In this document: piece by piece, positions 1 to 64,000 of the stretch
Layout of the letters: each line of letters opens with the position of its first letter
How positions within the stretch are numbered: the stretch's first letter is position 1
Assembly (NCBI GenBank): GCA_964577675.1
Contig: CAZNZQ010000003.1
Span: forward strand, 3,330 to 67,329
Direction: 5' to 3'
From: an uncultured Candidatus Saccharibacteria bacterium
Lineage (GTDB): Bacteria; Patescibacteriota; Minisyncoccia; Phycocordibacterales; UBA5272
Length of the DNA stretch: 64,000 nucleotides
Position numbers and translations under genes: made by a program
The notes under the pieces: model-generated
The model's input: only the letters and a program-made list of their open reading frames with translations
Databases searched by the model: none
Told to the model about the DNA's origin: nothing

Positions 1-27
1 CAGAAGACAGAAGACAGAAGACAGAAG
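1..27. repeat. Tandem heptamer repeat (CAGAAGA) x ~4 at window edge
   Basis: Direct reading: cagaagacagaagacagaagacagaag. Confidence 0.8.
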
Positions 28-137
28 CGTGCGTCTTGCGTTTATTATAAAAATATGTTATTATATATACATCGACGGCAGTTGTGCCGCCGATTTTCTT
101 TTCTCAAAAAATAGAGGCTTAGGAGTTCTTTGTGCCA

Positions 138-172
138 GTAGCAGTAGCAGACGTAGCAGACGTAGCAGACGT
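138..172. repeat. Tandem 9-mer repeat (GTAGCAGAC) x3 plus partial copy
   Basis: Direct reading: gtagcag tagcagac gtagcagac gtagcagac gtc. The ORFs overlapping it (29..238, 45..314, 132..335) look spurious. Confidence 0.75.
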
Positions 173-350
173 CAAACATATGGGGGCTTTCGAACTTGCC
201 CGCCTCATTCTGAAGAATCACAAGTGCGAGCACGGTGATCCGCGAATGGTTGAGGTTGGGATGGAAGAAATGTGGGGGCGCGCGCAGGCGCACAGTCGGC
301 TGCCCATCCCTCACGATCCGAAATGTAGGTGGTAAGTTCCTCTTCCCACG

Positions 351-380
351 AAAAACGGCCTCCCCGGAGGCCGTTTTTTA
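351..380. terminator. Rho-independent-type hairpin (bidirectional) upstream of murI
   Basis: aaaaaCGGCCTCCccGGAGGCCGtttttt: GC-rich inverted repeat flanked by an A-run and a T-run. Confidence 0.6.
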
Positions 381-401
381 ATTATGTGGTAAGATGGTTC
401 G

Positions 402-1151
402 ATGTCTATTCGTATCGGAGTGTTTGATTCAGGTGTTGGTGGTCTCACTGTCCTAAAGGAAGTAGTAAAAGTTATCCCTTCTGAATATGTTTATATTGGA
501 GATACTCTCCGTGCTCCATACGGTAACAAGTCAAAAGAAGAGCTTCTTGTCTACACGAAAGAGTTATTAGTATTTCTGCAGACCAAGAACGTAGATATTT
601 TTATTAGTGCCTGCAATAGCCTATCCACGCTTGATATTATGCCGATACTAGATGAGCTTGGTATTAAGAAAGAGCAATACTTTGATATGACGATGTTCGC
701 AGAAGGTGCAAGCAGTTCTATTTCTCCTGATTCGCCACTCCTTATCTATGCGACTGAGGCGACGATACGAAGTGGTATTTATCAAGAGCTGTTTTCTTTA
801 TTTTCTCCGCAAGTCCTTGCCTCTACTAACCTCGCAAGAGCGATAGAGGATAAGCATGATATCGAGATAGACGAAGAGGTGGATGTTCTCGTTGACTATG
901 TTCTAGAGAATAATATTAAACAGGTATTTTTAGGCTGCACCCACTACCCGCTCATAGAAGACTACCTGGAGAAGAGATTTTTGGGGAGCGGCGTCACATT
1001 CATTAACCCAGCGGCGTATATTAAAAAAGTTCTCAGTGAAGTCAAGGACGGAGAGCTCAAGGTGTCGCTATTTTTTACAAAACTAACACCACAAGCAAAA
1101 GAGCTATCAGAAGAGTTTTTTGGGAGATCTGGCGAGCACATTTTATTGTAG
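402..1151 (+). CDS. murI: Glutamate racemase
   Basis: N-terminal IGVFDSGVGGLTV motif, the hallmark of MurI; 249 aa, typical length. Confidence 0.9.
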   Translation: MSIRIGVFDSGVGGLTVLKEVVKVIPSEYVYIGDTLRAPYGNKSKEELLVYTKELLVFLQTKNVDIFISACNSLSTLDIMPILDELGIKKEQYFDMTMFAEGASSSISPDSPLLIYATEATIRSGIYQELFSLFSPQVLASTNLARAIEDKHDIEIDEEVDVLVDYVLENNIKQVFLGCTHYPLIEDYLEKRFLGSGVTFINPAAYIKKVLSEVKDGELKVSLFFTKLTPQAKELSEEFFGRSGEHILL

Positions 1152-1179
1152 ACTGGGTGTTGTATGGTAGGATGCACGT

Positions 1180-1866
1180 ATGTCTAAGACGCTCTACATC
1201 GTCCCAACCCCAATAGGGAATCTCGAAGATATGACGTACCGTGCGGTGCGTATTTTGAAAGAAGTGAGTATCGTCTTTTGTGAGGATACCTCCGTTACAC
1301 ATAGATTGTTTAAGGAATACGGTATAGAGACTAAGACTTCTGTCTTTCATGCCAACTCCACAGAGCGCGACTTCAGAAGAATTATTGACGCTCTCACGGA
1401 GGGGGGTGACGTCGCTCTTGTGTCTGACGCAGGGATGCCAACCATCTCTGATCCAGGGGTTTCCATTGTGAAGCGTGTCTATGAAGAGGTGGAAGGTGTA
1501 CAGGTGGTAGCACTTCCTGGGGCGACTGCGCTTACTACAGCTCTTGCTGTATCAGGTATTTCATCTGCTACGTTTACCTTCTTTGGATTTCTCCCGCAGA
1601 AGAAGGGGAGAGAGACAGTCTTTGGAAAAATTGTTGAGAGTGAACGCGCGTCAGCCTTTTATGAGTCGGTACATAGGATAGAAAAGACACTCGAGTCTCT
1701 CAAAGAAAAGTTAGAAGATGGAAGAATGGTGGTTGTGTGTAAGGAGTTAAGTAAGATGCACGAAGAGGTGGTGAGAGGTACAGCTTCACAGGTTGCAGAC
1801 TATTTTACAGTACATAAAGATAAGATACGAGGTGAGTTCGTTGTTATAGTAGAGGGGAGGAGATAA
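1180..1866 (+). CDS. rsmI: 16S rRNA (cytidine1402-2'-O)-methyltransferase, tetrapyrrole-methylase fold
   Basis: LYIVPTPIGNLEDMTYRA...VSDAGMP...DPG matches RsmI along the whole 228-aa length. Confidence 0.9.
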   Translation: MSKTLYIVPTPIGNLEDMTYRAVRILKEVSIVFCEDTSVTHRLFKEYGIETKTSVFHANSTERDFRRIIDALTEGGDVALVSDAGMPTISDPGVSIVKRVYEEVEGVQVVALPGATALTTALAVSGISSATFTFFGFLPQKKGRETVFGKIVESERASAFYESVHRIEKTLESLKEKLEDGRMVVVCKELSKMHEEVVRGTASQVADYFTVHKDKIRGEFVVIVEGRR

Positions 1867-2048
1867 GGTTTACACAGGCTTTAAGACTGAGAGAAAGAGG
1901 ACTTTTAGACTGCGAGCCGTGGTTCGTCTGACTAATCCCTTCATGGAATCTTGCCTAGACAAGACCTGGGTTAAAATAACTATATAAAAAGCTTGAAAAG
2001 TAAGCTTTAAAACTATAAACTAGTAACTATTAACTAACAACTACCTTC

Positions 2049-2261
2049 ATGTCACCACTTGGAATCAAAAGAGCAGTAGCGGTACTCCTTGTACTCTCCC
2101 CATGGATATTCATCCCAGATCTTACTAAAGATGTTATTTTCATCTTTGCTGGAATTCTGCTTTATATAAGCACCCTAGATTTACGAAAAAAGCAGCAAGC
2201 TGTTGCCCCGCACTACCAAGAAACTGAAAGCAAACCTGTAGCGCCTGTGGTCAACTCATGA
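2049..2261 (+). CDS. Small hypothetical membrane protein
   Basis: 70-aa ORF with two hydrophobic segments, in frame-compatible position before the next gene; no recognisable motif. Confidence 0.3.
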   Translation: MSPLGIKRAVAVLLVLSPWIFIPDLTKDVIFIFAGILLYISTLDLRKKQQAVAPHYQETESKPVAPVVNS

Positions 2262-3424
2262 AGCACTATTTTATTGGTGGTGTTTTCTCGCTCATTATCT
2301 TGTTCTCTATTTTCGGCACGCCTTCATCAGTAGAAGTTTACTCCGGGTTTAGTGAAGAGGGATTAGTTACAGATAAGGAAGTGGAGGCTGTGGGTACCGC
2401 AACCACGTCCGAAGCAGTCTTAGATGAGGCAAAAAAAGTTTCTCACCTCAGTACTCCAGAAGTCCTCAAAGCCGTATACATATCAAGCTGGGTTGCGGGC
2501 ACGCCATCTGTCAGAGACAGGATTCTCGCGCTTATTGATGAGACAGAGCTAAACGCAATAGTGATTGATGTAAAAGATAACACAGGGGTCATCACCTGGG
2601 AAGAAAGAATGAAAGAAGAAGACCTGGTGAAACTTATCGAAGATCTTCATACTAAAAACGTATATGTAATAGGTCGCATAGCTGTATTCCAAGATCCTAA
2701 ATATGCAATTGCACATAAAGATCATGCAGTAAAAAAACAAGACGGCTCTCTTTGGAAAAGTAAGAAAGGTGAGTACTGGGTAGATACTGGCTCTAAGAAA
2801 AAGTGGGAAGACACATTAGCATTAAGCGAGCAAGCATACGCTCTCGGTTTTGATGAGATTAATTTAGACTACATACGCTTCTCGACAGAAGGGGTAAAAG
2901 ATAACCTGGTGTTTCCTCAAAGTGGCGCGCGAGCCGTAAACGACAGAGTCGGGGTTGTGAGTGAGTTTTATGCATATATAACCGGCGAGTTACGAAAGAG
3001 AGGGATACCAGTGTCAGGGGACGTCTTTGGGATTATCACTACATCGAGCACAGATATTCCAGTGCTCGGCCAAGACTTACATAAAGCATTAGAATACTTC
3101 GATTACGTTGCGCCTATGGTATACCCATCACACTATGCGCCAGGTACTTTTGGTTTCTCTAACCCAGCAGCCAATCCAGGTGCAGTCATCCGGGAGTCTA
3201 TGCTCGGTGCAGTGAGAATAGCAGATGAGGTGGCGAGCTCAACGGGCCAGTCCACATCCACTGTGCGTGCGAAGCTTCGCCCGTGGTATCAAGACTTTGA
3301 TATGGGCGCAACGTATACAGCTGAGATGGTGCGAGCTCAGATAGAAGCAGGTGAGAGACTTGGCATAACATCATGGATGTTGTGGGATCCGTCCAACAAG
3401 TATACGCGAGGGGCGTTGAGGTAG
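2258..3424 (+). CDS. Putative glycoside-hydrolase-like (GHL/DUF4015-type) TIM-barrel protein, N-terminal membrane anchor
   Basis: N-terminal TM segment; NAIVIDVKD...FDEINLDYIRF pattern typical of GHL/DUF4015 proteins. This is my recollection of the family signature. Confidence 0.45.
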   Translation: MKHYFIGGVFSLIILFSIFGTPSSVEVYSGFSEEGLVTDKEVEAVGTATTSEAVLDEAKKVSHLSTPEVLKAVYISSWVAGTPSVRDRILALIDETELNAIVIDVKDNTGVITWEERMKEEDLVKLIEDLHTKNVYVIGRIAVFQDPKYAIAHKDHAVKKQDGSLWKSKKGEYWVDTGSKKKWEDTLALSEQAYALGFDEINLDYIRFSTEGVKDNLVFPQSGARAVNDRVGVVSEFYAYITGELRKRGIPVSGDVFGIITTSSTDIPVLGQDLHKALEYFDYVAPMVYPSHYAPGTFGFSNPAANPGAVIRESMLGAVRIADEVASSTGQSTSTVRAKLRPWYQDFDMGATYTAEMVRAQIEAGERLGITSWMLWDPSNKYTRGALR

Positions 3425-3542
3425 ACAAGAAGACTCACAGACCTAGTTACGCGAAAGCCTAACAGTTGCAGGATACTTATCCGCTAACGGCTGCCTACTG
3501 TTTCCACTAGCAACTATTAACTATAAACTATAAACTATTCCT

Positions 3543-5348
3543 ATGTCAGATAACCAAAAAGTTACCTATCTCGGTAAGGTGGATTTTCGCAACAAAGAAC
3601 TTACCTTCGGAATCAAAGAAAAAGACCGCACGAAGCACATGTATATCATAGGTAAGTCAGGTATGGGAAAGTCTACCTTACTCGAAAATCTCGCCATACA
3701 AGACATAGAAAATGGTGAAGGTATGTGTTTTATTGATCCTCATGGATCGACCGCAGAGAAGCTACTTGATCATATCCCAGAGTCCCGTATTAAAGACGTT
3801 GTGTATTTTGCGCCATTTGATGGAGAGTGCCCGATAGGATTAAATATGCTTGAGAAGGTTCCTGCCGATAAGCGTTATTTGGTGGCGAATGGTCTTATGT
3901 CTGCATTCAAAAAGATATTTACTGACTCAGACGGCAAAGGAACGTTTTCTGCTCGTATGGAGTACGTTCTCAACAACATTATCCTTGCACTGCTTGAGAA
4001 TGAAAATCAGACACTTCTCGGTGTTAATCGAATGCTCTTTGATAAGGACTTTCGTAAATATATAGTTTCGAATGTGACTGATCCAACAGTAAGAGACTTC
4101 TGGGTAAACGAGTATGCGAACTATACCGAAAAGACGGCCCAAGATCTCGCACCTGCTATTCAGAACAAGATTGGTCAATTCGTCTCTAACCCGCTCATTA
4201 GAAATATTATTGGGCAACAGAAGACGTCATTTGATATTAGGAAAATAATGGATGAGAAGAAAATTCTCATAGTGAATCTCTCCAAGGGTAAGGTAGGTGA
4301 AGGGAATGCTAATCTTCTAGGGTCTCTTTTTATTACCAAGATTTATCTTGCTGCTATGTCGCGTGCCGATGCTGGTCCGTACGAAGTTGAAACACTCCCC
4401 CCATTTTATTTTTACGTAGATGAATTTCAGAACTTTGCCAATGAGTCGTTCGCTAGTATTCTCTCAGAAGCGCGTAAATATAAATTAGCGCTTACAGTCG
4501 CCCATCAGTACGTGGAGCAGATGACCGATGAGGTCAAATCTGCGGTGTTCGGTAACGTAGGCACCATGATTACCTTCAGAGTAGGAGCGACAGACGCTGA
4601 AGTGTTCGAAAAAGAATTCGCTCCGTACTTCATACTAGATGACTTCGTCAATCTTTCTGCATTTCAGATTTACCTGAGACTCATGATTGATAGTCAGGCG
4701 TCCAAACCTTTTTCTGCAAAGACATTAAGTCCTATCCAGAAACCTCCGCAGTCATATGTTCAGATGGTTATAGCGAACTCAAGAGCAACCTACGGCAGAC
4801 CTCGATTTGTTGTCGAAGAAGAAGTGGCCCAGTTCTATGCGCCCGTGGTTATTGAAAAGAAGAAGAAAGAAGAGCCAGTTAAAGAACCTATAAGAGAAGA
4901 AAGGAGAGAGGAGAAAAAGACAGTGATACATTCAGAGACGGCACAAAGCCCCTCAGAAAAAATTGTCAGAGTAAGAAAGATACGAGACGACACACCACTT
5001 CCACCTAGAACAATGCCTAGAAGGGTAGATCAGACAATCGTGTCCAGTGATGGGGGGAGGGCTGTTGAAGAGGCGTTCCATCGACCGCCCAGGTCTGGCG
5101 AACGAGGGAGACAAAGAAACCCTGACTCTCGCGACAGAAGAGTTGAGCAAGTAAAGGCGATAGACACACCTCTATTTGACGAGAAGCCAGCTCTTTCTCT
5201 TAAGGATGCTTTGGCTAAAGCTATGAGCGAACACACCGAAGAAAAGAGCAGAGAGGTTAAAGAAGTCCCTGTGCAAGAAAGTTCAGTTGAAGAAAAAAGA
5301 AAAAGAGAAGTAGAAGAAGAGGTGCTAAGAAAGCTCCTCGAAGAGTAA
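3543..5348 (+). CDS. FtsK/HerA-superfamily (DUF87/TraD-VirD4-like) P-loop ATPase without TM segments, with a long charged low-complexity C-terminal tail
   Basis: Walker A IIGKSGMGKST and Walker-B-like FYFYVDEFQNF. The last ~170 aa are K/E/R-rich (KKKKEEPVKEPIREERREEKK...EEKRKREVEEEVLRKLLEE). Confidence 0.5.
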   Translation: MSDNQKVTYLGKVDFRNKELTFGIKEKDRTKHMYIIGKSGMGKSTLLENLAIQDIENGEGMCFIDPHGSTAEKLLDHIPESRIKDVVYFAPFDGECPIGLNMLEKVPADKRYLVANGLMSAFKKIFTDSDGKGTFSARMEYVLNNIILALLENENQTLLGVNRMLFDKDFRKYIVSNVTDPTVRDFWVNEYANYTEKTAQDLAPAIQNKIGQFVSNPLIRNIIGQQKTSFDIRKIMDEKKILIVNLSKGKVGEGNANLLGSLFITKIYLAAMSRADAGPYEVETLPPFYFYVDEFQNFANESFASILSEARKYKLALTVAHQYVEQMTDEVKSAVFGNVGTMITFRVGATDAEVFEKEFAPYFILDDFVNLSAFQIYLRLMIDSQASKPFSAKTLSPIQKPPQSYVQMVIANSRATYGRPRFVVEEEVAQFYAPVVIEKKKKEEPVKEPIREERREEKKTVIHSETAQSPSEKIVRVRKIRDDTPLPPRTMPRRVDQTIVSSDGGRAVEEAFHRPPRSGERGRQRNPDSRDRRVEQVKAIDTPLFDEKPALSLKDALAKAMSEHTEEKSREVKEVPVQESSVEEKRKREVEEEVLRKLLEE

Positions 5349-5352
5349 TTCT

Positions 5353-6687
5353 ATGAAAAAGCTGCTACTACTTTTGACACTTTGTATAGCAAGCCAAATA
5401 AGAGCAGATGCTCTTATTGTCAATGAAATTTTTTCTAATCCAACAGGAGACGATAATGGTAGAGAATGGGTTGAGATATATAACGACACAGAAAGTCAGG
5501 TGGATCTTTCATCCCTTAGTATCTCGATAAAAGGGGGCGCACCTATAGTAGCAAGTCAGGTATCGGGAGGAACGGTACTGCTCCCTGGCGCATACGCCAT
5601 TATTGGTTCGACAGTAAGTGGCGCAACTAAGTTTTTACAAGATTATCCAACATACAGTGGAATACTTTTAAAAGCAGCAATAAGTTTAGTAAATACCGGA
5701 GTCACATCTATTGATGTCAGAGTCTCGGGGAATGTAGTAGATACAATTTCGTCTTACGCAGCAGCAAAAGAGGGTTCGAGTTATGGTAGGCAAGGCTCAG
5801 GCTCATTTGGGGTTATGAGTCCAACGCCAGGAAAAGAAAACACAGCAGCGACCACGGTAGAGACAACAGAAACAGGCACAGCGCCAACCTCAGGCACGCA
5901 GACGACTATTCCTCAGATGTCTCCGCCTCTTGCGGATATAGTTATATATTTACCAACTGAAAAGACTGTTGTTGCAGGTGCTCCAACAGTGTTTTCTTCG
6001 AGAGCACTTACTCAATCGGGTAAGACGATTGATAACATCCGTTTCGCTTGGGCCTTTGGTGATGGTGGACAGGGCGTAGGAAGCAGCACCACCTACAGTT
6101 ACTTCTACCCCGGAAGATATGTTGCATATGTCGATGCGTCTGACGGGCTCGTGGCAGGTAAGGCGAGAATGCTTGTGAAGGTGGTGGCGCCAGAGCTAGA
6201 GCTTTCTCAAATAAAAAAGTCAAAACACGGGCTATACATAGAAATCTATAACCCTAATGCATATGAGCTAGATATTTCCACATGGAAGCTTGCAATAGAT
6301 GGTTCTCAGTATGTTCTTCCGCTCAACACTGTCGTACTATCAGGCGCCACCATTCTGTCAGGAGTGTCGCTTGGCTTTGCGAGTTCGACGGTGAGCACTA
6401 GTTCGATTATCAAGTTACTATTCCCTAACAATGAAGAGGTGGCAAGAGTACTTCAGCGGGAATTTTTTGAGGTCGGAGGTGCTGCAGCTATAGTCACGGC
6501 AACATCTAATCGAGCTTCCTTGCCAATAGTTTCTGCGCCGGTAAAGATAACCCCTACAACAAAAAGGGTACAAGTTGCTCCTAAATCCATAGCAACTACA
6601 ACAATAAAAGTCACTTCGACAACAACCGTTAGTACCGATAAAAAAGACCGTAGGATTGCCGAATTTTTCCGCTCCTGGCTTAAATAA
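5353..6687 (+). CDS. Secreted protein with two lamin-tail domains (LTD) flanking a PKD-like domain
   Basis: Signal peptide MKKLLLLLTLCIASQIRA. LTD signature VNEIFSNPTGDDNGREWVEIYN and a second copy LYIEIYNPNAYELDISTWKL. PKD-like FAWAFGDGGQG...YSYFYPGRYVAYVDASDG. T/S-rich linkers. Confidence 0.65.
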   Translation: MKKLLLLLTLCIASQIRADALIVNEIFSNPTGDDNGREWVEIYNDTESQVDLSSLSISIKGGAPIVASQVSGGTVLLPGAYAIIGSTVSGATKFLQDYPTYSGILLKAAISLVNTGVTSIDVRVSGNVVDTISSYAAAKEGSSYGRQGSGSFGVMSPTPGKENTAATTVETTETGTAPTSGTQTTIPQMSPPLADIVIYLPTEKTVVAGAPTVFSSRALTQSGKTIDNIRFAWAFGDGGQGVGSSTTYSYFYPGRYVAYVDASDGLVAGKARMLVKVVAPELELSQIKKSKHGLYIEIYNPNAYELDISTWKLAIDGSQYVLPLNTVVLSGATILSGVSLGFASSTVSTSSIIKLLFPNNEEVARVLQREFFEVGGAAAIVTATSNRASLPIVSAPVKITPTTKRVQVAPKSIATTTIKVTSTTTVSTDKKDRRIAEFFRSWLK

Positions 6688-6727
6688 TAAGATGTATTTC
6701 CTTTTTTAATGGGCGTGATATAGTGGA

Positions 6728-7729
6728 ATGATGAAGACAGTTATGGTCACAGGAGGAGCTGGGTTTATTGGTAGTCATTTTATCCGACTGCTGCTCAGTG
6801 CAAAAGAAGATGTGAGGGTTATAAATGTCGATGTGCTTTCTTATGCTGGTAACTTGGAGAATTGTATCGACTACAAAGACAGCCCTCGTTATTCTTTTTA
6901 TAAAGCAGATATCGGAGATTGCGATACTATCTTGGACATTCTCAAAAAAGAGCAGGTAGATACTATTGTAAACTTTGCAGCTGAATCAGATAATAACAAA
7001 GCAATCGGGTCACCGCTTGACTTCGTGAAGACAAACGCGCTCGGTGTAGCAACTTTATTAGAAGCATCTCGAGTAGCTGAAGTTAAGAGATTTCACCACA
7101 TCTCTACATGTGAAGTATTTGGCCAACTTGATTTAGACAGTCAAGATACTTTTACTGAAAATTCTGCGTACAACCCAAGAACTCCATACAACGCCTCAAA
7201 AGCGGCGGGGGATCACATTGTCATGAGCTATTATCACACCTATAATCTACCTGTCACGATAAGCTATTGTGCCAATAATTACGGTACGCACCAATTCCCA
7301 GAAAAGGTAATTCCTGTGTTTGTTGCTAAAGTTGTGGAAGGACAGGCGATTCCTATTTTTGCTTCGAGTGGTAATAAACGAGAGTGGATTCATGTTGCAG
7401 ACCACTGTAGGGCGATTCTAGCGATACTAGAACGTGGGACAATTGGTGAAAAGTATAATATTGGAACAGGGGTTGAGAAGTCTGTTATGGAAATAGCAGA
7501 TACTGTTATCGCAGCGCTAGGTAGAGGAGAAGAACTGAAGCAGATTGTTCCGGACAGAAAGGGTCACGACTCACGGTACCTGCTTGATTCTTCAAAGATA
7601 AGAAATGAACTCGGTTGGAAACCAGAGATTACTTTTGAAGAAGGGATTAAAGACGTCGTCAATTGGTATGTGACTAATGAAAGCTGGTGGAAGCCTCTGT
7701 TAGAAAAATCTCATTCTTGGAATAAATAA
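6728..7729 (+). CDS. rmlB: dTDP-glucose 4,6-dehydratase
   Basis: VTGGAGFIGSHF Rossmann motif, catalytic YNASKAAGDH (YxxxK), ~333 aa, followed by rmlD-like and rmlA genes. Confidence 0.85.
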   Translation: MMKTVMVTGGAGFIGSHFIRLLLSAKEDVRVINVDVLSYAGNLENCIDYKDSPRYSFYKADIGDCDTILDILKKEQVDTIVNFAAESDNNKAIGSPLDFVKTNALGVATLLEASRVAEVKRFHHISTCEVFGQLDLDSQDTFTENSAYNPRTPYNASKAAGDHIVMSYYHTYNLPVTISYCANNYGTHQFPEKVIPVFVAKVVEGQAIPIFASSGNKREWIHVADHCRAILAILERGTIGEKYNIGTGVEKSVMEIADTVIAALGRGEELKQIVPDRKGHDSRYLLDSSKIRNELGWKPEITFEEGIKDVVNWYVTNESWWKPLLEKSHSWNK

Positions 7730-7730
7730 T

Positions 7731-8573
7731 ATGAAAGTCTACATACTCGGAGCTAGTGGTTTTATGGGAGAGAAGTGTGCTGATTATTTTAAAAGCAAAG
7801 GCCATGAAGTATTTACTGAGCGGGTAGACATAACTGACGTCACAGCCTTAAGAAGCGCTTTTGAAAAGTCTTCGCCAGATGTTGTCATTAGCTTCGCAGG
7901 AGTTCGTGCGCACCCAACCATCGACTGGTGTGAAGATCATAAGGAAGAAACAGTGGCAGTGAATGTCGGAGGCGCTATTAATGTTGCTCTGATAGCGATA
8001 GAGAAGGGGATATATCCGATACAGATAGCAAGCGGTTGTATTTACTCTGGCGATGAACATAGAGCGTTCACCGAAGAAGATGAGCCTAACTTTACAGGAA
8101 GCTTCTACTCCCGCATGAGAATCGTCATGCAGAACGCTTTGAAGGAGCTCCCTGTGCTACAGGTTCGTATCAGAATGCCAATATCAATGTCAGCTCACCC
8201 AAGGAATCTTATTACAAAGATTGCTTCGTATAAGAAGGTGATATCAGTACTGAATTCCGTCACCCTGATAGAAGATATGTTTGTTGCTCTCGAAAAGCTT
8301 TGTGAGATGCGCCCAACTGGAATACTTAACCTCACTAACGATGGATATGTAACTCACAGCAATCTACTTTCTGTCTACAAGAAAATCGTCGACCCTACTC
8401 ATGAGTACGAACTAATTGATGTAAAAGAATTAGAAACAAAAGTAATAAAAGCTGGAAGAAGTAACTGTGTCCTCTCAAATATAAAAATGAAGTCACTCAG
8501 TATACAGATGCCAGCACTCGATGAAAAGAGACTGGCTGAGCTTTTGGAGCACTATAAAACGACACTACAATGA
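7731..8573 (+). CDS. dTDP-4-dehydro-6-deoxyhexose reductase (RmlD-like)
   Basis: ILGASGFMG N-terminus, 280 aa, translationally coupled between rmlB and rmlA; RmlD-family architecture. Confidence 0.65.
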   Translation: MKVYILGASGFMGEKCADYFKSKGHEVFTERVDITDVTALRSAFEKSSPDVVISFAGVRAHPTIDWCEDHKEETVAVNVGGAINVALIAIEKGIYPIQIASGCIYSGDEHRAFTEEDEPNFTGSFYSRMRIVMQNALKELPVLQVRIRMPISMSAHPRNLITKIASYKKVISVLNSVTLIEDMFVALEKLCEMRPTGILNLTNDGYVTHSNLLSVYKKIVDPTHEYELIDVKELETKVIKAGRSNCVLSNIKMKSLSIQMPALDEKRLAELLEHYKTTLQ

Positions 8574-10270
8574 AAGGAATTATTTTAGCAGGAGGAACTG
8601 GGTCACGACTGTTTCCGTTGACTAAAATTACCTCCAAACAACTACTGCCGGTTTATAACAAACAAATGGTCTTTTACCCGCTCGAGACCCTGAGAGATTC
8701 CGGTATACGTGAGGTTTTGTTTATTAGTGACAGAAAGAATCTTGATAAATACAAAGAGCTCTTAGGTGACGGTTCAGAAATTGGGCTATCCCTTACCTAT
8801 GTCATTCAAGAAAAACCAGAAGGGCTTCCGCAAGCTTTTCTTTTAGGAGAAGAGTTTATTGGTGACGACGATGTTACTCTCATACTAGGGGATAATATTT
8901 TTGGTTCATCTTTTAAAGAAGAGGTTTCTACATTTAAGAGAGGGGCGAGGATATTCGCAAAGTACGTTAAAGACCCAGAACGTTTCGGAGTGGTAGAATT
9001 CAATAGTGATAACAAAGTGCTATCTCTTGAGGAGAAGCCAGTTAAACCCAAGAGTAGTTTCGCTGTTCCAGGTCTATATATATTTGATAGTAGGGTTGTC
9101 GGATTCGCTAAACAACTCACGCCAAGTAAGCGAGGGGAGCTAGAAATTATTGATATTCAGAAGAGGTATCTAGAGATTAAAGAACTTGAAGCGTACGAAA
9201 TGAAAGGGGATTGGGTTGATGCTGGGACATTTGATAGCTTGGTAGAAGCAGGTATATGGGCCAAGGAAAGAGCCAAGAAAGGTGTGGCGCCATTAGAAGG
9301 AGATTCAGTCACAGTTCTGGTGGCTCTTGCTGCCCAAGATATGTCACAGTTCGACCAGGTTGCTAGCCGGATAAGTATCGAGAAAAATGTCACACACATA
9401 GTCGTCATATGTGAAGTGACTTGTGATGAGTCTCGTATTAAAAAGTTATTAGAAGGATTTGAAGGAGAAGTTATTGTTGCTCCACTTCCCGGCGCTTTTT
9501 CACCAGAGTCAGCATTTGCAGAAGGATTGGCTCGCGCTCAGTCGATTAATACAGATTATGTTTTTCTTATTGAAGGTCACAGTTTACCTGAAGACTCAGC
9601 TGTAGAAACTTTACTTGAGACGAAGAAGCGCTTACCGGAAGATGATGTTATTTTAATTTGTAATCGACCGAATATATCTGGGTCGTCAGCCATCTTTTAT
9701 CAAAAGCCAATAAGTGTTCGTGGTAGACCAATGTCTATGTTCCAGGGGCTTTCTTATGAAAAGATGGTTAGATTTTTTAGCATAGCTGTGAATAAGCATT
9801 TCCAAAGGGGGAGCTTTCAGTTTATGCCTGTTGTTCCGGTTGAAGCTTTTTCCTACACTGGAGCCTTTCTACCGATTGAAGCGGTCAAAATGACGACCTT
9901 GCCACAAGGAGGAGTTGCTTATGGAGCTGACCTTGAGTATTCCTGGAGAATGAGAAAAAAAGGCTATATCAGCTATGTTTGCTATGACCCTAAGCTTTAT
10001 GACCTTAATCATAAGAGTGTTCCAGAAAATGACACCGTCGGACTCTTCTCAGGGAGAGTGTCTCTTACTACTGTTCGCACTAAAATGAGTGACATGGTAC
10101 TTATCTCCAGAAGGAACAGTGAGCAGAATCCTGTAGCTCTTCTTAGTCTCGTTATTATATGGACCTTTTCTTTATCTATTTTAGGTTTGGTGCGGTACGG
10201 TTTAAGAAAGCGTTTCTTAGACACTGTTTTTGCACTTATGTCTGGTATCTATAGTGGGTATAAGCGCTAG
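8570..10270 (+). CDS. Glucose-1-phosphate thymidylyltransferase (RmlA-like) fused to a C-terminal GT2-like domain with a terminal TM helix
   Basis: N-terminus [28 protein letters not shown] is the RmlA signature. At ~240 aa a second domain begins: [11 protein letters not shown]...[14 protein letters not shown], GT2-like. C-terminal hydrophobic helix [18 protein letters not shown]. 566 aa versus ~290 aa for stand-alone RmlA. Confidence 0.7.
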   Translation: [566 protein letters not shown]

Positions 10271-10272
10271 CG

Positions 10273-11019
10273 CTAGTCTTTGTAGCTAAGATAAACATCA
10301 AACAGTCTTTCCACAAACTCGTTACCCTCGTGTGCTCCCACAGACTCAGTGTTCTTAAAATACATAATATGGTCGGCAAGGTCTTGAAGGGAGACTGTAT
10401 ATTTTTTGTTCATTCGATAAAAGCCTTCGTTATCTTGATCAAAGTAAGACGGATTTTTCCCAAGCACTATATCAATACAAGAGCTTATAAAGTCGTCAAC
10501 GTGCGCGAGAACTATTTCTTTTCCAGGGTCAGATATTTCTATTGGTTCGCCGTGTGCAATTTTGTGACAAAAAGTCGCGACTACTGAATGTGCGTTTGGC
10601 TTAGCCCATCTACCAAAAGTATTGGTGAGACGCACGATGTACACCTTGGCGCCGGCCTCTTTTTGGTAACCTAAGAGAGCTTCTTCTGCCCTTCTTTTAC
10701 TTACACCGAAGTCATTTTCTAGTACTGCGTGTATTGAAGAGGTGTAGAGGACGTGGGTTGCAAGCCCTTCTTCTTTTAGGAGGGTAACAATCTTTTCTGT
10801 AAGTTCACTATTACCTTTGTAGAACTCTTTCGGGTCCTGTGGTCGACTGATACCAGCTAGGTGGAATATGTAATCAGCTTTTTTTAGACTGTCACGTAAC
10901 TCTCCGTCTGTTATGTTTCGTGTCACAGTGAGTAGGTTAAAGGAAGGGTTTTCGGCGAGTCTGGCTATTAAGTTTTTACCGATAAACCCAGTGCCACCGG
11001 TGATGAGTATTGTTTTCAT
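10273..11019 (-). CDS. NAD-dependent sugar epimerase/reductase (short SDR-like, CapF/RmlD-like)
   Basis: ILITGGTGFIGKNL Rossmann motif; 248 aa. Confidence 0.6.
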   Translation of the reverse strand: MKTILITGGTGFIGKNLIARLAENPSFNLLTVTRNITDGELRDSLKKADYIFHLAGISRPQDPKEFYKGNSELTEKIVTLLKEEGLATHVLYTSSIHAVLENDFGVSKRRAEEALLGYQKEAGAKVYIVRLTNTFGRWAKPNAHSVVATFCHKIAHGEPIEISDPGKEIVLAHVDDFISSCIDIVLGKNPSYFDQDNEGFYRMNKKYTVSLQDLADHIMYFKNTESVGAHEGNEFVERLFDVYLSYKD

Positions 11020-11024
11020 ATAAT

Positions 11025-11855
11025 TTAGAGAGCTTGGATATTTTTATAAGCAAGGTCAAAGAATTGCCCTGCATCCCAAGCCGTGTAACCTTCTTCTGCT
11101 AGTTCGTAAACGAAAACTTTTGCAGCTGGCCCCATGGATACCATGACGAGCACCTCCTTCGGAGTGTAGTCGTTTTCCTTTACTAGTTCGCGGAATGCTG
11201 TGCGAATTTCTGCTATCTTGTCCCATCCGTCGCTCTTGGGCGCCTCTATGAGATGGGTAGTCTTCCCAAGTGAAATATCTTTAAAGCGTTCAAGGGAAGA
11301 GGTAATGATAACAACGTTCTTTTTCAAAAAGTAGTCTTTTAGTTTCTTGTAATCTATCCCTGTGTTAACAGCAGGGTAGAAGGCAAAAGAGCTACCATAG
11401 ACTCTACCTTTTTGTACGTACTTATGAAGGAGAACTTTGCTGTTAATCCAGTATTTGAATTCATCACCCTTACCAATCTTTTCTAGCTCTTCCCTTGTCT
11501 TTGTCAGATGGTCACCTGGGAGACAGATGATCATATTGGCTGACTTTGAGGACAGGATGCTTAGCAGTCCTTTCTGTAGACTTTTATTAAACTTTTGGCG
11601 CCAGTCGTTGAAGTAGACACTTGCTCCACGCATAAGACCGAATTCTCCGTCACCTAGTCGTACAATAGAGCTGTCGTTATCTATTATGTAATTAAATGTC
11701 TCCTCAGGGGAGAGGAAGTTCAGTCTTTTGTATAATGGGACATGTTTATCGGCTGCGAATTTATCATATAGGTTTCTTTTCAGGAAATAGAAAATTGCAC
11801 GAGGGTTATCAATAAACTTTTGCACACGACTTCCCCATACGCTTGCAGGCATCAT
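11025..11855 (-). CDS. Putative GT-D fold glycosyltransferase (DUF1792-like)
   Basis: RLGDGEFGLMRG motif resembling the DUF1792/GT-D metal-binding DxE region; from memory, not verified. Confidence 0.4.
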   Translation of the reverse strand: MMPASVWGSRVQKFIDNPRAIFYFLKRNLYDKFAADKHVPLYKRLNFLSPEETFNYIIDNDSSIVRLGDGEFGLMRGASVYFNDWRQKFNKSLQKGLLSILSSKSANMIICLPGDHLTKTREELEKIGKGDEFKYWINSKVLLHKYVQKGRVYGSSFAFYPAVNTGIDYKKLKDYFLKKNVVIITSSLERFKDISLGKTTHLIEAPKSDGWDKIAEIRTAFRELVKENDYTPKEVLVMVSMGPAAKVFVYELAEEGYTAWDAGQFFDLAYKNIQAL

Positions 11856-11926
11856 ATACCCTTCATTATAACAGATTTTTTAAGCGTGTTTTTGGCTAAG
11901 AAATAAGCTATAATTAAGCCACATTT

Positions 11927-12880
11927 ATGGAAAAAACTAATAAAAATAAAGTTATTTTCATTACCGGGGCTACTGGGTTTATTGGAAGAGCTCTCACAAA
12001 AAGGCTTCTTTCTAACGTTCAGGTCTCAAAACTTATCGTTCTTTCCCGCCATGATTCTTTTGAAGAGTACAAAGATAATGCCAGAGTAGTTCCTGTCCTA
12101 GGAGATGTTAATAATCTAAGCATGTTGGTTAGAACTCTTGAGGAGCATGATGTCACTCACATATATCATCTTGCGTCAGAGGCCATTGTGTCGACATATA
12201 CTAAGCACCCCCTCGAAGCGTATCTCTCTACTGTACAGGGTGTAACAACGCTACTTGAGGCAGCAAGAGTCGCTAAGATTAAATTAGAAAGAGTGTTAGT
12301 AGGAACGTCATACAAAGTCTACGGCAGCTCTACTCCACCTTATAATGAGTCAACTTGCTTCATGCCGGGGAACACATATGAGACCGCAAAAGCCTGCCAA
12401 GATTTTATTGCCCAAGATTACTACCGTACTTTCAAGGTACCTGTTATCATTTTTAGATCAGTGAATGTATACGGCCCAGGGGATAGTCATCTCACAAGAC
12501 TGGTTCCGAAGGTTTGTAGTGACCTCATCCATGACAGAACTCCAACCGTCTACTCATCTGTAAGAGATAGTCTTCGTGAGTTTATTTATATTGACGACTT
12601 GCTCGATGCTCTATCTGTCATTGAAGATAAAGGAGAAGCTGGTGATGTGTTCTGTATTGGAGGACACCGCGAAACAATTTATAATATTGTTGAAAAAATA
12701 TGTGAGATTGCTGAGCACAAAGAGAAGCCGCTTATTGCGAATGTCGATCGTGCTGCAGAAACAAAAGAGCACGCCCTTGATGACTCTAAGATAAAGAGCC
12801 TAGGGTGGGGGATGAAAGTTTCCTTTGAAGAAGGTTTAGAAAGGACGTTCCAGTTTTACAAGAGTAAACCGCTAGCCTAG
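11927..12880 (+). CDS. NAD-dependent epimerase/dehydratase family protein
   Basis: FITGATGFIGRAL Rossmann motif; YETAK (YxxxK); 317 aa. Confidence 0.7.
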   Translation: MEKTNKNKVIFITGATGFIGRALTKRLLSNVQVSKLIVLSRHDSFEEYKDNARVVPVLGDVNNLSMLVRTLEEHDVTHIYHLASEAIVSTYTKHPLEAYLSTVQGVTTLLEAARVAKIKLERVLVGTSYKVYGSSTPPYNESTCFMPGNTYETAKACQDFIAQDYYRTFKVPVIIFRSVNVYGPGDSHLTRLVPKVCSDLIHDRTPTVYSSVRDSLREFIYIDDLLDALSVIEDKGEAGDVFCIGGHRETIYNIVEKICEIAEHKEKPLIANVDRAAETKEHALDDSKIKSLGWGMKVSFEEGLERTFQFYKSKPLA

Positions 12881-12884
12881 CGGC

Positions 12885-13742
12885 TTAACGTTCGTAGAAT
12901 AAAACTTTTTCTCTAAAGAATCGTGCGTGCAATGCATTATATATTTTTGTATATATTTTGTAGATAGGTTTTGCTTTCTTAAGAATAGTCCTTACTTGCT
13001 TCCAAAGAGTCACACTTTTAACATCAAGCTCTGACTGAGCTCTCTTATATTTTCTTTCCCAAACTTTACATAGTGATATAAAGATTCTCTTCTCACGCTC
13101 AGATTCGGATATCTCCTCATTTCTCGTGAATAAGAATAGGCCCCAGCCACTTGCGTGACAGAGCTCCGTTAAATCCCATTTTGCATAGGGGAGTTTGTCA
13201 AAAAGTATCCCTTTGTCGTTACTCCTGATGTCGTCTATTGCAACCAGTGCTGTGTCTGCTAAGAGATGTTGATAGACTTCAAACTCATCTTCAAGTTGGA
13301 AGTTATAGTGGAGCGTATCTGTAAAGAGGAGGTCAATATTTTTTGGCAGTTGCTTGATAATTTCATAACTACAGACATCACCAAAAAGAAATGATACCTG
13401 AGAATCGGTGAACATCTCTGGTGGGCAAAAGCGCTGGTCCTTCTCCACATCGATTGTATATAAGTGAGCATTATTTTTCTTTATTGCTGCATATAAGGCG
13501 ACGGTCGACATGCCAGTTTGGTTACCCAACTCAACCACTTCTTTAAGGTCCAATTTGGTGACGAGGTTATTCAAGAATTTCATGTAGTAACCACCTGTGC
13601 CGTTAATGTACGAAAGGCAGGCAACGTGCTCCTCGTTGTTGGTATCAAAGCGAGTCAGATATTTTTTATCAATAGTAAGCGAGTCTTTCTCGCTTTGAAA
13701 GTTTTTGATGATTGTGTCAATTGTTTCTTTTGTTGTTTTCAT
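12885..13742 (-). CDS. Class I SAM-dependent methyltransferase (CmcI/sugar O-methyltransferase-like)
   Basis: VVELGNQTGMSTVALYAA methyltransferase motif I; within the glycan cluster. Confidence 0.55.
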   Translation of the reverse strand: MKTTKETIDTIIKNFQSEKDSLTIDKKYLTRFDTNNEEHVACLSYINGTGGYYMKFLNNLVTKLDLKEVVELGNQTGMSTVALYAAIKKNNAHLYTIDVEKDQRFCPPEMFTDSQVSFLFGDVCSYEIIKQLPKNIDLLFTDTLHYNFQLEDEFEVYQHLLADTALVAIDDIRSNDKGILFDKLPYAKWDLTELCHASGWGLFLFTRNEEISESEREKRIFISLCKVWERKYKRAQSELDVKSVTLWKQVRTILKKAKPIYKIYTKIYNALHARFFREKVLFYER

Positions 13743-13751
13743 GGTGATTTT

Positions 13752-14651
13752 CTACGAAGTGATTCCAAGCTTCCCTAAGAGATTTTTATCTTGAAGCTCT
13801 TTGTCCTTATGGAGAAAGAGGTACATGTATACCCCTTGCTTATCAAAGTCAGGAGTTATTTTTTCTAGTTTCCCATTATCTGCGATGTAGGACTCGTATC
13901 CGATATTTTCAAGCGTGCTAAAGATCTCTTTAAAGTTATGGTTGGTAAAGTCTCTGCCAATGTTTGCCAGATGAAGGGCGATTTCAATAAAGAGCACCGG
14001 ACGAGATTTTTCCAACAGTGACAACCCTCCTTTAATGGCAGCATATTCATGCCCTTCTACGTCGATTTTTATAAAATGAGGGTCTGGCAGGTTCTTTTCT
14101 TTCACGTAGCCATCTAGGGTTGCAAGTGTAATCGTCCTCGTAGGACTTTCGCTATTTAGAAAGTCTTTTTCCAGGGTTGAGCCAGAGCCAGCAAGGTGGA
14201 GTGTTGCCTCCCCGGATTTGTCGCTTAATGCAATTTCGTGAAGGGTCACACGCTCCTCGTACCTGTTTAACGTAACTGACTGGCGAAGGGTGTCTAGGTG
14301 CTCCTTAACTGGGTCAAAGCTATGAACTTGTGCCACAGAGGAAAGAGTTAGAGCAAGTAGGGAGTAAGGTCCAGTGTTTGAGCCAATATCATAAAACACG
14401 TACGGCGAACCATGATCGCTATTATTAATAATAGCCTCAACAATAGACATGTCTGCTTCTTCGACTGTGCCATTGTTCGCAAAACCGTAAGCGATATCAG
14501 TATAGTCAAGAACATTCCCACAGTACCAGAACCCAAACTTGGTCTTTACGGCTAAGTTGTTTTCGTTGGCATACTTACCCGTAAAGTAAAGAACATTCTT
14601 ACCAGTAACGGAAGATAGGTATCTCAGTAATGTGATAAATAGGTTTTGCAT
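13752..14651 (-). CDS. FkbM-family methyltransferase
   Basis: VFYDIGSNTGPYSL matches the FkbM-domain DIGAN-G motif. Confidence 0.65.
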   Translation of the reverse strand: MQNLFITLLRYLSSVTGKNVLYFTGKYANENNLAVKTKFGFWYCGNVLDYTDIAYGFANNGTVEEADMSIVEAIINNSDHGSPYVFYDIGSNTGPYSLLALTLSSVAQVHSFDPVKEHLDTLRQSVTLNRYEERVTLHEIALSDKSGEATLHLAGSGSTLEKDFLNSESPTRTITLATLDGYVKEKNLPDPHFIKIDVEGHEYAAIKGGLSLLEKSRPVLFIEIALHLANIGRDFTNHNFKEIFSTLENIGYESYIADNGKLEKITPDFDKQGVYMYLFLHKDKELQDKNLLGKLGITS

Positions 14652-14653
14652 AG

Positions 14654-15898
14654 TTAAGAAAGAATTTCGTTTACAATTGTAAGCATATCACCTTGGTACT
14701 TTTTCTTAGAGAACGTCGACTCTGTTTTACTTTTGGCTGCTTGTACCATTTTTGCCCATACGAGTGGGTCGTTCTTCTTTAATGAGATAAATTCTTTCAT
14801 AAACTCAAGATACTGGGCTACATCATTGCGCTTCGCGATTCTTGCAAAAGAGGAATCGAGGTATTCAAGATGTGCGTTCCATAGATGGGAAATATGACTA
14901 ATAATCGGCTTACCTGCATACATAGATTCGTTGATATTAAGCCCCTGTGTTTCCCCGTCAAACCTAAAGTGCGCAAGAGCGTCTATTCCAAAATAAAAAG
15001 ACCAGAGCTCTTCCTCTTTACCTGTCGGAGGAAGAAAGTGAACGTTTGGTATTTTTCTACTCTCTACAATGTGTATAAATTTAGGAGAAGGGGAAACTAT
15101 CACATAATGAGCAGTGGGCTCATCTTTTACTAACAAGTCAAATGCCTCAATCCCAATCGGGTCGAATATATCATCCGAATTTCTTCCGATTCTTCCAAAG
15201 ATAAAGGATTCGTCGGGGATTGAAAGCTGTTTACGTAAGGATGTTACACCCTCTGCTGTCTGCTCTGTGCTGATTGGAATGTACATGGCTTTATTTCGGG
15301 AGAGGTGGCCAGTGTACTGTTCGGAATGCTTGAGAACTTCTTTCGATATGTAGATAATTTTCTTTACATTTGACTGTAAGCATGGCGCCCCAAAAATATT
15401 GATGAGGATGATGGGGATGTTTTGTATCGTAATGAACGGGTACTCTGATTTTCCTGTTCCTGCGGTAATGAGCAGGTCTATGTCGTAAGCAGAAATGACA
15501 TCTTTAATATGTGGGTTCATCGACTCAATATAATGAGGGTAACTCTTAGATATAGAGTCATATGTAAAATGAATGAGTGTTGCAAATTTTTCGACCTCAG
15601 CCTTGCGATTTGGCTTAGAGACGTCACTTGCGTGAAGAATAAATACATCGTACTCGCGAGAAAGTCCCTCCGCGATTATCTGCAAACTCTTTTCTGTCCC
15701 TGCGTAATATAGTGCTGTTAAGTGATAAATAAGAACCCTCTTTTTACTTTTGACTGGAATAGTTGGCGGAGCTGTTTCCTTGCGCAGGCCTTCCTCTCTG
15801 TACATCTTTGTGCGGTAGAACTGTTCTGTGGCAAGGAGAATGACACGCCTCACACATACGGGCATTTTTTTGTAGAGATTTTTTAGAAAGAATCTCAT
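14654..15898 (-). CDS. Glycosyltransferase family 4 (GT-B, Glycos_transf_1)
   Basis: C-terminal FGRIGRNSDD...ETQGLNINESMYAGKPIIS, an E-x7-E-like retaining GT-B motif. Confidence 0.6.
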   Translation of the reverse strand: MRFFLKNLYKKMPVCVRRVILLATEQFYRTKMYREEGLRKETAPPTIPVKSKKRVLIYHLTALYYAGTEKSLQIIAEGLSREYDVFILHASDVSKPNRKAEVEKFATLIHFTYDSISKSYPHYIESMNPHIKDVISAYDIDLLITAGTGKSEYPFITIQNIPIILINIFGAPCLQSNVKKIIYISKEVLKHSEQYTGHLSRNKAMYIPISTEQTAEGVTSLRKQLSIPDESFIFGRIGRNSDDIFDPIGIEAFDLLVKDEPTAHYVIVSPSPKFIHIVESRKIPNVHFLPPTGKEEELWSFYFGIDALAHFRFDGETQGLNINESMYAGKPIISHISHLWNAHLEYLDSSFARIAKRNDVAQYLEFMKEFISLKKNDPLVWAKMVQAAKSKTESTFSKKKYQGDMLTIVNEILS

Positions 15899-15900
15899 GT

Positions 15901-16626
15901 TTACGGAATTATTTTTATCACAATTCTGCGAATCATATTATAGATTTTATTAAGGAACCATGAGGTTTTTGCCGCAGTACCCATCTCGATGGTAGGGAGC
16001 TTGCTATCTGACCTCACTTTTGTCGCATAGATTCCACTTGGGTAACCGGCAACATCAATATCAAGAAATATAACCTGCCACTCATTAAGATGAGTTCTCC
16101 ACCAATCTTTACTCCTTACATGCCACATGTCCCAGTCGATGTTTTCATCATAACGCTCATCGAAGAAAAGTACAGACCCTGGCGGTAAGGCAGAAAGGGT
16201 TCTCAAAAAGTGTGCGACGTAGTAGTTTTCTATATGATTAAGCACTGTCGCTGTTGTGACAAAGACCGGCCCTTCTAGGTTCATCTTCTCGAAAGCGTTT
16301 ACCATGTCATCGTTAATAAAACTAACGTTTACACAATCTCTGGTTGTATCTTTTGCTACATCTATTCCTTTGCTTGAGGGTTCAATACCAATACTCCTTT
16401 CAAAGTGTTGGTTTAGCGCTTTTAAAAGCCACCCATTCCCAGAGCCTACGTCTATGTGAGTCTTTGGCAGAGAGGAAGTAAGCTGTAGTGCAAGAAGGAA
16501 CCCAACCCTCCTTGCTGTTTCATTCTTCTCGTATTCAGCAACTATTTTTTTAGTAGTAGCTAGGTTGTTGCTCTCTGAGTGGAAGTCTTTATCATGAGCT
16601 AGATAACTTTTAAGATCTTTTTGCAT
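15901..16626 (-). CDS. Class I SAM-dependent methyltransferase
   Basis: HIDVGSGNGWLLKAL motif I. Confidence 0.65.
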   Translation of the reverse strand: MQKDLKSYLAHDKDFHSESNNLATTKKIVAEYEKNETARRVGFLLALQLTSSLPKTHIDVGSGNGWLLKALNQHFERSIGIEPSSKGIDVAKDTTRDCVNVSFINDDMVNAFEKMNLEGPVFVTTATVLNHIENYYVAHFLRTLSALPPGSVLFFDERYDENIDWDMWHVRSKDWWRTHLNEWQVIFLDIDVAGYPSGIYATKVRSDSKLPTIEMGTAAKTSWFLNKIYNMIRRIVIKIIP

Positions 16627-16627
16627 A

Positions 16628-17386
16628 CTATTTTTTCTTTGAGAGAATTTTTTTAAGGTAGGCTAACCATTCGACAAGAATTCCTCGTGGTCCGATATCT
16701 CTGTAAAGCCTCCAAACCTGTTTTTCGTTTAAAGGTGAGCCTGTATAGTATTCGAATATTTCCTTTCCTGAGCCAAGCCAGTTCTCGTAGAAAGTAAAAT
16801 CATTCTGCCACTCCAATCTTAGGAACATAGAGTTTTTGTGCTTAGGGTTCGTTGTATTTTTGTTCACAGTATGCGAGTGAACTTGCATGTATTTAAAAGT
16901 AAAACGAAGTTGCCCTTTTTCATCCAAGTCTACAATCCATCTGTGATGAGAGGCCCCAGCCAAATTTTTAATCTCAATACCGAATGTTGTTTCGTATTGT
17001 CGGGTTGGTACTTCAATATACCCGGCTTTACTAACTCGCATCATTTCTGAGCACACCCACAAAGGGTCGCGGATGTCTTCTAAGACATGAGAACAGACAC
17101 TAAGGTCAAATTGCTTATCTTTAAAAGGCCAAGGTTCTCTGCTGCAAATATCATGTTGGGTAAAATTTTCTTTCTTAACTTTATTTCCATCACCGCCTTT
17201 ACTTTGTGCCCAGTTAATAGACTCGTATGGCACGATATCTATCAGCGCAGTAGCTCTTCCAAAGGGGCTAGATGCTCCTCCAACATCAAGTATTGTCTTG
17301 TCTTTCGGTAATGTTTCTAAGGTTTCAACCAATGGAGTCGTTATTATTTTAATCATAAGAAATGAATGAATTTCATTATACCACAA
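16628..17386 (-). CDS. Class I SAM-dependent methyltransferase (Methyltransf_11/23-like)
   Basis: ILDVGGASSPFG motif I, DLSVCSHVLEDI motif II/III. Confidence 0.65.
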   Translation of the reverse strand: MWYNEIHSFLMIKIITTPLVETLETLPKDKTILDVGGASSPFGRATALIDIVPYESINWAQSKGGDGNKVKKENFTQHDICSREPWPFKDKQFDLSVCSHVLEDIRDPLWVCSEMMRVSKAGYIEVPTRQYETTFGIEIKNLAGASHHRWIVDLDEKGQLRFTFKYMQVHSHTVNKNTTNPKHKNSMFLRLEWQNDFTFYENWLGSGKEIFEYYTGSPLNEKQVWRLYRDIGPRGILVEWLAYLKKILSKKK

Positions 17387-18659
17387 CCTTTTTTAGTTTT
17401 CTTTTTTCATTAAAAAGATGAAAAAGAAAGTAGACTGTAATACAGTTATAGCTAATAACCGTTGCAAGTGCCGCTCCGATTCCTCCATGGTTTGGTATTA
17501 GGTATAGGTTAAGCAGAATATTTACTAAAGCAGGAATGGCAGCGATTACTACTATCTCCCAGATTCTATTACGAAGAAGCAGATCTTGGTACAGGACTCC
17601 AAGAATCAGTGTCCCAACCAAAGAGAATATGTACATATTGAGGAGGGGGATACTCCCATGGAACTGTTCTCCGTACAGAGTAAGCACTAGAGGCTTGCTT
17701 AGTAGTAGCGTTGCTACGCCTATCAAGAGACCTGTGCCAATCAGCCCCAACCCAAGGCCCCCGATTCTTTTAAGGTATTCTTTTGAGTTGCCTTGATTAA
17801 AGGCATTAGCAAGTGCTGGGAAAAAAGTTGTAGAAATGATGAAAGAAACAAAATACCATACTTCTGTTAGCCGCACTGCTCCAGCATAAAGACCGACAGC
17901 AGTTACATTTTGGAGGTTCTTCAACATAACCATGTCGATTTTAGAATATATTTCTGAAAAGACGCTGAAGAGAGTAAGTGGGGCCAGGAACGAGATAAAT
18001 GTTAGAGCTCGCTTCTTTGAAGGAATTAGCCTTAATGGTCGGCCTAGTCTCTTAAGTACATACAGTGACAAGAGACCTGATATGAGAGTTTCGAGACTTT
18101 GAATAAGAATAAAGAGAGCAATAGATTCTGTGTAGTAGAGTGCAGAAATTTTTAGACTACTTGCTATGAAAAGTGTGCTTATTTGAATAAGGCCAACAGT
18201 TTTTGTGTCTCGCTCCTTCAAAAAATCAAAATAGAGCAACGAGAGCGGTTGAGTAAGGTATGTTATTCCAAAGAGAACAATAAGTAGCTTGATAAGCGAT
18301 GTCTCTCCAGAGAAGAAGCTTGCGGCACTTAATGCTAAGAAGGCAATGGATCCGGCAACGATCTTAAGAACAATGGCAGTGCTCAAAATCTCATCCCTGT
18401 GTTCAGGGTCTTCGGTCAATTTTTTGTAGACTAGGTTATCAATACCGAGCCCAACAAAGACAGCTATGATTGTCCCAAAGCTTATAACGTAGTTAATTAT
18501 CCCAAAAGACTCTGGCCCAAGTAATCGGGTCATTATAGACATTGTCCCAAGCGAAATAATAAGAGAACTTATTTTAAAAAAAAGAGACCAGAGTAAGTTA
18601 CGGGAGTAGAGGAGTACACCACTTCGAGGAAGAGTTGGGAGTATGTTGGTAAGCTTCAT
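17376..18659 (-). CDS. wzx: Oligosaccharide flippase (Wzx / MOP superfamily polysaccharide biosynthesis protein)
   Basis: 427 aa with ~12 predicted TM segments, within the glycan locus; typical Wzx architecture. Confidence 0.6.
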   Translation of the reverse strand: MKLTNILPTLPRSGVLLYSRNLLWSLFFKISSLIISLGTMSIMTRLLGPESFGIINYVISFGTIIAVFVGLGIDNLVYKKLTEDPEHRDEILSTAIVLKIVAGSIAFLALSAASFFSGETSLIKLLIVLFGITYLTQPLSLLYFDFLKERDTKTVGLIQISTLFIASSLKISALYYTESIALFILIQSLETLISGLLSLYVLKRLGRPLRLIPSKKRALTFISFLAPLTLFSVFSEIYSKIDMVMLKNLQNVTAVGLYAGAVRLTEVWYFVSFIISTTFFPALANAFNQGNSKEYLKRIGGLGLGLIGTGLLIGVATLLLSKPLVLTLYGEQFHGSIPLLNMYIFSLVGTLILGVLYQDLLLRNRIWEIVVIAAIPALVNILLNLYLIPNHGGIGAALATVISYNCITVYFLFHLFNEKRKLKKVVV

Positions 18660-19600
18660 TGAGATAAAAAGTTACGCACTTTATTTTTTATATCATTACA
18701 ATATAAAAGCAGACCAGGGTATGTTGACGCTCTTGGTGCGCGTCCTGTTTTTTTAAGGAAAAGTTGTCTAAGTTCTTCCAGGTACCAAATGTCGAGTGGT
18801 TCAAAGTATAGGATGCCTTTTTCCTCGAACAGATTAACAATCCTTTGCAGAGGCAAAGAAAAGTCAGCTTCTTTTTGGATGAGCACTTTATTTTCTTCTA
18901 TGAAAGAATCTGTTACCCGTACCGCATTCTTACTAGAAAGATCTTTTGTGAAATCGTAAATCATGTTAATTCTTCTAGGGCTTTTGACCCCCTCTAGTAG
19001 TTCGTTACATCTGTACCATGCCTGTTTGTATTGGTTTCTTTTAAGAGGGATATTTTGGAAGTGATAAACACAACCTTTTTCAAAATCTATTTTTTTTGCA
19101 GAGTCATTGTTTCCTGGCGTTCTCTCTTCTGATAGTGCTCTATCAATAAAACTGACCTTTTTGTCATCACAGAATGCGAAGTCTTTGTAGTTATCCTCGT
19201 ATTCCTTAGAGTAGACAAAATCTTCTAGAGAGCGGTTAATAAGAATCCAGGGGAGTAATAGCTTTTGTCCTGCCGAAAGTTGGAGCAACTCCCCCCTTAT
19301 ATTTTTAGTTAGACCATCCGATATAACTTCGTCTGCGTCTAAGCATACAAAATGTGTCCCACCGGATGCTCTTCCAGCCTCAAGCAGTTTGGTCCTTCTT
19401 TTAGACATATTGACATGCGGGTCATTATCTTTATAGGGGATGACTTTTACCTTTGGGTATGCGGACGCTACTGCCACCGAGTCATCTTCAGATGCATCAT
19501 CGAGTAGTAGTATCTCATCAGAAAATAAAGAGAAATTCTTTAAAGAAAAATCGAGAATCCAAGATTCGTTTTTTACTGGAACAAGAGTGATTACTTTCAT
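18656..19600 (-). CDS. Glycosyltransferase family 2
   Basis: VITLVPVKNESWILDFSL...LLLDDASEDDS (GT2 DxD region). Confidence 0.7.
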   Translation of the reverse strand: MKVITLVPVKNESWILDFSLKNFSLFSDEILLLDDASEDDSVAVASAYPKVKVIPYKDNDPHVNMSKRRTKLLEAGRASGGTHFVCLDADEVISDGLTKNIRGELLQLSAGQKLLLPWILINRSLEDFVYSKEYEDNYKDFAFCDDKKVSFIDRALSEERTPGNNDSAKKIDFEKGCVYHFQNIPLKRNQYKQAWYRCNELLEGVKSPRRINMIYDFTKDLSSKNAVRVTDSFIEENKVLIQKEADFSLPLQRIVNLFEEKGILYFEPLDIWYLEELRQLFLKKTGRAPRASTYPGLLLYCNDIKNKVRNFLSQ

Positions 19601-20556
19601 AGCTTCTTTATGCTAGGGAATATTCTTAATGTAAGGCTCATTATTTTTTTACCAAAGATAATGGTGAGAAGGGAGTAACTACCAATTAGGTTAATGGCAT
19701 AGAAAGAAATAAGTTTTTTCTTAAGACATCTCCTTAAAAAGTTTAAAAATGAATGCTCCCCCGGGAGATTGATAAACCCAAGCAGTAGCCCGTTTGTAAT
19801 TAACTTCCTTGATGTAAAAGCCGTAGGGAGGTGCTCCTTATAGAAAAGAAAATAGTTAATCAGGTGAAAGTCTTTTGCATTAGTTGACCTGGTGTCCTTC
19901 TCATCTAGCGAGTGGTCGGTTATATAGATGGCGCCTTCTTCTATAAACGCCGCCCTGGAAGAAGAGTTAATGAGAATATTATTGAGGTATATCTTGTCAC
20001 AGAGCGTATAGTAGTTTTCAAGGTCGAATTCACCAGATAGTGTACTTCTCCTGTAGACAATAGAACCGAACATAAAAGGCACACGCGATAAAGACGCCTG
20101 CATAAAATCTACTGCTGTGTATATTTGTGGTGATTTTGAAGAAATCTTCGATAGAACAAACCCCTGCTCACGCCTCGTCCAGATTGGGGCTGCGACAACA
20201 AAGGCAACATCATCTCGACTATCTAGAACCTTTACCGCTTCTTCAAGATAGTTAGACACCAGGAAGTCATCTTCGTGATGAGAGAGAATATATTGAGAGT
20301 TGCAAGGGAAGTTGATACTAAATTCGAGGTTCTTCATTGCGCCAAAGTTTTTCTCATTTGTATGGACTCTGATAGCGAGTCTGTCCCTGAATTCGTTAGC
20401 AATACTTTCTACGTCTATCTGAGAATTATCATCAATGATTATCACCTCAAAGTCCTTGAATGTTTGGTGAGTTAAAGCGGTGAGAGCTCTTCGTAGCTCC
20501 TTAGGTTGTCTGTATGAAGGGATGGTAACCGTAAGCTTTTTGTCCATAGACTGCAT
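19597..20556 (-). CDS. Glycosyltransferase family 2
   Basis: LTVTIPSYRQPKELRRAL...FEVIIIDDNS. Confidence 0.7.
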   Translation of the reverse strand: MQSMDKKLTVTIPSYRQPKELRRALTALTHQTFKDFEVIIIDDNSQIDVESIANEFRDRLAIRVHTNEKNFGAMKNLEFSINFPCNSQYILSHHEDDFLVSNYLEEAVKVLDSRDDVAFVVAAPIWTRREQGFVLSKISSKSPQIYTAVDFMQASLSRVPFMFGSIVYRRSTLSGEFDLENYYTLCDKIYLNNILINSSSRAAFIEEGAIYITDHSLDEKDTRSTNAKDFHLINYFLFYKEHLPTAFTSRKLITNGLLLGFINLPGEHSFLNFLRRCLKKKLISFYAINLIGSYSLLTIIFGKKIMSLTLRIFPSIKKL

Positions 20557-20585
20557 CTCTAAATTATAACATTTTTAAAAGGTTT

Positions 20586-21194
20586 TTGAGGTGTTATACT
20601 TTTTTTATGAACTTCATCTCACAATTCTTCTTCAAGGTACTTATATATATCGGGCACAAGAAAGGAGATTACATATTTGAGAGAAGTAAGCGACATGTTA
20701 CTTCTTGGGGAGAAAAGACATACGGACAACCAGAGATTATTTGTTATGACGGTAGGAGTAAGTTATCTGTAGGTAAGTACGCCTCTATTGCGAGTAATGT
20801 GTCTATTCTTTTAGGTGCGAATCATAAGAGGGGGTTACTTACGACGTACCCACGTTCCCTCATCAATAAAAATATTTCTCAAGAGGAAACTAATGAGCGT
20901 GGAGATGTAACTATTGGTAGTGACGTTTGGATCGGGCACGGTGTTACGATCATCGGGCCTGCTGTAATTGGCGATGGGGCAATCATAGGTGCGTCAGCTT
21001 TAGTTCTCGGAGACGTTCCTCCATACGCAGTTGTGGGTGGTGTGCCGGCCAAGATTATAAAGTATCGCTTCGACGAAGAAAAAATACAGAAGCTGCTTTC
21101 GGTGAAGTGGTGGGATAAAAGTGAGGAGGAGATTGTGGCACTAGAGAATACGCTATATAGCGGTGACGTTGAGAGTCTGTTTAATAAAGCTTAA
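20586..21194 (+). CDS. Hexapeptide-repeat (LbH) sugar O-acetyltransferase
   Basis: Tandem hexapeptides IGSDVWIGHGVTIIGPAVIGDGAIIGASALV...GGVPAKII. The true start may be the internal Met at ~20607. Confidence 0.65.
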   Translation: MRCYTFFMNFISQFFFKVLIYIGHKKGDYIFERSKRHVTSWGEKTYGQPEIICYDGRSKLSVGKYASIASNVSILLGANHKRGLLTTYPRSLINKNISQEETNERGDVTIGSDVWIGHGVTIIGPAVIGDGAIIGASALVLGDVPPYAVVGGVPAKIIKYRFDEEKIQKLLSVKWWDKSEEEIVALENTLYSGDVESLFNKA

Positions 21195-21195
21195 T

Positions 21196-22188
21196 TTAAG
21201 CTAGTCTGTAACCATCTATCGTAGCTCCGATAACTGTCTTCATCCTCCTAAACATAAGCGGGAATGTTGGTGCTTGAATGAGTCCCATCATGCAGACGAT
21301 AGTAGTTCGGATTAAAACGTTAAGGAATAATGTTAGAGAGTTCTGGTAGGTGTGCTTTCTTGAGGTATAGACTGCGTTACGTACATGGTAGTAAACATCC
21401 ATATCTTTTGTGGCTGGATTAAAGATGCCGAACACATGGTTACTCTTTTTCTTGTCAGATGACGGCTTTCTAAAGACAGGTTGTGAGCATGCGAAGAACG
21501 AGTAACCCAGCTCTCCTAACTTCCATGCGTATTCTGTATCTACTCCAAACATTACCAACGATTCGTCAGGTACTGGTGCATCTTTTATAGCTTGGAAAGG
21601 AATGAGTACTCCTCCTCCAATGTATGCGCTAGTTCTAAAAACTGGCAAGTCATGTGACGGGGCGCCAAGACGTAAGAAATGTTTTACAATTGTTACAACT
21701 TTACGGATGCTGAGGATCTCAAAGAGTGTGCCATCGCGGAATTTCTTTCGGTCACTTGTGCTGTAGTATGACTGCTCTCTGTTAAAGATGTCTACGGTAT
21801 TACCTATCATTATTATCTTACCCCTCTCTTCTGGTTTAAAAAATTTGAGATTATCTAAAAAGTTATTTATCCAATTTTCTTCTGGTGTTGACTCATCGTC
21901 TAGGATTGCTACATAGTCAGATGGGTGCTTTTTACTTTCGTCAAAAGCTTTACTAAATAGTTCTGCTTGAGTCAGGCAACTCCCGTCTACTATCAGCAGC
22001 TTTTCTTTATACATCTTCGAGAAGATGGTGACGTCATAAAAGTTCTCATCTTGAGATGAGATGGCAAGGATGTATTTCTTTACTCTTTTTTCGCGGATGG
22101 TGGTGTCAATTACAGGCTTAAAGGAAGACCATTGGAAAGGTTTGAGGAATGTCACTACATTGATGCTGACCGTTGCCGTTATGTTCAT
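21196..22188 (-). CDS. Putative glycosyltransferase (GT2-like)
   Basis: AILDDES region and GVDTEYAWKLGELGYSF resemble GT2 motifs; weak. Confidence 0.4.
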   Translation of the reverse strand: MNITATVSINVVTFLKPFQWSSFKPVIDTTIREKRVKKYILAISSQDENFYDVTIFSKMYKEKLLIVDGSCLTQAELFSKAFDESKKHPSDYVAILDDESTPEENWINNFLDNLKFFKPEERGKIIMIGNTVDIFNREQSYYSTSDRKKFRDGTLFEILSIRKVVTIVKHFLRLGAPSHDLPVFRTSAYIGGGVLIPFQAIKDAPVPDESLVMFGVDTEYAWKLGELGYSFFACSQPVFRKPSSDKKKSNHVFGIFNPATKDMDVYYHVRNAVYTSRKHTYQNSLTLFLNVLIRTTIVCMMGLIQAPTFPLMFRRMKTVIGATIDGYRLA

Positions 22189-22261
22189 GTGCCCATACTA
22201 TCAAATCCTCAGATTTTGGGTAGCAGAAGCCTGTTTGGCTTAAGATTGAGTTTCTGTCCAT

Positions 22262-23236
22262 ATGCTGGTAGTATCAAGGGATATATTAGGTCATATGCTA
22301 AAAGGTGAAAAAATCTTTATAACCGGGGGAGCTGGCTATCTTGGTTCTAATCTCGTTAGGCGATTTTATGATGACAACGAAATCACTATTTTTAGTCGTG
22401 ACGAAGCTAAGCACTATTATCTCAAAAAGAAATTTCCAAAGATTAAATGTGTGGTAGGGGACGTAAGAAATGGTGACCTGCTAACGAGGGCTATGAGAGG
22501 GCACACTATCGGAATATTCACAGCGTCACTAAAACAGATAGAAGCGGTAGACGAAAACATTGAAGAAGCAAACGAAGTGATTATAAAAGGTGCTTTCAAT
22601 TCTCGTCACGCAGCTATCGCGAATGGACTAAAGGCCGCCGCGTTCGTCTCTACTGATAAGAGTCGTGCGCCAACGACGCTTTATGGCGCGATGAAGTTCG
22701 TAGCAGGGGAGGCGTTCATACTAAACGCCGAAGAAGAGAAGACGAAGCTTTCATCTGTTATTTATGGAAATGTTCTTAACTCAACCGGCTCTATCATCCC
22801 CCTCATCTGGGATTCTATTAAGAGAGGGTACGCTCTTAGATTGTACGGTGAATCAATGACGAGGTTCATTATTCATATTGATGAAGCGGTTGACTGCGTC
22901 GTGTATGCTCTAGAGACCACTGGGCATAATGTTATACCTAACCTTAAAGCGCTCAAGGTAAAAGACCTCTTTGAAATTTATGAGGAAGAATTTGGCCTCA
23001 AGTGGACTAAGGGTGAACCTCGTATCTCAGAAAAGATTCATGAACAGATGATTGCCCCACAAGAGATAGATAGAGTGTTCTTTGATAAAAACAAAGACAT
23101 GTACCTAATGCACTATAAAAATATTCACCTCGATTCAGGGCTTCCTACAAGTGGGCTCACTTCAGAAGAGTGCGTTATTAATAAAGAAGAGCTGAAGCAG
23201 CTCCTTCAGAAGGATAACTACTTTAAGCCGGAGTAG
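22262..23236 (+). CDS. Polysacc_synt_2 / CapD-PseB-like short-chain nucleotide-sugar 4,6-dehydratase
   Basis: IFITGGAGYLGSNL followed by ITIFSRDEAKHYYL, the SRDE-K motif typical of CapD/PseB/FlaA1 dehydratases. Confidence 0.6.
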   Translation: MLVVSRDILGHMLKGEKIFITGGAGYLGSNLVRRFYDDNEITIFSRDEAKHYYLKKKFPKIKCVVGDVRNGDLLTRAMRGHTIGIFTASLKQIEAVDENIEEANEVIIKGAFNSRHAAIANGLKAAAFVSTDKSRAPTTLYGAMKFVAGEAFILNAEEEKTKLSSVIYGNVLNSTGSIIPLIWDSIKRGYALRLYGESMTRFIIHIDEAVDCVVYALETTGHNVIPNLKALKVKDLFEIYEEEFGLKWTKGEPRISEKIHEQMIAPQEIDRVFFDKNKDMYLMHYKNIHLDSGLPTSGLTSEECVINKEELKQLLQKDNYFKPE

Positions 23237-23246
23237 TGCAAGGCAG

Positions 23247-24020
23247 TTATTTGCCTAATACAAGTTTTACTAAGCGTACGGACATATAGAGCAAGAAGTG
23301 CACTGAAACTATTTTTTTAGAAGTGGCTTCATAGAATATTTTTGCTAGCGTCTCGTACTTTTCCTCGAAGGTTCTCTTTCTAAAGTTAAGGCCTGACTGT
23401 TCGTCATATCCGTCCGTTATGGTGCTGTTGTGATCAGAGTAAAAGATGCGAGTATTCTTCCCGAGGTGATAAAAGAAGAACCATTCTTCTGCCTGTTTTA
23501 CATGCTTAAGGAAGCGAATGTTGTATTGGGTAATAAGTCTAGTCTCTATGCAGTGTGTTGCGTCACCTTTTATTCTTTTAAGAAAAAGGTAATCCCAAAA
23601 GTATGTATACGTCTTCTCATCTATTGCGCTGGTCGTAAGAGGGGATCCGTTCTTAAGCGCGCGATTAGTCATGAGCCACTTTTCTTCGCCGTGGAGTAGA
23701 ATGAGATCGTGGAAGTTTTTGAGCGTGTCTGGGGCAAGGGTATCGTCATCATCTAAGAAAATAACCCACCTAGAGTCAGCACCCAGGCGGTCTAGCCCAA
23801 AGTTCCTGGAGAAATTGACACCTCTATTCCTGTCGTTAACAAAGTAGCGGATACGTGGGTCGTTAATCGTACCTGAGAAATCGAAGTAACTCTCATCTGT
23901 CGGCGAGTCGTTGATAATCACTAATTCCCAGTCTGTGTATGTCTGTGCTTTTACTGACGCGACCGCACGCATAAGTTGTGTGCTTCTTTTAAAGGTTGGT
24001 GTAATGATACTGAATTTCAT
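23247..24020 (-). CDS. Glycosyltransferase family 2
   Basis: FSIITPTFKRSTQLMRAV...ELVIINDSPTDES. Confidence 0.7.
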   Translation of the reverse strand: MKFSIITPTFKRSTQLMRAVASVKAQTYTDWELVIINDSPTDESYFDFSGTINDPRIRYFVNDRNRGVNFSRNFGLDRLGADSRWVIFLDDDDTLAPDTLKNFHDLILLHGEEKWLMTNRALKNGSPLTTSAIDEKTYTYFWDYLFLKRIKGDATHCIETRLITQYNIRFLKHVKQAEEWFFFYHLGKNTRIFYSDHNSTITDGYDEQSGLNFRKRTFEEKYETLAKIFYEATSKKIVSVHFLLYMSVRLVKLVLGK

Positions 24021-24034
24021 ATGATCAAACTGAG

Positions 24035-24775
24035 CTAAACGAATCGCAAGATTTTTTTAAGTAGGTTCTTGATACGGAGGACTTCAACAACTTTTTTACC
24101 AAGGCCATACACCCCAATTTTTTTGAAAAACTTATTAAGCGGGTGCCCCCAGGAGTAATTCCAGAGGTGTACACCGTAGACATCATCGGGGAGTTTTTGC
24201 CCTGCGTACTTCTTTATACTCTTCTGGTCAAACGGGTAAAAGTAATGAGGGGGATAGACTGTGATGCCACTTTTGTTTTCCATCTGGTTAAAAATCTTGG
24301 TGAGCACTACTGGGATCGTGGCAAGCCCCCCCTCATGCTTGTCATAATACTCTCTAGCTTTTTGTATATACGGATGTTGGGGAATGGCTGCCATCATGCC
24401 AGCACTGATGATGCCTGGCTCTTCCTCACCCAAGATACAATCATTAGTTGAGAGGGGAGACAGTGACCGAAGCAGCAGCATGTCTGTGTCCAGATAGAAA
24501 CCTCCCTCTTTTTCTAGTATCTCTATACGAGCATAGTCTGCAACGAAGGCCCATTTCTTGGACTGGTGCATCTTTTTCGGAAATGGGTGAGCCGAGACGT
24601 CGTAATTTTCTTCCGTCCACTCCTTTATCACAAAGTCTGGACAGTGCACGTGCCAGCTCTCAATGCAGCGTTTTATCAGGGAGTTCTTTTCATTTTTACC
24701 GAACCAGCAATAGTGTATAACTTTAGGGATTGAGCCTTGAGACATTGGGTTAGTATAACATTCACTGTCCTTCAC
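24035..24775 (-). CDS. GT32-like glycosyltransferase (Gly_transf_sug, DXD)
   Basis: IPKVIHYCWFG...FVADYARIEILEKEGGFYLDTDMLLL, the OCH1/capsule GT32 pattern. Confidence 0.6.
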   Translation of the reverse strand: MKDSECYTNPMSQGSIPKVIHYCWFGKNEKNSLIKRCIESWHVHCPDFVIKEWTEENYDVSAHPFPKKMHQSKKWAFVADYARIEILEKEGGFYLDTDMLLLRSLSPLSTNDCILGEEEPGIISAGMMAAIPQHPYIQKAREYYDKHEGGLATIPVVLTKIFNQMENKSGITVYPPHYFYPFDQKSIKKYAGQKLPDDVYGVHLWNYSWGHPLNKFFKKIGVYGLGKKVVEVLRIKNLLKKILRFV

Positions 24776-24880
24776 CTCGAATTTTATTATTGGTCAATAT
24801 AGAGGTGGAGGCGAGGGCGTGCTACACTTTGTGGCAACTCTTTATTTAACCAAGAGACCTTATATTGTAGCGATTATTCT

Positions 24881-27091
24881 ATGCAAAGTTATATTAAAAA
24901 AATAGTATGGGCGTGTCTCCTTGTGGTGCCGTTTATTGCGCTCCATGTGGCAAATGGTGGGCCGTTCGACGTCGTGAGTTGGTTTACAGGAAGCTCACTT
25001 TTCTTCCCGTTCATTTCTGGTAAGAATCTCATCTTTAGAATCTTGGTTGAGATAGCTCTTGCCGGATGGGCAATACTCGCGCTTTCTGATCCCCACTATC
25101 GTATCAATATCAGAAAGTCTCCAATTATCTTGGCATACATGGCGTTCATGGCTGTACTCTTCTTTGCTAACCTTTTTGGTGTAGACACAGAAAGAAGTAT
25201 GTGGAGTAACTTTGAGCGTATGGAGGGATTCGTTGGACATATCCACCTCTTCGCGTATTTCTTCGTACTCACTGTGATGGTGAGATCGCTTGAAGAGTGG
25301 CAGCGCATGTGGAAGTTTTTCATCGCAGGCAACGTTTTAGTTCTCATCTATGGTTTCTTCCAGTTCTTGGGGGCAAAAGGTCTTATTGTCTCAAAGATCC
25401 TCCCTGGTCTTTCTCTTTGGTTCGGTGAACGCTTCCAGATTCACCAGAGTCTTAATCGTATTGATGCTACGATTGGTAACTCTGCGTACTTTGGTGTTTT
25501 CTGTCTCATGTACACGTTCATCGCTGCGATGATGTGGTCACAGTCGGCGAATCCTAAGAAGTCATGGGGTTACCCAGTCCTTATTGCCGCTAACCTTCTT
25601 GGAGTGTTTTACTCTGGAACTAGAGGCTCGATTATTGGTCTCATTATTGGAGGTCTCGTAACGCTCGGACTCCTTGCTCTCGTAGAGAAGGGTAAGATGC
25701 GAACACTCTTTATCAAAACACTTGTTGCGGTCGCGATACTCGTCTCAGCGATATTTGTTTTCAAAGAAACTTCTCTCATTAAATCATCGCCAACACTCTA
25801 CCGTTTCGCTAGTATCTCTCTTAACGATATAACAACAGCGAGCCGTTTCTCAATCTGGAAGATAAGTTACGAAGCGTGGAAGGAAAGACCCGTCTTGGGA
25901 TACGGACAGGATAACTTTAGCCACATCTTCGCACGTAAGTTCATCCCAACTGAAATGTGCAATCTCGAGCCTTGGTACGACAGATCACACAATGTGTTCT
26001 TCGACTGGTTGGTAGCGGGAGGTATCCTTGGGCTTGTCACATATCTCTCGCTCTACGGAGTAACGCTATGGTTCATGTGGCGTAAGGAGAATGACATGAC
26101 GACCCTCGAGAAAGCTATTATTACAGGGGCTCTCGCTGGGTATTTCATCCATAACGTGTTCGTGTTCGATAACCTCACTAGTTATATCCTATTCTTCGCA
26201 CTTCTCGCGTACGTAACTGTCAGGACAAAGCATGGTGTTGCTCACGGTAAGCCTGTGGTATCTGGCGACTCACTTAACTACTTGGTTGCACCTTTGATTG
26301 GTGTCGTACTTCTTGTGACTTTGTATTACGTCAACTACAGACCACTTGTCGTGAACGGTCTAGTGATTAAGGCGATGAGTATCAGTCAGTATATGCAGAC
26401 AATGCCTTTTGCTGATGCTGTAAAGATTCAGCAGGACGCATTTACTAACGCTATCGCTATGAATACTCTCGGAAGCATTGAAGCTCGCGAGCAGTTCCTT
26501 CAGATGGTCCCACGCATGGCCCAGATTAAGCTCCCAGACACCATGCCACAAGGGGATAAGCAGGCAGCCGTTCAAGCACTTAATAATCTCATCATAGCTG
26601 CACGAAAGGATGTAACTGACTCATATCCTAAGTACCAGGAAGATGTCAGAATGCTCTCGCTCTACGGACTATTCTTTAACGGTATAGGAGACGGAGTGTC
26701 TGCTGATGAGGTGCTCACTAAGGGCCATACTATCGCCCCTAATAAGCAGCTTCTCACATTCGATCTTATTCGTTCTAAGTTACTACAGCAGAAGTTCGCA
26801 GAAGGGTACGCTCTTGGAAGAGAGACATATGACCTAGACATCAAGTGTCAGAATGCTCAAAAGTGGTTCCTCATTAGTGCTGCGTACGCAGGCGCTTATA
26901 AGGAGGCGAGAGATTACTCTATCTCTAAGGGGCAGCCTGTAGTTGCGGACCCCGATATTATCTCAGGCCTTTTGGCTACTAATCAGACCACTCTTGTGAT
27001 AGAGCTCCTACAGGAAATCAAGAAGCAGAGACCAGAAGAGGCCGCATCAATTGATGCTTACATAAAGCAATTGCTTACGCCAGCTAGGTAG
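24881..27091 (+). CDS. O-antigen ligase/polymerase-family (Wzy_C) membrane protein with ~280-aa C-terminal extracytoplasmic domain
   Basis: ~10 TM helices; YSGTRGSIIGL and SHNVFFDWLVAGGILG match Wzy_C conserved motifs. Confidence 0.6.
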   Translation: MQSYIKKIVWACLLVVPFIALHVANGGPFDVVSWFTGSSLFFPFISGKNLIFRILVEIALAGWAILALSDPHYRINIRKSPIILAYMAFMAVLFFANLFGVDTERSMWSNFERMEGFVGHIHLFAYFFVLTVMVRSLEEWQRMWKFFIAGNVLVLIYGFFQFLGAKGLIVSKILPGLSLWFGERFQIHQSLNRIDATIGNSAYFGVFCLMYTFIAAMMWSQSANPKKSWGYPVLIAANLLGVFYSGTRGSIIGLIIGGLVTLGLLALVEKGKMRTLFIKTLVAVAILVSAIFVFKETSLIKSSPTLYRFASISLNDITTASRFSIWKISYEAWKERPVLGYGQDNFSHIFARKFIPTEMCNLEPWYDRSHNVFFDWLVAGGILGLVTYLSLYGVTLWFMWRKENDMTTLEKAIITGALAGYFIHNVFVFDNLTSYILFFALLAYVTVRTKHGVAHGKPVVSGDSLNYLVAPLIGVVLLVTLYYVNYRPLVVNGLVIKAMSISQYMQTMPFADAVKIQQDAFTNAIAMNTLGSIEAREQFLQMVPRMAQIKLPDTMPQGDKQAAVQALNNLIIAARKDVTDSYPKYQEDVRMLSLYGLFFNGIGDGVSADEVLTKGHTIAPNKQLLTFDLIRSKLLQQKFAEGYALGRETYDLDIKCQNAQKWFLISAAYAGAYKEARDYSISKGQPVVADPDIISGLLATNQTTLVIELLQEIKKQRPEEAASIDAYIKQLLTPAR

Positions 27092-27577
27092 GGTATACTT
27101 TTCTTGTGAGTGCGCAAAAGTTTGCTCACAACAAAGATAAATAAATGCCAACGCAAATAGTCATCGAAAGATGGCTATTTACGTTTCTCGAAGAGTGAAG
27201 AACGACGAAGATGTCCGTAGACAGCGGTCGAAGGACGGCGCTTCTTGATCTACTTTGTTATTACAGAACTTTTTATCGTCAATATAGCGCTAACTACACC
27301 TCCTCAAAAAAGTTCCTATACTCCTAGCATCTTAAGATGTTTTAGGGCAAAAAGTTTTTTGTATTTGCGGGTTGAATAAAATATGTCGTCTAGTTCGACG
27401 GAAAAGCAAAGAAGAAAAGTTTTAAAATAAGAAAATAAAAGGTTGAATGAAATATGCGGGTATAGTACACTCACTACAGTCGGTTGCGCTTACCTTTGGT
27501 GGGCGACCGCACTCACATAGGCATTTATCTTTGGAGCAAGCTACTGCTCACCAAAAGTGAGCGTAACCTAGAGATAG

Positions 27578-27606
27578 CAAAAAATTCCCGAAAGGGAATT
27601 TTTTGC
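27578..27606. terminator. Rho-independent terminator hairpin downstream of tsaD (bidirectional)
   Basis: aaaaAATTCCCgaaaGGGAATTtttt. Confidence 0.7.
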
Positions 27607-27645
27607 TACTTACTTCTTTCTATTTCTAAAATCTACTACCTCTCC

Positions 27646-28827
27646 CTAACAGTCTCCCACAGACCATGACCCTTTGGCAGATAGTTTTACGCGAGGCTTC
27701 TCGTCATTTGCGATATGGAGTAGCCCAGCTGAAGCAATCATGAGAGCATTATCGGTGGAAAGGTTTCTGTTTGGAATAAATAGTGAAAAGCCTTCGCTGT
27801 CAGCTAGTTGCTTAAGGGCGAACCTAATATGTGTGTTGGCACTTACTCCACCACCAATAATGAGACTCTTAGCCCCAGTCTCGTAGATTGCTTGCCTCAC
27901 TTTCGCCACCAGGACGTCAGTCACTGAGTTTTCGAACTCAAGCGCGAGCATCTTCTTCACTTTGTCGTCGAGCTCTCCCTCCTTTTTCACTTTGGTAAGT
28001 ACGGAGGTCTTTAATCCGCTAAAAGAAAAGAACAGGTCTTTGCTGTGAAGCATCGGACGTGGGAGTCTCAGGTCTTCTCTAACAACGAGACTTTCTTTTC
28101 TTGCTTGTTCTGCGAGACGAGAGATTTCTGGTCCTCCGGGGTAAGGGAGTGAGAGCATGCGTGCCACCTTATCAAAAGCTTCACCGACCGCATCATCTTT
28201 TGTCTTTCCTATAACTTTGTACGAACGGAGGCGAGGGATGTGAGCTATCTCCGTGTGTCCACCTGAAATGAGTAGTGCGCACGCCGGGAGTTCAAAATCA
28301 GTTAACTCAAAGAACGTGTCATTTTGCGAGAGGAGAGCTGCGATAATGTGCCCTTCCATGTGGTTCACTGGGTAGATAGGGATATCCCAGACTGTGTTTA
28401 GGGCGAGGGCTGCATTAATCCCAACCCAGAGCGCAGGCTCAAGGCCTGGGCCTTCTGTAACTGCAATCGCGTCAATCGCTGGCTTTTGTATTCCTTCAAA
28501 GAGCACTTTCATAGCATTTAGCATCTCAGGCTCCTTCTCAAGTAAAACCTCTAGTTTTTTCCTGTCTCCGTTTGGAATGTGGTAAGTATTAGTTCTCTCT
28601 ACTAAGACTTCAGCTTCACCGAGTGCCTCTGCGATAAGTTGTGTGATTGCTTTTGCATGCTCACGCTTGGCGAGAGCAGGGAAGACGCCGCCGTATTGTT
28701 TATGAAGATCTATCTGTGAAAGTATGCGATGAGACAATACCTCGAAGCGGACATTCTTTCCGCGCACACGCTTTACTATGGAGATGGCTGTCTCGTCACA
28801 GCTAGTTTCTATTGCGAGAAGTAACAT
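27646..28827 (-). CDS. tsaD: tRNA N6-adenosine threonylcarbamoyltransferase
   Basis: MLLLAIETSCDETAISIV N-terminus and the overall Kae1/TsaD pattern. Confidence 0.85.
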   Translation of the reverse strand: MLLLAIETSCDETAISIVKRVRGKNVRFEVLSHRILSQIDLHKQYGGVFPALAKREHAKAITQLIAEALGEAEVLVERTNTYHIPNGDRKKLEVLLEKEPEMLNAMKVLFEGIQKPAIDAIAVTEGPGLEPALWVGINAALALNTVWDIPIYPVNHMEGHIIAALLSQNDTFFELTDFELPACALLISGGHTEIAHIPRLRSYKVIGKTKDDAVGEAFDKVARMLSLPYPGGPEISRLAEQARKESLVVREDLRLPRPMLHSKDLFFSFSGLKTSVLTKVKKEGELDDKVKKMLALEFENSVTDVLVAKVRQAIYETGAKSLIIGGGVSANTHIRFALKQLADSEGFSLFIPNRNLSTDNALMIASAGLLHIANDEKPRVKLSAKGSWSVGDC

Positions 28828-28959
28828 AAGGTAGATCGTTAGAGATTAGACTTTAGCCTGTTAGGCGATGAGAAACCTAACAAATATGGTAAAAGTATAC
28901 TACATTTCAGATTTTTTATATTAGTTGCACTGCGACCATCTTTGCCATAGAGTATAGGT

Positions 28960-29406
28960 ATGAAAATTACAGTTATAAGTGTTGGGAAAAGTCACATGGA
29001 TGATACTACAGACCTTATCTCATATTACCAGCTGAAAATCCTGAGACATTTACCGCTAGAGTGGGTATTTATCCCGCACGAGGCGACGAAAGAAAAAGAG
29101 GCGGTAAAGATAATTGCGCAACTAAAGAAAGACGACTATGTAGTTCTTTTGGATGAGAAGGGAAGAGAGATGAAGAGTGAAGCATTTGCAGAACTTCTCG
29201 AGAATCGCATGGTGGACTCGGTGAGGAGAGTGGTGTTTATTATTGGAGGCGCCTACGGCGCCTCCAAAGAAATAGAAGAGCGTGCGAACTATGTATGGAA
29301 GTTATCTACACTTGTCTTCCCTCACATGCTCGTAAGAGTCATCCTCGTAGAGCAGCTCTATAGAGCTCTCTCAATATTAAAAGGGGAGAAGTATCATCAC
29401 GAGTAA
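28960..29406 (+). CDS. rlmH: 23S rRNA (pseudouridine1915-N3)-methyltransferase (SPOUT)
   Basis: 148 aa; C-terminal FPHMLVRVILVEQLYRALSI...YHHE aligns with the E. coli RlmH tail. Confidence 0.85.
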   Translation: MKITVISVGKSHMDDTTDLISYYQLKILRHLPLEWVFIPHEATKEKEAVKIIAQLKKDDYVVLLDEKGREMKSEAFAELLENRMVDSVRRVVFIIGGAYGASKEIEERANYVWKLSTLVFPHMLVRVILVEQLYRALSILKGEKYHHE

Positions 29407-29409
29407 CCG

Positions 29410-29458
29410 TTCTTATCGTTATAAGAAAAATATCAGCCGCTTAGCTGATATTTTTCTT
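29410..29458. terminator. Two consecutive hairpins then a T-run after rlmH
   Basis: TTCTTATcgttATAAGAA then aaaaATATCAGCcgcttaGCTGATATttttt. Confidence 0.65.
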
Positions 29459-29613
29459 TGTTGTGAGCCTTCTCGTGATAGAACCTAGGATGTTCGTTAC
29501 GGGGTAAGGCTTATTGGTTATATTTTAGCATATCGTTTTGACCCTTCTCGAGAGTAGATAAAAAGTGACAAAAGTGACACAAATAAGACTTATAAGGTTA
29601 CAGTTAGGTGTAA

Positions 29614-29991
29614 CTATTTCTTAAAGATTTTCCTTACAATAACAAAAGCAACTATACCTACCACAGCCCATATGATTTCAAAGTAATCACTAGCAAATAC
29701 TTCTGGACCAAAGATAAGTCCAATAATAAAGAGGATTCCAAAAAAGAAGTATCGGTTAAGTACACTACCAAGCATTGCCCATCTTCCTGTAAGAATAAAG
29801 ACCAGTAATGCTACTCCAAGAAGACTTAAAAGAATTTCACCAACACCAACCCAATGAGCTTTTAGAAAGGTTATCAGTATGCCCCAAAGAATCTTGAAAG
29901 CATTTATAGTGCCTTCTTGAATTGCATTTAGCATCATAGTAACCATTTGTGCCGGAAAATCTACCCCTAGCGGTTGTGTTGTTGTTCCCAT
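29614..29991 (-). CDS. Hypothetical small membrane protein (3 TM)
   Basis: Hydrophobic segments; no motif. Confidence 0.35.
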   Translation of the reverse strand: MGTTTQPLGVDFPAQMVTMMLNAIQEGTINAFKILWGILITFLKAHWVGVGEILLSLLGVALLVFILTGRWAMLGSVLNRYFFFGILFIIGLIFGPEVFASDYFEIIWAVVGIVAFVIVRKIFKK

Positions 29992-30072
29992 CCTGCAATC
30001 CTATCAAAACTGTAGGAAAATAGGAATTATTTCCTTATAAAAGAAGTACTCACAAAATGCTATAATACTCTC

Positions 30073-31428
30073 ATGAAAAAACCAGGAATAGTATATATTT
30101 TAGGTGCTGGAGCAAGTGCAAATGCTCTTCCTGTTGTAAGTGAAATGATTGAAAGGTTGCAGATTTTTTATCTTACGCTTTTCATTTTAAGCATCTCTGA
30201 TAGTTTAGAGCCTGAAAATAGTGAACGAACGAAGAAGCTGATGAAAGAACTTAAAGATCTTCTTGGTAATTTGAAAAATAAAAGATCTATTGATACTTAT
30301 GCGAAGGAACTATATATCAAAAAAGACACAAATAAATTAGATATACTAAAAGCATTACTCGGCACATATCTTTCTTTTGAGGAGATGTTTTCTGACGATG
30401 AAATGAGATCTTTTTTTGAAACAAAGTTTCCTAATATCATAGATTCTGACGGTTTAAATGATGACAAGAGAAGTCCTGGAGTATTAAACTCACTTAACAC
30501 AGAAACAAAAAATAAACTTAAACAGCCAGGTAATTCTGGACCAGAATACATTGATGAGTTAAGTTGCTTAAGATATTTATACAGAAAGAATATATCAACT
30601 CAAAAATATCAAAATAATAAAACAAAGATCGACCAAAGATACATTAACTTTTTGATTGATGTTATGGAAGAAGTTGATTCATTTCCTTCTAATATTAAAT
30701 TCTTTTCATGGAATTATGATTCTCAATTTCTCCATGCAATAAAAAATTTAGAGTTTAAAATACCCGTCAAAGATGGGGTTATTGATTACCTTTTTTTGAA
30801 AAGACTAAATGGTGTTGCTGCAAGAAAAGGAATAAATCCTGCCACTATTAGTTCTGGATTAAAAATAGAAGACAAAATTATTGAAGCATCGGACTGTTTC
30901 TGGAGATTAAGCCATCCTGATAGTAGAGACGACAATCTGTTAGTTAAGTTTGCTTTCGAACAAGATCAAAATATAGAGAAACTGGAAGTCTCTTCTCACC
31001 TAGATGATTTTGATTCAGTATCTGACCTAGTTATTATTGGCTATTCTTTTCCATTATCAAATAGAAATATTGATAAAAATGTTTTTGAAGCAATTCTTAA
31101 GAAGGTTGAATATACGAGAGATAAAATAATTAACCTAAAAATTTATATACAAGTTCCACCTGATTCAGATGTAAATAACGATCAGTATATAATTACAAAA
31201 GCAAAAATTACGACAGTTGTTAATTCAATTATTCCTGAACTCGATTTATCAAGCGATGGGAATGAATTATCTCACACAAGAAAAGTCACTCCACAACCAT
31301 GGCCGGAGTCAGATGTTGTTGTTCCTGGGTACAATAAAGCTCCTAAAGACGAAATATTTGAAACACTGAAAATTAAATTTTACAGGCAGTGGGATCCTGT
31401 TAACTTCTATATACCACAATCCTTTTAG
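30073..31428 (+). CDS. SIR2-like (SIR2_2 family) domain protein, candidate NADase-type defence protein
   Basis: N-terminus IVYILGAGASANALP (GAGxS), FFSWNYDSQF (NYD), DLVIIGYSFPLS (GYS). These three motifs characterise the SIR2_2 fold (recollection). Unique ~150-aa C-terminal region. Confidence 0.5.
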   Translation: MKKPGIVYILGAGASANALPVVSEMIERLQIFYLTLFILSISDSLEPENSERTKKLMKELKDLLGNLKNKRSIDTYAKELYIKKDTNKLDILKALLGTYLSFEEMFSDDEMRSFFETKFPNIIDSDGLNDDKRSPGVLNSLNTETKNKLKQPGNSGPEYIDELSCLRYLYRKNISTQKYQNNKTKIDQRYINFLIDVMEEVDSFPSNIKFFSWNYDSQFLHAIKNLEFKIPVKDGVIDYLFLKRLNGVAARKGINPATISSGLKIEDKIIEASDCFWRLSHPDSRDDNLLVKFAFEQDQNIEKLEVSSHLDDFDSVSDLVIIGYSFPLSNRNIDKNVFEAILKKVEYTRDKIINLKIYIQVPPDSDVNNDQYIITKAKITTVVNSIIPELDLSSDGNELSHTRKVTPQPWPESDVVVPGYNKAPKDEIFETLKIKFYRQWDPVNFYIPQSF

Positions 31429-32681
31429 TTTCCGTCTTTTCCAACCTCCACTACTTTAATGTAGTTCATGATCTTATATTTCTCCACTTTCTTACGAAGA
31501 TCTGCATACTTGTACCATTCAGCAGATGTGTGCCAAGTCTTACCATCTTTTTCGTAACTATATCCTCTTGAGTTAGTGAACTTCTTTGGAGGTAAAAAGT
31601 CTTCATTATCTTTTATAAGAAAAACCTGTGCCCAAGTACCTTTACCATAATGGCTTATGGTTCGAGCTTTAAGTATTCCTTGTCTAATCCATTTCTGTAT
31701 CGTTGGGCTTTTTAGATTAAATCTATTTTGAATATCAAAACTTGAATACCAACTATCTCTGAATTTCATCAGTGATCCAGGTATCTCTTTTTTATCAATA
31801 GCTCTCTGACACACAAGACATTTAACACCCCACTTGTCATACCAAAAATCTCCATCTTGATTATATTGACCACAGAGTGAACAAGAAGATCCTCCGTGTC
31901 CTTCAACCGCAAAACCATTTGGTTCCTCTTTCAGTCTTTCTTGCTTCGCTTTTTCATCTTCTTGAAACTCCTTTGTAATCTTGGTTAAGCCTTCTAGACT
32001 CCATTTGGCATCTAGGTACTCTTTACCTTCTTCTTCGGTAAGGCAGTATTTATCTCTATCAGTGGCAAAATTCTCGTCATAGTTATCTTCTTTGTGTCGC
32101 CATGTGTAATCTTCAGATCTCTTATATTTACACTTAGCACATGAATATGTCGTAGTACTTACTTTACCATCATCTTTCATGGTAACTGCTAGTGGTTTAT
32201 CACAATGAGGACACAGGTCTGGTTTTGATCTCCATTCTTCACCATCAGAATAAAAAGCTCTACGAGGGAAACACTTATTTGGACACTCAAACATAAAGAG
32301 TATTCTGTCTTCTTTGTCTAAGTTAGACATTAGCTCTTTGAATATTGGAGTAAGTCTATTTCTGCAAGTAAGACATCTAACATTCTCCGGTGGTTCTGCC
32401 GATTCATACAGCTCATCTTTTTTCCTGTCAGCATCCATCCGTTCTTGAACAGTTTTGTCTCTATTTGCATACCGCTCTCCTTTCTCAAAATAGAGTTGCA
32501 TGTCATGGACCCATTTATTAACTTGCTTCGCTTCCTTCTTAGTTATCTTTTTATCTTTAAGAGCTTTTGGGTCAATATCATCGTCATAAGGTCTATCTAT
32601 TCTACGACAATGATCAACAGTAAATCGGTCATAGCGATCGAGGTATTCTTGTCTATCTTTAAGATAGAGGATTCTCTCCAT
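31425..32681 (-). CDS. Hypothetical multi-zinc-ribbon protein
   Basis: Six CxxC pairs (CLTC, CPNKC, CPHC, CAKC, CSLC, CLVC) and a W/Y-rich C-terminus. Last gene of the minus-strand operon, 26 nt after the 2TM gene. Confidence 0.4.
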   Translation of the reverse strand: MERILYLKDRQEYLDRYDRFTVDHCRRIDRPYDDDIDPKALKDKKITKKEAKQVNKWVHDMQLYFEKGERYANRDKTVQERMDADRKKDELYESAEPPENVRCLTCRNRLTPIFKELMSNLDKEDRILFMFECPNKCFPRRAFYSDGEEWRSKPDLCPHCDKPLAVTMKDDGKVSTTTYSCAKCKYKRSEDYTWRHKEDNYDENFATDRDKYCLTEEEGKEYLDAKWSLEGLTKITKEFQEDEKAKQERLKEEPNGFAVEGHGGSSCSLCGQYNQDGDFWYDKWGVKCLVCQRAIDKKEIPGSLMKFRDSWYSSFDIQNRFNLKSPTIQKWIRQGILKARTISHYGKGTWAQVFLIKDNEDFLPPKKFTNSRGYSYEKDGKTWHTSAEWYKYADLRKKVEKYKIMNYIKVVEVGKDGN

Positions 32682-32707
32682 AACATACTAATTATACTCT
32701 TCTAGTT

Positions 32708-33256
32708 TTATTTTGATAACTCTTTTTTTATTTCCTTAATCGTTTTAAAAGGTTTCTCATCTAAATACTTTGATATTACTACTTTTTGTAGGTGCTTAGC
32801 TTTATATTTTAAGAAGTCTGTGTCTGATATTAGTGGTGTATCGTCCATTATTCTTTTATAAGAATTCAACAATTCTATGCCTTTAGCAATTACAGTGGAT
32901 TCATCGATTTTTGAAATATCTTCTCCACAAAAAACTTTTGCTTCTCTGATCCAGCTACCCCAAGACTTTACTGCGATACTTCTTTCTAGAATCTTTAAAT
33001 CAAAGTTTAATATTGCAGGCACAATACTTGCGATAAAAACACTCGCTGAAAATAAACCTAGGTAAAATGTCTGTACTGGGTTTAGTGAAGAAAAAATAAA
33101 CATCGAAGAAATAGCTGACCCTATTCCTACATACAGTAAGAATATTTTATTAGTCAAAACTATTCTATCTTTAATATTATTTTGTATACTTCTTGTCTGC
33201 TCTGCTTTCCTACAAAGACTTATAATTTCTTGGTGTGTATTATTTTTTGATTCCAT
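32708..33256 (-). CDS. 2TM membrane protein, candidate pore-forming effector (SLATT-like)
   Basis: Two adjacent hydrophobic helices (ILLYVGIGSAISSMFIFSSL, FYLGLFSASVFIASIVPAIL) with soluble N- and C-termini; 1-nt gap to the upstream gene. Confidence 0.4.
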   Translation of the reverse strand: MESKNNTHQEIISLCRKAEQTRSIQNNIKDRIVLTNKIFLLYVGIGSAISSMFIFSSLNPVQTFYLGLFSASVFIASIVPAILNFDLKILERSIAVKSWGSWIREAKVFCGEDISKIDESTVIAKGIELLNSYKRIMDDTPLISDTDFLKYKAKHLQKVVISKYLDEKPFKTIKEIKKELSK

Positions 33257-33257
33257 A

Positions 33258-33731
33258 TTAGTTAAAGTCTAGTCTATCAACCCCCGCAGATTCATGAGTA
33301 TACATTCTTGATAACTCTTGAGATAAATGCGGGAATTCAACATTAGTGCTCGATGGACTCCAGATACTTTTAAGGTTTTCTGTCTGAAAAGAGTATCTTC
33401 TGTCCTCTGGTAGATTTATGTATTCTTTTGAGTACATTATAACCACACTTAATCCATGTCCTTCACCATCCTCCCAATCTATGCCGCCAGGTCGGTCATT
33501 GTGGACTCTATCCGTACTACCAAGTCTATACTTTTTAGCCTTCAAAGGTACTCCATTCACATCATGCATTATAAGTGAAATAGTTTCTGCGTAACCAAAA
33601 ACCATATACTTTTTTACGTCATGTAAAATCTCATAACAGTAATCAATTGTCCAAAGATCAGTTTTTCTTGCTGCAATTTTAAAATCTGTTGCAATACTTT
33701 TGTGAAGTTTATTTAGTTCAGTTTGTGTCAT
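33258..33731 (-). CDS. Hypothetical 157-aa protein, operonic between nucleotidyltransferase and 2TM protein
   Basis: ORF with 1-nt spacing on both sides; no recognised motif. Confidence 0.4.
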   Translation of the reverse strand: MTQTELNKLHKSIATDFKIAARKTDLWTIDYCYEILHDVKKYMVFGYAETISLIMHDVNGVPLKAKKYRLGSTDRVHNDRPGGIDWEDGEGHGLSVVIMYSKEYINLPEDRRYSFQTENLKSIWSPSSTNVEFPHLSQELSRMYTHESAGVDRLDFN

Positions 33732-33732
33732 A

Positions 33733-34719
33733 TTAGTTTTGGATTATGTCTATATTAAAATCTGAACCAAATATTTCCTTCCATAACTCAACCGTCGGCG
33801 TTAAGTACTCCTCCTCTTCAGCAAGCAAGAGTGTCTCAAAAGCAGTATCTGCTTTAATTCTTACAAGATTCCATTCAGTGTTAGAAACATTTTTAACAAT
33901 GTTGTTTTCTTCATGGGTTGGATCTGCAATATAGACATGACTTCCATCGTGTTGATATGTCCCGTATTTTGCGTTAAAAAGAAGAACAGGGAACTTTTTT
34001 TTACTTACAAGTCTAAAGAATCTTAAGATGGCTTCCTGTATATCAGGAACAACTCCTTTATTTATATCTAAATATGACACTATTAGCTCTATTGCAAAAG
34101 ATGACAGTTTAACATTCTGTACATTTCTCCATTTTTTTAAAATGCGGACTATTGTTGAATAGTTTACATTTTGTAATTTCCTATTCGCAATAAACTCTAA
34201 CTGTTTATCAGGAGATGTAAAATATATAGACCCATTCTCATCTGGTTGAGCTACATAATCTTCATCATTAGTTTTTCCAACGGGAACAATATCAACATTT
34301 AATCCAGATTCAACAAACTCCAATCCAGATGTTTTTGTGTTTGCCCAAAAGTCATCGTCACTTTTCTGATGATAGATACTTTTTAGTATCGGTAGTAGTA
34401 AGTCTTTTGTTTGATGAAGAGTCTCGTAACTGTCCGAGTCAATATTTAAAAAGAAAACTAAATCAATGTCTATAGGCACATCATCCTTTGGCTTTATCAT
34501 TGTACCTTTTTTCCATGAACCAGCCTGTAAAACTCTAAGTACTCTTGTATCAATATGTTCCCTTATTTTAGACTGAACAGAAGACACCAAGTAATCTATC
34601 TGATCTTGATGCCTCTTCTTCTCTTCCTTTGAGAATTTAATTCTATCTTTGTAATTTATTAGTTGTGCATTTGTTAAATTCATAAACCTAGTAAAGATCC
34701 GACGGAAGTATCGCAACAA
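33733..34719 (-). CDS. cGAS/DncV-like nucleotidyltransferase (SMODS / CD-NTase-like)
   Basis: AGSWKKGTMIKPKDDVPIDIDLVFF is the Pol-beta-type GS..GT...[DE]h[DE]h active-site pattern as in CD-NTases; third acidic residue in GLNVDIVPV; 328 aa; followed by a 2TM protein. Confidence 0.55.
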   Translation of the reverse strand: MLRYFRRIFTRFMNLTNAQLINYKDRIKFSKEEKKRHQDQIDYLVSSVQSKIREHIDTRVLRVLQAGSWKKGTMIKPKDDVPIDIDLVFFLNIDSDSYETLHQTKDLLLPILKSIYHQKSDDDFWANTKTSGLEFVESGLNVDIVPVGKTNDEDYVAQPDENGSIYFTSPDKQLEFIANRKLQNVNYSTIVRILKKWRNVQNVKLSSFAIELIVSYLDINKGVVPDIQEAILRFFRLVSKKKFPVLLFNAKYGTYQHDGSHVYIADPTHEENNIVKNVSNTEWNLVRIKADTAFETLLLAEEEEYLTPTVELWKEIFGSDFNIDIIQN

Positions 34720-35308
34720 CTACCCCTTGGATCGTGCAATTATTTGTTAATATGATTGGCTTATGGCTTTTGTCCTTGGACTTTGGTCGAAGAATAACAA
34801 CACCATTACCTTTCTCTAGAATCTTCACGGTTGCTTCATCATTGATAAGAGCAACTACTTTTTGTCCATCATCTGCTGTTTCTTGTTGTCGCACCAATAG
34901 TAAGTCACCATCATTAATTCCTGCATTATTCATTGATGTTCCTTTTGCACGAAGAATGAAATACTTTGAACCTGTCCTTGCTAGTGCAGTTGATACAGGT
35001 ATAAGTGTCTCAATATTTTCTTCTGCAAAAATAGGCATACCACACGCAACCGACCCTACTAGGGGAATGTTAATCGTGCTTATCGATTGTGTTGAATGAG
35101 TGCCTATAAGTTTCAATAACCTTCCTTCTTTCTTTATAACCTTTGCTTTAATTAAGCGGTTGATCAAAAGACTTGCTGAACGAGGAGACGAATCACCAGT
35201 TACTTTATTTATTTCAACTAGAGTTGGACTCTTCCCATAATGGATAATCTTGTTGCGGATAAGAGCAAAAGCTTTCTTGTCTTTGTCACTAAGGTTATTT
35301 GGTATCAT
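34688..35308 (-). CDS. lexA: LexA-type repressor (winged HTH + S24 peptidase)
   Basis: N-terminal LexA-like wHTH; GSVACGMP; LRAKGTSMNNAGINDGDLLLV (Ser nucleophile); ATVKIL (Lys). Its 3' end overlaps the nucleotidyltransferase ORF by 32 nt. Confidence 0.75.
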   Translation of the reverse strand: MIPNNLSDKDKKAFALIRNKIIHYGKSPTLVEINKVTGDSSPRSASLLINRLIKAKVIKKEGRLLKLIGTHSTQSISTINIPLVGSVACGMPIFAEENIETLIPVSTALARTGSKYFILRAKGTSMNNAGINDGDLLLVRQQETADDGQKVVALINDEATVKILEKGNGVVILRPKSKDKSHKPIILTNNCTIQGVVVAILPSDLY

Positions 35309-35367
35309 GGTATAATTTAGTATAAATAACTATATACTTTTATGCAAGTCTTTGTTACAATAAAAAC

Positions 35368-36024
35368 ATGTCAGAAGAAAGTATGAGAATTTTAAAGGAA
35401 TCCTATCAAGCCATATTCAATGGACCCTCTTTTGCTGCCTTTCAAAGAGTTTCAAAAGAAACAGAAGAACACAGAGCTAGAATGCAGAATGTTTTTGAAC
35501 AGATAAAACCAAGTATTGATATTATGTCTAATTTTCAAGAACAAATGCGTGAAGCTAAGGAGTCTTATGTTTTCAAACTACCGTCGTATACTCTCCCCGA
35601 CAGGTCTGTTTTTATACAATCATATAAAGCACCCGAACAAAATATCCCTTCAGTAAAAAATAGAAGCTCGTATCACTTACCTATTGGATCATCGTGGGCA
35701 AAATTAACAATAAAGTTTTTTGATGGTCACACAGTAAAAGTAAGTCACTCAGACCTACCTATAAAAACATTTGATTACAAAGATATGGGATTTGCTGATC
35801 ATAAAACCAATAACCCTAATAATAAATGGAAATTATTGCAGTCCATGGCTGAAAATGGAGGTAGAATAACTAATGCTAAATACGATAGAAAATTTAGTAG
35901 AAATATTAAATATGAACTTAATTTAGGATTAAAAACTTTTTTCAATATGACTGAAAATCCTATATCAAACTACACCAAGAAAGAAGGTTATGTTGCGTCA
36001 TTTGTTCTCATGAAGGAGGGGTAA
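35368..36024 (+). CDS. Hypothetical protein (divergent from lexA)
   Basis: 218-aa ORF, no motif. Confidence 0.4.
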   Translation: MSEESMRILKESYQAIFNGPSFAAFQRVSKETEEHRARMQNVFEQIKPSIDIMSNFQEQMREAKESYVFKLPSYTLPDRSVFIQSYKAPEQNIPSVKNRSSYHLPIGSSWAKLTIKFFDGHTVKVSHSDLPIKTFDYKDMGFADHKTNNPNNKWKLLQSMAENGGRITNAKYDRKFSRNIKYELNLGLKTFFNMTENPISNYTKKEGYVASFVLMKEG

Positions 36025-36064
36025 ATTGTCATTTTTCAATAAAGTTTAATTTTTCTTAAGCACC

Positions 36065-36100
36065 AAAAACTTATTCATTATGAATAAGTTTTTTGTTTTT
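36065..36100. terminator. Bidirectional rho-independent terminator
   Basis: aaaaaCTTATTCAttaTGAATAAGtttttt. Confidence 0.7.
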
Positions 36101-36117
36101 ATCATAACAAAATTGTC

Positions 36118-36139
36118 ATATCGTCATTAATGACGATAT
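36118..36139. promoter_or_regulatory. 22-bp perfect palindrome, candidate operator upstream of the ParB-methyltransferase gene
   Basis: ATATCGTCATTAATGACGATAT reads identically on both strands; 42 bp upstream of the 36181 start. Confidence 0.45.
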
Positions 36140-36180
36140 AGGGTAGGAAAGGCAATAATAATCTTTCCATAAATAGCCCT

Positions 36181-37449
36181 ATGCAAAAATTAGTTTGGAA
36201 AGCAGAAGTAAGGAAAGTTGAAGATTTGGTGATTTGGGATCAAAATCCGAGATCTATAAGCACAGCAAGATTTTCAAAGCTGATTAAGAGAATTAAGGAT
36301 CGTGGTTTTCATAGTTCAATTGTTATTGATACAGATAATACTATTTTATCTGGTAACCAAAGGAAGGAAGCGTTACTTCATCTTGGTATCAAAGAGGTTA
36401 ATGTATTAGTACCTAATCGTAAACTTACCACTGATGAAAGAAATAAAATTGCGCTCGAAAGTAACTTGAACGATGGTGAATGGAATTTTGAAGCATTAAA
36501 GTTATTTGAACTGGATACACTACTGGACATTGGTTTCGATCAAATCGAACTCTCTAAGTTCTGGGATGAAGACAAAGATATTAAAGAAGATACATTTGAT
36601 GTTGAGAAAGAGTTAAAGAAAATTATTAACCCTGTTACAAAACTTGGTGATGTAATTTATCTTGGTAATCATAAGATTATTTGTGGAGACTCTACAAAAA
36701 AAGAAACACTCACAAAGTTATTCAAAGGAGAGAAAGCATCGATGATTTATAGTGACCCTGTCTATAACATTTCTGTGAACTACTCAGGTGGAATTGGGGG
36801 CAAAAAAGACTATGGAGGTAACGTAAATGACACTCGTACTTTTGAAGAGTACAAAACATTTATCAGTGATAGTTTGAAAAGTGCGTTATTTGTATCACAC
36901 GACAATACACACTGCTTTTATTATTGCGATCAGATATTTATCGGACTAATTCAAGAAGTGTATAGGTCTCTCGGAATAAATAACAAGCGTGTATGCCTAT
37001 GGCTAAAAAACTCACAAAATCCAGTCCCTAAGGTGTTCTGCAATAAAGCGTACGAACCTGCAGTATACGGAACTCGTGGAAGACCGTACCTTGCAAATAA
37101 TGTAACAGACCTTAATGAAGTAATGAACAAAGAATTTACTACAGGCAATGATCTCATTTCTCAAGTTGATGACTTCCTTGAAATATGGACAGCAAAACGT
37201 CTTGCTTCTAAAGATTATCAACATGCAACTTCTAAACCAATCACCTTACACGAAAAAGCAATCAAACGCTGTACAAAACCTAATGACATTATTCTCGATA
37301 GTTTCCTAGGCTCAGGTAGCACTCTCCTTGCAGGAGAACAGCTCGGGCGAAGAGTGTATGGGTGTGAGCTAGAGCCAAAATTCTGTGACTTAATTGTGAA
37401 GCGTTATGAGGTACTTACAGGTAAGAAACCGATCTATGAAAAAGAATAA
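36181..37449 (+). CDS. ParB-like nuclease domain fused to N6-adenine/N4-cytosine DNA methyltransferase (phage-type)
   Basis: N-terminal ParB/Srx-like domain (ILSGNQRKEAL). C-terminal MTase motif IV IYSDPVYN (DPPY variant) and motif I DSFLGSGSTLLAGEQLGRRVYGCELEP. Confidence 0.7.
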   Translation: MQKLVWKAEVRKVEDLVIWDQNPRSISTARFSKLIKRIKDRGFHSSIVIDTDNTILSGNQRKEALLHLGIKEVNVLVPNRKLTTDERNKIALESNLNDGEWNFEALKLFELDTLLDIGFDQIELSKFWDEDKDIKEDTFDVEKELKKIINPVTKLGDVIYLGNHKIICGDSTKKETLTKLFKGEKASMIYSDPVYNISVNYSGGIGGKKDYGGNVNDTRTFEEYKTFISDSLKSALFVSHDNTHCFYYCDQIFIGLIQEVYRSLGINNKRVCLWLKNSQNPVPKVFCNKAYEPAVYGTRGRPYLANNVTDLNEVMNKEFTTGNDLISQVDDFLEIWTAKRLASKDYQHATSKPITLHEKAIKRCTKPNDIILDSFLGSGSTLLAGEQLGRRVYGCELEPKFCDLIVKRYEVLTGKKPIYEKE

Positions 37450-37837
37450 AATTCAAGATCAATTCCTAGAAGAGCTTGCGAAAGTGCCAATAGTACAAAT
37501 TGCTTGTGAAAAGTGTAGTTTATCTCGCAATAGTATCTATCGTTGGAGAAAAGAAGATAAAGTGTTTGAAAAGAAAATGGATGAAGCATTATCAAGTGGT
37601 GTTGCTTTTGTGAATGATATGAGTGAATCACAATTACTTACCCTTATCAAAGAGAAGAGTTACTCAGCTATCTCTTTTTGGCTTCGTCATAGAAATGATA
37701 ACTACAAAGATAAAATTGAAATTACTACAAAAGAAGAAAGTGGGGAACTTTCTCCTTCTCAAGCAAAAATTGTAAGACATGCCCTTAAGTTAGCTTCAAT
37801 TACAAAACAGAAATCTATTAGAAAAATTAATAAATAA
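37436..37837 (+). CDS. Putative phage terminase small subunit (HTH)
   Basis: 134 aa with an HTH-like CSLSRNSIYRWRKED, immediately upstream of terL; start chosen at the internal Met (ORF 37406..37837). Confidence 0.45.
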   Translation: MKKNKIQDQFLEELAKVPIVQIACEKCSLSRNSIYRWRKEDKVFEKKMDEALSSGVAFVNDMSESQLLTLIKEKSYSAISFWLRHRNDNYKDKIEITTKEESGELSPSQAKIVRHALKLASITKQKSIRKINK

Positions 37838-37842
37838 CAAGT

Positions 37843-39345
37843 ATGAAATACAACAGCATTGATAAGGGATTATTAAACAAAATGATGAAAGACAAATTAG
37901 TAAGAACGACTATCACTAAAGATAGTTTCTTCTACTTCTTTCATTTCTATTACGCTCACTATGTAAAGTACGAGACGGCAGACTTTCAAAAAGAGATTAT
38001 ACATCTTCTTGAGAAAGGAAATAACGAGAACCTATATGTTGTCGCTTTTCGTGGATCAGGTAAATCAACTATGGCGACAACAGCTTACCCAATATGGGCG
38101 ATACTTGGTAAACAGCAGAAGAAGTTTTGTATCATCTTTTGTCACACACGAATACAAGCAAAACAACATATGATGAATATTAAACAAGAACTAGAGAATA
38201 ATGATTTACTCAAGAAAGATCTCGGACCATTTCAAGAGGAATCTGATGAGTGGGGTTCATATTCTTTGGTGTTCAAAAAACACGGTGCTCGAATTTCTGT
38301 TGCCTCAACCGAACAAAGTATTCGTGGTATTCGTCATAACGAACATCGTCCAGATTTAATAATTTGTGACGATGTGGAAGATGTACAATCGGCTAAAACA
38401 AGGGAAGGTAGAAACAAGACATACAACTGGTTACGAGGTGAGGTAATCCCAACAGGAGACAGAAATACACGGCTTATCCTTATCGGTAACTTGCTTCATG
38501 AAGACTCTCTCCTAATGAGGATTAAAGAAGAGATTAAGAACGGTAAAGCAAAAGGCACTTTTAAGCAGTACCCACTTCTTGATCAAGATAATAACTGTCT
38601 ATGGACTGGGAAGTATCCGACAGAAAAAGATATAGAAGATGAGAAATTAAAAGTGGCTAGTGAAATATCGTGGCAACGAGAGTATCTTCTTCGTATTATA
38701 CCAAGCGATGATCAAGTTATTTATCCTGAATGGATAAAGTTCTACGATGAACTGCACCCCACTTCTCATAAAGCGTACCGTGGTACATATGCAGGTGTTG
38801 ACCTTGCAATATCTACTAGTGACGCCGCTGACTTCACTTCCGTTGTTATGGCTCGTGTATATGGTAGAAGAGATAAATTGCGAATCTATATCCTTCCTAA
38901 TCCTATAAACAAGAAGTTAAACTTTCCTGCTCAGGTTGATCTATTAAAAGATATTAAGAATACTCAAATGCCAAAATCAACAGATAATTTATTTGTTGAA
39001 AGTGTTGCATATCAAGAAGCTCTTCCTCAGATGCTAGAAATGCAAGGAATTAAAGCAGAAGCAATAAAACCTAAAGGAGACAAAAGAACAAGACTTGCAC
39101 TTACTTCTACTTCTATTAAATCAGCGATTGTTAAATTTCCACGACATGGATGTGAAGAATTGATTGAGCAACTGGTAGGTTTTGGTGTAGAAAAACATGA
39201 CGACCTTGCTGATGCTTTTTCTCTGCTTGTTAATACAACACTAGATAAGCATGCAAAAGAAGGAACTATTATTATGGCTTGGATTGGTCCTGGAACAGGT
39301 AGTGACGATATTATTCGTCACTCTGATTATGTAGATGTAGGATAA
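37843..39345 (+). CDS. terL: Phage terminase large subunit (Terminase_6-like)
   Basis: Walker A VVAFRGSGKST, ATPase N-domain, C-terminal RNaseH-like nuclease with acidic residues (DDLADAF); 500 aa. Confidence 0.7.
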   Translation: MKYNSIDKGLLNKMMKDKLVRTTITKDSFFYFFHFYYAHYVKYETADFQKEIIHLLEKGNNENLYVVAFRGSGKSTMATTAYPIWAILGKQQKKFCIIFCHTRIQAKQHMMNIKQELENNDLLKKDLGPFQEESDEWGSYSLVFKKHGARISVASTEQSIRGIRHNEHRPDLIICDDVEDVQSAKTREGRNKTYNWLRGEVIPTGDRNTRLILIGNLLHEDSLLMRIKEEIKNGKAKGTFKQYPLLDQDNNCLWTGKYPTEKDIEDEKLKVASEISWQREYLLRIIPSDDQVIYPEWIKFYDELHPTSHKAYRGTYAGVDLAISTSDAADFTSVVMARVYGRRDKLRIYILPNPINKKLNFPAQVDLLKDIKNTQMPKSTDNLFVESVAYQEALPQMLEMQGIKAEAIKPKGDKRTRLALTSTSIKSAIVKFPRHGCEELIEQLVGFGVEKHDDLADAFSLLVNTTLDKHAKEGTIIMAWIGPGTGSDDIIRHSDYVDVG

Positions 39346-39346
39346 T

Positions 39347-39808
39347 TTAGTGGTTTACACTATAGCCATTATCACTAGCCCATTCCTCAACTGCATCTTC
39401 AATCAAAGATGAATCTATTTCTACATCCCAGTATCCATCCGAACCGTACCCATCTCCTGTTCCATCAGAATTTAATTCTGCATTGACGTATATGTAACCT
39501 CCGTTTGGAAAATGGATTGATTCAACTTCGCCATTTGAAATATCTGCATCTAATGTGTAATAGCCATTACTCTTATGCGAGTACACTTCAACACTTTCAG
39601 TTCCATTGATGTATTCCTTGATCTCATCCCAGTGCTCATCTAAAGCATCATCATAATTGATACTTCTTTCCTTGGAATATCTAGTTGGGGGTTCTTGTTT
39701 ATATTCTGTTTTATAAGAATTATAATTAGTTTTTACTTCTTCTTTTCCAGAATTATGAAATACGGCACTACCAACTATAAGGAGAATAATTATGATAATT
39801 GTAGGCAT
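39347..39808 (-). CDS. Hypothetical secreted/membrane-anchored D/G/Y-rich protein
   Basis: N-terminal hydrophobic anchor IIIIILLIVGSAVF; no motif. Confidence 0.35.
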   Translation of the reverse strand: MPTIIIIILLIVGSAVFHNSGKEEVKTNYNSYKTEYKQEPPTRYSKERSINYDDALDEHWDEIKEYINGTESVEVYSHKSNGYYTLDADISNGEVESIHFPNGGYIYVNAELNSDGTGDGYGSDGYWDVEIDSSLIEDAVEEWASDNGYSVNH

Positions 39809-39870
39809 AATATTTTTAGAATTATAATTACATAAGCTGACATATTAAACCTATTCTACATCTAACTAGA

Positions 39871-41208
39871 TTAGATACAAGTATTCGGTATATGTAATGA
39901 TATTCTTTTATTTGATAACAGTATTTTAGAATTAAGACACTTAAAAAATTCTCTCTTCTCCTCCATTTCTCCCTCTAACAAAATAAACTTAGCATAGTTA
40001 CGAATATCAATATCTTTTACAGATATTGGTGTTTTGTTTCCTAGTAACATATATTGAAACTTTTTGAATCTTTTGACCTCATTAGTTATCTTTTCTTTCA
40101 TTGGCACTATCTGAATATCAAGATCATCAATAAGATCTTTAAGTTGATCTACTAAATCCTCCTCATTAAGAAACCCACAAGGACAATTCTGGTCTCTTGT
40201 TCTCGTGCACTTGTAATAGACGTATCTGTGAACATTACCATTTTGTTGATGTTTAAATTTCTCATCTGCTGTGATACCTGAACCACATAATCCACATGTC
40301 ATTATTCTTGTAAAAGCGAATTCCTTTTGTTCGGTTTTAGGTTCTAATATTTGACTCTTAATTTTCTCTTGAACTAAATCAAAGAGTTCTTTTGTGATAA
40401 TTGGAATGTGTGATCCGTTATACCAATTTCCTGAGTTTTTAGGGAATTCAAACCTTCCGTAATAAAAATGGTTTTGTAGTAATCGATAAAAGTTACCTAA
40501 ACTTAAATGGATATTGTTCTCAGTCTTAAAATCTTTATCATCTTTAAGCCAAGTCCACACCTTTCTACCTGACCATCCGTCATACCCAACTTTTTCAAAC
40601 ATCTCTTTAATAATAGGTGCTCTATCTTTGTCTATAATGGATTCGCATTTCTGATCCATTCTTTTAAACTTGGTATATCCAGTAGGAGGACGACATGGCC
40701 ATAAACCCATCTCTACTCTTGCCCTTAGACCTCTTTTAACATTGATACTTTTGTTATCATTCTCTAACTTTGCTTGAGAACAAAGAATCATAAGTAAAAA
40801 CTTTTCATTAGGAGAATTAGAAAATGTTTGTCCGTATGTTTGTATATGGATTAATTTTCTTTGATCCATTAAATCTACTAAACTTCCTAAATCTCCAGCA
40901 TTACGACTTAATCTATCTGGTGCCCAAGTTAATACTCCATTAAACTTTCCTTGATCTATATCTTGTAACAGCTGTTTATACACTGGTCGCTGACCTGAAG
41001 CTTTAGCACTATGTGATTCTCTTTTAACTTCCACTACATACAACCCTAAACGCTCTGCTATGGCTTCCATTTCTTTAATCTGTGAATCTATCGACAAAGC
41101 TTGCATTTCATCTGATTCAGTAGATTTTCTAGCATATAAACAATATTTAACTCTTACTTCTGACAAAACTATGTTTCCATGAATCTTTCCAATTGTTCTT
41201 GTTTCCAT
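39871..41208 (-). CDS. Large serine recombinase (resolvase/integrase family) with C-terminal zinc ribbon
   Basis: CLYARKSTESDEMQALSIDSQ (catalytic Ser), WAPDRLSRN, recombinase domain, C-terminal CGLCGS...CPCG zinc ribbon; 445 aa. Confidence 0.8.
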   Translation of the reverse strand: METRTIGKIHGNIVLSEVRVKYCLYARKSTESDEMQALSIDSQIKEMEAIAERLGLYVVEVKRESHSAKASGQRPVYKQLLQDIDQGKFNGVLTWAPDRLSRNAGDLGSLVDLMDQRKLIHIQTYGQTFSNSPNEKFLLMILCSQAKLENDNKSINVKRGLRARVEMGLWPCRPPTGYTKFKRMDQKCESIIDKDRAPIIKEMFEKVGYDGWSGRKVWTWLKDDKDFKTENNIHLSLGNFYRLLQNHFYYGRFEFPKNSGNWYNGSHIPIITKELFDLVQEKIKSQILEPKTEQKEFAFTRIMTCGLCGSGITADEKFKHQQNGNVHRYVYYKCTRTRDQNCPCGFLNEEDLVDQLKDLIDDLDIQIVPMKEKITNEVKRFKKFQYMLLGNKTPISVKDIDIRNYAKFILLEGEMEEKREFFKCLNSKILLSNKRISLHIPNTCI

Positions 41209-41555
41209 ATTATATTAATGACAGAGATCACTAGTCTTGCTAAGTCTATGCAGAACTAAAAAAGACGACATTATGAGATTAGGAAGTTACCTACAAAAAC
41301 ACCTTAGCAAAAGACCTTTTATGCGATATAATCAATAGATTAATACAAGAGTATTAAGACGGAACAATTTGCAGTAGCCTAAACCATTGGTTTCCAATGG
41401 CATGGTGAATTAAGTCTAATCAAAGCCAAAAAACCCATCATGTGGGATTTGCTTTGATTAGCCATACCTGGAAACGGGTATGGAGGTCGCAAGACCTCAC
41501 TCACGTGGTGGGCTTTTTGCTTTCCATAAGAGTTTTACCCAAATATAAAAACTTT

Positions 41556-42422
41556 ATGAATATTTTAAAAAAGATACTTTACGGTATAGGAGGGTTATGT
41601 ACATTATTTGTTATTACAGCACTCATCGTTCCGACTCCTAAAAAAGAGGAATCAGTTGCAATTGTAACAACAGCGACAACGACTAAAGAAAAAGAAGTAG
41701 TAGCTACTACAACTAAACCAGTTGTACTTGATAAAAAAGTAGCAGTAACTCAAGCAGTAGTTACAGTTCCAAAAACTGATTCTCAATATACTTATTATTC
41801 TATTACTGATGTCGTAGATGGCGACACAGTTAAGATAAATATTAATGGCACAATCGAAACTTTACGTCTAATTGGTTTAGATACTCCTGAAACTGTTGAT
41901 CCAAGAAAGGAGGTCCAGTGTTTTGGTAAAGAAGCTTCTAATAAAGGAAAGGAGTTACTTACTGGTAAAAAGGTAAGACTTGAAAAAGACACTACTCAAG
42001 GAGAAAAGGATAAGTACGGAAGAACGCTAGCGTATATCTATACTGAAAGTGGAATCTTTTATAACAAGTATATGATCGAACAAGGATATGCTCATGAGTA
42101 TACATATAACTCTGCGTATAAGTATCAAGCAGAATTTAAACAAGCTGAGAAAACTGCTGAAGCAAACAAAGTAGGACTTTGGTCACCAAGTACTTGTAAT
42201 GGCGTTACAACATCAGCACCTAAAACAACTCAAACGACCACATCTACTACTCAAGTCTCTGGGAAATACTACACTTCTTCTGCTTCTAATGCCACAAGAT
42301 ACTACCCTGATACATGCCCAGCGTGGCAAGATCTTTCAAAGTCTAATTTGAGGACATTCAACTCACTTGATGAATTGCTCGCTGTGTATCCTAAGAGAAC
42401 TATTGCTGATAGTTGTAAGTAA
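41556..42422 (+). CDS. Membrane-anchored thermonuclease (SNase-family) with Thr-rich linker and C-terminal extension
   Basis: VVDGDTVKI...LRLIGLDTPET...GRTLAYIY SNase motifs; N-terminal TM; probable start at the internal Met (ORF 41442..42422). Confidence 0.7.
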   Translation: MNILKKILYGIGGLCTLFVITALIVPTPKKEESVAIVTTATTTKEKEVVATTTKPVVLDKKVAVTQAVVTVPKTDSQYTYYSITDVVDGDTVKININGTIETLRLIGLDTPETVDPRKEVQCFGKEASNKGKELLTGKKVRLEKDTTQGEKDKYGRTLAYIYTESGIFYNKYMIEQGYAHEYTYNSAYKYQAEFKQAEKTAEANKVGLWSPSTCNGVTTSAPKTTQTTTSTTQVSGKYYTSSASNATRYYPDTCPAWQDLSKSNLRTFNSLDELLAVYPKRTIADSCK

Positions 42423-42486
42423 AAAAGAAAGCTATTATTTTAAGGTAAAATTTGATAAAATAGCAAGAACAATTTAATAAAACTTT

Positions 42487-43005
42487 ATGGTCACACTATA
42501 CCCCTTAAATACTATTTTAACGGTCGGACTTGTAACAGTTTTTCTCTTTCTCCTGCTTCCTCTCATCTTTAATAAGCGTAGACACAAAAGCGGTACAGAT
42601 AAATTTGAAGAGCTGTATAAAAAAATTAGTGAGGATATCAAATATTCTGTAGCTCCAAAGTTTATAGAATTATCACAAGAAACAAATGATCTTTTCGATC
42701 TCTCCGTTGAGATTTGGCGAATGGAACAACGCATTATTAAATCTTCTTCTGACTTACCAGAGAATCAACTTAAAGGGTTAGAAAATTCTATACAAAAACT
42801 AAAACGATATATTGGTAGATACGATATTGAAGTAGTGGATTATAAAAATGTGAAATACAATGAAGGTCTTAACCTTGAAGTTCTGTCTATAGAAAAAGAT
42901 TCTTCACTATCTGAATCAATTATAAAGGAGACGGTCGAGCCGACGGTTATGCATAAAGGTCAGGTGGTTCGTAAAGCAAAGGTAATTTTAATAAAAAATA
43001 ATTAG
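42487..43005 (+). CDS. GrpE-like nucleotide-exchange-factor domain protein with N-terminal TM anchor
   Basis: TM at residues ~10-30, coiled region, C-terminal HKGQVVRKAKVILI resembling the GrpE beta-domain signature (G..lR.A.V.V); sits directly upstream of the Hsp70-like gene. Confidence 0.4.
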   Translation: MVTLYPLNTILTVGLVTVFLFLLLPLIFNKRRHKSGTDKFEELYKKISEDIKYSVAPKFIELSQETNDLFDLSVEIWRMEQRIIKSSSDLPENQLKGLENSIQKLKRYIGRYDIEVVDYKNVKYNEGLNLEVLSIEKDSSLSESIIKETVEPTVMHKGQVVRKAKVILIKNN

Positions 43006-43011
43006 GACTCT

Positions 43012-45525
43012 ATGTCTAACCAACAAAATATTTCAATAGGTATCGATCTTGGAACAACTAATTCGTCTATTGCAATAAATAACAATGGCAATATTGAGAT
43101 TGTAAAAAAAGCGGGAGGAGTAGAGTACACTCCGTCAGTTTTTGGTTTCAATAAAGCTGGCAATAAGGAGGTTGGACAAAAAGCTTACGACAGTTTTTAC
43201 AAAAGCCCTTCAGAAGAAGATACAAAAAACTATAAGACTGAAATTAAGAGACTGATGGGTACTTCAGAATCTTTTTACTTTGAGAGAGCAAATACAAAAA
43301 TGGGACCAGAAGAAATATCTGCTGAAATTCTAAAGAGTTTAAAAGAGGATGTACTAAGAAAATACCCAGACTTTAATACTATTTCTGCTGTAATAACCGT
43401 CCCTGCAGCTTTTTCTGTCTTGCAATCAGAAGCAACAAAGCGAGCAGGAAATCTTGCTGGATTTAAACACGTTGTTTTGCTACAAGAACCAATCGCTGCC
43501 GCTGTTGCTTATGGATTCACAAACATTAAAAATGAGAACTGGCTTATTTATGATCTTGGGGGTGGTACATTTGACGTTGCGTTAGTTGCCTCAAAAGATA
43601 GAGCCCTGTCAGTACTTGGACATAACGGAGATAACTTTCTTGGTGGTAAAAATTTCGACTTGGAAATTGTAGATAAAGTAATTGTGCCAAAGATTTTGGA
43701 AAAGTTTACTATCAGTAATTTTAATAGAGGTAATGAAAAATATAAAGGAGTATTTTCACAATTAAAATTCTTTGCTGAAACAGCAAAGATTGAACTTTCT
43801 GAGTATGAAAAAACTTCAATCATGGTAGAAAATATTGGAAAGGATGATAATGGAGATGAAATTTTTCTAACCATCAATTTTTTGAGAAAGGACTTTGAAA
43901 ATCTAATCAAACCCATGATTGATCGTACTATTGAGCTTTCAAAAGAAACCCTTAAGGATGCAGGAATTAAAAGTAGCTCCGTTACAAGAGTCGTTCTTGT
44001 TGGTGGACCAACTCAGATTCCTTATATCAGAGAAAGAATAGAAGGAGACCTTAAAGTTATAGCAGATGCAACGGTAGACCCTCTTACTGTTGTTGCAAGA
44101 GGAGCTTGTGTTTTCGGAATTGGTCAAAAAATTCCAAAAGAATTTACAGAAGTTTCTTCTTCAAAAATTGATGAGGGTGTGATTCAAATTAATCTTAACC
44201 ATGAATCGCTCACATCAGATACTGAAGAAACAGTTAGTGGTATCATTGATGACTTAAAAGAATCAAGTGACGAATACTACGTACAGATACAATCAGATAG
44301 TGGTTTTTATAATGGTTCAAAGATTAAGTTAAAAAATGGTAAATTTTTTGACACCGTATCTGTTGAGCAAAATAAATCAAATGTTTACTGGGTCTACCTA
44401 TTTGATAAGGAAGGAAATTCTACTCCTATCAGTCCAGACTCATTTATGATTACACATGGGCTTTCAGTTTCGGGTGCTCCTTTACCTCATTCGATAGGTG
44501 TTATTGTTGCTAAAAAAGATCATGTGAGAAATATTGCCTCAAATGTATGCGAAATTATTTTTGAAAAAGGATCTATTCTTCCCGTAAAAAAAGTTATTGA
44601 TGTATACAAAACATCAAGAAAACTTAAGAAAGGAGAAGATAATAATTTAGATATTACGGTTGTTGAGGGCGAATCTGATATTCCTGATCGTAACTCATAT
44701 TTATGTGATTTAGGTATAAACGGTAAGGATTTACCTCACGATCTTCCAGAAGGAACCCCATTAGAGATATCTATAGAGATGAATGAGTCTCGTGAAGTCA
44801 AAGTTACTACATATATCCCTTTAATTGATATGACTTTTAATGCTCGTTCTACCATGCAAGATGAGTCCGTTGAAGTAAAAACCATCGAGTATGATTTAAA
44901 AGTTCAAACTGAAAGAGCTCAGACCGTTTCTGAGAATTGCTCTAGTGAAGAAAAGAATAAACTCAATACTACAATTAACTCAGTAGCAAATAGTCTAAAA
45001 GGTGCCCATGTTGATGAAGATGAAAAACGCAAAGCAAATAAACAACTTAAGGATCTAAAGGTATCAATTGATCAGCTTGAAAAGGAAAAAGAGATGCCGC
45101 AGTTGATTAATGAGTTTAATGAGAGCTTTGCAAAAGTTCAAAAAATAATAATTGATCTTGGTAATGATAAAGATAAGGTTCAACATGAAGAGCGTCTTAA
45201 AAAGATGAAAGAAGAGGGAGACAAAGCAATATCTGAAAATGATAGTGTTCTCTTAATGAGAGTAAATGAACAGATCGGTGAGCTAGGAACTAAAGCAGTA
45301 TTCTCAAATCCTGCGGCTTGGGTCTACCAATTTGGTCAGATTACGAATGGTAGTAAAAAGTTTATTAATGAAAAAGAAGCTGAATATTATACAGAAAAAG
45401 GAAAGCGTGCAATTGAGCTTAGTGACACCGAGGAACTAAAACGGTGTGTTCATAATTTATTACTTCTTCTTCCTTCTGATAGTTATGAGGGTCCGAAAAA
45501 TCATCTTTCGGGTATATCACGATAA
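43012..45525 (+). CDS. Non-canonical Hsp70-family ATPase (837 aa)
   Basis: Hsp70 NBD motifs IGIDLGTTNSSIA, DLGGGTFDVALV, VVLVGGPTQIPYIRE. The ~450-aa C-terminus is not a canonical DnaK substrate-binding domain/lid. Confidence 0.7.
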   Translation: MSNQQNISIGIDLGTTNSSIAINNNGNIEIVKKAGGVEYTPSVFGFNKAGNKEVGQKAYDSFYKSPSEEDTKNYKTEIKRLMGTSESFYFERANTKMGPEEISAEILKSLKEDVLRKYPDFNTISAVITVPAAFSVLQSEATKRAGNLAGFKHVVLLQEPIAAAVAYGFTNIKNENWLIYDLGGGTFDVALVASKDRALSVLGHNGDNFLGGKNFDLEIVDKVIVPKILEKFTISNFNRGNEKYKGVFSQLKFFAETAKIELSEYEKTSIMVENIGKDDNGDEIFLTINFLRKDFENLIKPMIDRTIELSKETLKDAGIKSSSVTRVVLVGGPTQIPYIRERIEGDLKVIADATVDPLTVVARGACVFGIGQKIPKEFTEVSSSKIDEGVIQINLNHESLTSDTEETVSGIIDDLKESSDEYYVQIQSDSGFYNGSKIKLKNGKFFDTVSVEQNKSNVYWVYLFDKEGNSTPISPDSFMITHGLSVSGAPLPHSIGVIVAKKDHVRNIASNVCEIIFEKGSILPVKKVIDVYKTSRKLKKGEDNNLDITVVEGESDIPDRNSYLCDLGINGKDLPHDLPEGTPLEISIEMNESREVKVTTYIPLIDMTFNARSTMQDESVEVKTIEYDLKVQTERAQTVSENCSSEEKNKLNTTINSVANSLKGAHVDEDEKRKANKQLKDLKVSIDQLEKEKEMPQLINEFNESFAKVQKIIIDLGNDKDKVQHEERLKKMKEEGDKAISENDSVLLMRVNEQIGELGTKAVFSNPAAWVYQFGQITNGSKKFINEKEAEYYTEKGKRAIELSDTEELKRCVHNLLLLLPSDSYEGPKNHLSGISR

Positions 45526-45530
45526 AATAT

Positions 45531-46991
45531 ATGTCTTCAATTTTAAAAAACAATGCTTACCACATTCTAGGACTAGAAACCTCTGCTAGCGAAAAGGATA
45601 TCCTGAAACGTTCAAAAGAAATGATTAACCGTCTTAAGGTTGATGATATTCCTGAATACGATTTAGATTTTAATTCATTGGAAAAACTTCGTACAGAAGA
45701 TGGAGTAAAAGATGCCTTAAGAAGACTTCAAGCTCCAAAAAAGAAGATCGAGGAATATTTCTTTTGGTTTCAAATAGCAGACGGAATAGACGAACAAGCA
45801 TTGGATTTTATTAAGCTTAAAAAATATACAGAGGCTATTGATACTTGGGAAAATGTGTCTAACGGTCAAAGTACAAAAGCATTTTTCTATAAAAAGAATC
45901 TTGCGGTTCTCTACTGCTTATTACTTTCTAATGAAGATAATACTGCTTATTTTCATAGCTCATTAGTTATATGGAAAGAACTAGTAGAATCAGAAAAATT
46001 CTGGGCTTCTTTTTCAAAAGTTTATAAACTGCATGATGAGCAAACAGCTAGTGAAGATATTATTAATGACTTCAAAAAACATATAGTAAAATCTCTTGCT
46101 GATATGTATACGGAGTTACATCATGCTCATAAAAATAATGATTACATCAGTGAGTTTCAGAAAGTTTTTTCAATAAAAGGAGGTAAGGCTGAGGAAAGTG
46201 TCTTGGGTCCAGTTTACCAAATAATTAATGATTCAACAGAGAAGCTAGAAAAACTGAAAGTCAGTGAAGATGGGATTCTTGACGCAGAAGAGAAGAAAAT
46301 TATAAAAGAGTCTATTAGGTTGATTCGACAAGAATTAAATAAATTAATTGACCTTGGTTTATATGAAGATAGTCAAACAAAAGTTATACGAGATAGAGTG
46401 GCAGATGTTTTAAGAAGTCTTAGTATCGACTTGCATAATAATTTAAATGAAACTGAGGTTGCATTAGGTCTCGCTAAAATAGCTGAAGAAATTTCAGGTA
46501 CAGGAGACTCTAAAAGTAAGATACAGGCTGATATTGCTACTTTACAGGGAAATCTTGAATATATAGCTAAAGAAGGTAATTTTAATAAAATTGTTGATCC
46601 AATTATGGCTGACATTAAGTCAGGTAATTCAGATAAGGCTATAGCTAAGATTAATGAATATATTTATAAAGCTGATACAGATCAAGAGTTAAAGAAAATT
46701 TTAACAGAAGTAAAAAGTACTCTAGAAGAACGAATAGTACAGCATGGTAAACCAATTAGCAGTGCCCCTTCTATGTTTTCTATTAATGGTGTTGGTACAA
46801 AGGTTTATGGAGATACCTTGTACTTCGTAGTATTGTTTATTCCTCTTTGCCCAATTTCAAGATATTCACTAACTAATAACAAAGATGGGAGTTTTAATTT
46901 TCATGGAAAACTTGAATTAAAACAATGGCAGACTTATTGGAAGTATTGTTTTATTGGTGTGATTATAATTTGGGTTCTATCTTCTCTTTAA
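45531..46991 (+). CDS. J-domain-like protein lacking the HPD motif, C-terminal TM segments
   Basis: NAYHILGLETSASEKDILKRSKEMINRLKVDDIPE has J-domain helix I-II organisation, but HPD is replaced by DDIPE. C-terminal hydrophobic stretches. Confidence 0.35.
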   Translation: MSSILKNNAYHILGLETSASEKDILKRSKEMINRLKVDDIPEYDLDFNSLEKLRTEDGVKDALRRLQAPKKKIEEYFFWFQIADGIDEQALDFIKLKKYTEAIDTWENVSNGQSTKAFFYKKNLAVLYCLLLSNEDNTAYFHSSLVIWKELVESEKFWASFSKVYKLHDEQTASEDIINDFKKHIVKSLADMYTELHHAHKNNDYISEFQKVFSIKGGKAEESVLGPVYQIINDSTEKLEKLKVSEDGILDAEEKKIIKESIRLIRQELNKLIDLGLYEDSQTKVIRDRVADVLRSLSIDLHNNLNETEVALGLAKIAEEISGTGDSKSKIQADIATLQGNLEYIAKEGNFNKIVDPIMADIKSGNSDKAIAKINEYIYKADTDQELKKILTEVKSTLEERIVQHGKPISSAPSMFSINGVGTKVYGDTLYFVVLFIPLCPISRYSLTNNKDGSFNFHGKLELKQWQTYWKYCFIGVIIIWVLSSL

Positions 46992-46995
46992 AAAT

Positions 46996-47592
46996 ATGTC
47001 AGAACATTTAAATTTTGAAACAGACTTTTTGGATAAAAGCTCTCCTGTAAAAAAGAATCACCCTCAGAAAACCCACACTCCTGATAAGGAGAGTACGGGT
47101 TCATATAATTGGAAAAAGATTTTATGGATTGGAGGAGGAGTGTTATTCTTTATTTTTATAATTGCTTCTGACGATGGTAGTTCAAGTAGCACACCTGCTG
47201 CTTCTAATTCAAATAGTTATAAACCAACATCTAATCTAAATTCCTCTGATGAAGTTGCTACAGGTCAGTATATTTGTTCACGTTCCAACCATACACGAGC
47301 CGGTGAGCTTGAACCGAGTGAGTTTGAAAAAAATAGCTTAGAATCTGAAAAGAATCAACTCTCATCTGAGACTGATAGTTTATCATCAGAAAAAAGCCAA
47401 TTAGAAAATGAGTATGTAGACGAATCAGACCAGTCTGCAATTGATACCCATAATTCAGCTATAGACGATTTAAATAGTAGACTGTCTTCTTACCGTGCTA
47501 GACGTTCACAATATTCTGCTTCTATTGATGCTTATAATGCTAAAGTTGATACATATAATAGCTTTTTAACTCAGAACTGTAGACCAAAATAA
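46996..47592 (+). CDS. Hypothetical single-pass membrane protein with Ser-rich and coiled-coil regions
   Basis: TM ILWIGGGVLFFIFIIA, then S-rich segment and heptad-like SLESEKNQLSSETDSLSSEKSQLENEY. Confidence 0.4.
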   Translation: MSEHLNFETDFLDKSSPVKKNHPQKTHTPDKESTGSYNWKKILWIGGGVLFFIFIIASDDGSSSSTPAASNSNSYKPTSNLNSSDEVATGQYICSRSNHTRAGELEPSEFEKNSLESEKNQLSSETDSLSSEKSQLENEYVDESDQSAIDTHNSAIDDLNSRLSSYRARRSQYSASIDAYNAKVDTYNSFLTQNCRPK

Positions 47593-47598
47593 TTTACC

Positions 47599-48678
47599 AT
47601 GACAACACCAACAAAACCAATTCTTCATAATGGATTTAAAGTACAAAATGATATTGTAGTTAAAAGTAGAATTGAACGTATATTCTTCACTGAAGTGTAT
47701 CTACTTTCTAATGAGAAGTTTTTATATATTTTTACTAATCTTAATCCAGAAGAAATTGTAGATCGAGGAGAGAAATATAATTTAATTACTATTGATATAG
47801 TTGGTAAAAGATACTTAGGTGTAATGACTGATAGTCATTCTAATGAAAATATTAGCGATATAGTAGACGATCTTACAGTACTACGTGGACTTGATTGTGT
47901 TGCAGGTATGAAGCCTCTTAAGGATTTACTCTTTAACGAGGTAATCGGTCCTTTGCTTAACCCAGAAAAGTATCAAAAGTTTAAAGTTGGAATACCAAAC
48001 GGAATACTTCTTTTTGGTCCTCCTGGATGCGGTAAGACGTTCATTGTTAAAAAATTAGCTGAGGAACTTGGCTATAATTTTATTGAAATGGCACCATCAT
48101 CTGTTGCTACTTCCTATGTACATGGAGCGGTTGGTAATATAGGTAAAGTCTTTGAGATGGCAAGACTTCAAGCACCGTCAATAGTTTTTATCGATGAAAT
48201 AGAAGGACTTGTTCCAAAAAGAGAAGACCTTGGGTCTCATGCTGATACTAAAAAGGAGGAGATAAATGAATTTCTTATTCAACTAAATAATGCAGGTCAA
48301 AATAAAATCTTAGTAGTTGGGGCAACGAACAGACCACATATGATTGACACGGCCATACTTCGTGCAGGAAGAATGGATAAAAGAGTGTATGTTGGTGCAC
48401 CAGACTTTGAAGCAAGAAGAGATATGTTTAAAATATGTCTCTCGGGTCGTCCGTACGATAAGAATATTGATTTTGAGAAGCTTTCCCACATGTCAGAGAA
48501 CTATGTTGGCTCAGACATCGAACTAATCGTTACAGAGGCTTCTAGGGCAGCTATAACTCAAGACAAGAATATGGTTGATGAGGAAATGCTGGTTAATGCA
48601 ATTAAGAAGTTTAATCCTTCAATCACATCTGAAGAAATTAAATACTATACACAGTTCTCTGATCTAGAAAGATCATAA
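47599..48678 (+). CDS. AAA+ ATPase (classic AAA family) with unique N-terminal domain
   Basis: Walker A LLFGPPGCGKTF, Walker B IVFIDEIE, SRH ATNRPHMIDTAILRAGRMDKRVYVGAPD. Confidence 0.75.
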   Translation: MTTPTKPILHNGFKVQNDIVVKSRIERIFFTEVYLLSNEKFLYIFTNLNPEEIVDRGEKYNLITIDIVGKRYLGVMTDSHSNENISDIVDDLTVLRGLDCVAGMKPLKDLLFNEVIGPLLNPEKYQKFKVGIPNGILLFGPPGCGKTFIVKKLAEELGYNFIEMAPSSVATSYVHGAVGNIGKVFEMARLQAPSIVFIDEIEGLVPKREDLGSHADTKKEEINEFLIQLNNAGQNKILVVGATNRPHMIDTAILRAGRMDKRVYVGAPDFEARRDMFKICLSGRPYDKNIDFEKLSHMSENYVGSDIELIVTEASRAAITQDKNMVDEEMLVNAIKKFNPSITSEEIKYYTQFSDLERS

Positions 48679-48691
48679 TTACATAACTACA

Positions 48692-49006
48692 ATGATTACC
48701 ACCGAACAATCACATTATAGAGTCCTCTTTTCTAAAATAGCTACCATAGCATTGATGATAGCAGTTATACCAATCTGGCCGTACTTTTTTTATCAGTTCC
48801 TTAAAATTGCAATATTTGGAGCATCGGCATTTTCTGTGTACTTGTATCATAAAGAGAAAAATACAAAATGGATGATGATAATGATTGTTATTGCTATCAT
48901 CTTTAATCCAATTAACCCTCTTTATTTTGGTCACTTCCTCTGGTCAATTGTTGATATTGTTGTTGCTATTCTTTTCTTTAAATCACCCAAACCACATCAT
49001 CACTAA
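48692..49006 (+). CDS. Hypothetical small multi-pass membrane protein
   Basis: 104 aa, 3 hydrophobic segments. Confidence 0.35.
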   Translation: MITTEQSHYRVLFSKIATIALMIAVIPIWPYFFYQFLKIAIFGASAFSVYLYHKEKNTKWMMIMIVIAIIFNPINPLYFGHFLWSIVDIVVAILFFKSPKPHHH

Positions 49007-49030
49007 GGTGACTCTTAATCATCTTCATAT

Positions 49031-49438
49031 ATGTACAGTTATTTACGCAAACGCTTCTTAATGAATGGAAATGAATATAAGTTCTATAAAAAGTTAGACT
49101 CAGCTGTTGGTCTTGAATATAAAATATTACCACAAGTGCATTTTGATGAACTAGTAACTCCAACTAAAGTTTCAGGAGACCGTATTTTTTCTTTTCGACA
49201 CATAAACCAAAAATCAGTTGATTTTGTAGTGTGTAATAAAACCACTTTAGTCCCGCTAGTAGCTATTGAACTTGATGGAAAATCACACTTAAAACAAATG
49301 ACAAAAGACAGGGATGTGGAAGTTGAAAGAATACTAAAAGAGGTAAATTTACCCTTACTTCGTTTTGATAACAATAATGATATGGATATCGTTGGAATTA
49401 GAGAAATAATAAACAAGACCGTATCTTTAAAAGTCTAG
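49031..49438 (+). CDS. DUF2726-like (PD-(D/E)xK nuclease-fold) protein
   Basis: VDFVVCNKTTLVPLVAIELDGKSH, an ExD...K restriction-endonuclease-like core typical of DUF2726. Confidence 0.5.
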   Translation: MYSYLRKRFLMNGNEYKFYKKLDSAVGLEYKILPQVHFDELVTPTKVSGDRIFSFRHINQKSVDFVVCNKTTLVPLVAIELDGKSHLKQMTKDRDVEVERILKEVNLPLLRFDNNNDMDIVGIREIINKTVSLKV

Positions 49439-49446
49439 AAAATAGA

Positions 49447-49481
49447 TAAAAACCTATAGCAGAATGCTATAGGTTTTTATC
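49447..49481. terminator. Rho-independent terminator
   Basis: aaaaACCTATAGCagaatGCTATAGGTtttt. Confidence 0.7.
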
Positions 49482-49514
49482 TACAACCACAGCCTTCTCG
49501 TGCGCGCTGTTGAC

Positions 49515-49588
49515 GGTGACCCCACGGAGAGTCGAACTCCGCTTACCGGCATGAAAAGCCGATGTCCTAACCGATAGACGATGGGGCC
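49515..49588 (-). tRNA. tRNA-Glu (anticodon UUC)
   Basis: Reverse complement folds as a cloverleaf: acceptor GGCCCCA/TGGGGTC, D-arm GTC..GAC, anticodon stem TCGGC/GCCGG with loop TTTTCAT (UUC), T-arm GGAG-TTCGACT-CTCC; CCA not fully encoded. Confidence 0.8.
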
Positions 49589-49702
49589 GTCTTTACCAGA
49601 ATACACCAGAATGATGTGTCCAGTGCAGAAAATACTACCACAAAATGTCAGTGTTTTCAATATCACCATATTCCAATAAGTATGATATAGTTTTCTTTAT
49701 AA

Positions 49703-49777
49703 GGGCGGTTAGCTCAGTTGGTAGAGCGCCACATTGACGTTGTGGATGTCAGAGGTTCGACTCCTCTATCGCCCACC
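49703..49777 (+). tRNA. tRNA-Val (anticodon GAC)
   Basis: GGGCGGTtaGCTCagttggtaGAGCgCCACAttGACgtTGTGGatgtcAGAGGttcgactCCTCTATCGCCCacc; acceptor, D, anticodon (GAC) and T arms all pair. Confidence 0.8.
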
Positions 49778-49790
49778 GAAAAATAATGAA

Positions 49791-49825
49791 CCAGAAGTAA
49801 GACTTCTGGGGATTTATTTTTATGG
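49791..49825 (+). terminator. Rho-independent terminator after tRNA-Val
   Basis: CCAGAAGTaagaCTTCTGG followed by ggatttattttt. Confidence 0.7.
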
Positions 49826-49878
49826 CGATAGAGCAGTCGAACTGAGATGCTAACAAAGTCCATTTTGTAATCAAAATA
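49824..49878 (-). pseudogene. Inverted partial copy of tRNA-Val (D-arm fragment fused to T-arm/acceptor 3' half)
   Basis: Reverse complement reads GTTAGCaTCTCAG-TTCGACTgCTCTATCGCCA. That is a 20/21 match to the tRNA-Val 3' end GTTCGACTcCTCTATCGCC, joined to a D-arm-like GTTAGC-TCAG, with the anticodon arm missing. Confidence 0.5.
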
Positions 49879-49967
49879 GGTAGCATCGAAGCGGGGTCGC
49901 GAAATAAAGAGCGAAGCTGCTATAATTTGGTGACTGACTCCTAAGCGTGGGTATATACTCCTATTAT

Positions 49968-50405
49968 ATGGAACCATATATAACTTTTACAGGGATACTA
50001 TTAGCAACATGTGCAGCATATGTGCTCGGCGCACTCTGGTATTCTCCACTTTTATTCATGAACCTCTGGCTTAAAGGAAAGGGTATTACAGCTGAGGATG
50101 CCCCTAAGCGTTCCAAGCTCTACATGGCTACGACAACGAGCTACGCTTTCGTCGCTCATGCTTGTATCGCTACGGTTCTCGCAGTTGTCTTAGAGATAAC
50201 ACAACCAGAAACGTTAAAGGTGACACTTAGTCTCTCGGCGCTCCTTGCTGTCGGTTTTATGGTGAGTGCGCGTTTTATTGATATGGTCTACACGGTTGAA
50301 GGGAAGCACTATGACCTAAAGAATCAGATTAACTTCGCTGTCACCTCGCTCTACTACGTGGCCATCGTACTTCTCATGGCTGTCGTGCTTTTTTCTCTAC
50401 GATAA
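49968..50405 (+). CDS. DUF1761-family membrane protein
   Basis: LGALWYSPLLF plus four hydrophobic segments; start at the internal Met (ORF 49947..50405). Confidence 0.4.
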   Translation: MEPYITFTGILLATCAAYVLGALWYSPLLFMNLWLKGKGITAEDAPKRSKLYMATTTSYAFVAHACIATVLAVVLEITQPETLKVTLSLSALLAVGFMVSARFIDMVYTVEGKHYDLKNQINFAVTSLYYVAIVLLMAVVLFSLR

Positions 50406-50488
50406 AAGAAGCTTGTTTGTGTATAGCTCTATTAGAATTTTCCTTAGTATTGATATACACTTAGGGTGTATTTACTGTATGTAGCAAC

Positions 50489-50863
50489 ATGAAAGAAACG
50501 GAACAAAAAAGAATTTTAATTATCGAAGATGAAAAACCTCTCGCACACGCCTTACAGCTCAAACTTGAACACGAAGGCTTTTCTGTTGTTGCTCTCGGTA
50601 GTGGGCAAGAAGCGTGTGACATTCTCTCAAAAGAAAAGTTCGACGCAGTGCTCACTGACCTTATCATCCCCGGTGTTGATGGGTTCAGTATTCTTACTCT
50701 CATTAAAGACAAGAAGATGAAAATACCAGTTATTGTCATGACTAATCTCAATCAAGAGGAAGACAAGAAGAAGGTCTTCGACCTTGGTGCGTCAGACTAC
50801 TTTGTTAAGTCGAGTATTTCTATTAGCGATATTGTCGCAAAAGTAAAAGAGAAGGCTTCATGA
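50489..50863 (+). CDS. Single-domain response regulator (CheY-like receiver)
   Basis: ILIIEDE...DAVLTDLIIPGVDG...KIPVIVMT...DYFVK receiver signature; 124 aa. Confidence 0.8.
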   Translation: MKETEQKRILIIEDEKPLAHALQLKLEHEGFSVVALGSGQEACDILSKEKFDAVLTDLIIPGVDGFSILTLIKDKKMKIPVIVMTNLNQEEDKKKVFDLGASDYFVKSSISISDIVAKVKEKAS

Positions 50864-50871
50864 TTATCTAG

Positions 50872-52599
50872 TTGCAATTTACTATACCTATGATCGTTGA
50901 CAACCAAAATATAAAAGAGATTCTCATACAAGGAAACTACATCAGCGAGGAAGACGCTAAGCGGGCTGAAGACCTGGCTAAGAAGGGGGTAATTTCTTTT
51001 GTTGATGCGCTTTTGCGTGACGGTGTGGTCAATAGCGACATTGTTGGTCAGGCGATAGCAGAGAGCTTTAAGGTGCCATACGCAGACCTGAACTCAGCAG
51101 CTATCACCGCTGAACAAATCCGTATTATCCCAGAAGAGGTGGCTAAGAGACTGCGTGTTGTGTTGTTCGATAACAACGATGAGAAAGAGGTAATTATCAC
51201 AACAGATAACCCTCAGCTAGAAGGACTTGAAAAGGAGCTCAAGGAATTATTCAAGGGGAGGAAAATAAACATCTCTTACTCTCTCTCTGATGACATTAAC
51301 AGCTTCTTCGTTCACTACCAAAAGCCACTCGATACTCGCTTTCAAAAAATTATTGAAGAGAGTGATAGAGTCGCCCCAGAAATCCTCGAAGAAATCTTTG
51401 ATGATGCTCTTACATATAAAGCGTCTGATATTCACTTTGAACCACAGGCAAAGATCGTGGTGATTCGTTTCCGCGTGGACGGAGTACTCCACGAAGCGGG
51501 GAATCTTCCAAAAGAAAACTATGAAAACGTTCTTAACCGTATCAAGGTAAAGAGTGCTCTTCGTATTGATGAACATTATGCAGCCCAAGATGGGTCACTC
51601 CACTATGACAGCAAGCTTGGTATATCAGTGGACATGCGTACATCAATCGTGCCTATAGTGGAAGGTGAGAAGGTGGTACTCCGTATCCTTGGTTCATATG
51701 TACAAGGACTTACCTTTAACGACCTCGGTCTCTCTAAGAAGAATCAAGAGCTGTTGCGTGAGGCATCAGAAAAGCCGTTCGGGATGATTCTCGTCGTTGG
51801 TCCAACTGGGTCAGGTAAAACAACTACCCTCTACTCACTTCTTAAGATGCTTAACACGCCAGATACGAACATCACAACTGTAGAAGACCCAGTGGAATAT
51901 AAAGTGCAAGGACTTAACCAGATACAGGTAACCCAAGCAACCGGGCTCACGTTTGCGCGTGGACTACGAGCGATTGTGCGACAAGACCCCGATATTATTC
52001 TCGTAGGTGAAATCCGTGACCTTGAGACTGCAGAAATTTCTGTAAACGCCGCTCTTACGGGGCACATGCTTCTGTCAACGTTCCACGCTAATGACGCAGC
52101 AACTGCGGTTCCTCGACTTCTCGACATGGGAATAGAGCCGTTCCTGCTTTCTTCTACGCTTAACGTTATTGTGGCGCAGCGACTAGTGCGAAAGATATGT
52201 GAGCACTGTAAGGTGAGCGTGGTAAAGAATGCTTCTGATTTTGATACTCCACAATTACAGGGTGTGGCAAGGCACCTAGGGAATAAAGCTATAACGTTAT
52301 ATGAAGGTAAAAAATGTGAAGCCTGCGGCTTCACTGGGTACAAGGGAAGAACTTCTATTTACGAGGTTATTAAGATTACACCCAACCTTCAAGAACTCAT
52401 TATTAAACACCCGTCTGCCCAAGAGATATGGGAGCTCGCGCGAAAGGAGGGTGCAACATCGGTGTTTGATGACGGGCTAGAAAAGGTGAAGAATGGTGTT
52501 ACCTCTATCGAAGAGCTGGTACGTATTGCACCCCCACCTGATAAGGTGTCAGATGACAAGGAAGAAACTAAGTCAAAGTCAAAGAAAGCTTCAAAATAA
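50872..52599 (+). CDS. pilB: Type IV pilus assembly ATPase PilB (GspE family)
   Basis: GspE N-domain, Walker A VVGPTGSGKTTTL, Asp-box/His-box region, C-terminal CxxC (CEHC...CEAC) zinc motif. Confidence 0.85.
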   Translation: MQFTIPMIVDNQNIKEILIQGNYISEEDAKRAEDLAKKGVISFVDALLRDGVVNSDIVGQAIAESFKVPYADLNSAAITAEQIRIIPEEVAKRLRVVLFDNNDEKEVIITTDNPQLEGLEKELKELFKGRKINISYSLSDDINSFFVHYQKPLDTRFQKIIEESDRVAPEILEEIFDDALTYKASDIHFEPQAKIVVIRFRVDGVLHEAGNLPKENYENVLNRIKVKSALRIDEHYAAQDGSLHYDSKLGISVDMRTSIVPIVEGEKVVLRILGSYVQGLTFNDLGLSKKNQELLREASEKPFGMILVVGPTGSGKTTTLYSLLKMLNTPDTNITTVEDPVEYKVQGLNQIQVTQATGLTFARGLRAIVRQDPDIILVGEIRDLETAEISVNAALTGHMLLSTFHANDAATAVPRLLDMGIEPFLLSSTLNVIVAQRLVRKICEHCKVSVVKNASDFDTPQLQGVARHLGNKAITLYEGKKCEACGFTGYKGRTSIYEVIKITPNLQELIIKHPSAQEIWELARKEGATSVFDDGLEKVKNGVTSIEELVRIAPPPDKVSDDKEETKSKSKKASK

Positions 52600-52603
52600 G
52601 TCT

Positions 52604-53932
52604 ATGCCTAAGACAACAGTATCTAAAAAAAATACCCAAGAAGAAAAGCTTAAGAAGAAGGGTGTTAAGAGTGCGGCACAGGAAGAAAAAAAAGAGGTTG
52701 CAGAAGTGACAGAAGTAGAAGATAAGACGAAAGAAAATACAGAGGAAAAGAAAGAAGAGAAAAAGGAAGAGAAAAAGGAGAAGCAAAGGGGGTCACTACA
52801 AGCGCCCATTATTTCTGAACCGGTAAAAGCTACTCCGATAGAAAGAAAAAAGGTAGAACGAAAAGCTATCTCAACATTTGGGCTCTCTAAAGAGCGCGAC
52901 CATTTCATCGAGAACTTGAGCATGCTTGTGCTTTCTGGCATGACGATTACCGAAGCACTCCGTTCTGTAGTAAAGGAGACTAAAGATGACAGGATGAAAG
53001 AAATCCTCAATCGTGTGATGGAGGATATCGAAGCAGGGTCACCAATATGGAAAGCTTTTACCGAGACGAAGCTGTTTCGTGGGTACACACTCTCGCTTAT
53101 TCGCCTCGGAGAAGAATCTGGTAAGCTCGCAGACAACTTAAAAGTGATCGCGATGCAGGAAGAAAAAGATAGAGAGTTCAAAGGTAAGGTGAAGTCTGCT
53201 CTCATGTACCCTATATTCGTGCTCTCTCTCACTGCGTTTATCGGTATCGGTATTTCGTGGCTTATTTTGCCGAAGCTTGCAAAGATCTTTACTGATCTTA
53301 AACTAGATCTCCCGCTCATCACTCGGGTGCTTATTAGTTTCGGTGAGTTTCTCAATAAACATGGACTGATAGCTGTCCCGATAGGAATGATGATTGTCGG
53401 AGGAATATTTTATATCGTCTTTGTTTACAAGAAAACGAAGATAATGGGGGAGTATATTATTTTTGCCATCCCGGGGATCAAGACGCTCATGGGGGAAATC
53501 GAAGTAGCTAGGTTCGGGTACCTCTTGGGTACTCTCTTAGACGCAGGTCTCCCGATAACAAGAGCTATCGAATCGCTAGAGAATGCAACAGAAACCGCTA
53601 GGTATAAGAGATTTTATGCGCATCTAAGAGAATCGGTCGATATGGGGAATTCTTTCCAGAAGAGTTTTGAGTCGTATGCAAAAATAAGAAAAATAATACC
53701 ACAGTCTGTAGAGCAGCTCGTGGTCTCGGGCGAACAATCAGGGAATTTAGTGAAGACACTCATGAAGGTAGGACAGGTGTTAGAAGCTAAGTCAGATCAG
53801 ACCACCAAGAACCTGACCATTATTATGGAGCCGATTCTGCTTGTGATCGTGTGGGCAGGTGTTGTCACCGTTGCATTCGCTGTTATCCTTCCAATCTATA
53901 GTCTTGTAGGAGGGCTTAATCAATTCCAATAA
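52604..53932 (+). CDS. pilC: Type IV pilus platform protein PilC (GspF family) with Lys/Glu-rich N-terminal low-complexity extension
   Basis: Two GspF repeats, 3 TM. The N-terminal ~70 aa is KKEEKKEEKKEKQ-type low complexity. Start placed at the Met just after the pilB stop (ORF begins 52493). Confidence 0.75.
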   Translation: MPKTTVSKKNTQEEKLKKKGVKSAAQEEKKEVAEVTEVEDKTKENTEEKKEEKKEEKKEKQRGSLQAPIISEPVKATPIERKKVERKAISTFGLSKERDHFIENLSMLVLSGMTITEALRSVVKETKDDRMKEILNRVMEDIEAGSPIWKAFTETKLFRGYTLSLIRLGEESGKLADNLKVIAMQEEKDREFKGKVKSALMYPIFVLSLTAFIGIGISWLILPKLAKIFTDLKLDLPLITRVLISFGEFLNKHGLIAVPIGMMIVGGIFYIVFVYKKTKIMGEYIIFAIPGIKTLMGEIEVARFGYLLGTLLDAGLPITRAIESLENATETARYKRFYAHLRESVDMGNSFQKSFESYAKIRKIIPQSVEQLVVSGEQSGNLVKTLMKVGQVLEAKSDQTTKNLTIIMEPILLVIVWAGVVTVAFAVILPIYSLVGGLNQFQ

Positions 53933-53935
53933 CCT

Positions 53936-54373
53936 ATGCGTTCAATAAAAGGCTTCACTATAACAGAAGTACTCCTCTCGGTGGTGCTTCTCAGTATGAT
54001 AGCAGGGATGTCTATCCCGTTGTCTAAAACATATTTAGACAGGAATGAGCTAGACCAAACAACTATGACCCTGGCCCAGACCATGAGACGCGCTCAGTTC
54101 ATGTCTATTGCACAGGATGGGGATAGTGCTTGGGGGGTGAAGGTTAGTACGTCCAGTATACTGCTATTTAAAGGAGCTAGTTACCTCACGAGGGATCAGA
54201 GTTTAGACGAGAGTACTACGCTTGCACCAATACTCGGATTCTCTGGGCTAAGTGAGGTTGTTTTTCAAAAGGGGAGTGGTATTCCATCTACAGCGGGAAC
54301 ATCAACCTTTACTTCTACTAACGACGAAATAAGAAATGTTACTATCAATCAAAAAGGAATGGTCGACTATTAA
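53936..54373 (+). CDS. Prepilin-type (class III signal) pseudopilin/minor pilin
   Basis: MRSIKGFTITEVLLSVVLLSMIAG, the G/FTxxE prepilin cleavage-methylation motif. Confidence 0.75.
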   Translation: MRSIKGFTITEVLLSVVLLSMIAGMSIPLSKTYLDRNELDQTTMTLAQTMRRAQFMSIAQDGDSAWGVKVSTSSILLFKGASYLTRDQSLDESTTLAPILGFSGLSEVVFQKGSGIPSTAGTSTFTSTNDEIRNVTINQKGMVDY

Positions 54374-56639
54374 AACAAGAGGGTTCCTTCTTGTCGAGGT
54401 GCTTTTATCAACGGCACTTTTTGTACTCCTTATCACGGCCTTCTCCGGTGTTTTTTATTATGGTATTGAATCGTCTCACTTCTCAGGTAATAGGTCGCGA
54501 GCTGTAATGTATGCGGAGGAGGGGCAGGAGGCGCTCCGCAATATCAAGAATGCTAACTTCAACAACTTAACAGCTGGTACGTACGGTCTTTCATATGCTA
54601 GCGGTACGTGGAGTTTGATACCAGGACAAGACACAATGGACGGGTATACGCGTACAGTATCTATCACAAATGTTGGGGCACATAGAAAAGACACACTTGT
54701 GACAGTCTCTTGGCAACAGACACCATCTCGTACTGTGACTGTAGCTCTTTCAGGTCGTGTTACTAACTGGAAGACCATACTGAACCCAGGACTTGGGATA
54801 ACTGTTAACAAAGTTCTCATTAATAGGGGTTTAACTCTAACAACAAGCAGCTTCGCACCTTATCGTGTAGGGACAACGACTATCACCCTCGCGTCGTCAA
54901 CTATGTTTCCGCCAGGTACGTACAACGTCACAGAGACGGCAGACGCTAGGTATAACCAGACATTCAGTGGTGACTGTAATGCCTCAGGCCAGATAGTTGT
55001 TACAGCTACGGGAAGTGCTCTTGTGTGTACTATCACTAACGAAGAAAAGCAGGCGTATGTGACAGTTAATAAAACTGTTATTAACCACGGAGGAGTAAAG
55101 ACGAGTGCTAATTTTGCTCCATACCGTGTTGGGTCAACAACAGTTACTCTCGGAAGTCCGACACCTGTAAACTCTGGGTCCTATACGATAACGGAACAGT
55201 ATGACCCAACGTATAACCTTACCTATAGCGGAGACTGTTTTACCAATGGGTCGATTACTATTTTTTCTGGAGATAGCAAAATATGTAACCTAACAAATGA
55301 GCAGATAATAGTTGGCGGAGGACTAGATATAGCGAATGTGCTTATTTATGGTGATGGAAGTAATGTCCCTAAGTACAGAAGTTATAACAAAGTGACAGAC
55401 CTACTCTCTGCAGAGACGGGGACATTCGTAGCAACTGTTGGCCCTACGTGGATTGTTCGTACTGCTCCTAATAGACACATTGCTTTTGCTGGATACTATG
55501 ATTCGACAGGGACGCTTACTATTATGTGTTTTGATGGGAGTAACTGGAATGAAGAGTTTAGAGCTCCGTCAGGTGGAATAGGCAATCGTCATAGATTCGA
55601 TATTGCATATGAAGAGGCAACAGGGGACGCCCTTGTAGTCTACAGTAAAGGGGAGCATGTCTTTAGTCAGTTGGGCTATAGGACGAAACCTGGCGCAGAG
55701 GGATGTGGTGCTTCCGCCTGGTCAGGCGAAAGCCTCTTTGACCCAGCGAGAACTGCGAATGACATAATGTATGTAAAGTTGGCATCGGATAAACGTGCGA
55801 GCTCTAACATCATTGCTATGTCTTGGATAGATACAAGCGATGATATATCAGCGGCTATATGGAATGGAAGCGCTTTTGTTAACGAACCGATCGCAGTTAC
55901 TGACAATAACGTCGAGAGGATATCAGCTTCGCACGATGTAGAAAACTTTGATCTAGAGTATGAATCTCTTTCAGGGAACCTAATGCTTGTATGGGGTAAT
56001 GGGAATGGTTCAAACGGTACAAATGGTGTGAGATATAGAAGATGTACAGGCGGAGTGGCGGCTTGTACGTGGGGGTCAGTTACGACACCTCCAACCTTTT
56101 CAGATGACGCTACAAACCTCGACATATCAGCAAACCCAAATACAAATGAAATGGTTTTTGCGTCGATCGGTAACGCCGGCGGAGATCTCCAGATTGGTTA
56201 CTGGAGTGGTACAGCTTGGACCAATACCGCTAATGTCGATACTTCTTGTAACGTGCCATTCACCGGGTCTAAGCTTGTTGCTGTTGGATGGTTAATAGGA
56301 GCTTCTAGTACAAGGTCTGTGGTTGTCTACTCTGACCTTAACTCACGGAATATCAACTGGTATTTAGGTAACGGAGGAACTTTTACCAGACAATCTGACT
56401 TTGTACCTACTCCACTTATGGCGACTGGTCGTGGGTATATGGACATACAAATGAGTCCTATTGACAAGAACATGCTTATGTTTGGAACTTCAGATAGTGT
56501 TAATGATTTGCACGTTAAGCGCTTAACTCTGACAAGTGGTGGGGTATTCCAGTGGAGTAATCCTCTCACCGCCGCAGTAGAGACGACATTGCCTCAGATA
56601 ATCTCTTCTCCTTTTTCTTTTGCATGGTGGCGCCGATAA
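54336..56639 (+). CDS. Giant pilin-like protein (767 aa) with prepilin N-terminus, candidate pilus-associated adhesin
   Basis: KTRGFLLVEVLLSTALFVLL prepilin motif, then ~730 aa of beta-rich repeats (repeated ...YRVG(S/T)TT(I/V)TL... modules). Confidence 0.65.
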   Translation: MLLSIKKEWSTIKTRGFLLVEVLLSTALFVLLITAFSGVFYYGIESSHFSGNRSRAVMYAEEGQEALRNIKNANFNNLTAGTYGLSYASGTWSLIPGQDTMDGYTRTVSITNVGAHRKDTLVTVSWQQTPSRTVTVALSGRVTNWKTILNPGLGITVNKVLINRGLTLTTSSFAPYRVGTTTITLASSTMFPPGTYNVTETADARYNQTFSGDCNASGQIVVTATGSALVCTITNEEKQAYVTVNKTVINHGGVKTSANFAPYRVGSTTVTLGSPTPVNSGSYTITEQYDPTYNLTYSGDCFTNGSITIFSGDSKICNLTNEQIIVGGGLDIANVLIYGDGSNVPKYRSYNKVTDLLSAETGTFVATVGPTWIVRTAPNRHIAFAGYYDSTGTLTIMCFDGSNWNEEFRAPSGGIGNRHRFDIAYEEATGDALVVYSKGEHVFSQLGYRTKPGAEGCGASAWSGESLFDPARTANDIMYVKLASDKRASSNIIAMSWIDTSDDISAAIWNGSAFVNEPIAVTDNNVERISASHDVENFDLEYESLSGNLMLVWGNGNGSNGTNGVRYRRCTGGVAACTWGSVTTPPTFSDDATNLDISANPNTNEMVFASIGNAGGDLQIGYWSGTAWTNTANVDTSCNVPFTGSKLVAVGWLIGASSTRSVVVYSDLNSRNINWYLGNGGTFTRQSDFVPTPLMATGRGYMDIQMSPIDKNMLMFGTSDSVNDLHVKRLTLTSGGVFQWSNPLTAAVETTLPQIISSPFSFAWWRR

Positions 56640-57148
56640 AAAAAACAAACAACAAAGGATTTACTCTCATAGAGATGATACTGTATGTAGCTATTTGCTC
56701 GGTGCTACTATTTTCTTTATCTGCTATGTTTTCGTACCTTCTCTCATCTCGAGTGAAGAGTCAAGCAATAACAGAGGTAAATCAGCAAGGATTCTTCGCT
56801 ATGCACCTTATTACTTCAACGATTAGAAATGCAAAGAGTATAGATATTCCAACTATGAGCAATAGCAGTAGCTCGTTATCAGTGACAGCTCAATCTCCAC
56901 TTGTTAGTCCTACGGTATTTACTACTAGTAGCTCAACATTATTTATTCGTGAGGCGAGCGGTGCAAATGTGCCTCTTACTAGTTCACGCATTTCTGTAAG
57001 TTCTCTGTTGTTCGAGAATGTCTCATCAGCAAGTTCCACGGATAGAATTATTCGTATCAGGTATACACTTTCGTATCGATCTGGTAGTCCGCGTCAGGAA
57101 TACGCTTACTCAAAAACTTTTACAGGCAGTGCTACACTAAGACAATAA
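56624..57148 (+). CDS. Prepilin-type pseudopilin/minor pilin
   Basis: NNKGFTLIEMILYVAICSVLL. Confidence 0.75.
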   Translation: MVAPIKKTNNKGFTLIEMILYVAICSVLLFSLSAMFSYLLSSRVKSQAITEVNQQGFFAMHLITSTIRNAKSIDIPTMSNSSSSLSVTAQSPLVSPTVFTTSSSTLFIREASGANVPLTSSRISVSSLLFENVSSASSTDRIIRIRYTLSYRSGSPRQEYAYSKTFTGSATLRQ

Positions 57149-57154
57149 ATAAAG

Positions 57155-57559
57155 ATGAAGAGTTTTATTACTAAACACAATAAGGGGTATATAGCACTGA
57201 TCTCTGTTATCTTGATGGGCGCTCTCGGAGCTGCGGTTATGGTTTCAGTCATTGCGCAAGGTGTAACAAGTGGTAAAACAGAGCTCAGTCTTCAGCGGGC
57301 AGGGCAAGCTAGAGTCTTGGCAACTTCGTGTGTTGAGGAGGCTCTTCAGATAATTCTTGAGACTGCAACAACCTCGAGAACAGCCTCTCTTATACTTGGG
57401 GATGGAAGCTGTGCATATGTTATAACCAAGCCTGCTTCCTCAGTAATCATTAACTCTACGGGGAATTACGGCACCTTAGTAAAGCGTGTTCAGGTAGTAC
57501 TCTCGACAAGCTCCCCATCCATTGTGTTATCCTCATGGCAAGATGTTTCTGACTTTTAA
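57155..57559 (+). CDS. Pilin-like protein (PilX-like N-terminus)
   Basis: HNKGYIALISVILMGALGAAVMV hydrophobic N-terminus after a short leader. Confidence 0.5.
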   Translation: MKSFITKHNKGYIALISVILMGALGAAVMVSVIAQGVTSGKTELSLQRAGQARVLATSCVEEALQIILETATTSRTASLILGDGSCAYVITKPASSVIINSTGNYGTLVKRVQVVLSTSSPSIVLSSWQDVSDF

Positions 57560-57691
57560 TTAAAAAAAGTCTGATATACTCTTTAGTATAGGTTTCTAAA
57601 GGATTTTCCTGTAATTTTTAAGTAGCTTAAAAATCCTGACTATTATTAATAAAAATAAAAAGAGTACTATTCTAAGTATTCATTCATACAT

Positions 57692-58141
57692 ATGAAAACA
57701 CTACTTCGTAGTCAGAAAGGGTTTACACTCATTGAAATCCTTCTCGTGGTTGCAGCTATTGCGATCCTAGCTGGTATTGTAATCGTTGCTATCAACCCTG
57801 CTAAGCAGCTCGGGGATACTCGTAATGCAGAGCGTAAGTCTGCTGTTAACACTATCCTTAATGCGGTAACTCAGTATGCGGTAGATAACAACGGTGTGCT
57901 TCCAACTGGTGTTGGAACAACAACTGTTGAAATCTGTGCCACTGGAGCTCCTTCATGTGCAGGTTTTGCTGATCTTACAGTTCTCACCACCAACGGTAGA
58001 TACTTGGTAAGCATCCCTAACGAGCCGCAGAAGGTTAACGCTAACGGAGCAGGATACCAGATCGTTCGTGATGTGAACGGTCGTATTACTGTATCTGCTC
58101 AGTACCCAGAACAGGGGGCTACTATTTCGGTTACACGCTAA
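57692..58141 (+). CDS. Type IV major pilin candidate (PilA-like)
   Basis: SQKGFTLIEILLVVAAIAILAGIV; 149 aa; own promoter region with a long AT-rich leader. Confidence 0.75.
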   Translation: MKTLLRSQKGFTLIEILLVVAAIAILAGIVIVAINPAKQLGDTRNAERKSAVNTILNAVTQYAVDNNGVLPTGVGTTTVEICATGAPSCAGFADLTVLTTNGRYLVSIPNEPQKVNANGAGYQIVRDVNGRITVSAQYPEQGATISVTR

Positions 58142-58147
58142 TGCCGT

Positions 58148-58918
58148 ATGTTCAGCTGGTTTGAGCGCGTTCTTTACCCTTCATCTAGGTCTAGTCAAAG
58201 TGACTTTGCGTCAATTACCTCTCACGAGTTAAGGACGCCACTTTCGATTGTTAAGTGGTATACAGAAATTCTTCTTGATGAAGATATGGGGCCACTTAAT
58301 GAAGATCAGAAAAAGTATTTACGTGTTATCGAATCCAGTAACGAACGAGCGATCGCGCTAGTAACAGCACTACTAAACGTCTCTCGCCTTGAGCTAGACA
58401 CGTTTAGTGTTTCTCCGGAACCTCTTCTCTTCACTTCGGTGCTTGAAGAGGTTCTCAAGAAGCAAGAAACGAGAATTTTAGAAAAAAAGGTAACCCTTTC
58501 CAAAGAAGTCTCAGGTGATGCATATACTATTCCTTTAGATAAAGGGATAGTGACGCTTATCATACGAAGTATTTTAGAAAACGCAGTTTCCTTTTCAAAA
58601 GAAGGAGGTAAGATAGACATATCTGTTTCTTTTAGTCCATCTTTGCTTACGTATACCGTCAAAGATAATGGTATCGGCATTAAGGCAACTGAGCAGGAAA
58701 AAGTTTTTACTAAGATGTTCAGAGGAAGTAACGTTCAAGATGAGGTGAAAGGGTCTGGGCTTAGCTTATACACAGCTAAGACACTTCTATCTAAAGTTGG
58801 GGGGACCATGTTCTTCAGTTCAAAAGAAGGAGAAGGGTCAACGTTCACTGCTAATTTACCAGCAACTGGTATGAGAAAAAGACGAGGATCGACCAAGTTA
58901 GAAGCGGGACTCTCTTAA
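58148..58918 (+). CDS. Cytoplasmic histidine kinase (HisKA + HATPase_c, no sensor/TM)
   Basis: H-box ITSHELRTPLSIV; N/G boxes (DNGIGI, GSGLSL); 256 aa. Confidence 0.75.
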   Translation: MFSWFERVLYPSSRSSQSDFASITSHELRTPLSIVKWYTEILLDEDMGPLNEDQKKYLRVIESSNERAIALVTALLNVSRLELDTFSVSPEPLLFTSVLEEVLKKQETRILEKKVTLSKEVSGDAYTIPLDKGIVTLIIRSILENAVSFSKEGGKIDISVSFSPSLLTYTVKDNGIGIKATEQEKVFTKMFRGSNVQDEVKGSGLSLYTAKTLLSKVGGTMFFSSKEGEGSTFTANLPATGMRKRRGSTKLEAGLS

Positions 58919-58921
58919 AAA

Positions 58922-60436
58922 TTAAACTCCCTTTATTATCTGTATATCAGCACCGATGCTATTCAAGCGTTCTGCGATATCAGCGTAGCCTCGCTTAATA
59001 GAGTAGACGTTTCGCAAAAGAGATTCTCCTTCTGCTGCCAGCATGGCAATAAGAATAATCGCTGCTGGGCGAAGAGCTGGAGGTGAGACGATCTGAGTGC
59101 CGCGAAGCGTTTTAACCCCAGTGACGAGGGCTCTATGTGGATCAAGTAGCTTAATATCTGCACCCAACCTATTAAGCTCAGTGAAGTAAATAGCTCGGTT
59201 TTCCCATGTCCAGTCGTGGATGAGTGTTTGTCCTTCCGCAAAACATGTTATCGGCACGAAAAAAGGAAGGTTGTCATTGTTAATTCCTGGGAATGGCTGT
59301 GTATGAATTTTGTCGTGCGGAGCAGTGAGTGAAGAAGGGGAGATGGTGATATCTACAAGCCTGGTCCTCTCATTCTTAGCGTAATATTCTTTGCTTTTTT
59401 TAAACCGGAGCCCTATGCGCTTTAGCTTCTCAAGTTCTAGTGTCAAAAACTCTATAGGGCAACGCTTGATGCTGAGGGTGGATTTTGTAACCACGCCTGC
59501 CGCAATAAAGAACATGCTCTCAATAGGGTCTTCTGAGTTATAGTGCTCAATATTAGTGGCGATATCGGCTACACCGTGTACGGTGAGAGTAGTTGTTCCG
59601 ATACCCTCTATTTTCACTCCCATTTTTTCTAGCAAAAAACATACGTCCTGGACCTGGTAGTTAGGTGGGGCGAATTGAATTATTGTTTTACCTGGAATTT
59701 TGGCAGCAGCAATGAGAGCGGTAATTGCCCCTGTGTCAGAAGACTCATAGAGGGGGATAGTTCCAGGGTGTAGTTTTTTGTGTGAGATGACATAGTGATC
59801 ACTCTTTGTTTCAATTGATACACCTAGGTATTCAAGTGCATACTTGTGAGATGCGACAGTTCTTTCTCCCATCTTACAGCCGCCAGAGTGTGGCAGATGA
59901 AATGTTTCTGCATAGTGTATGAAAGCCCCTGCGAACGTAAATGAGCGGATTCTCTCAGCAACGCCTTTATTCATCTTAGAAAGTAAAAATTTCTTCGGTG
60001 GGGTGATTTCGAGCGCAGTATCACTGTGCGCCCATTTGATAGTAACACCCACACTCTCTAGTAACTCTTTATACCTATGTACTTCTTCGATGTGGGGGAT
60101 ATCTCGTAGGGTTGTGGTGCCACGGTTAACGAGAGCTGCTACCATCATGTTGACCGCACCATTTTTGGACGGGTTAGTTACAATCTCTCCGTGCAGTTTT
60201 TTACCCCCTTTTACCTTAAAGTCTATAGTGTCTTGGATGGAGACAATATTATGGTTGAGGACCCCGCTCATTTTCATGAGTTGATCAATGGTGACGTTTT
60301 GATTCCCAGACTCAATACGAGCGACAGCAGACTGTGATGTTTTGAGACGTTTAGCGAATTCACCCTGAGTAATCCCTTTTTCTTCTCGAAGTTTTTTAAT
60401 AAAAAGCCCTATTTTTTCTTGATCAGATGATGGCAT
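58922..60436 (-). CDS. murA: HTH_XRE DNA-binding domain fused to UDP-N-acetylglucosamine 1-carboxyvinyltransferase (MurA)
   Basis: N-terminal ~70 aa Cro/C1 HTH (KGITQGEFAKRLKTSQSAVARIESG). The remainder aligns with E. coli MurA: EIVTNPSKNGAVNMMVAALV vs [20 protein letters not shown]; catalytic-Cys loop LPHSGGCKMGERTV vs LPGGCTIGARPV; C-terminal RGYADIAERLNSIGADI vs RGYERIEDKLRALGANI. Confidence 0.8.
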   Translation of the reverse strand: MPSSDQEKIGLFIKKLREEKGITQGEFAKRLKTSQSAVARIESGNQNVTIDQLMKMSGVLNHNIVSIQDTIDFKVKGGKKLHGEIVTNPSKNGAVNMMVAALVNRGTTTLRDIPHIEEVHRYKELLESVGVTIKWAHSDTALEITPPKKFLLSKMNKGVAERIRSFTFAGAFIHYAETFHLPHSGGCKMGERTVASHKYALEYLGVSIETKSDHYVISHKKLHPGTIPLYESSDTGAITALIAAAKIPGKTIIQFAPPNYQVQDVCFLLEKMGVKIEGIGTTTLTVHGVADIATNIEHYNSEDPIESMFFIAAGVVTKSTLSIKRCPIEFLTLELEKLKRIGLRFKKSKEYYAKNERTRLVDITISPSSLTAPHDKIHTQPFPGINNDNLPFFVPITCFAEGQTLIHDWTWENRAIYFTELNRLGADIKLLDPHRALVTGVKTLRGTQIVSPPALRPAAIILIAMLAAEGESLLRNVYSIKRGYADIAERLNSIGADIQIIKGV

Positions 60437-60500
60437 ATGAATGGCAGTATATCATATATGATATATTCTTTGACAAGAGATAAGTCGTAGCTCATATTAT

Positions 60501-61148
60501 TTATTTTTTGATAACCAAGAATATGATCCAAGAAGCAAGGACGAAAAGAAAAACAGTCCCAAGATAAGAGATGATAGTCATGCCTAAGAAGTATGTAACC
60601 ATCCCCCAAAATGATGACCAGAGCACTGTGGCAATAGTGGAGTAGAGCAGGAAGTGTGAAAAGGGTGTACGCAGTATTCCTGCACTAGTAGCGACCAGGG
60701 TGCCAAGGTTAGGCTGCCAGTAGGAAAAGAAAATACTTTTGCACAGATGTTTTTCTACCCCAGGTTTCACTTCTTCTAAAGCTCCCTTTAGTCCAAAACG
60801 AGTAAAAAGTCTGTACCATCCGAATCTTCCCAAGAAGTAGTTGATGGTATACGCTAACAAGAATCCAAGAATCGTAGCTCCTACAGAATATACAGCAAGC
60901 AATGCATTGTTAGCGGAAAGGATAACACCCAAAAAAACAACAAGCCCGCCAGGAAGATACCATCCTACAACTAGTAACCCTTCGATCAGCGCCGCAAGGA
61001 AAACCGTAATGACGCCATACTCTAGGTAATATGTTCTTATTGTTTCGATTAACTTTTGCTCTTCAAATGTCGGGAATAGTTGCCTTAGCAATAAAAGGAA
61101 GCAGAAGACTCCAAGAATGATAAGTGGGAGCTGTATCCTTTTAAGCAT
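60501..61148 (-). CDS. DedA/TVP38-family membrane protein
   Basis: Multi-TM; GWYLPGG and LVATSAGILRTPF motifs resembling DedA. Confidence 0.5.
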   Translation of the reverse strand: MLKRIQLPLIILGVFCFLLLLRQLFPTFEEQKLIETIRTYYLEYGVITVFLAALIEGLLVVGWYLPGGLVVFLGVILSANNALLAVYSVGATILGFLLAYTINYFLGRFGWYRLFTRFGLKGALEEVKPGVEKHLCKSIFFSYWQPNLGTLVATSAGILRTPFSHFLLYSTIATVLWSSFWGMVTYFLGMTIISYLGTVFLFVLASWIIFLVIKK

Positions 61149-61159
61149 ACTGTGTATAG

Positions 61160-62500
61160 TTATCTCACCATGCTTTCGATGACGAATAGTGAGATGACGG
61201 CCATGACAAAGGTTGTAATACCGACTAAGATATTACTCATCCTTCCATTTACTTTGTCTCCCATCACTCGTCTGTTATTAGCTATAAAGAGAATAATAAA
61301 AAGAATAGGGGCAGCCAGGAGTCCATTAGCAGCAGCTGAGTAGTAGAGCATATGTATAGGATCTATATCTATGAAATTAAGGATGACTCCTACAAGCATT
61401 GAGATAATAAGGACGGCATAGAACCCAGTTGCCTGCATGAATGTTTTACCAAGACCTACCTTCATATCAAAAGTTTCACCAATAGCATAAGCAAAAGACC
61501 CGGCAAGTATAGGGACCGCAAGAAGGCCTGTACCAATAATTCCATAAGCAAAGAGGTGTACTGCGTAGTCTCCAGCAAAAGGGCGGAGTGCCTCAGCCAG
61601 CTGAGCCGCTGTAGCTATTTCTCCTGTGTTAGTAGCATGGAGTGTTCCGGCTGCGGTTATCATGATAAAGAAGGCAACCAGGTTAGAAAGTGTCATTCCG
61701 ATCACTGTGTCTACTTTCATTTGCTCAATATCTTGTTTTGTTACTTTTGGTCGCCCTTTTCCAAAACCTAGAAGTCTCCCTTTTTCTATTTCTTCTTCTA
61801 CTTCCTCGTCAGCTTGCCAGAAGAAAAGGTAAGGGGAGATGGTGGTCCCCAAGAATGCCATCATGTTAAAAAGAAACTGCTCGTTCCAGATAATTTGAGG
61901 GATGAGGAGTGATTTAAATATGAGTAGCCAGTCATAGTTGATGAAAAATGCAGTGATGACATAAGCAAAAACAGTGAGTGCGAGATACTTGAGAATGCGG
62001 GCGTAGAGTGGGTAAGGGATGAGAATAGCTGTAATGAGGCTAAACGCGGTAATACAAATGAGTGCTACACCTGTTGAGACTGGTAGTATCATGTGTGCAG
62101 CCTGCCCCATTGCCCCAAGGTCCGCACCTATATTAATGATATTGGCTACACCGAGAAGAAGGACAGCGATAAAAAGAACTGGTTTAGAGTAATGAGACTT
62201 GATGATGCCGGCGAGACCTCTTCCTGTCGTCATTCCTATACGAGCGCACATTTCTTGTACTGCGATCATGAAAGGCAAGGTATATAGTGCTAACCATAGT
62301 TGTGTAAGGCCGAATATGGCACCAGTTTGGCCGTATGTTGCGATACCGGAAGGATCGTCATCTGCAACGCCCGTTATAACGCCTGGTCCGATAGACTTTT
62401 TGAGACGGTTCCAGGTGAATTTCATGACGTTAGTATAGTACAGCTTTTGGCTGTTGACCATCAGCTTTTGGCGGTATACTTTTGTCATGGCAAAAACCAC
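61160..62500 (-). CDS. mntH: Nramp-family divalent metal (Mn2+/Fe2+) transporter
   Basis: GPGVITGVADDDPSGIATYGQTGA Nramp signature; 11-12 TM. Start may be an internal Met (~62461), which would avoid overlap with the divergent tfoX-like gene. Confidence 0.8.
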   Translation of the reverse strand: MVFAMTKVYRQKLMVNSQKLYYTNVMKFTWNRLKKSIGPGVITGVADDDPSGIATYGQTGAIFGLTQLWLALYTLPFMIAVQEMCARIGMTTGRGLAGIIKSHYSKPVLFIAVLLLGVANIINIGADLGAMGQAAHMILPVSTGVALICITAFSLITAILIPYPLYARILKYLALTVFAYVITAFFINYDWLLIFKSLLIPQIIWNEQFLFNMMAFLGTTISPYLFFWQADEEVEEEIEKGRLLGFGKGRPKVTKQDIEQMKVDTVIGMTLSNLVAFFIMITAAGTLHATNTGEIATAAQLAEALRPFAGDYAVHLFAYGIIGTGLLAVPILAGSFAYAIGETFDMKVGLGKTFMQATGFYAVLIISMLVGVILNFIDIDPIHMLYYSAAANGLLAAPILFIILFIANNRRVMGDKVNGRMSNILVGITTFVMAVISLFVIESMVR

Positions 62501-62813
62501 CCCGTTTCTTGAGTACGTGCTTTACGACCTCTTCGGTGAGAATGAACCAATCACTTGGCGAGCCATGATGGGTGCACGGTTGCTTTATTACGAAGGTAAA
62601 CCATTCGCAATAGTTGAACAAGATGAACTGTACTTTAAGGGCTCAAAAGAAACGAAGGATTGGTATCTAGAAAGAGGAGGGAGGCAATTTACGTATAAAA
62701 AGAAAGGGGAGGATGCGTGCCTTTACTACTTTTTCGTACCGGAAGATGTGTGTGAGGACAGAGACGTTTTTGCTGAATGGAAAGAAAAAGTATTAGATAT
62801 CGCAGGTGTCTAA
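62487..62813 (+). CDS. TfoX N-terminal domain protein (competence-regulator-like, N-domain only)
   Basis: WRAMMGARLLYYEGKPFAIVEQDELYFKGSKE...YYFFVPEDVCEDRDVFAEW fits the TfoX_N pattern; start at the internal Met of ORF 62454..62813. Confidence 0.5.
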   Translation: MAKTTPFLEYVLYDLFGENEPITWRAMMGARLLYYEGKPFAIVEQDELYFKGSKETKDWYLERGGRQFTYKKKGEDACLYYFFVPEDVCEDRDVFAEWKEKVLDIAGV

Positions 62814-62817
62814 GTTT

Positions 62818-64000
62818 TTAAACTTGGTGGGCAATGAGGTTTTTGTAGACCTCATTACTTTTCACAAGCTCTTCGTGAGTTCCTTCTCCAACAACCTTTC
62901 CTTTATCCATGACAATGATTTTATCCGCGTCACGTACAGTTGATAGTCGATGAGCAATGATGATAGTAGTTTTACCTTTTGAAACGTCGTTGATGGCTTC
63001 CATTACCTTCGCTTCGTTCTCGGTATCTAGTGAGGATGTTGCTTCATCGAAGATAAGGATTTCTGGGTCCTTGATAATAGCTCTCGCAATGCCGACACGT
63101 TGGCGTTCTCCGCCTGATAGTTTAATGCCGCGCTCTCCGACAATGGTATCGAATCTCTCCTCGCCAAGTCGGTTATAGAACTCTGTGATTCTTGAGTGCA
63201 TAGCAACTTCTTCTAACCTGGTCTCCGCAGACTTTCTTTCGTGCTCAGGAACGCCAAGTAGGATATTTTCTTTTATTGTGTCGTCTAGAAGATCAACATG
63301 TTGCTCAACATATCCGATATGCTCACGTAGGTATCTTGCGTCTATGTCCTTAAGTTCTTTTCCTCCGACTAAGATGGATCCTTCACTGTAGTCGTATGCT
63401 CGCAAAAGAAGCTTAACGATTGTCGATTTTCCAGATCCAGACGAGCCAACAAACGCAGTCTTTTTATTCGATTGTATGCTACACGACACATCTTGTAAAA
63501 CCAGCGATTTACTTTGTGGGTAAGAAAAGGAAAGGCCTTTAACAACGATGTCTTCGTTCAAAGACAGATTTTTTATGCCATCCTCACTGAAACTAGGTTC
63601 TTTTTCTATTGCCTCTAAATACTTTTCGGCCTCTAGGTACCAGACAGGCAGGTCCCTCGCTAATGACGAGAAGTTATTGATATTGAAATAAAGCCGCGAG
63701 GTTAAACTAAACACTAAGTAGAGTATGCCAACGGCAAAGTTTCCTTGTAAGTAGAGAATCGCTGCTATGCCCAGTGAAATAAGCTCCGCTGCATCTTGTA
63801 TGTTCGAGCGCTTAAAGACGTGAGAGACACTCAACATTCTTGTTGTGAGGTGATGTTCGACTGCGGCTTCTCTTTTTTCTAAATACTTTTTAATAAAGTA
63901 GTTTTCTCTCCCGAAGAACTTTGCAAGAGTGAGGTGCGTAAAAGATTCAGTCCTCCTCTTGTTTTGTTCCACCCAGTTGTCTCTATTTTGTAGTACGTAC
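62818..64000 (-). CDS. ABC transporter permease/ATPase fusion (exporter type), truncated by window end
   Basis: Walker A GSSGSGKST, signature LSGGERQRVGIARA, Walker B ILIFDEATSSLD, H-loop IIIAHRLS. The upstream part has the last TM helices, and the ORF runs to the window edge. Confidence 0.8.
   Translation of the reverse strand, partial: YVLQNRDNWVEQNKRRTESFTHLTLAKFFGRENYFIKKYLEKREAAVEHHLTTRMLSVSHVFKRSNIQDAAELISLGIAAILYLQGNFAVGILYLVFSLTSRLYFNINNFSSLARDLPVWYLEAEKYLEAIEKEPSFSEDGIKNLSLNEDIVVKGLSFSYPQSKSLVLQDVSCSIQSNKKTAFVGSSGSGKSTIVKLLLRAYDYSEGSILVGGKELKDIDARYLREHIGYVEQHVDLLDDTIKENILLGVPEHERKSAETRLEEVAMHSRITEFYNRLGEERFDTIVGERGIKLSGGERQRVGIARAIIKDPEILIFDEATSSLDTENEAKVMEAINDVSKGKTTIIIAHRLSTVRDADKIIVMDKGKVVGEGTHEELVKSNEVYKNLIAHQV

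Follow-up and report, generated by a model that had tools for sequence, protein, structure and literature searches.

A stand-alone SIR2-superfamily gene adjoining a CBASS-bearing mobile element in Candidatus Saccharibacteria belongs to a large family with asparagine at the likely catalytic histidine position

RESULTS

A single-domain SIR2-fold protein with an altered active site

The 451-aa protein encoded close to the middle of the window (the whole stretch of 64,000 nt from contig CAZNZQ010000003.1 of an uncultured Candidatus Saccharibacteria bacterium that was analyzed here) belongs to a large, uncharacterized group of the SIR2 superfamily, whose closest structural counterpart, judging from the predicted models, appears to be the immune-type SIR2 in SIR2-HerA. 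This family keeps every NAD-binding motif of SIR2 proteins (GAGxS, xNxD, GxS and a terminal amide residue that follows the last strand of the core) together with the catalytic Asn, and it carries an invariant Asn at what is likely the position of the catalytic His. The gene probably does not encode a defence enzyme of the ordinary, NAD-destroying kind. We put at about even the chance that the protein is an NAD-binding SIR2 variant, mobile and with a promoter of its own, whose chemistry does without the His (either ADP-ribosyl transfer or an unusual cleavage of NAD), and that it serves as an accessory conflict gene.

Among the immune effectors that target NAD+, SIR2-domain proteins form one of the major classes, and they are found in organisms ranging from bacteria to humans. 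To our knowledge, every characterized immune SIR2 effector depends on an Asn/His pair.

The gene and its promoter

The following features of the window define the gene and its immediate surroundings.

30073–31428, plus strand: stand-alone gene of the SIR2-superfamily protein, 451 aa, of the family having Asn246 instead of His (basis: ORF, AF2 model, fold matches of a relative, PADLOC and dN/dS)
30058–30066, plus strand: putative extended −10 promoter element TGCTATAAT, recognized from the sequence and ending 6 nt before the ATG
31425–32681, minus strand: Zn-ribbon/HTH gene, 418 aa, the last gene in the backbone of a mobile element of Patescibacteria, lying outside the present finding

The ORF is the one that had been called in the sequence-only reading; it starts with an ATG and ends with a TAG at 31426–31428. 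It is a real gene: its dN/dS of 0.08–0.19 relative to four homologs of 75–95% identity shows purifying selection, and its family comprises 3,067 clusters. The earlier description of this gene as the one that opens a low-GC island also proved correct. The GC content of the gene is 30.8% compared to ∼43% in the flanks, and it is the first gene of a block that extends from ∼30.0 to 49.5 kb (0.31–0.38 GC inside, 0.40–0.47 outside) and ends at a tRNA-Glu (49515–49588, minus strand) and a tRNA-Val.

The TGnTAT[A/G]AT box and its spacing to the ATG were kept in all the five loci compared, in three of which the flanks are otherwise unrelated. The presence of this extended −10 element only 6 nt from the ATG, within a conserved upstream piece, suggests that the gene has a promoter of its own and would be expressed from a leaderless or near-leaderless mRNA.

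Assignment of the SIR2 fold

We searched for the protein and its relatives in different profile collections. The Pfam search with the protein itself returned no match at E ≤ 0.1, SIR2_2 included, and searches of NCBIfam and PHROGs gave none either. Membership of Pfam SIR2_2 (PF13289), to which the protein had been assigned from its motifs, is set by a gathering score of 24.5 bits; 8 of 41 relatives matched this model, all of them below the threshold (best E 0.0013). The family, thus, falls outside Pfam SIR2_2 as the latter is now defined.

In PADLOC, the protein gave a sole, marginal match covering 28 residues of Aga_SIR2 (E 0.0015). Its relatives were recognized better. Among the 64 that were searched, the SIR2 model PDLC04084 was matched by 21 (best 5.2e-10), Aga_SIR2 by 12 (5.2e-7) and PDLC04089 by 10 (1.2e-8); 11 of the 18 matched models are SIR2 models. 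The family is large, is without a Pfam or an NCBIfam model, and its members give PADLOC SIR2 matches only at the sub-system level.

Next, we considered predicted structures. The AlphaFold (AF2) model of the protein had a pLDDT of 87.9 and a pTM of 0.87. The top five Foldseek matches of this model in the PDB were all SIR2 proteins (SPARSA SIR2-APAZ, SIR2-HerA, PsSIR2 and FAM118B among them), although the scores were weak (E 0.016–0.28, TM <0.4) because of lineage-specific insertions in the protein. We modelled a compact relative of 339 aa, P0031, to get round these insertions (pLDDT 90.4, pTM 0.90). All the 50 matches listed for this model in the PDB belong to the SIR2 superfamily. The best was 8sub_E, the SIR2 subunit of Escherichia coli SIR2-HerA (E = 4.4e-7, probability 1.00, TM 0.47–0.49), followed by Sirt2, Sir2Af and CobB, and then by ThsA (6lhx at 2.6e-3). 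A Foldseek search of viral structures (BFVD) gave no match. At the level of sequence, the family profile A3 and the core-only profile A6 found no match among PDB sequences, and a homology search started from a 54-aa fragment of KomC retrieved only a 94-aa fragment.

The assignment of a SIR2-type Rossmann fold to the family is secure on the strength of these models. The original designation of the protein as SIR2-like is supported both by the fold matches of P0031 and by the SIR2 matches of the relatives in PADLOC, which reach 5e-10.

An invariant Asn at the likely position of the catalytic His

Residue conservation was counted over 187 distinct family members. The segments that make up the putative active site are as follows.

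30103–30117, plus strand: G11-A-G-A-S15, the predicted NAD pyrophosphate-binding loop after strand 1, conserved in 184–185 of the 185 members having the residue and aligning with GAGVS of KomC
30712–30726, plus strand: N214-Y-D216-x-Q218, the equivalent of SIR2 'TTNYD' with the catalytic Asn; N, Y and D are present in 187 of 187
30808–30813, plus strand: N246-G247, at the likely position of the catalytic His of SIR2 'hHG'; Asn in 186 of 186 and His in none
31039–31074, plus strand: G323-Y-S-F-P-x-x-N330-R-x-x-D334, conserved in the family; the SIR2 'GYS' NAD-binding motif together with a family-specific NRxxD

The invariant or nearly invariant residues are Y8, G11–S15, P20, D74, D187, R189 and Y190 in the N-terminal part, W213, N214, Y215, D216, Q218, N246, G247 and E296 in the middle part, and G323–P327, N330, R331, D334, Q360, F445 and P448 in the C-terminal part. 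The three motifs that had been noticed from the sequence alone (GAGAS, NYD and GYS, at G11–S15, N214–D216 and G323–S325, respectively) are all in this set, and the order in which the family has them, GAGxS … xNYD … hxG … GYS, is the canonical SIR2 order. The Asn and the position of the His are separated by 32–47 residues in the family. This spacing is ∼38–40 residues in ThsA and KomC.

N214 aligns with the Asn of the NYD motif in KomC, in a ThsA and in another SIR2_2 protein. When the family profile was run against all PDB sequences, the sole match was KomC(H146N) with an E-value of 0.0087; in this alignment NYD falls on NYD and the 'LNG' of the family on the mutated 'FNG'. The hhalign comparison with a genuine ThsA, the one encoded near the family gene of locus L079, placed SWNYD with TTNYD and KLNG with KMHG, and that with the SIR2_2 protein of locus L031 placed SWNYD with TTNYD and KLNG with KLHG. 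These are three independent alignments, each of which is statistically weak. As they agree with each other, with the motif spacing and with the location of N246 at a strand end in the models, N246 is likely to be the equivalent of the catalytic His. The catalytic pair that one would look for by alignment is, thus, half present: the Asn is kept (N214, 187 of 187) and the His is replaced (Asn246, 186 of 186). The two outcomes that the sequence-only reading had named as evidence against it, no match to SIR2_2 and no catalytic Asn/His, were each observed in part.

Mutation of this His in KomC abolishes activity (PMC13454610), and so does mutation of the same residue in ThsA and FAM118B (bioRxiv 10.1101/2024.09.18.613514). 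As the family lacks a residue that is essential in these three proteins, a ThsA-like NADase mechanism cannot simply be assumed, and the earlier proposal of an NAD+-depleting effector like ThsA or DSR is no longer the default expectation. We consider it unlikely that the protein is a canonical abortive-infection effector of the ThsA, DSR or SIR2-HerA type that hydrolyzes NAD+ on phage infection. Such an enzyme would be consistent with a fold that is nearest to SIR2-HerA, with the PADLOC SIR2 matches of the relatives, with the retained Asn and NAD-binding motifs, and with some neighbors of the kind found in defence islands. However, besides the absence of the His, we found neither a sensor domain nor a partner gene, and the PADLOC system models cover only the 28 marginal residues mentioned above. 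A literature search for an anti-phage SIR2 protein devoid of the His found no paper.

Apart from the NAD-binding motifs, an extra set of polar residues is almost invariant in the family: D74, D187-x-R189-Y190, Q218, E296, N330-R331-x-x-D334 and Q360. The many invariant polar residues together with the strong purifying selection speak for remodelling of the active site rather than its decay. The same observations bear on the proposition that these proteins are inactive SIR2-fold pseudo-enzymes, which only bind NAD+ or a nucleotide signal and act as a sensor, a regulator, a scaffold or a sponge. The Asn at the His position is indeed the substitution that experimenters introduce to trap a substrate-bound, inactive SIR2, as in KomC H146N (PDB 9xvc) and in Sir2 H80N with ADP-ribose bound (PDB 1m2j), and the NAD-binding motifs are intact. 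On the other hand, acidic, basic and amide residues in such number, invariant in >3,000 clusters, exceed what mere binding would usually need. There is also no partner gene to regulate, and an anti-defence sponge is difficult to reconcile with a family that was not found in sequenced phages. We regard a pseudo-enzyme as doubtful, and a rebuilt active site remains our preferred reading.

The C-terminal region and the lineage-specific insertions

The typical size of a family member is ∼340 aa, and the extra length of the protein is made up of two lineage-specific insertions.

30385–30627, plus strand: helical insertion, ∼aa 105–185, in the cap, between GAGAS and NYD; seldom occupied in distant members, with helices at H108–169 in the model
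31225–31377, plus strand: insertion of ∼50 aa, ∼aa 385–435, in the last beta-hairpin; occupancy of 0.02–0.43 in distant members

The C-terminal ∼150 aa had been described as unique to this protein and as a possible sensor. This description did not hold. Residues 300–451 carry motifs that are shared by the whole family (GYSFP, NRxID, IYIQ and, at the terminus, FxIP), and consist of the core fold plus the insertion of ∼50 aa, without a separate domain. Within this insertion, where the pLDDT of the AF2 model falls to 62–72, aa 401–420 are hypervariable: they show 26% identity among close homologs, compared to 70–85% elsewhere in the protein, and are missing from the rest of the family. The insertions, and this short segment in particular, are candidates for a specificity surface or loop.

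Relation to the CBASS operon and the Zn-ribbon gene

The operon downstream, which had been labelled CBASS-like, is a genuine CBASS. It consists of an S24 LexA-like repressor (34688–35308), a cyclase (33733–34719; PDLC00808, 1.9e-74), a HORMA gene (33258–33731) and a 2TM effector (32708–33256). The Zn-ribbon gene next to it had been counted as part of this operon, but it is not a CBASS gene. The convergent arrangement described earlier, with a 4-nt overlap, is present: the TAG of the SIR2-like gene (31426–31428) is interlocked with the minus-strand TAA of the Zn-ribbon gene at 31425–31427.

We compared this arrangement with that around the closest homologs. In loci L001, L003 and L087, the homologs (88, 86 and 75% identical, respectively) adjoin unrelated genes, and both the CBASS and the Zn-ribbon gene are absent. 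At the nucleotide level, the window matches these loci only in the stretch from ∼30017/30036 to 31431/31440, which comprises the ORF, ∼40 nt upstream and 5–12 nt downstream. The flanks of the window showed no synteny with those of L001 and L003 either in DNA or in protein, and none of the flanking proteins tested had a match there. The situation in L085, which has a 95% identical homolog, is different. The match runs continuously from 29786 to 32682, through the SIR2-like gene and as far as the Zn-ribbon start codon; a T5orf172 gene then stands in place of the entire CBASS cassette, and the two sequences match again within the ParB-methyltransferase.

The Zn-ribbon protein is one of a family that is conserved in Patescibacteria (166 matches at ∼50% identity). 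Elsewhere in Patescibacteria, members of this family end blocks with other cargo in which the SIR2-like gene is absent, such as an OLD-TOPRIM ATPase with a UvrD helicase in L089 and an Hsp70-like/AAA module with Mrr in L091. As the Zn-ribbon family accompanies other cargo and the CBASS is swapped in L085, the overlap reflects a mobile element abutting the SIR2-like gene and not an operon partnership. We tried the 418-aa protein as a component of the CBASS or as a partner of the SIR2-like protein; the swap in L085 and the loci with other cargo speak against both.

The sequence-only reading had left two options, an independent single-gene unit or a functional link to the neighboring system. The differing contexts of the homologs and the lack of a conserved neighbor in 76 loci support the former. 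A coupling to the CBASS operon or to the Zn-ribbon gene, in which the protein would serve e.g. as an additional effector or in regulation, appears very improbable. The overlap of the convergent genes, the occurrence of the same pair in L085 and L086 and the shared low-GC island could be read that way. However, the homologs of 75–88% identity do without both neighbors, L085 keeps the pair with T5orf172 in place of the CBASS cassette, the Zn-ribbon family is found beside other cargo, and the 76 genomes share no neighbor. Moreover, the CBASS operon already includes a 2TM effector, and Pfam detected no cyclic-nucleotide sensor domain of the SAVED or STING type in the SIR2-like protein. The adjacency to CBASS is incidental, as the gene is followed directly by a mobile element whose defence cargo can be swapped. 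The gene itself travels as a cassette of ∼1.4 kb, comprising its putative extended −10 promoter and the ORF, with no obligate partner gene.

Distribution and neighborhoods of the family

The family profile matched 3,067 cluster representatives at 50% identity (E ≤ 1e-3), 1,888 of them at E ≤ 1e-30; the best 150 of the 3,067 are all single-domain proteins of 325–451 aa. A genome scan located at least 313 loci, which are mostly in Bacteroidota (Chitinophagaceae, Saprospiraceae and others) and are otherwise scattered in Alphaproteobacteria, Paceibacterota, Syntrophus, Leptospiraceae and Halioglobus. A tblastn search of sequenced phage and plasmid collections gave no match. The SIR2-like gene and its homologs have 29–31% GC and the flanks of their hosts 35–43%; the GC content is, thus, foreign in every host examined.

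A search of 76 loci for a conserved partner gene found none, and the largest cluster of neighbors comprised five loci. In raw counts, the commonest of the 146 immediate neighbors were Phage_integrase (5), Cro/C1 HTH (4), N6_Mtase (3), DEAD/ResIII (3) and TIR_2 (2). Within two genes on either side, MmeI/Eco57I methyltransferases, type I S subunits (Methylase_S), YhcG nucleases and integrases occurred, plus many housekeeping genes. In two loci, another SIR2-type protein lies within 3 kb of the family gene: a ThsA at 2.7 kb in L079 (SIR2_2 4.8e-29, STALD 1.9e-48) and another SIR2_2 protein. These neighborhoods are suggestive of mobile or defence regions.

The housekeeping neighbors, and the presence of classical sirtuins (Sirt2, CobB and Sir2Af) among the fold matches, could alternatively indicate a metabolic NAD-dependent enzyme or a protein-modifying sirtuin unrelated to conflict. 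We find this highly implausible, given the patchy taxonomy, the foreign GC, the different contexts of close relatives, the best structural matches to immune-type SIR2 proteins and the absence of the deacylase His.

The picture of the window is corrected as follows: the SIR2-like gene is independent of the CBASS, and the latter is itself cargo that can be swapped in a mobile element of Patescibacteria.

DISCUSSION

The preferred reading, an NAD-binding SIR2 variant with His-independent chemistry, implies the following mechanism. The protein would bind NAD+ or an NAD-derived nucleotide and displace nicotinamide without a histidine base. The outcome may be an unusual cleavage of NAD+ or, by analogy with SirTM, the transfer of ADP-ribose onto a target. 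The variable helical cap and the hypervariable aa 401–420 are candidate surfaces for recognition of the target or the trigger, and the gene would act as an accessory conflict or defence gene.

A bolder proposal, which we put forward tentatively, is that the >3,000 clusters represent a widespread, unannotated class of single-gene SIR2-fold enzymes, with this protein as its first example, which carry Asn for the otherwise universal catalytic His, put NAD+ to a new use and serve as autonomous immune genes moving as the ∼1.4 kb cassette. If so, the new use might be, for instance, to ADP-ribosylate a phage or host target or to make an NAD-derived product, and a cassette made of a promoter and an ORF would reach even the reduced genomes of Patescibacteria.

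Comparison with known systems places these proteins near several immune SIR2 proteins, each time with a difference. The SIR2 subunit of SIR2-HerA (Nezha; PDB 8sub, 8uae and 8su9), the best structural match of the family, shares with it the SIR2 Rossmann core, a helical cap and the lack of a zinc module. In contrast to SIR2-HerA, there is no HerA in the window and no partner in the 76 loci, the His of the dyad is Asn, and the identity is 12–18%. ThsA (Thoeris) and KomC (Kongming) have the same motif order, GAGxS … (T/S)xNYD … h[H/N]G … GYS; KomC is the sole solved protein that was found by sequence, and ThsA was found by fold. However, in ThsA the SIR2 is fused to a sensor domain, SLOG/STALD or Macro, and a TIR protein, ThsB, is its partner, whereas the present proteins have a single domain and only 2 of the 146 neighbors are TIR_2. 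KomC works with KomA and KomB, while this family is without a conserved neighbor. Both ThsA (H152) and KomC (H146) need the His that is absent from this family, which Pfam SIR2_2 does not recognize.

DSR1 and DSR2 are proteins of ∼1,000 aa. They have a large C-terminal sensor region, unlike the 451-aa protein, whose C-terminus is part of the core fold. The features that define CBASS effectors, co-occurrence with a CD-NTase and a cyclic-nucleotide sensor, were not seen in the family. Human FAM118B/FAM118A (PDB 9r3e; PMC12700824), found among the top five matches of the protein's own model, resemble it in being single-domain, non-canonical, immune-type SIR2 proteins. FAM118B, however, has both the Asn and the His, and loses its NADase activity on mutation of either (N163A or H206A); it is also vertebrate-specific and forms filaments.

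SirTM offers a parallel for the active site. In this enzyme the His is replaced by Gln137, which acts with Arg192, the water-coordinating Asn is retained, and the activity is that of an ADP-ribosyltransferase and not of a deacylase (PMC4518038). The present family likewise has an amide at the His site, Asn instead of Gln, and the invariant R189 and R331. SirTM, on the other hand, is a classical sirtuin from an operon with a macrodomain protein, GcvH-L and LplA2, none of which is near the members of this family. The analogy concerns the mechanism only, as we found no relationship to SirTM in sequence or in closest fold. The family would reveal either a second mode of catalysis in the SIR2 fold, for which SirTM is the sole precedent we found, or a class of NAD-binding pseudo-enzymes, and either outcome marks a gap in the annotation of defence systems.

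Upstream of the SIR2-fold gene: putative promoter and possible left edge of the shared segment

Two features lie directly upstream of the gene for the 451-aa SIR2-fold protein (30073-31428, plus strand).

29614-29991, minus strand: gene for a 125-aa multi-pass membrane protein, divergent from the SIR2-fold gene
30058-30072 region: extended -10 box TGCTATAAT, ending 6 nt upstream of the ATG

In the closest strains (L085 and L086) the SIR2-fold gene is accompanied by this membrane protein gene; no match to the membrane protein was found in L001 or L003, two further loci carrying SIR2-fold homologs. As similarity between the window and L086 ends at ∼29540, this point may mark the left boundary of the segment that they share. 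The -10 box and its spacing to the ATG are common to five loci, the flanks of which are otherwise mostly unrelated, and no Shine-Dalgarno sequence was seen. The mRNA is probably leaderless.

A mobile block with exchangeable defence cargo

31425-32681, minus strand: 418-aa Zn-ribbon/HTH protein
32708-35308, minus strand: CBASS operon (cyclase, HORMA, 2TM effector) with an S24 repressor gene

The Zn-ribbon/HTH family is conserved in Patescibacteria (166 matches at ∼50% identity; members also in loci L085, L088, L089 and L091). Its gene is the end marker of a mobile block that also contains a ParB-N6/N4 methyltransferase, and between the two lies exchangeable defence cargo: CBASS in the window and T5orf172 in L085. 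At this place L089 has an OLD-TOPRIM ATPase with UvrD (Gabija-like), and L091 has an Hsp70-like module with Mrr.

No TRIP13 gene adjoins the CBASS operon, and the sole TRIP13-like AAA gene (47599-48678) is 13 kb away. The LexA-like S24-peptidase repressor gene, immediately upstream of the operon and overlapping it, suggests SOS or cleavage control of CBASS expression.

Other genes of the island

36181-41208: ParB-methyltransferase fusion, terminase subunits and serine recombinase
37406-39345: terminase, small and large subunits
39871-41208: large serine recombinase
41442-42422, plus strand: SNase-family nuclease, secreted or membrane-anchored (PADLOC C3a212 'SNc+LTD', 1e-46)
42487-48678, plus strand: Hsp70-like/AAA module (counterpart, L091 1-4061)
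49031-49438, plus strand: DUF2726/DUF559 nuclease-like protein, directly before tRNA-Glu

Capsid and tail genes were not identified in the 36181-41208 region, which resembles a prophage remnant or satellite-like element. Both nuclease-like proteins belong to the same island. The module encodes, in order, a GrpE-like protein (weak match), an 837-aa Hsp70-like protein (PF00012, 2.9e-75), a 486-aa protein without a Pfam match, a 198-aa protein and an AAA ATPase (PADLOC IetA 1e-34, TRIP13 1.5e-14). The order is identical in a Nomurabacteria genome (L091), where the genes for an Mrr nuclease and the Zn-ribbon protein are the neighbours of the module. This set of genes possibly represents a still uncharacterised module of defence or of a mobile element.

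Canonical SIR2 genes in the same islands

L079 10537-12006, minus strand: complete ThsA (SIR2_2 + STALD)
L031 6514-7851, plus strand: His-containing SIR2_2 protein

These genes lie 2.7 kb (L079, Syntrophorhabdus MAG) and 2.4 kb (L031, Saprospiraceae MAG) from members of the SIR2-fold family; therefore, the same islands can contain both canonical SIR2 genes, ThsA among them, and His-less ones.

Follow-up and report, generated by a model that had tools for sequence, protein, structure and literature searches.

The window analysed here, that is, the whole stretch of 64,000 nucleotides of Patescibacteria DNA, contains four genes that are tightly packed on the minus strand and headed by a gene for a LexA-family repressor. 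This packing had been described in an earlier note made from the letters alone, and all of its coordinates, gaps and overlap were confirmed. The four genes, the control region in front of them and the gene behind them are as follows.

35309..35367, no strand assigned: divergent control region of 59 nt with a promoter and a palindrome (read from the sequence)
34688..35308, minus strand: lexA, full-length LexA-family repressor (wHTH and S24 peptidase), first gene of the operon (TIGR00498, Peptidase_S24)
33733..34683, minus strand: predicted CdnC-like CD-NTase, the oligonucleotide cyclase of CBASS, 316 aa from Met13 (NF041116, PADLOC, Pfam, AF2 fold)
33258..33731, minus strand: bacterial HORMA protein, naturally delta-N, 157 aa (PF18138, PADLOC HORMA, AF2 fold)
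32708..33256, minus strand: 2TM (SLATT-like) membrane effector, 182 aa (PADLOC 2TM models, hydrophobicity)
31425..32681, minus strand: 418-aa multi-Zn-ribbon/HTH-like protein of the element backbone (synteny with locus L049)

As first listed, the nucleotidyltransferase ORF covers 33733-34719 on the minus strand, starts with TTG and overlaps lexA by 32 nt. Its true start is the ATG at 34683 (Met13), located 4 nt after the lexA stop, because the public gene model (P0001) has 316 aa and 17/17 other aligned homologues start at or after Met13. The HORMA ORF follows the cyclase ORF after a 1-nt gap, the 2TM ORF follows the HORMA ORF after another 1-nt gap, and no terminator-like site was found on the minus strand from lexA to the end of the 2TM gene. 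Six other Patescibacteria MAG contigs show the same order, lexA-cyclase-HORMA-2TM, with cyclase identity of 65–79%, so that it is not a matter of chance; the placement of lexA directly upstream of a CBASS, as claimed for the window, is also found in these related contigs.

The proposal that the nucleotidyltransferase is a CD-NTase is borne out by NCBIfam NF041116 (CBASS_cyclase_a; 238.3 bits, cutoff 200), PADLOC Cyclase PDLC00808 (1.9e-74) and Pfam SMODS (2e-9). The expected GS..GT...[DE]h[DE]h pattern is present as GSWKKGT...DIDIDLV. Furthermore, G55/S56, D72/D74 and the third catalytic acid, D131 (numbering of the 316-aa protein), are invariant in 18 cyclase homologues, down to 40% identity. 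The nearest PDB sequence is E. coli MS115-1 CdnC (6p80, 1e-18), and an AF2 model with a pLDDT of 82.6 resembles CdnC, CdnD and DncV in its fold, the top matches being the CdnC structures 6p8v_G, 6u7b_A and 6p80 (TM 0.71–0.73). Judged from its residues and its model, the 316-aa protein is a CdnC-like CD-NTase with a complete catalytic triad.

The 157-aa protein encoded next had been left unassigned as a possible new component; it is instead a HORMA protein, one of the folds against which the earlier note had suggested checking it. Pfam PF18138 (bacHORMA_1) matches with 66.4 bits against a cutoff of 35.6, and PADLOC HORMA with 1.4e-22. A PDB sequence search gave no useful match, and a structure model was needed: the AF2 model (pLDDT 91.3) has as its best PDB match the E. 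coli MS115-1 HORMA protein (6p8v_H, TM 0.77); next come the HORMA-deltaN complex 6u7b and, after it, Mad2 and Rev7. The 182-aa protein, for which a PDB sequence search also gave no useful match, has two hydrophobic segments at about residues 32–58 and 61–90 in a Kyte-Doolittle scan, and its orthologues follow HORMA in the related loci L001-L013. Its suggested role as effector is supported by the PADLOC CBASS "Effector 2TM" models PDLC00684 (1.9e-15) and PDLC00681 (6.1e-14), while the suggested SLATT membership stays below the curated cutoffs of NCBIfam (SLATT_4, 36.1 vs 55; SLATT_5, 16.7 vs 60), so that the protein appears to resemble SLATT proteins rather than to be a certified member.

In cyclase, HORMA model and gene order (cyclase-HORMA-effector), the system is closest to the one-HORMA class of type III CBASS, represented by CdnC-HORMA-Trip13-NucC of E. 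coli MS115-1 (Ye et al. 2020, 10.1101/694695), whereas its effector is a 2TM membrane protein in place of the NucC nuclease. Two further features of type III CBASS are absent: the Trip13/Pch2 AAA+ ATPase is missing from the operon, and the disordered N-terminus by which Trip13 handles HORMA is missing from the 157-aa protein. The latter begins at helix alpha-A, without the Ser/Thr/Tyr-rich tail of 10–12 residues present in Trip13-linked relatives. It is known that the pore loops of Pch2/Trip13 grip HORMA residues 2–10 and that Pch2 is unable to switch off the HORMA-deltaN complex (Ye et al., 10.1101/694695).

Trip13 is absent within 10 kb on either side in the window and in L001-L013. In L014 to L046, it lies directly after HORMA in every relative whose contig is long enough, with 335–362 bits for PADLOC TRIP13 and 300–640 bits in phmmer. 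The exception is L045 from Archangium, on an outlying branch. The complete cyclase-HORMA-Trip13-2TM set is found in relatives at about 40% identity. The possibility that the sole AAA protein of the window (47599-48678) is a displaced Trip13 was rejected: this protein reaches 118 bits as IetA-like vs 52 bits as TRIP13, and it is encoded 14 kb away on the opposite strand in a different gene cluster. In a tree, the Trip13-less clade is monophyletic and covers several phyla; within it, the LexA-linked loci of Patescibacteria make up a single subclade. In Bacteroidota, Leptospiraceae and Hyphomicrobiales, Trip13-less CBASS occurs with neither LexA nor another recognisable regulator; upstream of these loci there are only restriction-modification specificity subunits and unrelated genes. 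Because the clade also exists without LexA, and from the shape of the tree, the loss of Trip13 predates the LexA linkage and is independent of it, and LexA control is unnecessary for tolerating a Trip13-less CBASS, since the relatives outside Patescibacteria run it without LexA. By its gene content, the system is a type III-like CBASS that has lost both Trip13 and the HORMA tail. What sets the CBASS proper apart most is the absent Trip13 and the shortened HORMA, neither of which the earlier note mentioned. In the literature searched, we found no description of LexA-linked CBASS, of CBASS in Patescibacteria, or of Trip13-less HORMA systems.

The first gene encodes a full-length LexA: it scores 133.8 bits with TIGR00498 (cutoff 110.95) and 6e-28 with Peptidase_S24, only Pfam LexA_DNA_bind being under its cutoff (16.1 vs 23.7), and residues 7-201 align end to end with residues 5-196 of E. 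coli LexA (7b5g), in which VACG, GTSM and ATVK correspond to VAAG, GMSM and VTVK. No variation is seen among 18 relatives at the scissile position, Cys89-Gly90, or at Ser125 and Lys162, the Ser/Lys dyad. The scissile bond is Cys-Gly, as in UmuD, in place of Ala-Gly. In the control region, the minus strand has a -35 element TTGCAT (35347-35342) and a -10 element TATACT (35324-35319) with a 17-nt spacer. A perfect palindrome, GTATA-N8-TATAC, at 35320-35337 overlaps the -10 of this lexA promoter, and an additional TATAC is found 1 nt before the lexA ATG. In the 64 kb there is one copy of the palindrome, where 0.07 would be expected, and copies with one mismatch are at chance level. In 18/22 sequences, counting the window and 21 loci, lexA is preceded by the same layout of promoter and palindrome irrespective of which cargo follows; L049 and L051-53 have a variant of the palindrome with one mismatch. 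The palindrome is a candidate LexA operator, and only a candidate because the same letters could equally be the -10 hexamers of two divergent promoters placed back to back, with TATACT on either strand.

The genes opposite lexA and the region around it show where this repressor belongs. The features are:

~30,000-49,500, no strand assigned: low-GC mobile island, approximate extent (GC content)
within 35368..39345, plus strand: variable 218-aa gene inside the divergent operon of the element
36181-37449, plus strand: ParB-N6/N4 DNA methylase (Pfam N6_N4_Mtase 7.9e-28; PHROGs DNA methyltransferase/ParB 5e-78)
37406-37837, plus strand: small terminase, TerS (PHROGs 7e-10)
37843-39345, plus strand: large terminase, TerL (PHROGs 1.8e-78)
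39871..41208, minus strand: large serine recombinase, integrase (Pfam Resolvase, Recombinase and Zn_ribbon_recom; PHROGs integrase 3e-63)
41376..41498, plus strand: LOOT RNA motif, Rfam RF03000, beside the integrase gene (91.2 bits, gathering score 46.4)
49515-49588, strand not given: tRNA-Glu near the island edge (tRNA listing)

The GC content is 32–37% (about 33%) inside the island vs 41–45% (about 43%) outside. The boundaries are approximate because no att or other flanking direct repeats were found around the island. In Patescibacteria MAGs, the same backbone is arranged as serine integrase, LOOT RNA, TerL, TerS and ParB-methylase, and then the divergent lexA. The serine integrase is kept in related loci, and the order of the operon opposite lexA is conserved in L002-L005, L007, L047-49, L054-57 and L061-66. 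These observations bear on the idea that lexA is the chromosomal SOS regulator of the host, with the CBASS as a member of the host SOS regulon and the phage-like neighbours as incidental. The passing of the NCBIfam equivalog cutoff, the full-length alignment with E. coli LexA and the name "repressor LexA" given to close relatives by several sources would suit this idea. It is nevertheless very unlikely, since lexA lies inside the low-GC island and is always accompanied by the same integrase/terminase/methylase backbone with chromosomal flanks that differ between contigs, the palindrome is unique within 64 kb, and LexA relatives of at least 70% identity are spread across many divergent Patescibacteria MAGs, as fits a mobile gene. 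The mobile-element context thus argues against a host SOS master regulator.

Of the parts of an intact temperate prophage, the island has an integrase, the LexA repressor and both terminase subunits (TerS and TerL), and virion genes were not found; none of the island ORFs tested matched capsid, portal or tail proteins. An element without recognisable virion genes may be a decayed prophage with defunct regulation. Put at its strongest, the cluster would be an inert remnant whose genes merely happen to be intact, under no regulation and with no activity, and in some relatives (L047, L058-60) the integrase is indeed split or the terminase truncated. This reading is hardly probable, however, because all four ORFs are intact with conserved catalytic and cleavage residues, module of four genes and backbone alike are kept from contig to contig at 65–79% protein identity with their junctions preserved, and different intact cargoes are found at the same position, which argues for ongoing selection and exchange.

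These cargoes were seen in 10 look-ups of LexA relatives, a genome scan and one IMG/VR contig. In 10/10 of the relatives looked up and in the IMG/VR contig, the operon behind lexA differs from that of the window and starts 3–12 nt past the lexA stop; scans of viral contigs gave a single relative (L054). Three of the cargoes are CD-NTase systems, and further ones include a TIR system, MBL-fold systems and a caspase-like system; among them are CD-NTase with Cap15, a system with a 444-aa cyclase, TIR with 8xMP, MBL-fold systems and a Peptidase_C14 system. The LexA relatives that head them are 70–93% identical and have the same promoter and palindrome.

On the other side, the cargo position is bounded by the Zn-ribbon gene, which is a gene of the backbone. 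It starts after a 26-nt gap behind the 2TM ORF, has its own promoter-like site at 32719-32691, and its product has weak matches to HTH_17 and mad1. It had been thought of as a possible new CBASS component. As an accessory protein of CBASS it was rejected, since in L049 its orthologue (9107-10366, E 1e-169) stands behind another cargo, which consists of an MBL-fold protein and a protein of 228 aa.

LexA had further been proposed as the CBASS counterpart of CapH/CapP. Such a dedicated LexA would be a third solution besides CapH/CapP and CapW, keeping the CBASS off until DNA damage and replacing the off-switch once provided by Trip13. The position of lexA 4 nt upstream on the same strand, its pairing with the CBASS in 7 Patescibacteria loci including the window, the intact residues for self-cleavage, the palindrome over the -10 of the lexA promoter and the absence of Trip13 are all in line with it. 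But relatives of this LexA at 70–93% identity lead at least five other non-homologous cargo operons, the same Trip13-less CBASS lives without LexA in Bacteroidota, Leptospiraceae and Hyphomicrobiales, and the loss of Trip13 is the earlier and independent event, which makes a dedicated regulator an improbable explanation. Instead, LexA is, as far as synteny tells, the repressor of the mobile element. CapH/CapP (Lau et al., 10.1101/2022.04.27.489752) and CapW (Blankenchip et al., PMC9122588) share with the window a repressor gene beside the CBASS and an expected inactivation of the repressor after DNA damage by which CBASS expression goes up. Unlike the HTH repressor with a separate metallopeptidase (CapH/CapP) or the WYL factor (CapW), the window has a single self-cleaving LexA. 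Its gene shares the strand of the CBASS genes and opens their operon, and its role is not confined to CBASS, since it is part of a mobile element and heads other cargoes. No Pfam or PADLOC match to an HTH repressor with an adjacent metallopeptidase, or to a WYL-domain factor, was obtained in the neighbouring genes.

We therefore favour, with a probability of roughly 0.7, the explanation that this is an anti-phage CBASS of the type III lineage without Trip13, carried as cargo 4 nt behind the lexA of a small phage-derived integrative element and probably co-transcribed with this self-cleaving repressor, like rexAB with lambda cI. It agrees with the alternative on which the earlier note had closed, a prophage-like island with defence expressed from its immunity region, which is now the best supported of its proposals. 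A promoter internal to lexA may exist and would count against it. In lambda cI-rexA-rexB, defence genes lie downstream of the maintenance repressor and are co-transcribed with it; P2 phages and P4 satellites have defence hotspots, in which systems swap at a fixed position of a conserved backbone. The window would resemble the former in having its defence genes downstream of the element repressor with presumable co-transcription, and resembles the latter in a cargo position fixed in a conserved backbone where defence systems replace one another. It differs from all of these in a repressor that is LexA-type and not CI-type, in its Patescibacteria lineage, in the presence of terminase genes with no virion genes found, and in a cargo that starts 3–12 nt past the repressor stop. 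Another operon of this shape is the lexA2-imuA-imuB-dnaE2 mutagenesis cassette, reportedly described by Abella et al. in 2007 (cited in PMC8565304), which begins with a second LexA gene, so that the genes downstream are said to be damage-inducible. The window operon also begins with a LexA gene, but its cargo is abortive-infection immunity, varying between elements, instead of translesion polymerases.

The favoured explanation combines observed gene content, protein families, catalytic residues, synteny, cargo variability and the promoter with its palindrome; regulation and activity are what we infer from them. A LexA dimer would bind GTATA-N8-TATAC in the 59-nt divergent region, silencing the methylase/terminase operon and throttling its own promoter. 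Under this control, lexA, cdnC, HORMA and 2TM would be made jointly at a low steady level from a single near-leaderless transcript, as is the case for rexAB with lambda cI. Upon infection, HORMA may close around a phage-derived peptide and bind the CdnC-like cyclase, which would then produce a cyclic oligonucleotide; if the enzyme behaves like E. coli CdnC, this product may be cyclic tri-AMP. The nucleotide would activate the 2TM effector, the membrane would be breached, and the infection would be aborted. Having no reset by Trip13, the system would have its threshold set by protein dosage and ligand binding alone. When DNA damage gives rise to RecA filaments, LexA would cleave itself at Cys89-Gly90, both promoters would be derepressed, and CBASS expression would rise together with that of the element's own genes.

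In the current model of HORMA signalling, bacterial and eukaryotic, Trip13/Pch2 keeps HORMA open and resets it. The Trip13-less clade, in which the ATPase and the part of HORMA that it grips are both gone, offers a natural test of whether such a HORMA-cyclase switch can do without an unfoldase, being held off and then used a single time. With the position behind a LexA-type repressor gene, a new example is added to the known defence hotspots. Its hosts, the Patescibacteria, are ultra-small, and little is known of their mobile elements and immune repertoire; reading the sequence that follows lexA in such elements is a suggested route to new defence systems. It would also link SOS sensing to CBASS expression by a route other than CapH/CapP and CapW. 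Or, in a wider and tentative reading, which we regard as possible but rather doubtful as a whole, satellite-like Patescibacteria elements have captured a self-cleaving LexA switch with a recombination-prone cargo slot 3–12 nt behind lexA, in which interchangeable abortive-infection systems share one promoter sensing damage or induction; the Trip13-less CBASS with its delta-N HORMA would work there without an unfoldase reset at a dosage set by the repressor, and the LOOT RNA would serve a function in the same element.

The paper in which LOOT was introduced does not discuss this motif in its main text. In 7/8 of the related loci scanned, the LOOT RNA adjoins the serine recombinase gene, as in the window, and the element gives this orphan RNA motif a genomic home.

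The four minus-strand ORFs that the earlier note had described here are all found at their positions, and a Zn-ribbon ORF starts 26 nt after the last of them:

34688-35308, minus strand: lexA ORF
33733-34719, minus strand: nucleotidyltransferase ORF with a TTG start, overlapping lexA by 32 nt
33258-33731, minus strand: 157-aa ORF (HORMA)
32708-33256, minus strand: 182-aa ORF (2TM)
31425-32681, minus strand: Zn-ribbon ORF of 418 aa

Met13 of the cyclase is an ATG at 34683, 4 nt past the lexA stop; neither the public gene model (P0001, 316 aa) nor any of the 17 other homologues in the alignment starts upstream of this residue. The remaining intergenic gaps in the four-gene cluster are 1 nt each, and no terminator-like site was found on the minus strand inside the lexA-to-2TM cluster. 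The cluster lies within a low-GC island (~33% versus ~43%) that extends roughly from 30,000 to 49,500 and ends near a tRNA-Glu.

The 316-aa protein scores 238 bits against a cutoff of 200 on the NCBIfam equivalog “CBASS oligonucleotide cyclase,” and also matches the PADLOC cyclase model (1.9e-74) and Pfam SMODS (2e-9). Its nearest solved sequence relative is E. coli MS115-1 CdnC (6p80, 1e-18, full length), and in its AlphaFold model (pLDDT 82.6) CdnC is again the best match (TM 0.71-0.73), followed by CdnD, CdnB, and DncV. The proposed assignment of the nucleotidyltransferase to the CD-NTases is thus borne out by profiles and folds. Across 18 homologues, with identities as low as 40%, residues G55/S56, D72/D74, and D131 do not vary; since D131 is present, the objection that the third catalytic acid might be missing falls away.

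The 157-aa protein, previously left as an unassigned and possibly new component with a HORMA fold among those to be searched for, is a bacterial HORMA protein as judged from profiles and from its predicted structure: it scores 66 bits on Pfam bacHORMA_1 (cutoff 35.6) and 1.4e-22 on PADLOC HORMA, and its model (pLDDT 91.3) is nearest to 6p8v_H from the E. coli MS115-1 CdnC:HORMA:Trip13 complex (TM 0.77), with Mad2 and Rev7 as the next fold matches. In the 182-aa protein there are two hydrophobic segments, and it is matched by two PADLOC “CBASS effector, 2TM” models (1.9e-15 and 6.1e-14). Its expected role as a SLATT or Cap14/15-like effector is therefore supported on the side of the CBASS 2TM models; to SLATT_4 it shows a resemblance, with a score (36 bits) under the curated cutoff of 55.

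With one genome scanned per species, 46 loci encoding relatives of the cyclase were obtained. In those of L014-L046 whose contigs extend far enough, a Trip13 orthologue (PADLOC TRIP13, 335-362 bits; phmmer, 300-640 bits) directly follows the HORMA gene; the only exception is L045 from Archangium, which is on an outlying branch. In four of the Trip13-bearing loci, the same 2TM family comes next after Trip13. The window and L001-L013 have the order cyclase-HORMA-2TM, and Trip13 is absent within 10 kb on either side. When the cyclases are placed on a neighbour-joining tree, the Trip13-less loci group in a single clade that lies among Trip13-bearing loci; its members come from Patescibacteria, Bacteroidota, Leptospiraceae, Hyphomicrobiales, and “Ca. 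Tenebribacter.” Trip13-linked HORMAs open with a Ser/Thr/Tyr-rich tail (e.g., MSYNTYTATSTYTV), and the Trip13-less ones begin 10-12 residues later, straight at helix alpha-A. When a profile of the short form was searched against 1.84 billion representative proteins, 136 relatives were obtained: some nine full-length clusters, 155-160 aa long, have alignments starting at residue 1, and nearly all weaker matches are 163-171 aa long, aligning from their residue 10-16. The pore loops of Pch2/Trip13 grip HORMA residues 2-10, and an engineered HORMA-deltaN:CdnC complex is no longer switched off (Ye et al., 10.1101/694695). Given the missing tail and this result, the Trip13-less clade is, on sequence grounds, a natural delta-N HORMA, in which the unfoldase and its handle were lost together.

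The upstream gene is indeed of the LexA type, as had been suggested: its product scores 134 bits on the lexA equivalog model, above the cutoff of 111, and can be aligned with E. coli LexA over the full length. Ser125 and Lys162 are both found in it, and Cys89-Gly90 is at the Ala-Gly position of E. coli LexA; all of these are invariant in 18 relatives. Cys-Gly is the bond that UmuD uses. Among the cyclase relatives, lexA precedes the cyclase gene in all six Patescibacteria loci (L001-L005, L007), and on the opposite side of lexA these share with the window a variable small gene, a ParB-N6/N4 methylase, TerS, TerL, and a large serine recombinase. In the Trip13-less loci outside Patescibacteria, often adjoining restriction-modification genes, neither lexA nor another recognisable regulator was seen. 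At E 1e-20 or better this LexA has 3,718 relatives, far more than the cyclase, and the 120 hits listed all share at least 70% identity. In a survey of ten LexA relatives and one IMG/VR contig, every lexA gene lies in this backbone, followed 3-12 nt past its stop by the start of a co-oriented cargo operon. The chromosomal flanks differ between the contigs, and therefore the unit is mobile; LexA is part of this mobile element. The “prophage-like” character noted earlier holds for the terminases and integrase of this backbone but does not extend to capsid, portal, and tail families, for which the tested island ORFs gave no match, and the element is either satellite-like or a decayed prophage. The following cargoes occupy the position behind lexA:

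Window, L001-L005, L007: CdnC-like cyclase, HORMA, and 2TM
L051-53, L055-57: a different CD-NTase and a Cap15-type effector
L058-60: 444-aa SMODS/AGS-C cyclase (PADLOC 610 bits) and three small genes
L054: two ThsB-like TIR proteins and an 8xMP membrane protein
L047-49, L061-65: metallo-beta-lactamase-fold proteins resembling candidate system PDC-M48, in several versions
L066-67: Peptidase_C14 (caspase-like) cassette

If LexA and CBASS were a dedicated regulatory pair, a CBASS-specific analogue of CapH/CapP as the earlier note had it, one LexA would not be expected to head interchangeable cargoes, nor Trip13-less relatives to exist free of LexA; this reading is unlikely. That the locus is an inert remnant is still less probable, because its genes are intact and conserved and the cargo is exchanged between elements.

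The Zn-ribbon protein had been considered as a further CBASS component. In L049, an orthologue (E 1e-169) follows a different cargo, and therefore the gene delimits the cargo position on its far side and is no accessory of CBASS. Converging on it in the window is a 451-aa ORF (30073-31428, plus strand) with a GAGAS-type N-terminus, a weak PADLOC SIR2 match (0.0015), and no Pfam family, possibly one more defence gene at the edge of the island. In L062, a 451-aa protein with a Shedu SduA_C domain (9841-11196, minus strand) converges on the MBL-type cargo, which suggests that defence genes also gather at this far side. Between lexA and the cargo, a 69-70-aa ORF is present in L005 (9785-9997, with a borderline DUF3892 match), L007 (9780-9992), L051 (838-1047), and L058 (9625-9834).

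Between lexA and the divergent gene lie 59 nt. On the strand of lexA, this interval carries TTGCAT and then TATACT, separated by a 17-nt spacer; TATACT ends 10 nt before the lexA ATG, so that the mRNA is predicted to be nearly leaderless. A perfect palindrome, GTATA-N8-TATAC (35320-35337), spans the spacer and the -10 element; it occurs once in the 64 kb (0.07 expected), and one-mismatch copies are at chance level. Of the 22 sequences compared (the window and 21 loci), 18 have this layout ahead of lexA irrespective of the cargo and the other four have a one-base variant of it; in most loci, a further TATAC lies 1 nt before the lexA ATG. The palindrome fits a candidate LexA operator for both divergent promoters, or can be read as two back-to-back -10 hexamers. 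The gene might instead encode the SOS LexA of the host, but the composition of the island, the constant mobile backbone, and the single palindrome make this as improbable as an inert remnant.

From the anatomy, the family assignments, and the comparative pattern, to which direct observation is limited, we infer a mechanism in four steps, combining the LexA of the element with a co-expressed CBASS cargo, at a probability of about 0.7. LexA would repress the methylase/terminase operon and limit its own promoter, and the CBASS proteins would be made at a low level along with the repressor, in the manner of rexAB and lambda cI. A peptide supplied by the infection would close HORMA, the closed HORMA would activate the CdnC-like cyclase, and the cyclic oligonucleotide would open the 2TM effector, aborting the infection. 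Since Trip13 is missing, activation would be irreversible, and dosage would therefore matter. If LexA cleaved itself under stimulation by RecA, expression of CBASS and of the element genes would rise together. Raised CBASS expression is also the outcome with CapH/CapP and CapW, whereas the repressor differs, the LexA of the window being non-dedicated. CBASS, HORMA, LexA, and defence hotspots in mobile elements are known; a position for defence cargo that is fused to the gene of a LexA-type repressor, the occurrence in Patescibacteria, and the CBASS clade with delta-N HORMA and without Trip13 appear new against the literature searched, where the lack of a description of the last is absence of evidence only.

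Other features of the element were also recorded. A LOOT RNA (RF03000) is at 41376-41498 on the plus strand of the window (91 bits, gathering score 46.4), and further copies are in L004 (2466-2598), L005 (4862-4988), L007 (4452-4583), L047 (2879-3004), L049 (1557-1678), L058 (6234-6356), and L061 (4737-4870). It adjoins the serine recombinase gene, divergently, and in seven of eight related elements scanned the gene immediately downstream of it is variable, coding for an SNase or for unknown proteins of 148-282 aa. The motif seems to belong to the backbone of the element family and possibly leads a second cargo position or overlaps the recombination site. The serine recombinase-LOOT-SNase block of the window (39871-42422) is inverted relative to the terminase genes as compared with L047, L049, L004, L005, L007, and L061. 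On the terminase side, L055 carries a diversity-generating retroelement pair (1932-3335; RVT_1 reverse transcriptase and bAvd), and L054 has two unannotated ORFs of similar size and orientation (3035-4435).

A same-strand cluster inside the island (42487-48678, plus strand) encodes a 172-aa protein, an 837-aa Hsp70-like ATPase (Pfam HSP70 2.9e-75, residues 9-369 only), 486-aa and 198-aa proteins, and an IetA-like AAA ATPase, and may be another undescribed defence or stress module; the N-terminus of the 486-aa protein looks like a degenerate J domain. The AAA protein (47599-48678), the only one in the window, was considered as a Trip13 and rejected, as it scores 118 bits on the PADLOC IetA-like model versus 52 on TRIP13 and belongs to this other cluster, 14 kb off. 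At the right island edge lies a DUF2726/DUF559 endonuclease-like gene (49031-49438, plus strand), and after it, just before the tRNA-Glu, an inverted repeat with perfectly matching arms of 19 nt (49443-49461 and 49465-49483).

What the first reader, a model, noticed from the sequence alone, without database searches (positions are those of the whole stretch)
42487..48678. Non-canonical Hsp70 module: membrane-anchored GrpE-like, 837-aa Hsp70, HPD-less J-like protein, followed by an AAA+ ATPase
A complete but divergent chaperone-like triad is encoded in one orientation with short spacers inside the accessory island. The Hsp70 has intact NBD motifs but an atypical ~450-aa C-terminus. The upstream protein has a TM anchor plus a GrpE-like C-terminal signature. 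The downstream protein has J-domain-like helices, but the catalytic HPD is replaced by DDIPE and it ends in hydrophobic helices. A coiled-coil membrane protein and a classic AAA ATPase follow. This does not look like housekeeping dnaK-dnaJ-grpE. It may be a membrane-associated specialised remodelling machine such as a secretion, phage-resistance or plasmid-like system.
Basis: partly seen in the sequence, partly recalled or inferred. Interest (0 to 1): 0.65.

Follow-up and report, generated by a model that had tools for sequence, protein, structure and literature searches.

The report
Mobile membrane-tethered Hsp70 plus AAA cassette
A mobile gene cassette, found patchily in tiny "candidate phyla radiation" bacteria, encodes a membrane-anchored, rewired Hsp70 chaperone set plus a Cdc48-like unfolding motor and membrane proteins that all carry the same short N-terminal docking tag; I found no paper describing it.

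Summary
Six tightly packed, same-strand genes lie at 42487-49006 inside a low-GC island (0.33 vs 0.43) that also carries a serine recombinase, terminase genes and a SMODS nucleotidyltransferase.

- **Components.** They encode a TM-anchored truncated GrpE homologue and an 837-aa Hsp70. Next come a J-like/TPR-like tail-anchored protein (HPD replaced by IPE), a single-pass coiled-coil protein, a Cdc48-D2-like AAA ATPase and DUF6804.
- **Conservation.** The order GrpE-like, Hsp70, J-like, (membrane partner), AAA is kept in about 40 of 40 species-representative loci. Most are Patescibacteria and the flanks differ.
- **New finding 1.** The genes between the J-like and AAA genes vary: coiled-coil, Cys-rich, Yip1 or RDD proteins. 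All start with the same peptide, L-x-Φ-D-L-D-F-L-D.
- **New finding 2.** In 14 of 51 long J-like proteins the partner's ectodomain is fused to the J-like C-terminus and the tag is missing.
- **Rewiring.** The Hsp70 has lost the DnaK R167 contact (V155), matching the lost HPD.

Best reading: a membrane-tethered, non-canonical Hsp70/AAA remodelling machine that docks tagged membrane partners. It travels as mobile cargo, and a conflict or defence role is plausible but untested. It is not housekeeping dnaK-dnaJ-grpE. No description was found.

The parts
42487..43005 (+). Membrane-anchored truncated GrpE homologue (172 aa). It has an N-terminal TM helix (residues 1-31) and a helical segment, followed by the GrpE-type four-helix-bundle helix and the C-terminal beta domain. 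The long N-terminal dimerisation helix of canonical GrpE is absent.
   Evidence: ORF. TM. Pfam GrpE 23.1 bits, E=6.7e-5, profile positions 61-164 of 165. PF01025 in 17 of 18 family members, best E=1.7e-8. Present in 41 of 44 loci, directly upstream of the Hsp70 gene.
43012..45525 (+). 837-aa DnaK-derived Hsp70. It has an ATPase-competent NBD (1-370) and a low-confidence linker (381-403), then an inserted beta domain (405-481), SBD-beta (495-614) and an extended helical lid (622-837). The DnaK R167 equivalent is V155 (nt 43474-43476).
   Evidence: PF00012 E=2.9e-75. NCBIfam DnaK 269 bits against a cut-off of 648. AlphaFold2 model pLDDT 80.3. Foldseek aligns 640-790 columns to full-length DnaK structures, E down to 1e-36. 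hhalign SBD-beta 512-600 against DnaK SBD, E=7e-4. R167 to V read from the alignment. Whole length highly conserved, mean column identity 77%.
45531..46991 (+). J-like scaffold protein (486 aa). It has a degenerate J domain (residues about 6-77, with HPD replaced by I40-P41-E42 at nt 45648-45656) and an all-alpha TPR/Sel1/14-3-3-like solenoid (about 85-405). A small beta unit (413-461) and a C-terminal tail-anchor helix (465-485) follow.
   Evidence: Model pLDDT 84.6. hhalign against a J-domain profile 93%, 72 columns. Weak J-domain and TPR hits in PDB. Weak 14-3-3, TPR and Sel1 fold hits. HPD present in 2 of 99 representatives. Two C-terminal variants and a partner fusion. The family has 225 representatives at E<=1e-30.
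46996..47592 (+). Tagged single-pass membrane partner (198 aa). It starts with an N-terminal cytoplasmic 'DFLD box' (LNFETDFLD, nt 47008-47034) and a Lys/Pro-rich linker, followed by a TM helix (39-60). The extracytoplasmic part is a Ser-rich linker plus a coiled-coil hairpin bracketed by Cys94 and Cys195.
   Evidence: The motif occurs once in the six-frame translation of the window. Among 694 called genes of the 45 sources (44 loci plus the window's island) it is found only in genes lying between the J-like and AAA genes.
47599..48678 (+). Single-ring classic AAA ATPase (359 aa), closest to the D2 domain of Cdc48/p97/VAT. It has its own conserved N-domain (1-95). Walker A is GPPGCGKT and Walker B is DEIE. 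The pore loop is aromatic-V/I-His, and the arginine fingers read R-x-G-R.
   Evidence: PF00004 E=9.4e-34. VAT D2 159 bits, and p97 and Cdc48 E about 1e-77 to 1e-81. Pore-loop aromatic conserved in 34 of 34. N-domain conservation. PADLOC IetA 1e-34, but NCBIfam IteA 110.8 bits against a cut-off of 510.
48692..49006 (+). DUF6804 small multi-pass membrane protein (104 aa), a frequent sixth gene of the cassette.
   Evidence: PF20619 E=3.8e-20. Found in 23-25 of 44 loci, usually directly after the AAA gene.
49031..49438 (+). DUF2726 (nuclease-related fold) protein, 24 nt downstream on the same strand. It is probably neighbouring island cargo rather than part of the cassette.
   Evidence: PF10881 E=4.1e-25. 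No homologue in any of the 44 loci searched with it (L001-L044) nor in L045.

Best explanation
The block is a self-contained mobile cassette that builds a membrane-tethered, non-canonical Hsp70 machine coupled to a Cdc48-like unfoldase.

SHOWN
- The four core genes are always linked in the same order: TM-GrpE-like, 837-aa Hsp70, J-like scaffold, AAA.
- The Hsp70 keeps its ATPase residues and an SBD-like domain.
- The J domain has lost HPD, and the Hsp70 has lost the matching R167.
- The AAA keeps Walker motifs, arginine fingers and an aromatic pore loop.
- The variable membrane proteins encoded between the J-like and AAA genes (coiled-coil, Cys-rich, Yip1, RDD) all begin with one conserved cytoplasmic peptide, L-x-Φ-D-L-D/E-F-L-D. 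In recurrent fusions this peptide is replaced by a covalent link to the J-like protein.

INFERRED
- The J-like/TPR-like scaffold docks the tag, and so recruits the membrane partner and its extracytoplasmic domain to the Hsp70.
- The GrpE-like protein resets the Hsp70 at the membrane.
- The Hsp70 and the AAA translocase then bind or pull on the partner's unstructured N-terminal tail. This would remodel, extract or activate the partner.
- The cassette rides in integrative elements and defence-island-like neighbourhoods. Its biological role is therefore most likely in conflict, such as phage defence, abortive infection or superinfection exclusion, with the membrane partners acting as sensors or effectors.
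For: Synteny: the same gene order is found in L001-L045 with unrelated flanks.

Membrane tethering: TM in the GrpE-like protein and the partner, and a tail anchor in the J-like protein.

Tag: under the strict 9-residue pattern, 44 motif hits among 694 genes, all in the genes between J-like and AAA or in frameshifted fragments of them. Positions are 5-26 from the called start. This covers 28 of 32 coiled-coil, 9 of 9 Cys-rich, 4 of 4 RDD and 1 of 7 Yip1 members. The other six Yip1 members carry a two-residue-shorter L-(D/N)-F-(N/D)-F-L-D variant, seen by eye only.

Fusions: 14 of 51 long J-like proteins carry the partner's ectodomain at the C-terminus, and none keeps the tag (P0211).

Co-adapted Hsp70/J interface: HPD is kept in 2 of 99 and R167 is V155, nearly invariant.

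Active motors: invariant NBD catalytic residues, and AAA motifs and pore loop.

Mobility and context:
- GC drop and tRNA border.
- A serine recombinase, often together with TerL and ParB-methylase genes, lies next to the cassette in 12 loci.
- Neighbours include R-M enzymes, Fic and integrases.
- Gabija-like genes lie directly upstream in L045.
- A SMODS nucleotidyltransferase lies in the same island of the window.
- Only about 40 hits among 185,579 species representatives, although the scan used only two peptide patterns.
Against: - No experiment or complex prediction links the tag to any particular binding site. It could bind the Hsp70 SBD, the AAA N-domain or the inserted beta domain instead of the J-like scaffold.
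- PADLOC has no model for the Hsp70, J-like or GrpE-like proteins.
- The defence role rests only on neighbourhood, and many loci have housekeeping neighbours.
- A four-gene version without any tagged partner exists (L039, L042, L043), so the partners are not obligatory.
- No nuclease, protease or other obvious effector is invariably linked.
- J-domain homology is weak by direct HMM: PF00226 in 1 of 26 members.
Confidence: 0.45

Rival explanations
1. The cassette is a specialised membrane-protein quality-control or stress-tolerance chaperone with no role in conflict. This would be analogous to E. coli HscC with its tail-anchored J-proteins DjlB and DjlC. It would fold, insert or clear a small set of membrane clients, here its own co-encoded tagged proteins or host membrane proteins.
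For: It has the same overall logic as HscC/DjlB/DjlC: a divergent Hsp70 plus a tail-anchored J-type co-chaperone of about 480 aa encoded next to it, acting at the plasma membrane (PMC8215388, read). Membrane anchors are present. S49 peptidase genes lie downstream in 6 of 44 loci. Some loci have purely housekeeping neighbours.
Against: The distribution is patchy and mobile, the cassette sits in a low-GC island, and recombinases, R-M and Gabija genes are its neighbours. Unlike HscC, it has a dedicated NEF and an AAA unfoldase, and its J protein lacks HPD.
Confidence: 0.2
2. The cassette is a life-cycle module of an integrative phage-like element of CPR bacteria. It would serve the element, for example in particle or surface-structure assembly, membrane remodelling for release, or display of element-encoded surface proteins, rather than defend the host.
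For: The cassette lies next to a large serine recombinase in 12 of 44 loci. In about half of these, TerL, TerS and ParB-methyltransferase genes are present too (6, 5 and 6 loci), as they are in the window. A LexA-like repressor lies in the window's island. An XRE-type HTH gene lies directly upstream in 13 loci. One IMG/VR contig carries the cassette.
Against: Most loci lack the terminase and recombinase genes. Only 1 of 2.9 million IMG/VR contigs and none of 50,697 phage genomes carry it. In the IMG/VR contig its neighbours are Gabija-like defence genes, not structural genes. No capsid or tail genes were seen in the window's island.
Confidence: 0.2
3. The cassette is a polypeptide translocation or dislocation motor. 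It would be a bacterial analogue of the mitochondrial PAM motor (mtHsp70, Pam18, J-like Pam16, Mge1) or of ERAD (Hsp70 plus Cdc48). It would pull chains across or out of the membrane, and the tag would serve as the handle.
For: The part list is formally similar: a membrane-tethered Hsp70 cycle with a GrpE-type NEF and an HPD-less J-like protein, plus a Cdc48-D2-like AAA with an intact pore loop. The tagged partners have long unstructured N-terminal tails before the TM.
Against: The cassette encodes no channel or translocon component and no bona fide HPD J-protein partner. The resemblance is recalled from general knowledge of those systems, not tested here.
Confidence: 0.1
4. The block is the housekeeping DnaK-DnaJ-GrpE system of this genome, merely divergent because CPR proteins are divergent.
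For: No other dnaK, dnaJ or grpE lies within the 64-kb window. The NBD is DnaK-like.
Against: - NCBIfam DnaK score is 269 against a cut-off of 648.
- HPD and R167 are lost.
- The genes lie in a low-GC island beside a recombinase.
- Flanks differ in every locus.
- About 40 hits in 185,579 species representatives.
- Relatives with 97% identical TsaD have none of the island genes within 10 kb of the same rlmH.
- The literature reports that DnaK derivatives were never found without a bona fide DnaK in the genomes surveyed (PMC13580251).
Confidence: 0.03

Closest known systems
Canonical bacterial DnaK-DnaJ-GrpE chaperone system
   Same: It has an Hsp70 with a DnaK-type NBD, an SBD-beta and a helical lid, a GrpE-homologous exchange factor, and a partner whose N-terminus is homologous to a J domain. 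All three are encoded together.
   Different: - The Hsp70 is 837 aa, with an inserted beta domain and a lid about 100 aa longer.
- It lacks the R167 contact and an obvious VLLLD linker.
- The J domain lacks HPD and is followed by a TPR-like solenoid and a tail anchor instead of G/F, zinc-finger and CTD regions.
- The GrpE-like protein has a TM helix instead of the long dimerisation helix.
- An AAA ATPase and tagged membrane proteins are obligatory or frequent neighbours.
- The cassette is mobile and patchily distributed.
E. coli HscC with tail-anchored J-proteins DjlB/DjlC (PMC8215388)
   Same: It is a specialised, divergent Hsp70 encoded beside a tail-anchored J-type co-chaperone of about 480 aa that places the chaperone at the cytoplasmic membrane.
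   Different: According to the review, HscC is short (550-580 aa), needs no NEF, and DjlB/DjlC are J-domain proteins, which in the canonical case carry HPD. Here the Hsp70 is long, a NEF homologue is present, HPD is lost, and an AAA and tagged partners are added.
Mitochondrial presequence-translocase motor (mtHsp70, Pam18, Pam16, Mge1, Tim44) - from general knowledge
   Same: It is a membrane-tethered Hsp70 cycle with a GrpE-type NEF and a J-like subunit that lacks HPD.
   Different: There is no true J partner, no Tim44-like tether and no channel in the cassette. The similarity is one of logic only, with no evidence of homology beyond the shared domains.
Cdc48/p97/VAT AAA unfoldases
   Same: The AAA module is most similar to their D2 domains (E about 1e-77 to 1e-81). 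It has Walker A and B motifs, arginine fingers and an aromatic pore loop.
   Different: It has a single AAA module of 359 aa with an unrelated 95-aa N-domain. The pore loop is Ar-Φ-His instead of Ar-Φ-Gly, and there is no D1.
Hsp70-containing conflict systems predicted in silico: CoCoNuT CnuD (PMC11090510) and GAP1-N2 GTPase systems with HSP70, GrpE and DnaJ-fused proteins (PMC7159879)
   Same: Both are precedents for Hsp70-family proteins, in one case with GrpE and DnaJ-domain partners, recruited into predicted defence or conflict operons.
   Different: Those systems are built around McrBC-type GTPases or GAP1-N2 GTPases, and none is present here. CnuD has degenerate Walker motifs, whereas here the NBD residues are invariant.
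IetAS anti-phage system (IetA AAA ATPase plus IetS protease)
   Same: The AAA protein hits the PADLOC IetA models (1.1e-34).
   Different: The NCBIfam IteA score is 110.8 against a cut-off of 510. No IetS-type subtilase is present. The hit reflects shared classic-AAA ancestry.

Membership tests
Canonical DnaK (Hsp70) equivalog | Full-length score above the curated DnaK cut-off | tested here: not met
   NF001413 269 bits against a cut-off of 648, and TIGR02350 263.9 against 822.55. Only the NBD (8-369) aligns.
Hsp70 superfamily | Actin-like NBD with catalytic Asp, Lys, Glu and Thr residues, followed by SBD-beta and a helical lid | tested here: met
   PF00012 E=2.9e-75. D12, K79, E159, D181 and T186 are invariant in 27 sequences. 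Foldseek alignments of 640-790 columns to full-length DnaK. SBD-beta hhalign E=7e-4.
Canonical DnaK-DnaJ pairing | HPD tripeptide in the J domain | tested here: not met
   The window has I40-P41-E42. 2 of 99 family representatives have HPD.
Canonical DnaK-DnaJ pairing | DnaK R167, the genetic partner of DnaJ D35 (general knowledge), is conserved | tested here: not met
   The equivalent residue is V155 in the alignment to Geobacillus and M. tuberculosis DnaK, and it is nearly invariant in the family.
J-domain protein family (PF00226) | Significant match to the J-domain model over helices I-IV | tested here: inconclusive
   PF00226 is hit by 1 of 26 members (E=0.0016). PDB J-domains reach E=0.1. 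The model has the four-helix layout.
GrpE (PF01025) | Match to the GrpE model (four-helix bundle plus beta domain) | tested here: met
   The window protein scores 23.1 bits, just under the gathering score of 25.8. 17 of 18 relatives match at E<=0.01, best 1.7e-8, collinear over profile positions 61-164.
GrpE (canonical architecture) | Long N-terminal dimerisation/thermosensor helix in a soluble protein | tested here: not met
   Residues 1-31 are a TM helix and only about 25 residues precede the matched region. NCBIfam GrpE equivalog 15 bits against 212.
HscC/DjlB/DjlC system | Short Hsp70 (550-580 aa) without a NEF, and a tail-anchored J protein with a functional J domain | tested here: not met
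   The Hsp70 is 837 aa, a NEF homologue is present, and HPD is absent. Only the tail anchor is shared (features from PMC8215388).
IetAS defence system | IetA above the curated cut-off, plus an adjacent IetS protease | tested here: not met
   NF042959 110.8 bits against 510. No protease lies in the cassette.
Cdc48/VAT family | Tandem D1-D2 AAA modules with a Cdc48-type N-domain | tested here: not met
   There is a single AAA module. TIGR01243 176.9 bits against 802.65. Only residues 99-355 align, and they match both D1 and D2 (best to D2) of the VAT, p97 and Cdc48 chains.
CoCoNuT / GTPase-centric Hsp70 conflict systems | McrB-like or GAP1-N2 GTPase core | tested here: not met
   No such gene is called in the cassette or next to it in the window, and none appeared among the most frequent neighbour families in the loci.
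Anti-phage defence system (generic) | Protection against phage when expressed | not testable with these tools
   Only neighbourhood evidence is available: R-M, Gabija-like, SMODS, Fic and recombinase genes.

The most novel reading that the evidence does not exclude
The cassette is a previously unrecognised class of membrane-embedded conflict system, either phage defence or mobile-element warfare. An extracytoplasmic sensor or effector protein is coupled through a short N-terminal DFLD docking tag to a dedicated, rewired Hsp70 cycle (J domain without HPD, membrane GrpE) and a Cdc48-like unfoldase. ATP-driven remodelling or extraction of the tagged membrane protein would be the switch that triggers or executes the response.
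Probability: 0.3. Interest if true: 0.85.

Novelty: new variant of a known kind. Interest (0 to 1): 0.68.

Why it matters

This cassette is a large family. The J-like profile finds 225 representatives at E<=1e-30 and 800 at E<=1e-10. The family comes with its own exchange factor, its own HPD-less J-type adaptor, a dedicated unfoldase and a recognisable client or partner tag.

That gives a complete, testable parts list for several questions:
- How an Hsp70 can be driven without the HPD-R167 contact.
- How an Hsp70 and a Cdc48-like AAA cooperate at a bacterial membrane.
- What mobile elements of the uncultured CPR bacteria carry as cargo.

If the conflict role holds, it would add a chaperone-based mechanism to the repertoire of prokaryotic immunity.

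Tried and rejected
- PADLOC gave nothing for the Hsp70, J-like or GrpE-like proteins. The IetA hit of the AAA is generic.
- Single-sequence and profile searches of PDB with the J-like and GrpE-like proteins gave no significant hits.
- Full-length fold searches with the J-like model gave only weak 14-3-3, TPR and Sel1 solenoid matches, with no domain-level J match.
- The phage genome collection had no homologue of the J-like protein, and IMG/VR had only one contig. A mainly phage-borne origin was therefore set aside.
- No att-like direct repeats bound the island.
- Promoter and terminator scans were at or near shuffle level and uninformative.
- I tried to show an empty site in close relatives. 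Synteny holds up to rlmH and then breaks, but the relatives carry other genes there, so this shows a variable region and not a clean insertion.
- The source record of the window could not be recovered. TsaD homologues only place the host in Parcubacteria/CPR.
- Literature searches found no description of this cassette. The Hsp70-containing conflict systems in PMC11090510 and PMC7159879 were rejected as memberships because their GTPase cores are absent.
- No NBD phylogeny against DnaK, HscA and HscC was built. Only HMM scores are available: DnaK 269 bits against HscA 227.

Full report
**Observation**

- 42487-43005 (172 aa)
- 43012-45525 (837 aa)
- 45531-46991 (486 aa)
- 46996-47592 (198 aa)
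- 47599-48678 (359 aa)

They are separated by only 4-6 nt. A sixth gene follows after 13 nt (48692-49006, DUF6804) and a seventh after 24 nt (49031-49438, DUF2726).

The block lies in a low-GC stretch. GC is 0.32-0.36 from about 29.5 to 49.5 kb, against 0.41-0.46 on both sides. The stretch ends at tRNA-Glu (49515-49588, minus strand) and tRNA-Val (49703-49777).

The same island also carries:
- a large serine recombinase (39871-41208, minus strand)
- a terminase large subunit-like gene (37843-39345)
- a ParB-N6/N4 methyltransferase (36181-37449)
- a LexA-like repressor
- a SMODS nucleotidyltransferase (33733-34719, minus strand)
- a membrane-anchored staphylococcal-nuclease homologue (41442-42422)

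TsaD next to the island has its closest named relatives in Parcubacteria MAGs. The host is therefore a CPR/Patescibacteria bacterium.

**The proteins**

*GrpE-like (172 aa).*
- It has an N-terminal TM helix.
- Its match to Pfam GrpE is collinear but sub-threshold: 23.1 bits against a cut-off of 25.8.
- Across 18 relatives the match is hit 17 times, with best E=1.7e-8.
- It is thus a real but truncated GrpE homologue. The long N-terminal helix is replaced by a membrane anchor.

*Hsp70 (837 aa).*
- It has a DnaK-type NBD (PF00012 E=2.9e-75). It falls far below the curated DnaK and HscA cut-offs.
- The catalytic residues are invariant in 27 homologues, and the whole length is conserved.
- The AlphaFold2 model (pLDDT 80.3) resolves the 'atypical C-terminus' into four parts. 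These are a low-confidence linker (381-403), an extra beta domain (405-481), an eight-stranded SBD-beta-like domain (495-614) and a long helical region (622-837).
- Foldseek aligns 640-790 columns to full-length DnaK structures.
- hhalign places residues 512-600 on the DnaK SBD-beta.
- In the alignment to DnaK, the arginine equivalent to E. coli R167 is a nearly invariant valine, V155. From general knowledge, R167 is the genetic partner of DnaJ D35.

*J-like protein (486 aa).*
- It has no Pfam match of its own.
- Its model (pLDDT 84.6) begins with four helices laid out like a J domain.
- PDB J domains are among the few weak hits.
- The HPD position reads IPE in the window and x-P-(E/D/S) family-wide. 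Only 2 of 99 representatives have HPD.
- An all-alpha solenoid follows, with weak TPR, 14-3-3 and Sel1 similarity. Then come a small beta unit and a C-terminal hydrophobic helix.

*AAA protein (359 aa).*
- It is closest to the D2 modules of VAT, p97 and Cdc48.
- It keeps Walker A and B motifs, arginine fingers and a pore loop with a conserved aromatic residue (34 of 34).
- It has its own conserved 95-residue N-domain.

**Conservation and mobility**

The Hsp70 has hundreds of full-length homologues at 63-100% identity and an almost fixed length of 837 aa. Where named, they come from many CPR lineages. The J-like profile finds 225 cluster representatives at E<=1e-30 and 800 at E<=1e-10.

In 40 loci from species-representative genomes and 5 further loci, the order is kept essentially without exception: GrpE-like, Hsp70, J-like, (membrane protein), AAA, (DUF6804). 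The flanks differ from locus to locus.

What lies next to the cassette:
- A large serine recombinase lies next to it in 12 loci. In about half of these it comes with TerL and ParB-methylase genes like those of the window.
- Among 141 neighbouring proteins the commonest families are recombinases, DNA methylases, S49 peptidases, integrases, Fic and restriction enzymes. Ordinary housekeeping genes occur alongside them.
- In the single IMG/VR contig, the cassette follows a GajA/GajB-like pair and a Cas4-like nuclease.
- No phage genome in the INPHARED set has a homologue.

Two loci have in-frame TGA codons in the Hsp70 gene exactly where the window protein has glycine. The cassette has therefore resided long enough in code-25 lineages to be recoded.

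Several hits sit in MAGs labelled as non-CPR phyla or archaea. These loci were not checked for mis-binning against real transfer. One of them (L026, labelled Bacteroidales) has the same gene map and per-gene identities as the Gracilibacteria locus L025. That is consistent with mis-binning.

Relatives whose TsaD is 97% identical share synteny up to rlmH. They carry none of the island genes in the next 10 kb.

Together these points exclude a housekeeping role in a syntenic core position. I could not inspect the rest of the genome for a canonical dnaK operon, and none lies in the window.

**New findings**

*A shared N-terminal tag.* The gene or genes between the J-like and AAA genes are not always the coiled-coil protein. 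Depending on the locus they encode one of four types:
- a single-pass protein with an extracytoplasmic Cys-bracketed coiled coil, as in the window
- a single-pass protein with Cys-rich repeats
- a Yip1-domain multi-pass protein
- an RDD-family multi-pass protein

All of them start with the same peptide at about residues 4-15: (H/K)-L-(D/N)-Φ-(D/E)-L-(D/E)-F-L-D-(K/E). The Yip1 group has a two-residue-shorter form. A Lys/Pro/Ser-rich linker and the first TM helix follow.

With a strict pattern the motif occurs 44 times among 694 called genes, and every occurrence is in these genes. It occurs once in the six-frame translation of the window, at 47008.

*Rosetta-stone fusions.* 14 of 51 long J-like proteins carry a C-terminal extension after the tail anchor. 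The extension is homologous to the TM-distal part of the coiled-coil or Cys-rich partners. None of these fusions keeps the tag (P0211).

This is Rosetta-stone evidence that the J-like scaffold and the tagged membrane proteins act together. It also suggests that the tag is a docking element that a covalent link makes dispensable.

A four-gene version without any tagged partner also exists (L039, L042, L043). The core is therefore GrpE-like, Hsp70, J-like and AAA.

**Mechanism**

*Shown:*
- obligatory linkage of the four core genes
- membrane anchoring of two to four components
- intact motor motifs in both ATPases
- correlated loss of HPD and of the DnaK R167 contact
- a shared tag on the variable partners
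- partner/J-like fusions

*Inferred:*
- The J-like scaffold, through its solenoid or its C-terminal domain, docks the tag and brings the partner's disordered cytoplasmic tail to the Hsp70.
- The GrpE-like protein recycles the Hsp70 at the membrane.
- The Cdc48-like AAA threads or pulls the same tail, remodelling, extracting or activating the partner.
- Because the partners expose coiled-coil or Cys-rich domains outside the cell, the assembly spans the membrane. It could transmit an outside event inward, or actuate an outside or membrane effector.
- The mobile, defence-island-like context makes a conflict function the most likely biological role (phage defence, abortive infection or exclusion). 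That step rests on neighbourhood only.

I put about 0.45 on this overall reading. The rivals are:
- non-conflict membrane proteostasis of the HscC/DjlB/DjlC type (0.2)
- a life-cycle function of a phage-like integrative element (0.2)
- a translocation or dislocation motor (0.1)
- a housekeeping system (0.03)

**Comparison with known systems**

The cassette works like an Hsp70/J/NEF cycle, but it fails the membership tests for canonical DnaK-DnaJ-GrpE. Those tests were the curated cut-offs, HPD, R167 and GrpE architecture.

It shares with HscC/DjlB/DjlC the tail-anchored J-type partner at the membrane (PMC8215388). It differs in Hsp70 length, in having a NEF, in lacking HPD and in having the AAA.

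An HPD-less J-like subunit together with a GrpE-type NEF at a membrane recalls the mitochondrial PAM motor (general knowledge). No true J partner or channel is present here.

Hsp70-family proteins have been predicted in conflict systems: CoCoNuT CnuD (PMC11090510) and GAP1-N2 GTPase systems with HSP70, GrpE and DnaJ (PMC7159879). The defining GTPases are absent here.

The AAA is not IetA by the curated cut-off, and no IetS is present.

I found no paper describing this cassette. A 2026 review calls bacterial DnaK derivatives largely unexplored.

**Verdict**

The finding is a new variant of a known kind: an Hsp70 system rewired, membrane-tethered, coupled to a Cdc48-like AAA and to tag-bearing membrane partners, and spread as mobile cargo in CPR bacteria. 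Interest 0.68.

Noticed in passing
window 33733-34719 (-), with 33258-33731 (-), 32708-33256 (-) and 31425-32681 (-): A SMODS/CD-NTase-like nucleotidyltransferase (PF18144 E=2e-9) heads a minus-strand run with three uncharacterised genes. One of them is a 182-aa protein with predicted membrane helices. It looks like a CBASS-type module in the same island.
   Followed up: partly
window 34688-41208: This stretch holds a LexA-like repressor, a ParB-N6/N4 methyltransferase, small and large terminase-like genes and a large serine recombinase, with no capsid or tail genes seen. The same SerRec/TerL/ParB-methylase set lies next to the Hsp70 cassette in several other loci (L011, L024, L027, L040 and others). 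It may be a satellite-like integrative element of CPR bacteria.
   Followed up: partly
window 41442-42422 (+): A membrane-anchored staphylococcal-nuclease homologue lies directly upstream of the cassette. It matches the PADLOC candidate model C3a212 (SNc+LTD) at E=9.9e-47. A homologue also occurs in L031.
   Followed up: no
L039 1149-3191 (+): A second atypical Hsp70 (680 aa) lies upstream of the cassette in this locus. Its C-terminus carries an HELLH (HExxH-type) zinc-metallopeptidase-like motif, and it keeps the R167-equivalent arginine.
   Followed up: no
L003 10001-12514 and L019 1202-3712: In-frame TGA codons in the Hsp70 gene fall exactly on glycine positions of the window protein: 1 in L003 and 3 in L019. 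These hosts therefore use genetic code 25, and the cassette has been recoded in them.
   Followed up: yes
L045 8-5322: In the only IMG/VR contig with the cassette, the genes directly upstream are a GajA-like OLD ATPase-TOPRIM protein, a GajB-like UvrD helicase and a DUF2779/Cas4-like nuclease. A trypsin-like peptidase lies downstream.
   Followed up: partly
L006, L009, L020, L023-L027, L029, L030, L032, L033, L035 (directly upstream of the GrpE-like gene in most, e.g. L027 4729-4938): A ~69-aa XRE/Cro-type HTH protein (PF01381 E=1.4e-15) precedes the cassette in 13 loci. It may be its transcriptional regulator. It is absent from the window.
   Followed up: partly
L007, L010, L028, L030, L031, L034 (downstream of DUF6804): A membrane-anchored S49 (SppA-type) peptidase recurs downstream of the cassette in 6 loci, and in five of them a ~192-aa secreted protein does too. 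They may be accessory components of one subtype.
   Followed up: no
L012, L014, L017, L023, L024, L026, L037-L039, L042-L044 (record titles): Cassette-bearing contigs are binned as Omnitrophota, Bdellovibrionales, Bacteroidales, Akkermansia, Gammaproteobacteria, Thaumarchaeota and Nanoarchaeota MAGs. L026 (Bacteroidales) has the same gene map and per-gene identities to the window as the Gracilibacteria locus L025, which suggests that at least some are mis-binned CPR contigs.
   Followed up: partly
window 30073-31428 (+): A 451-aa protein at the left edge of the island has no Pfam match at E<=0.01. Its function is unknown.
   Followed up: no
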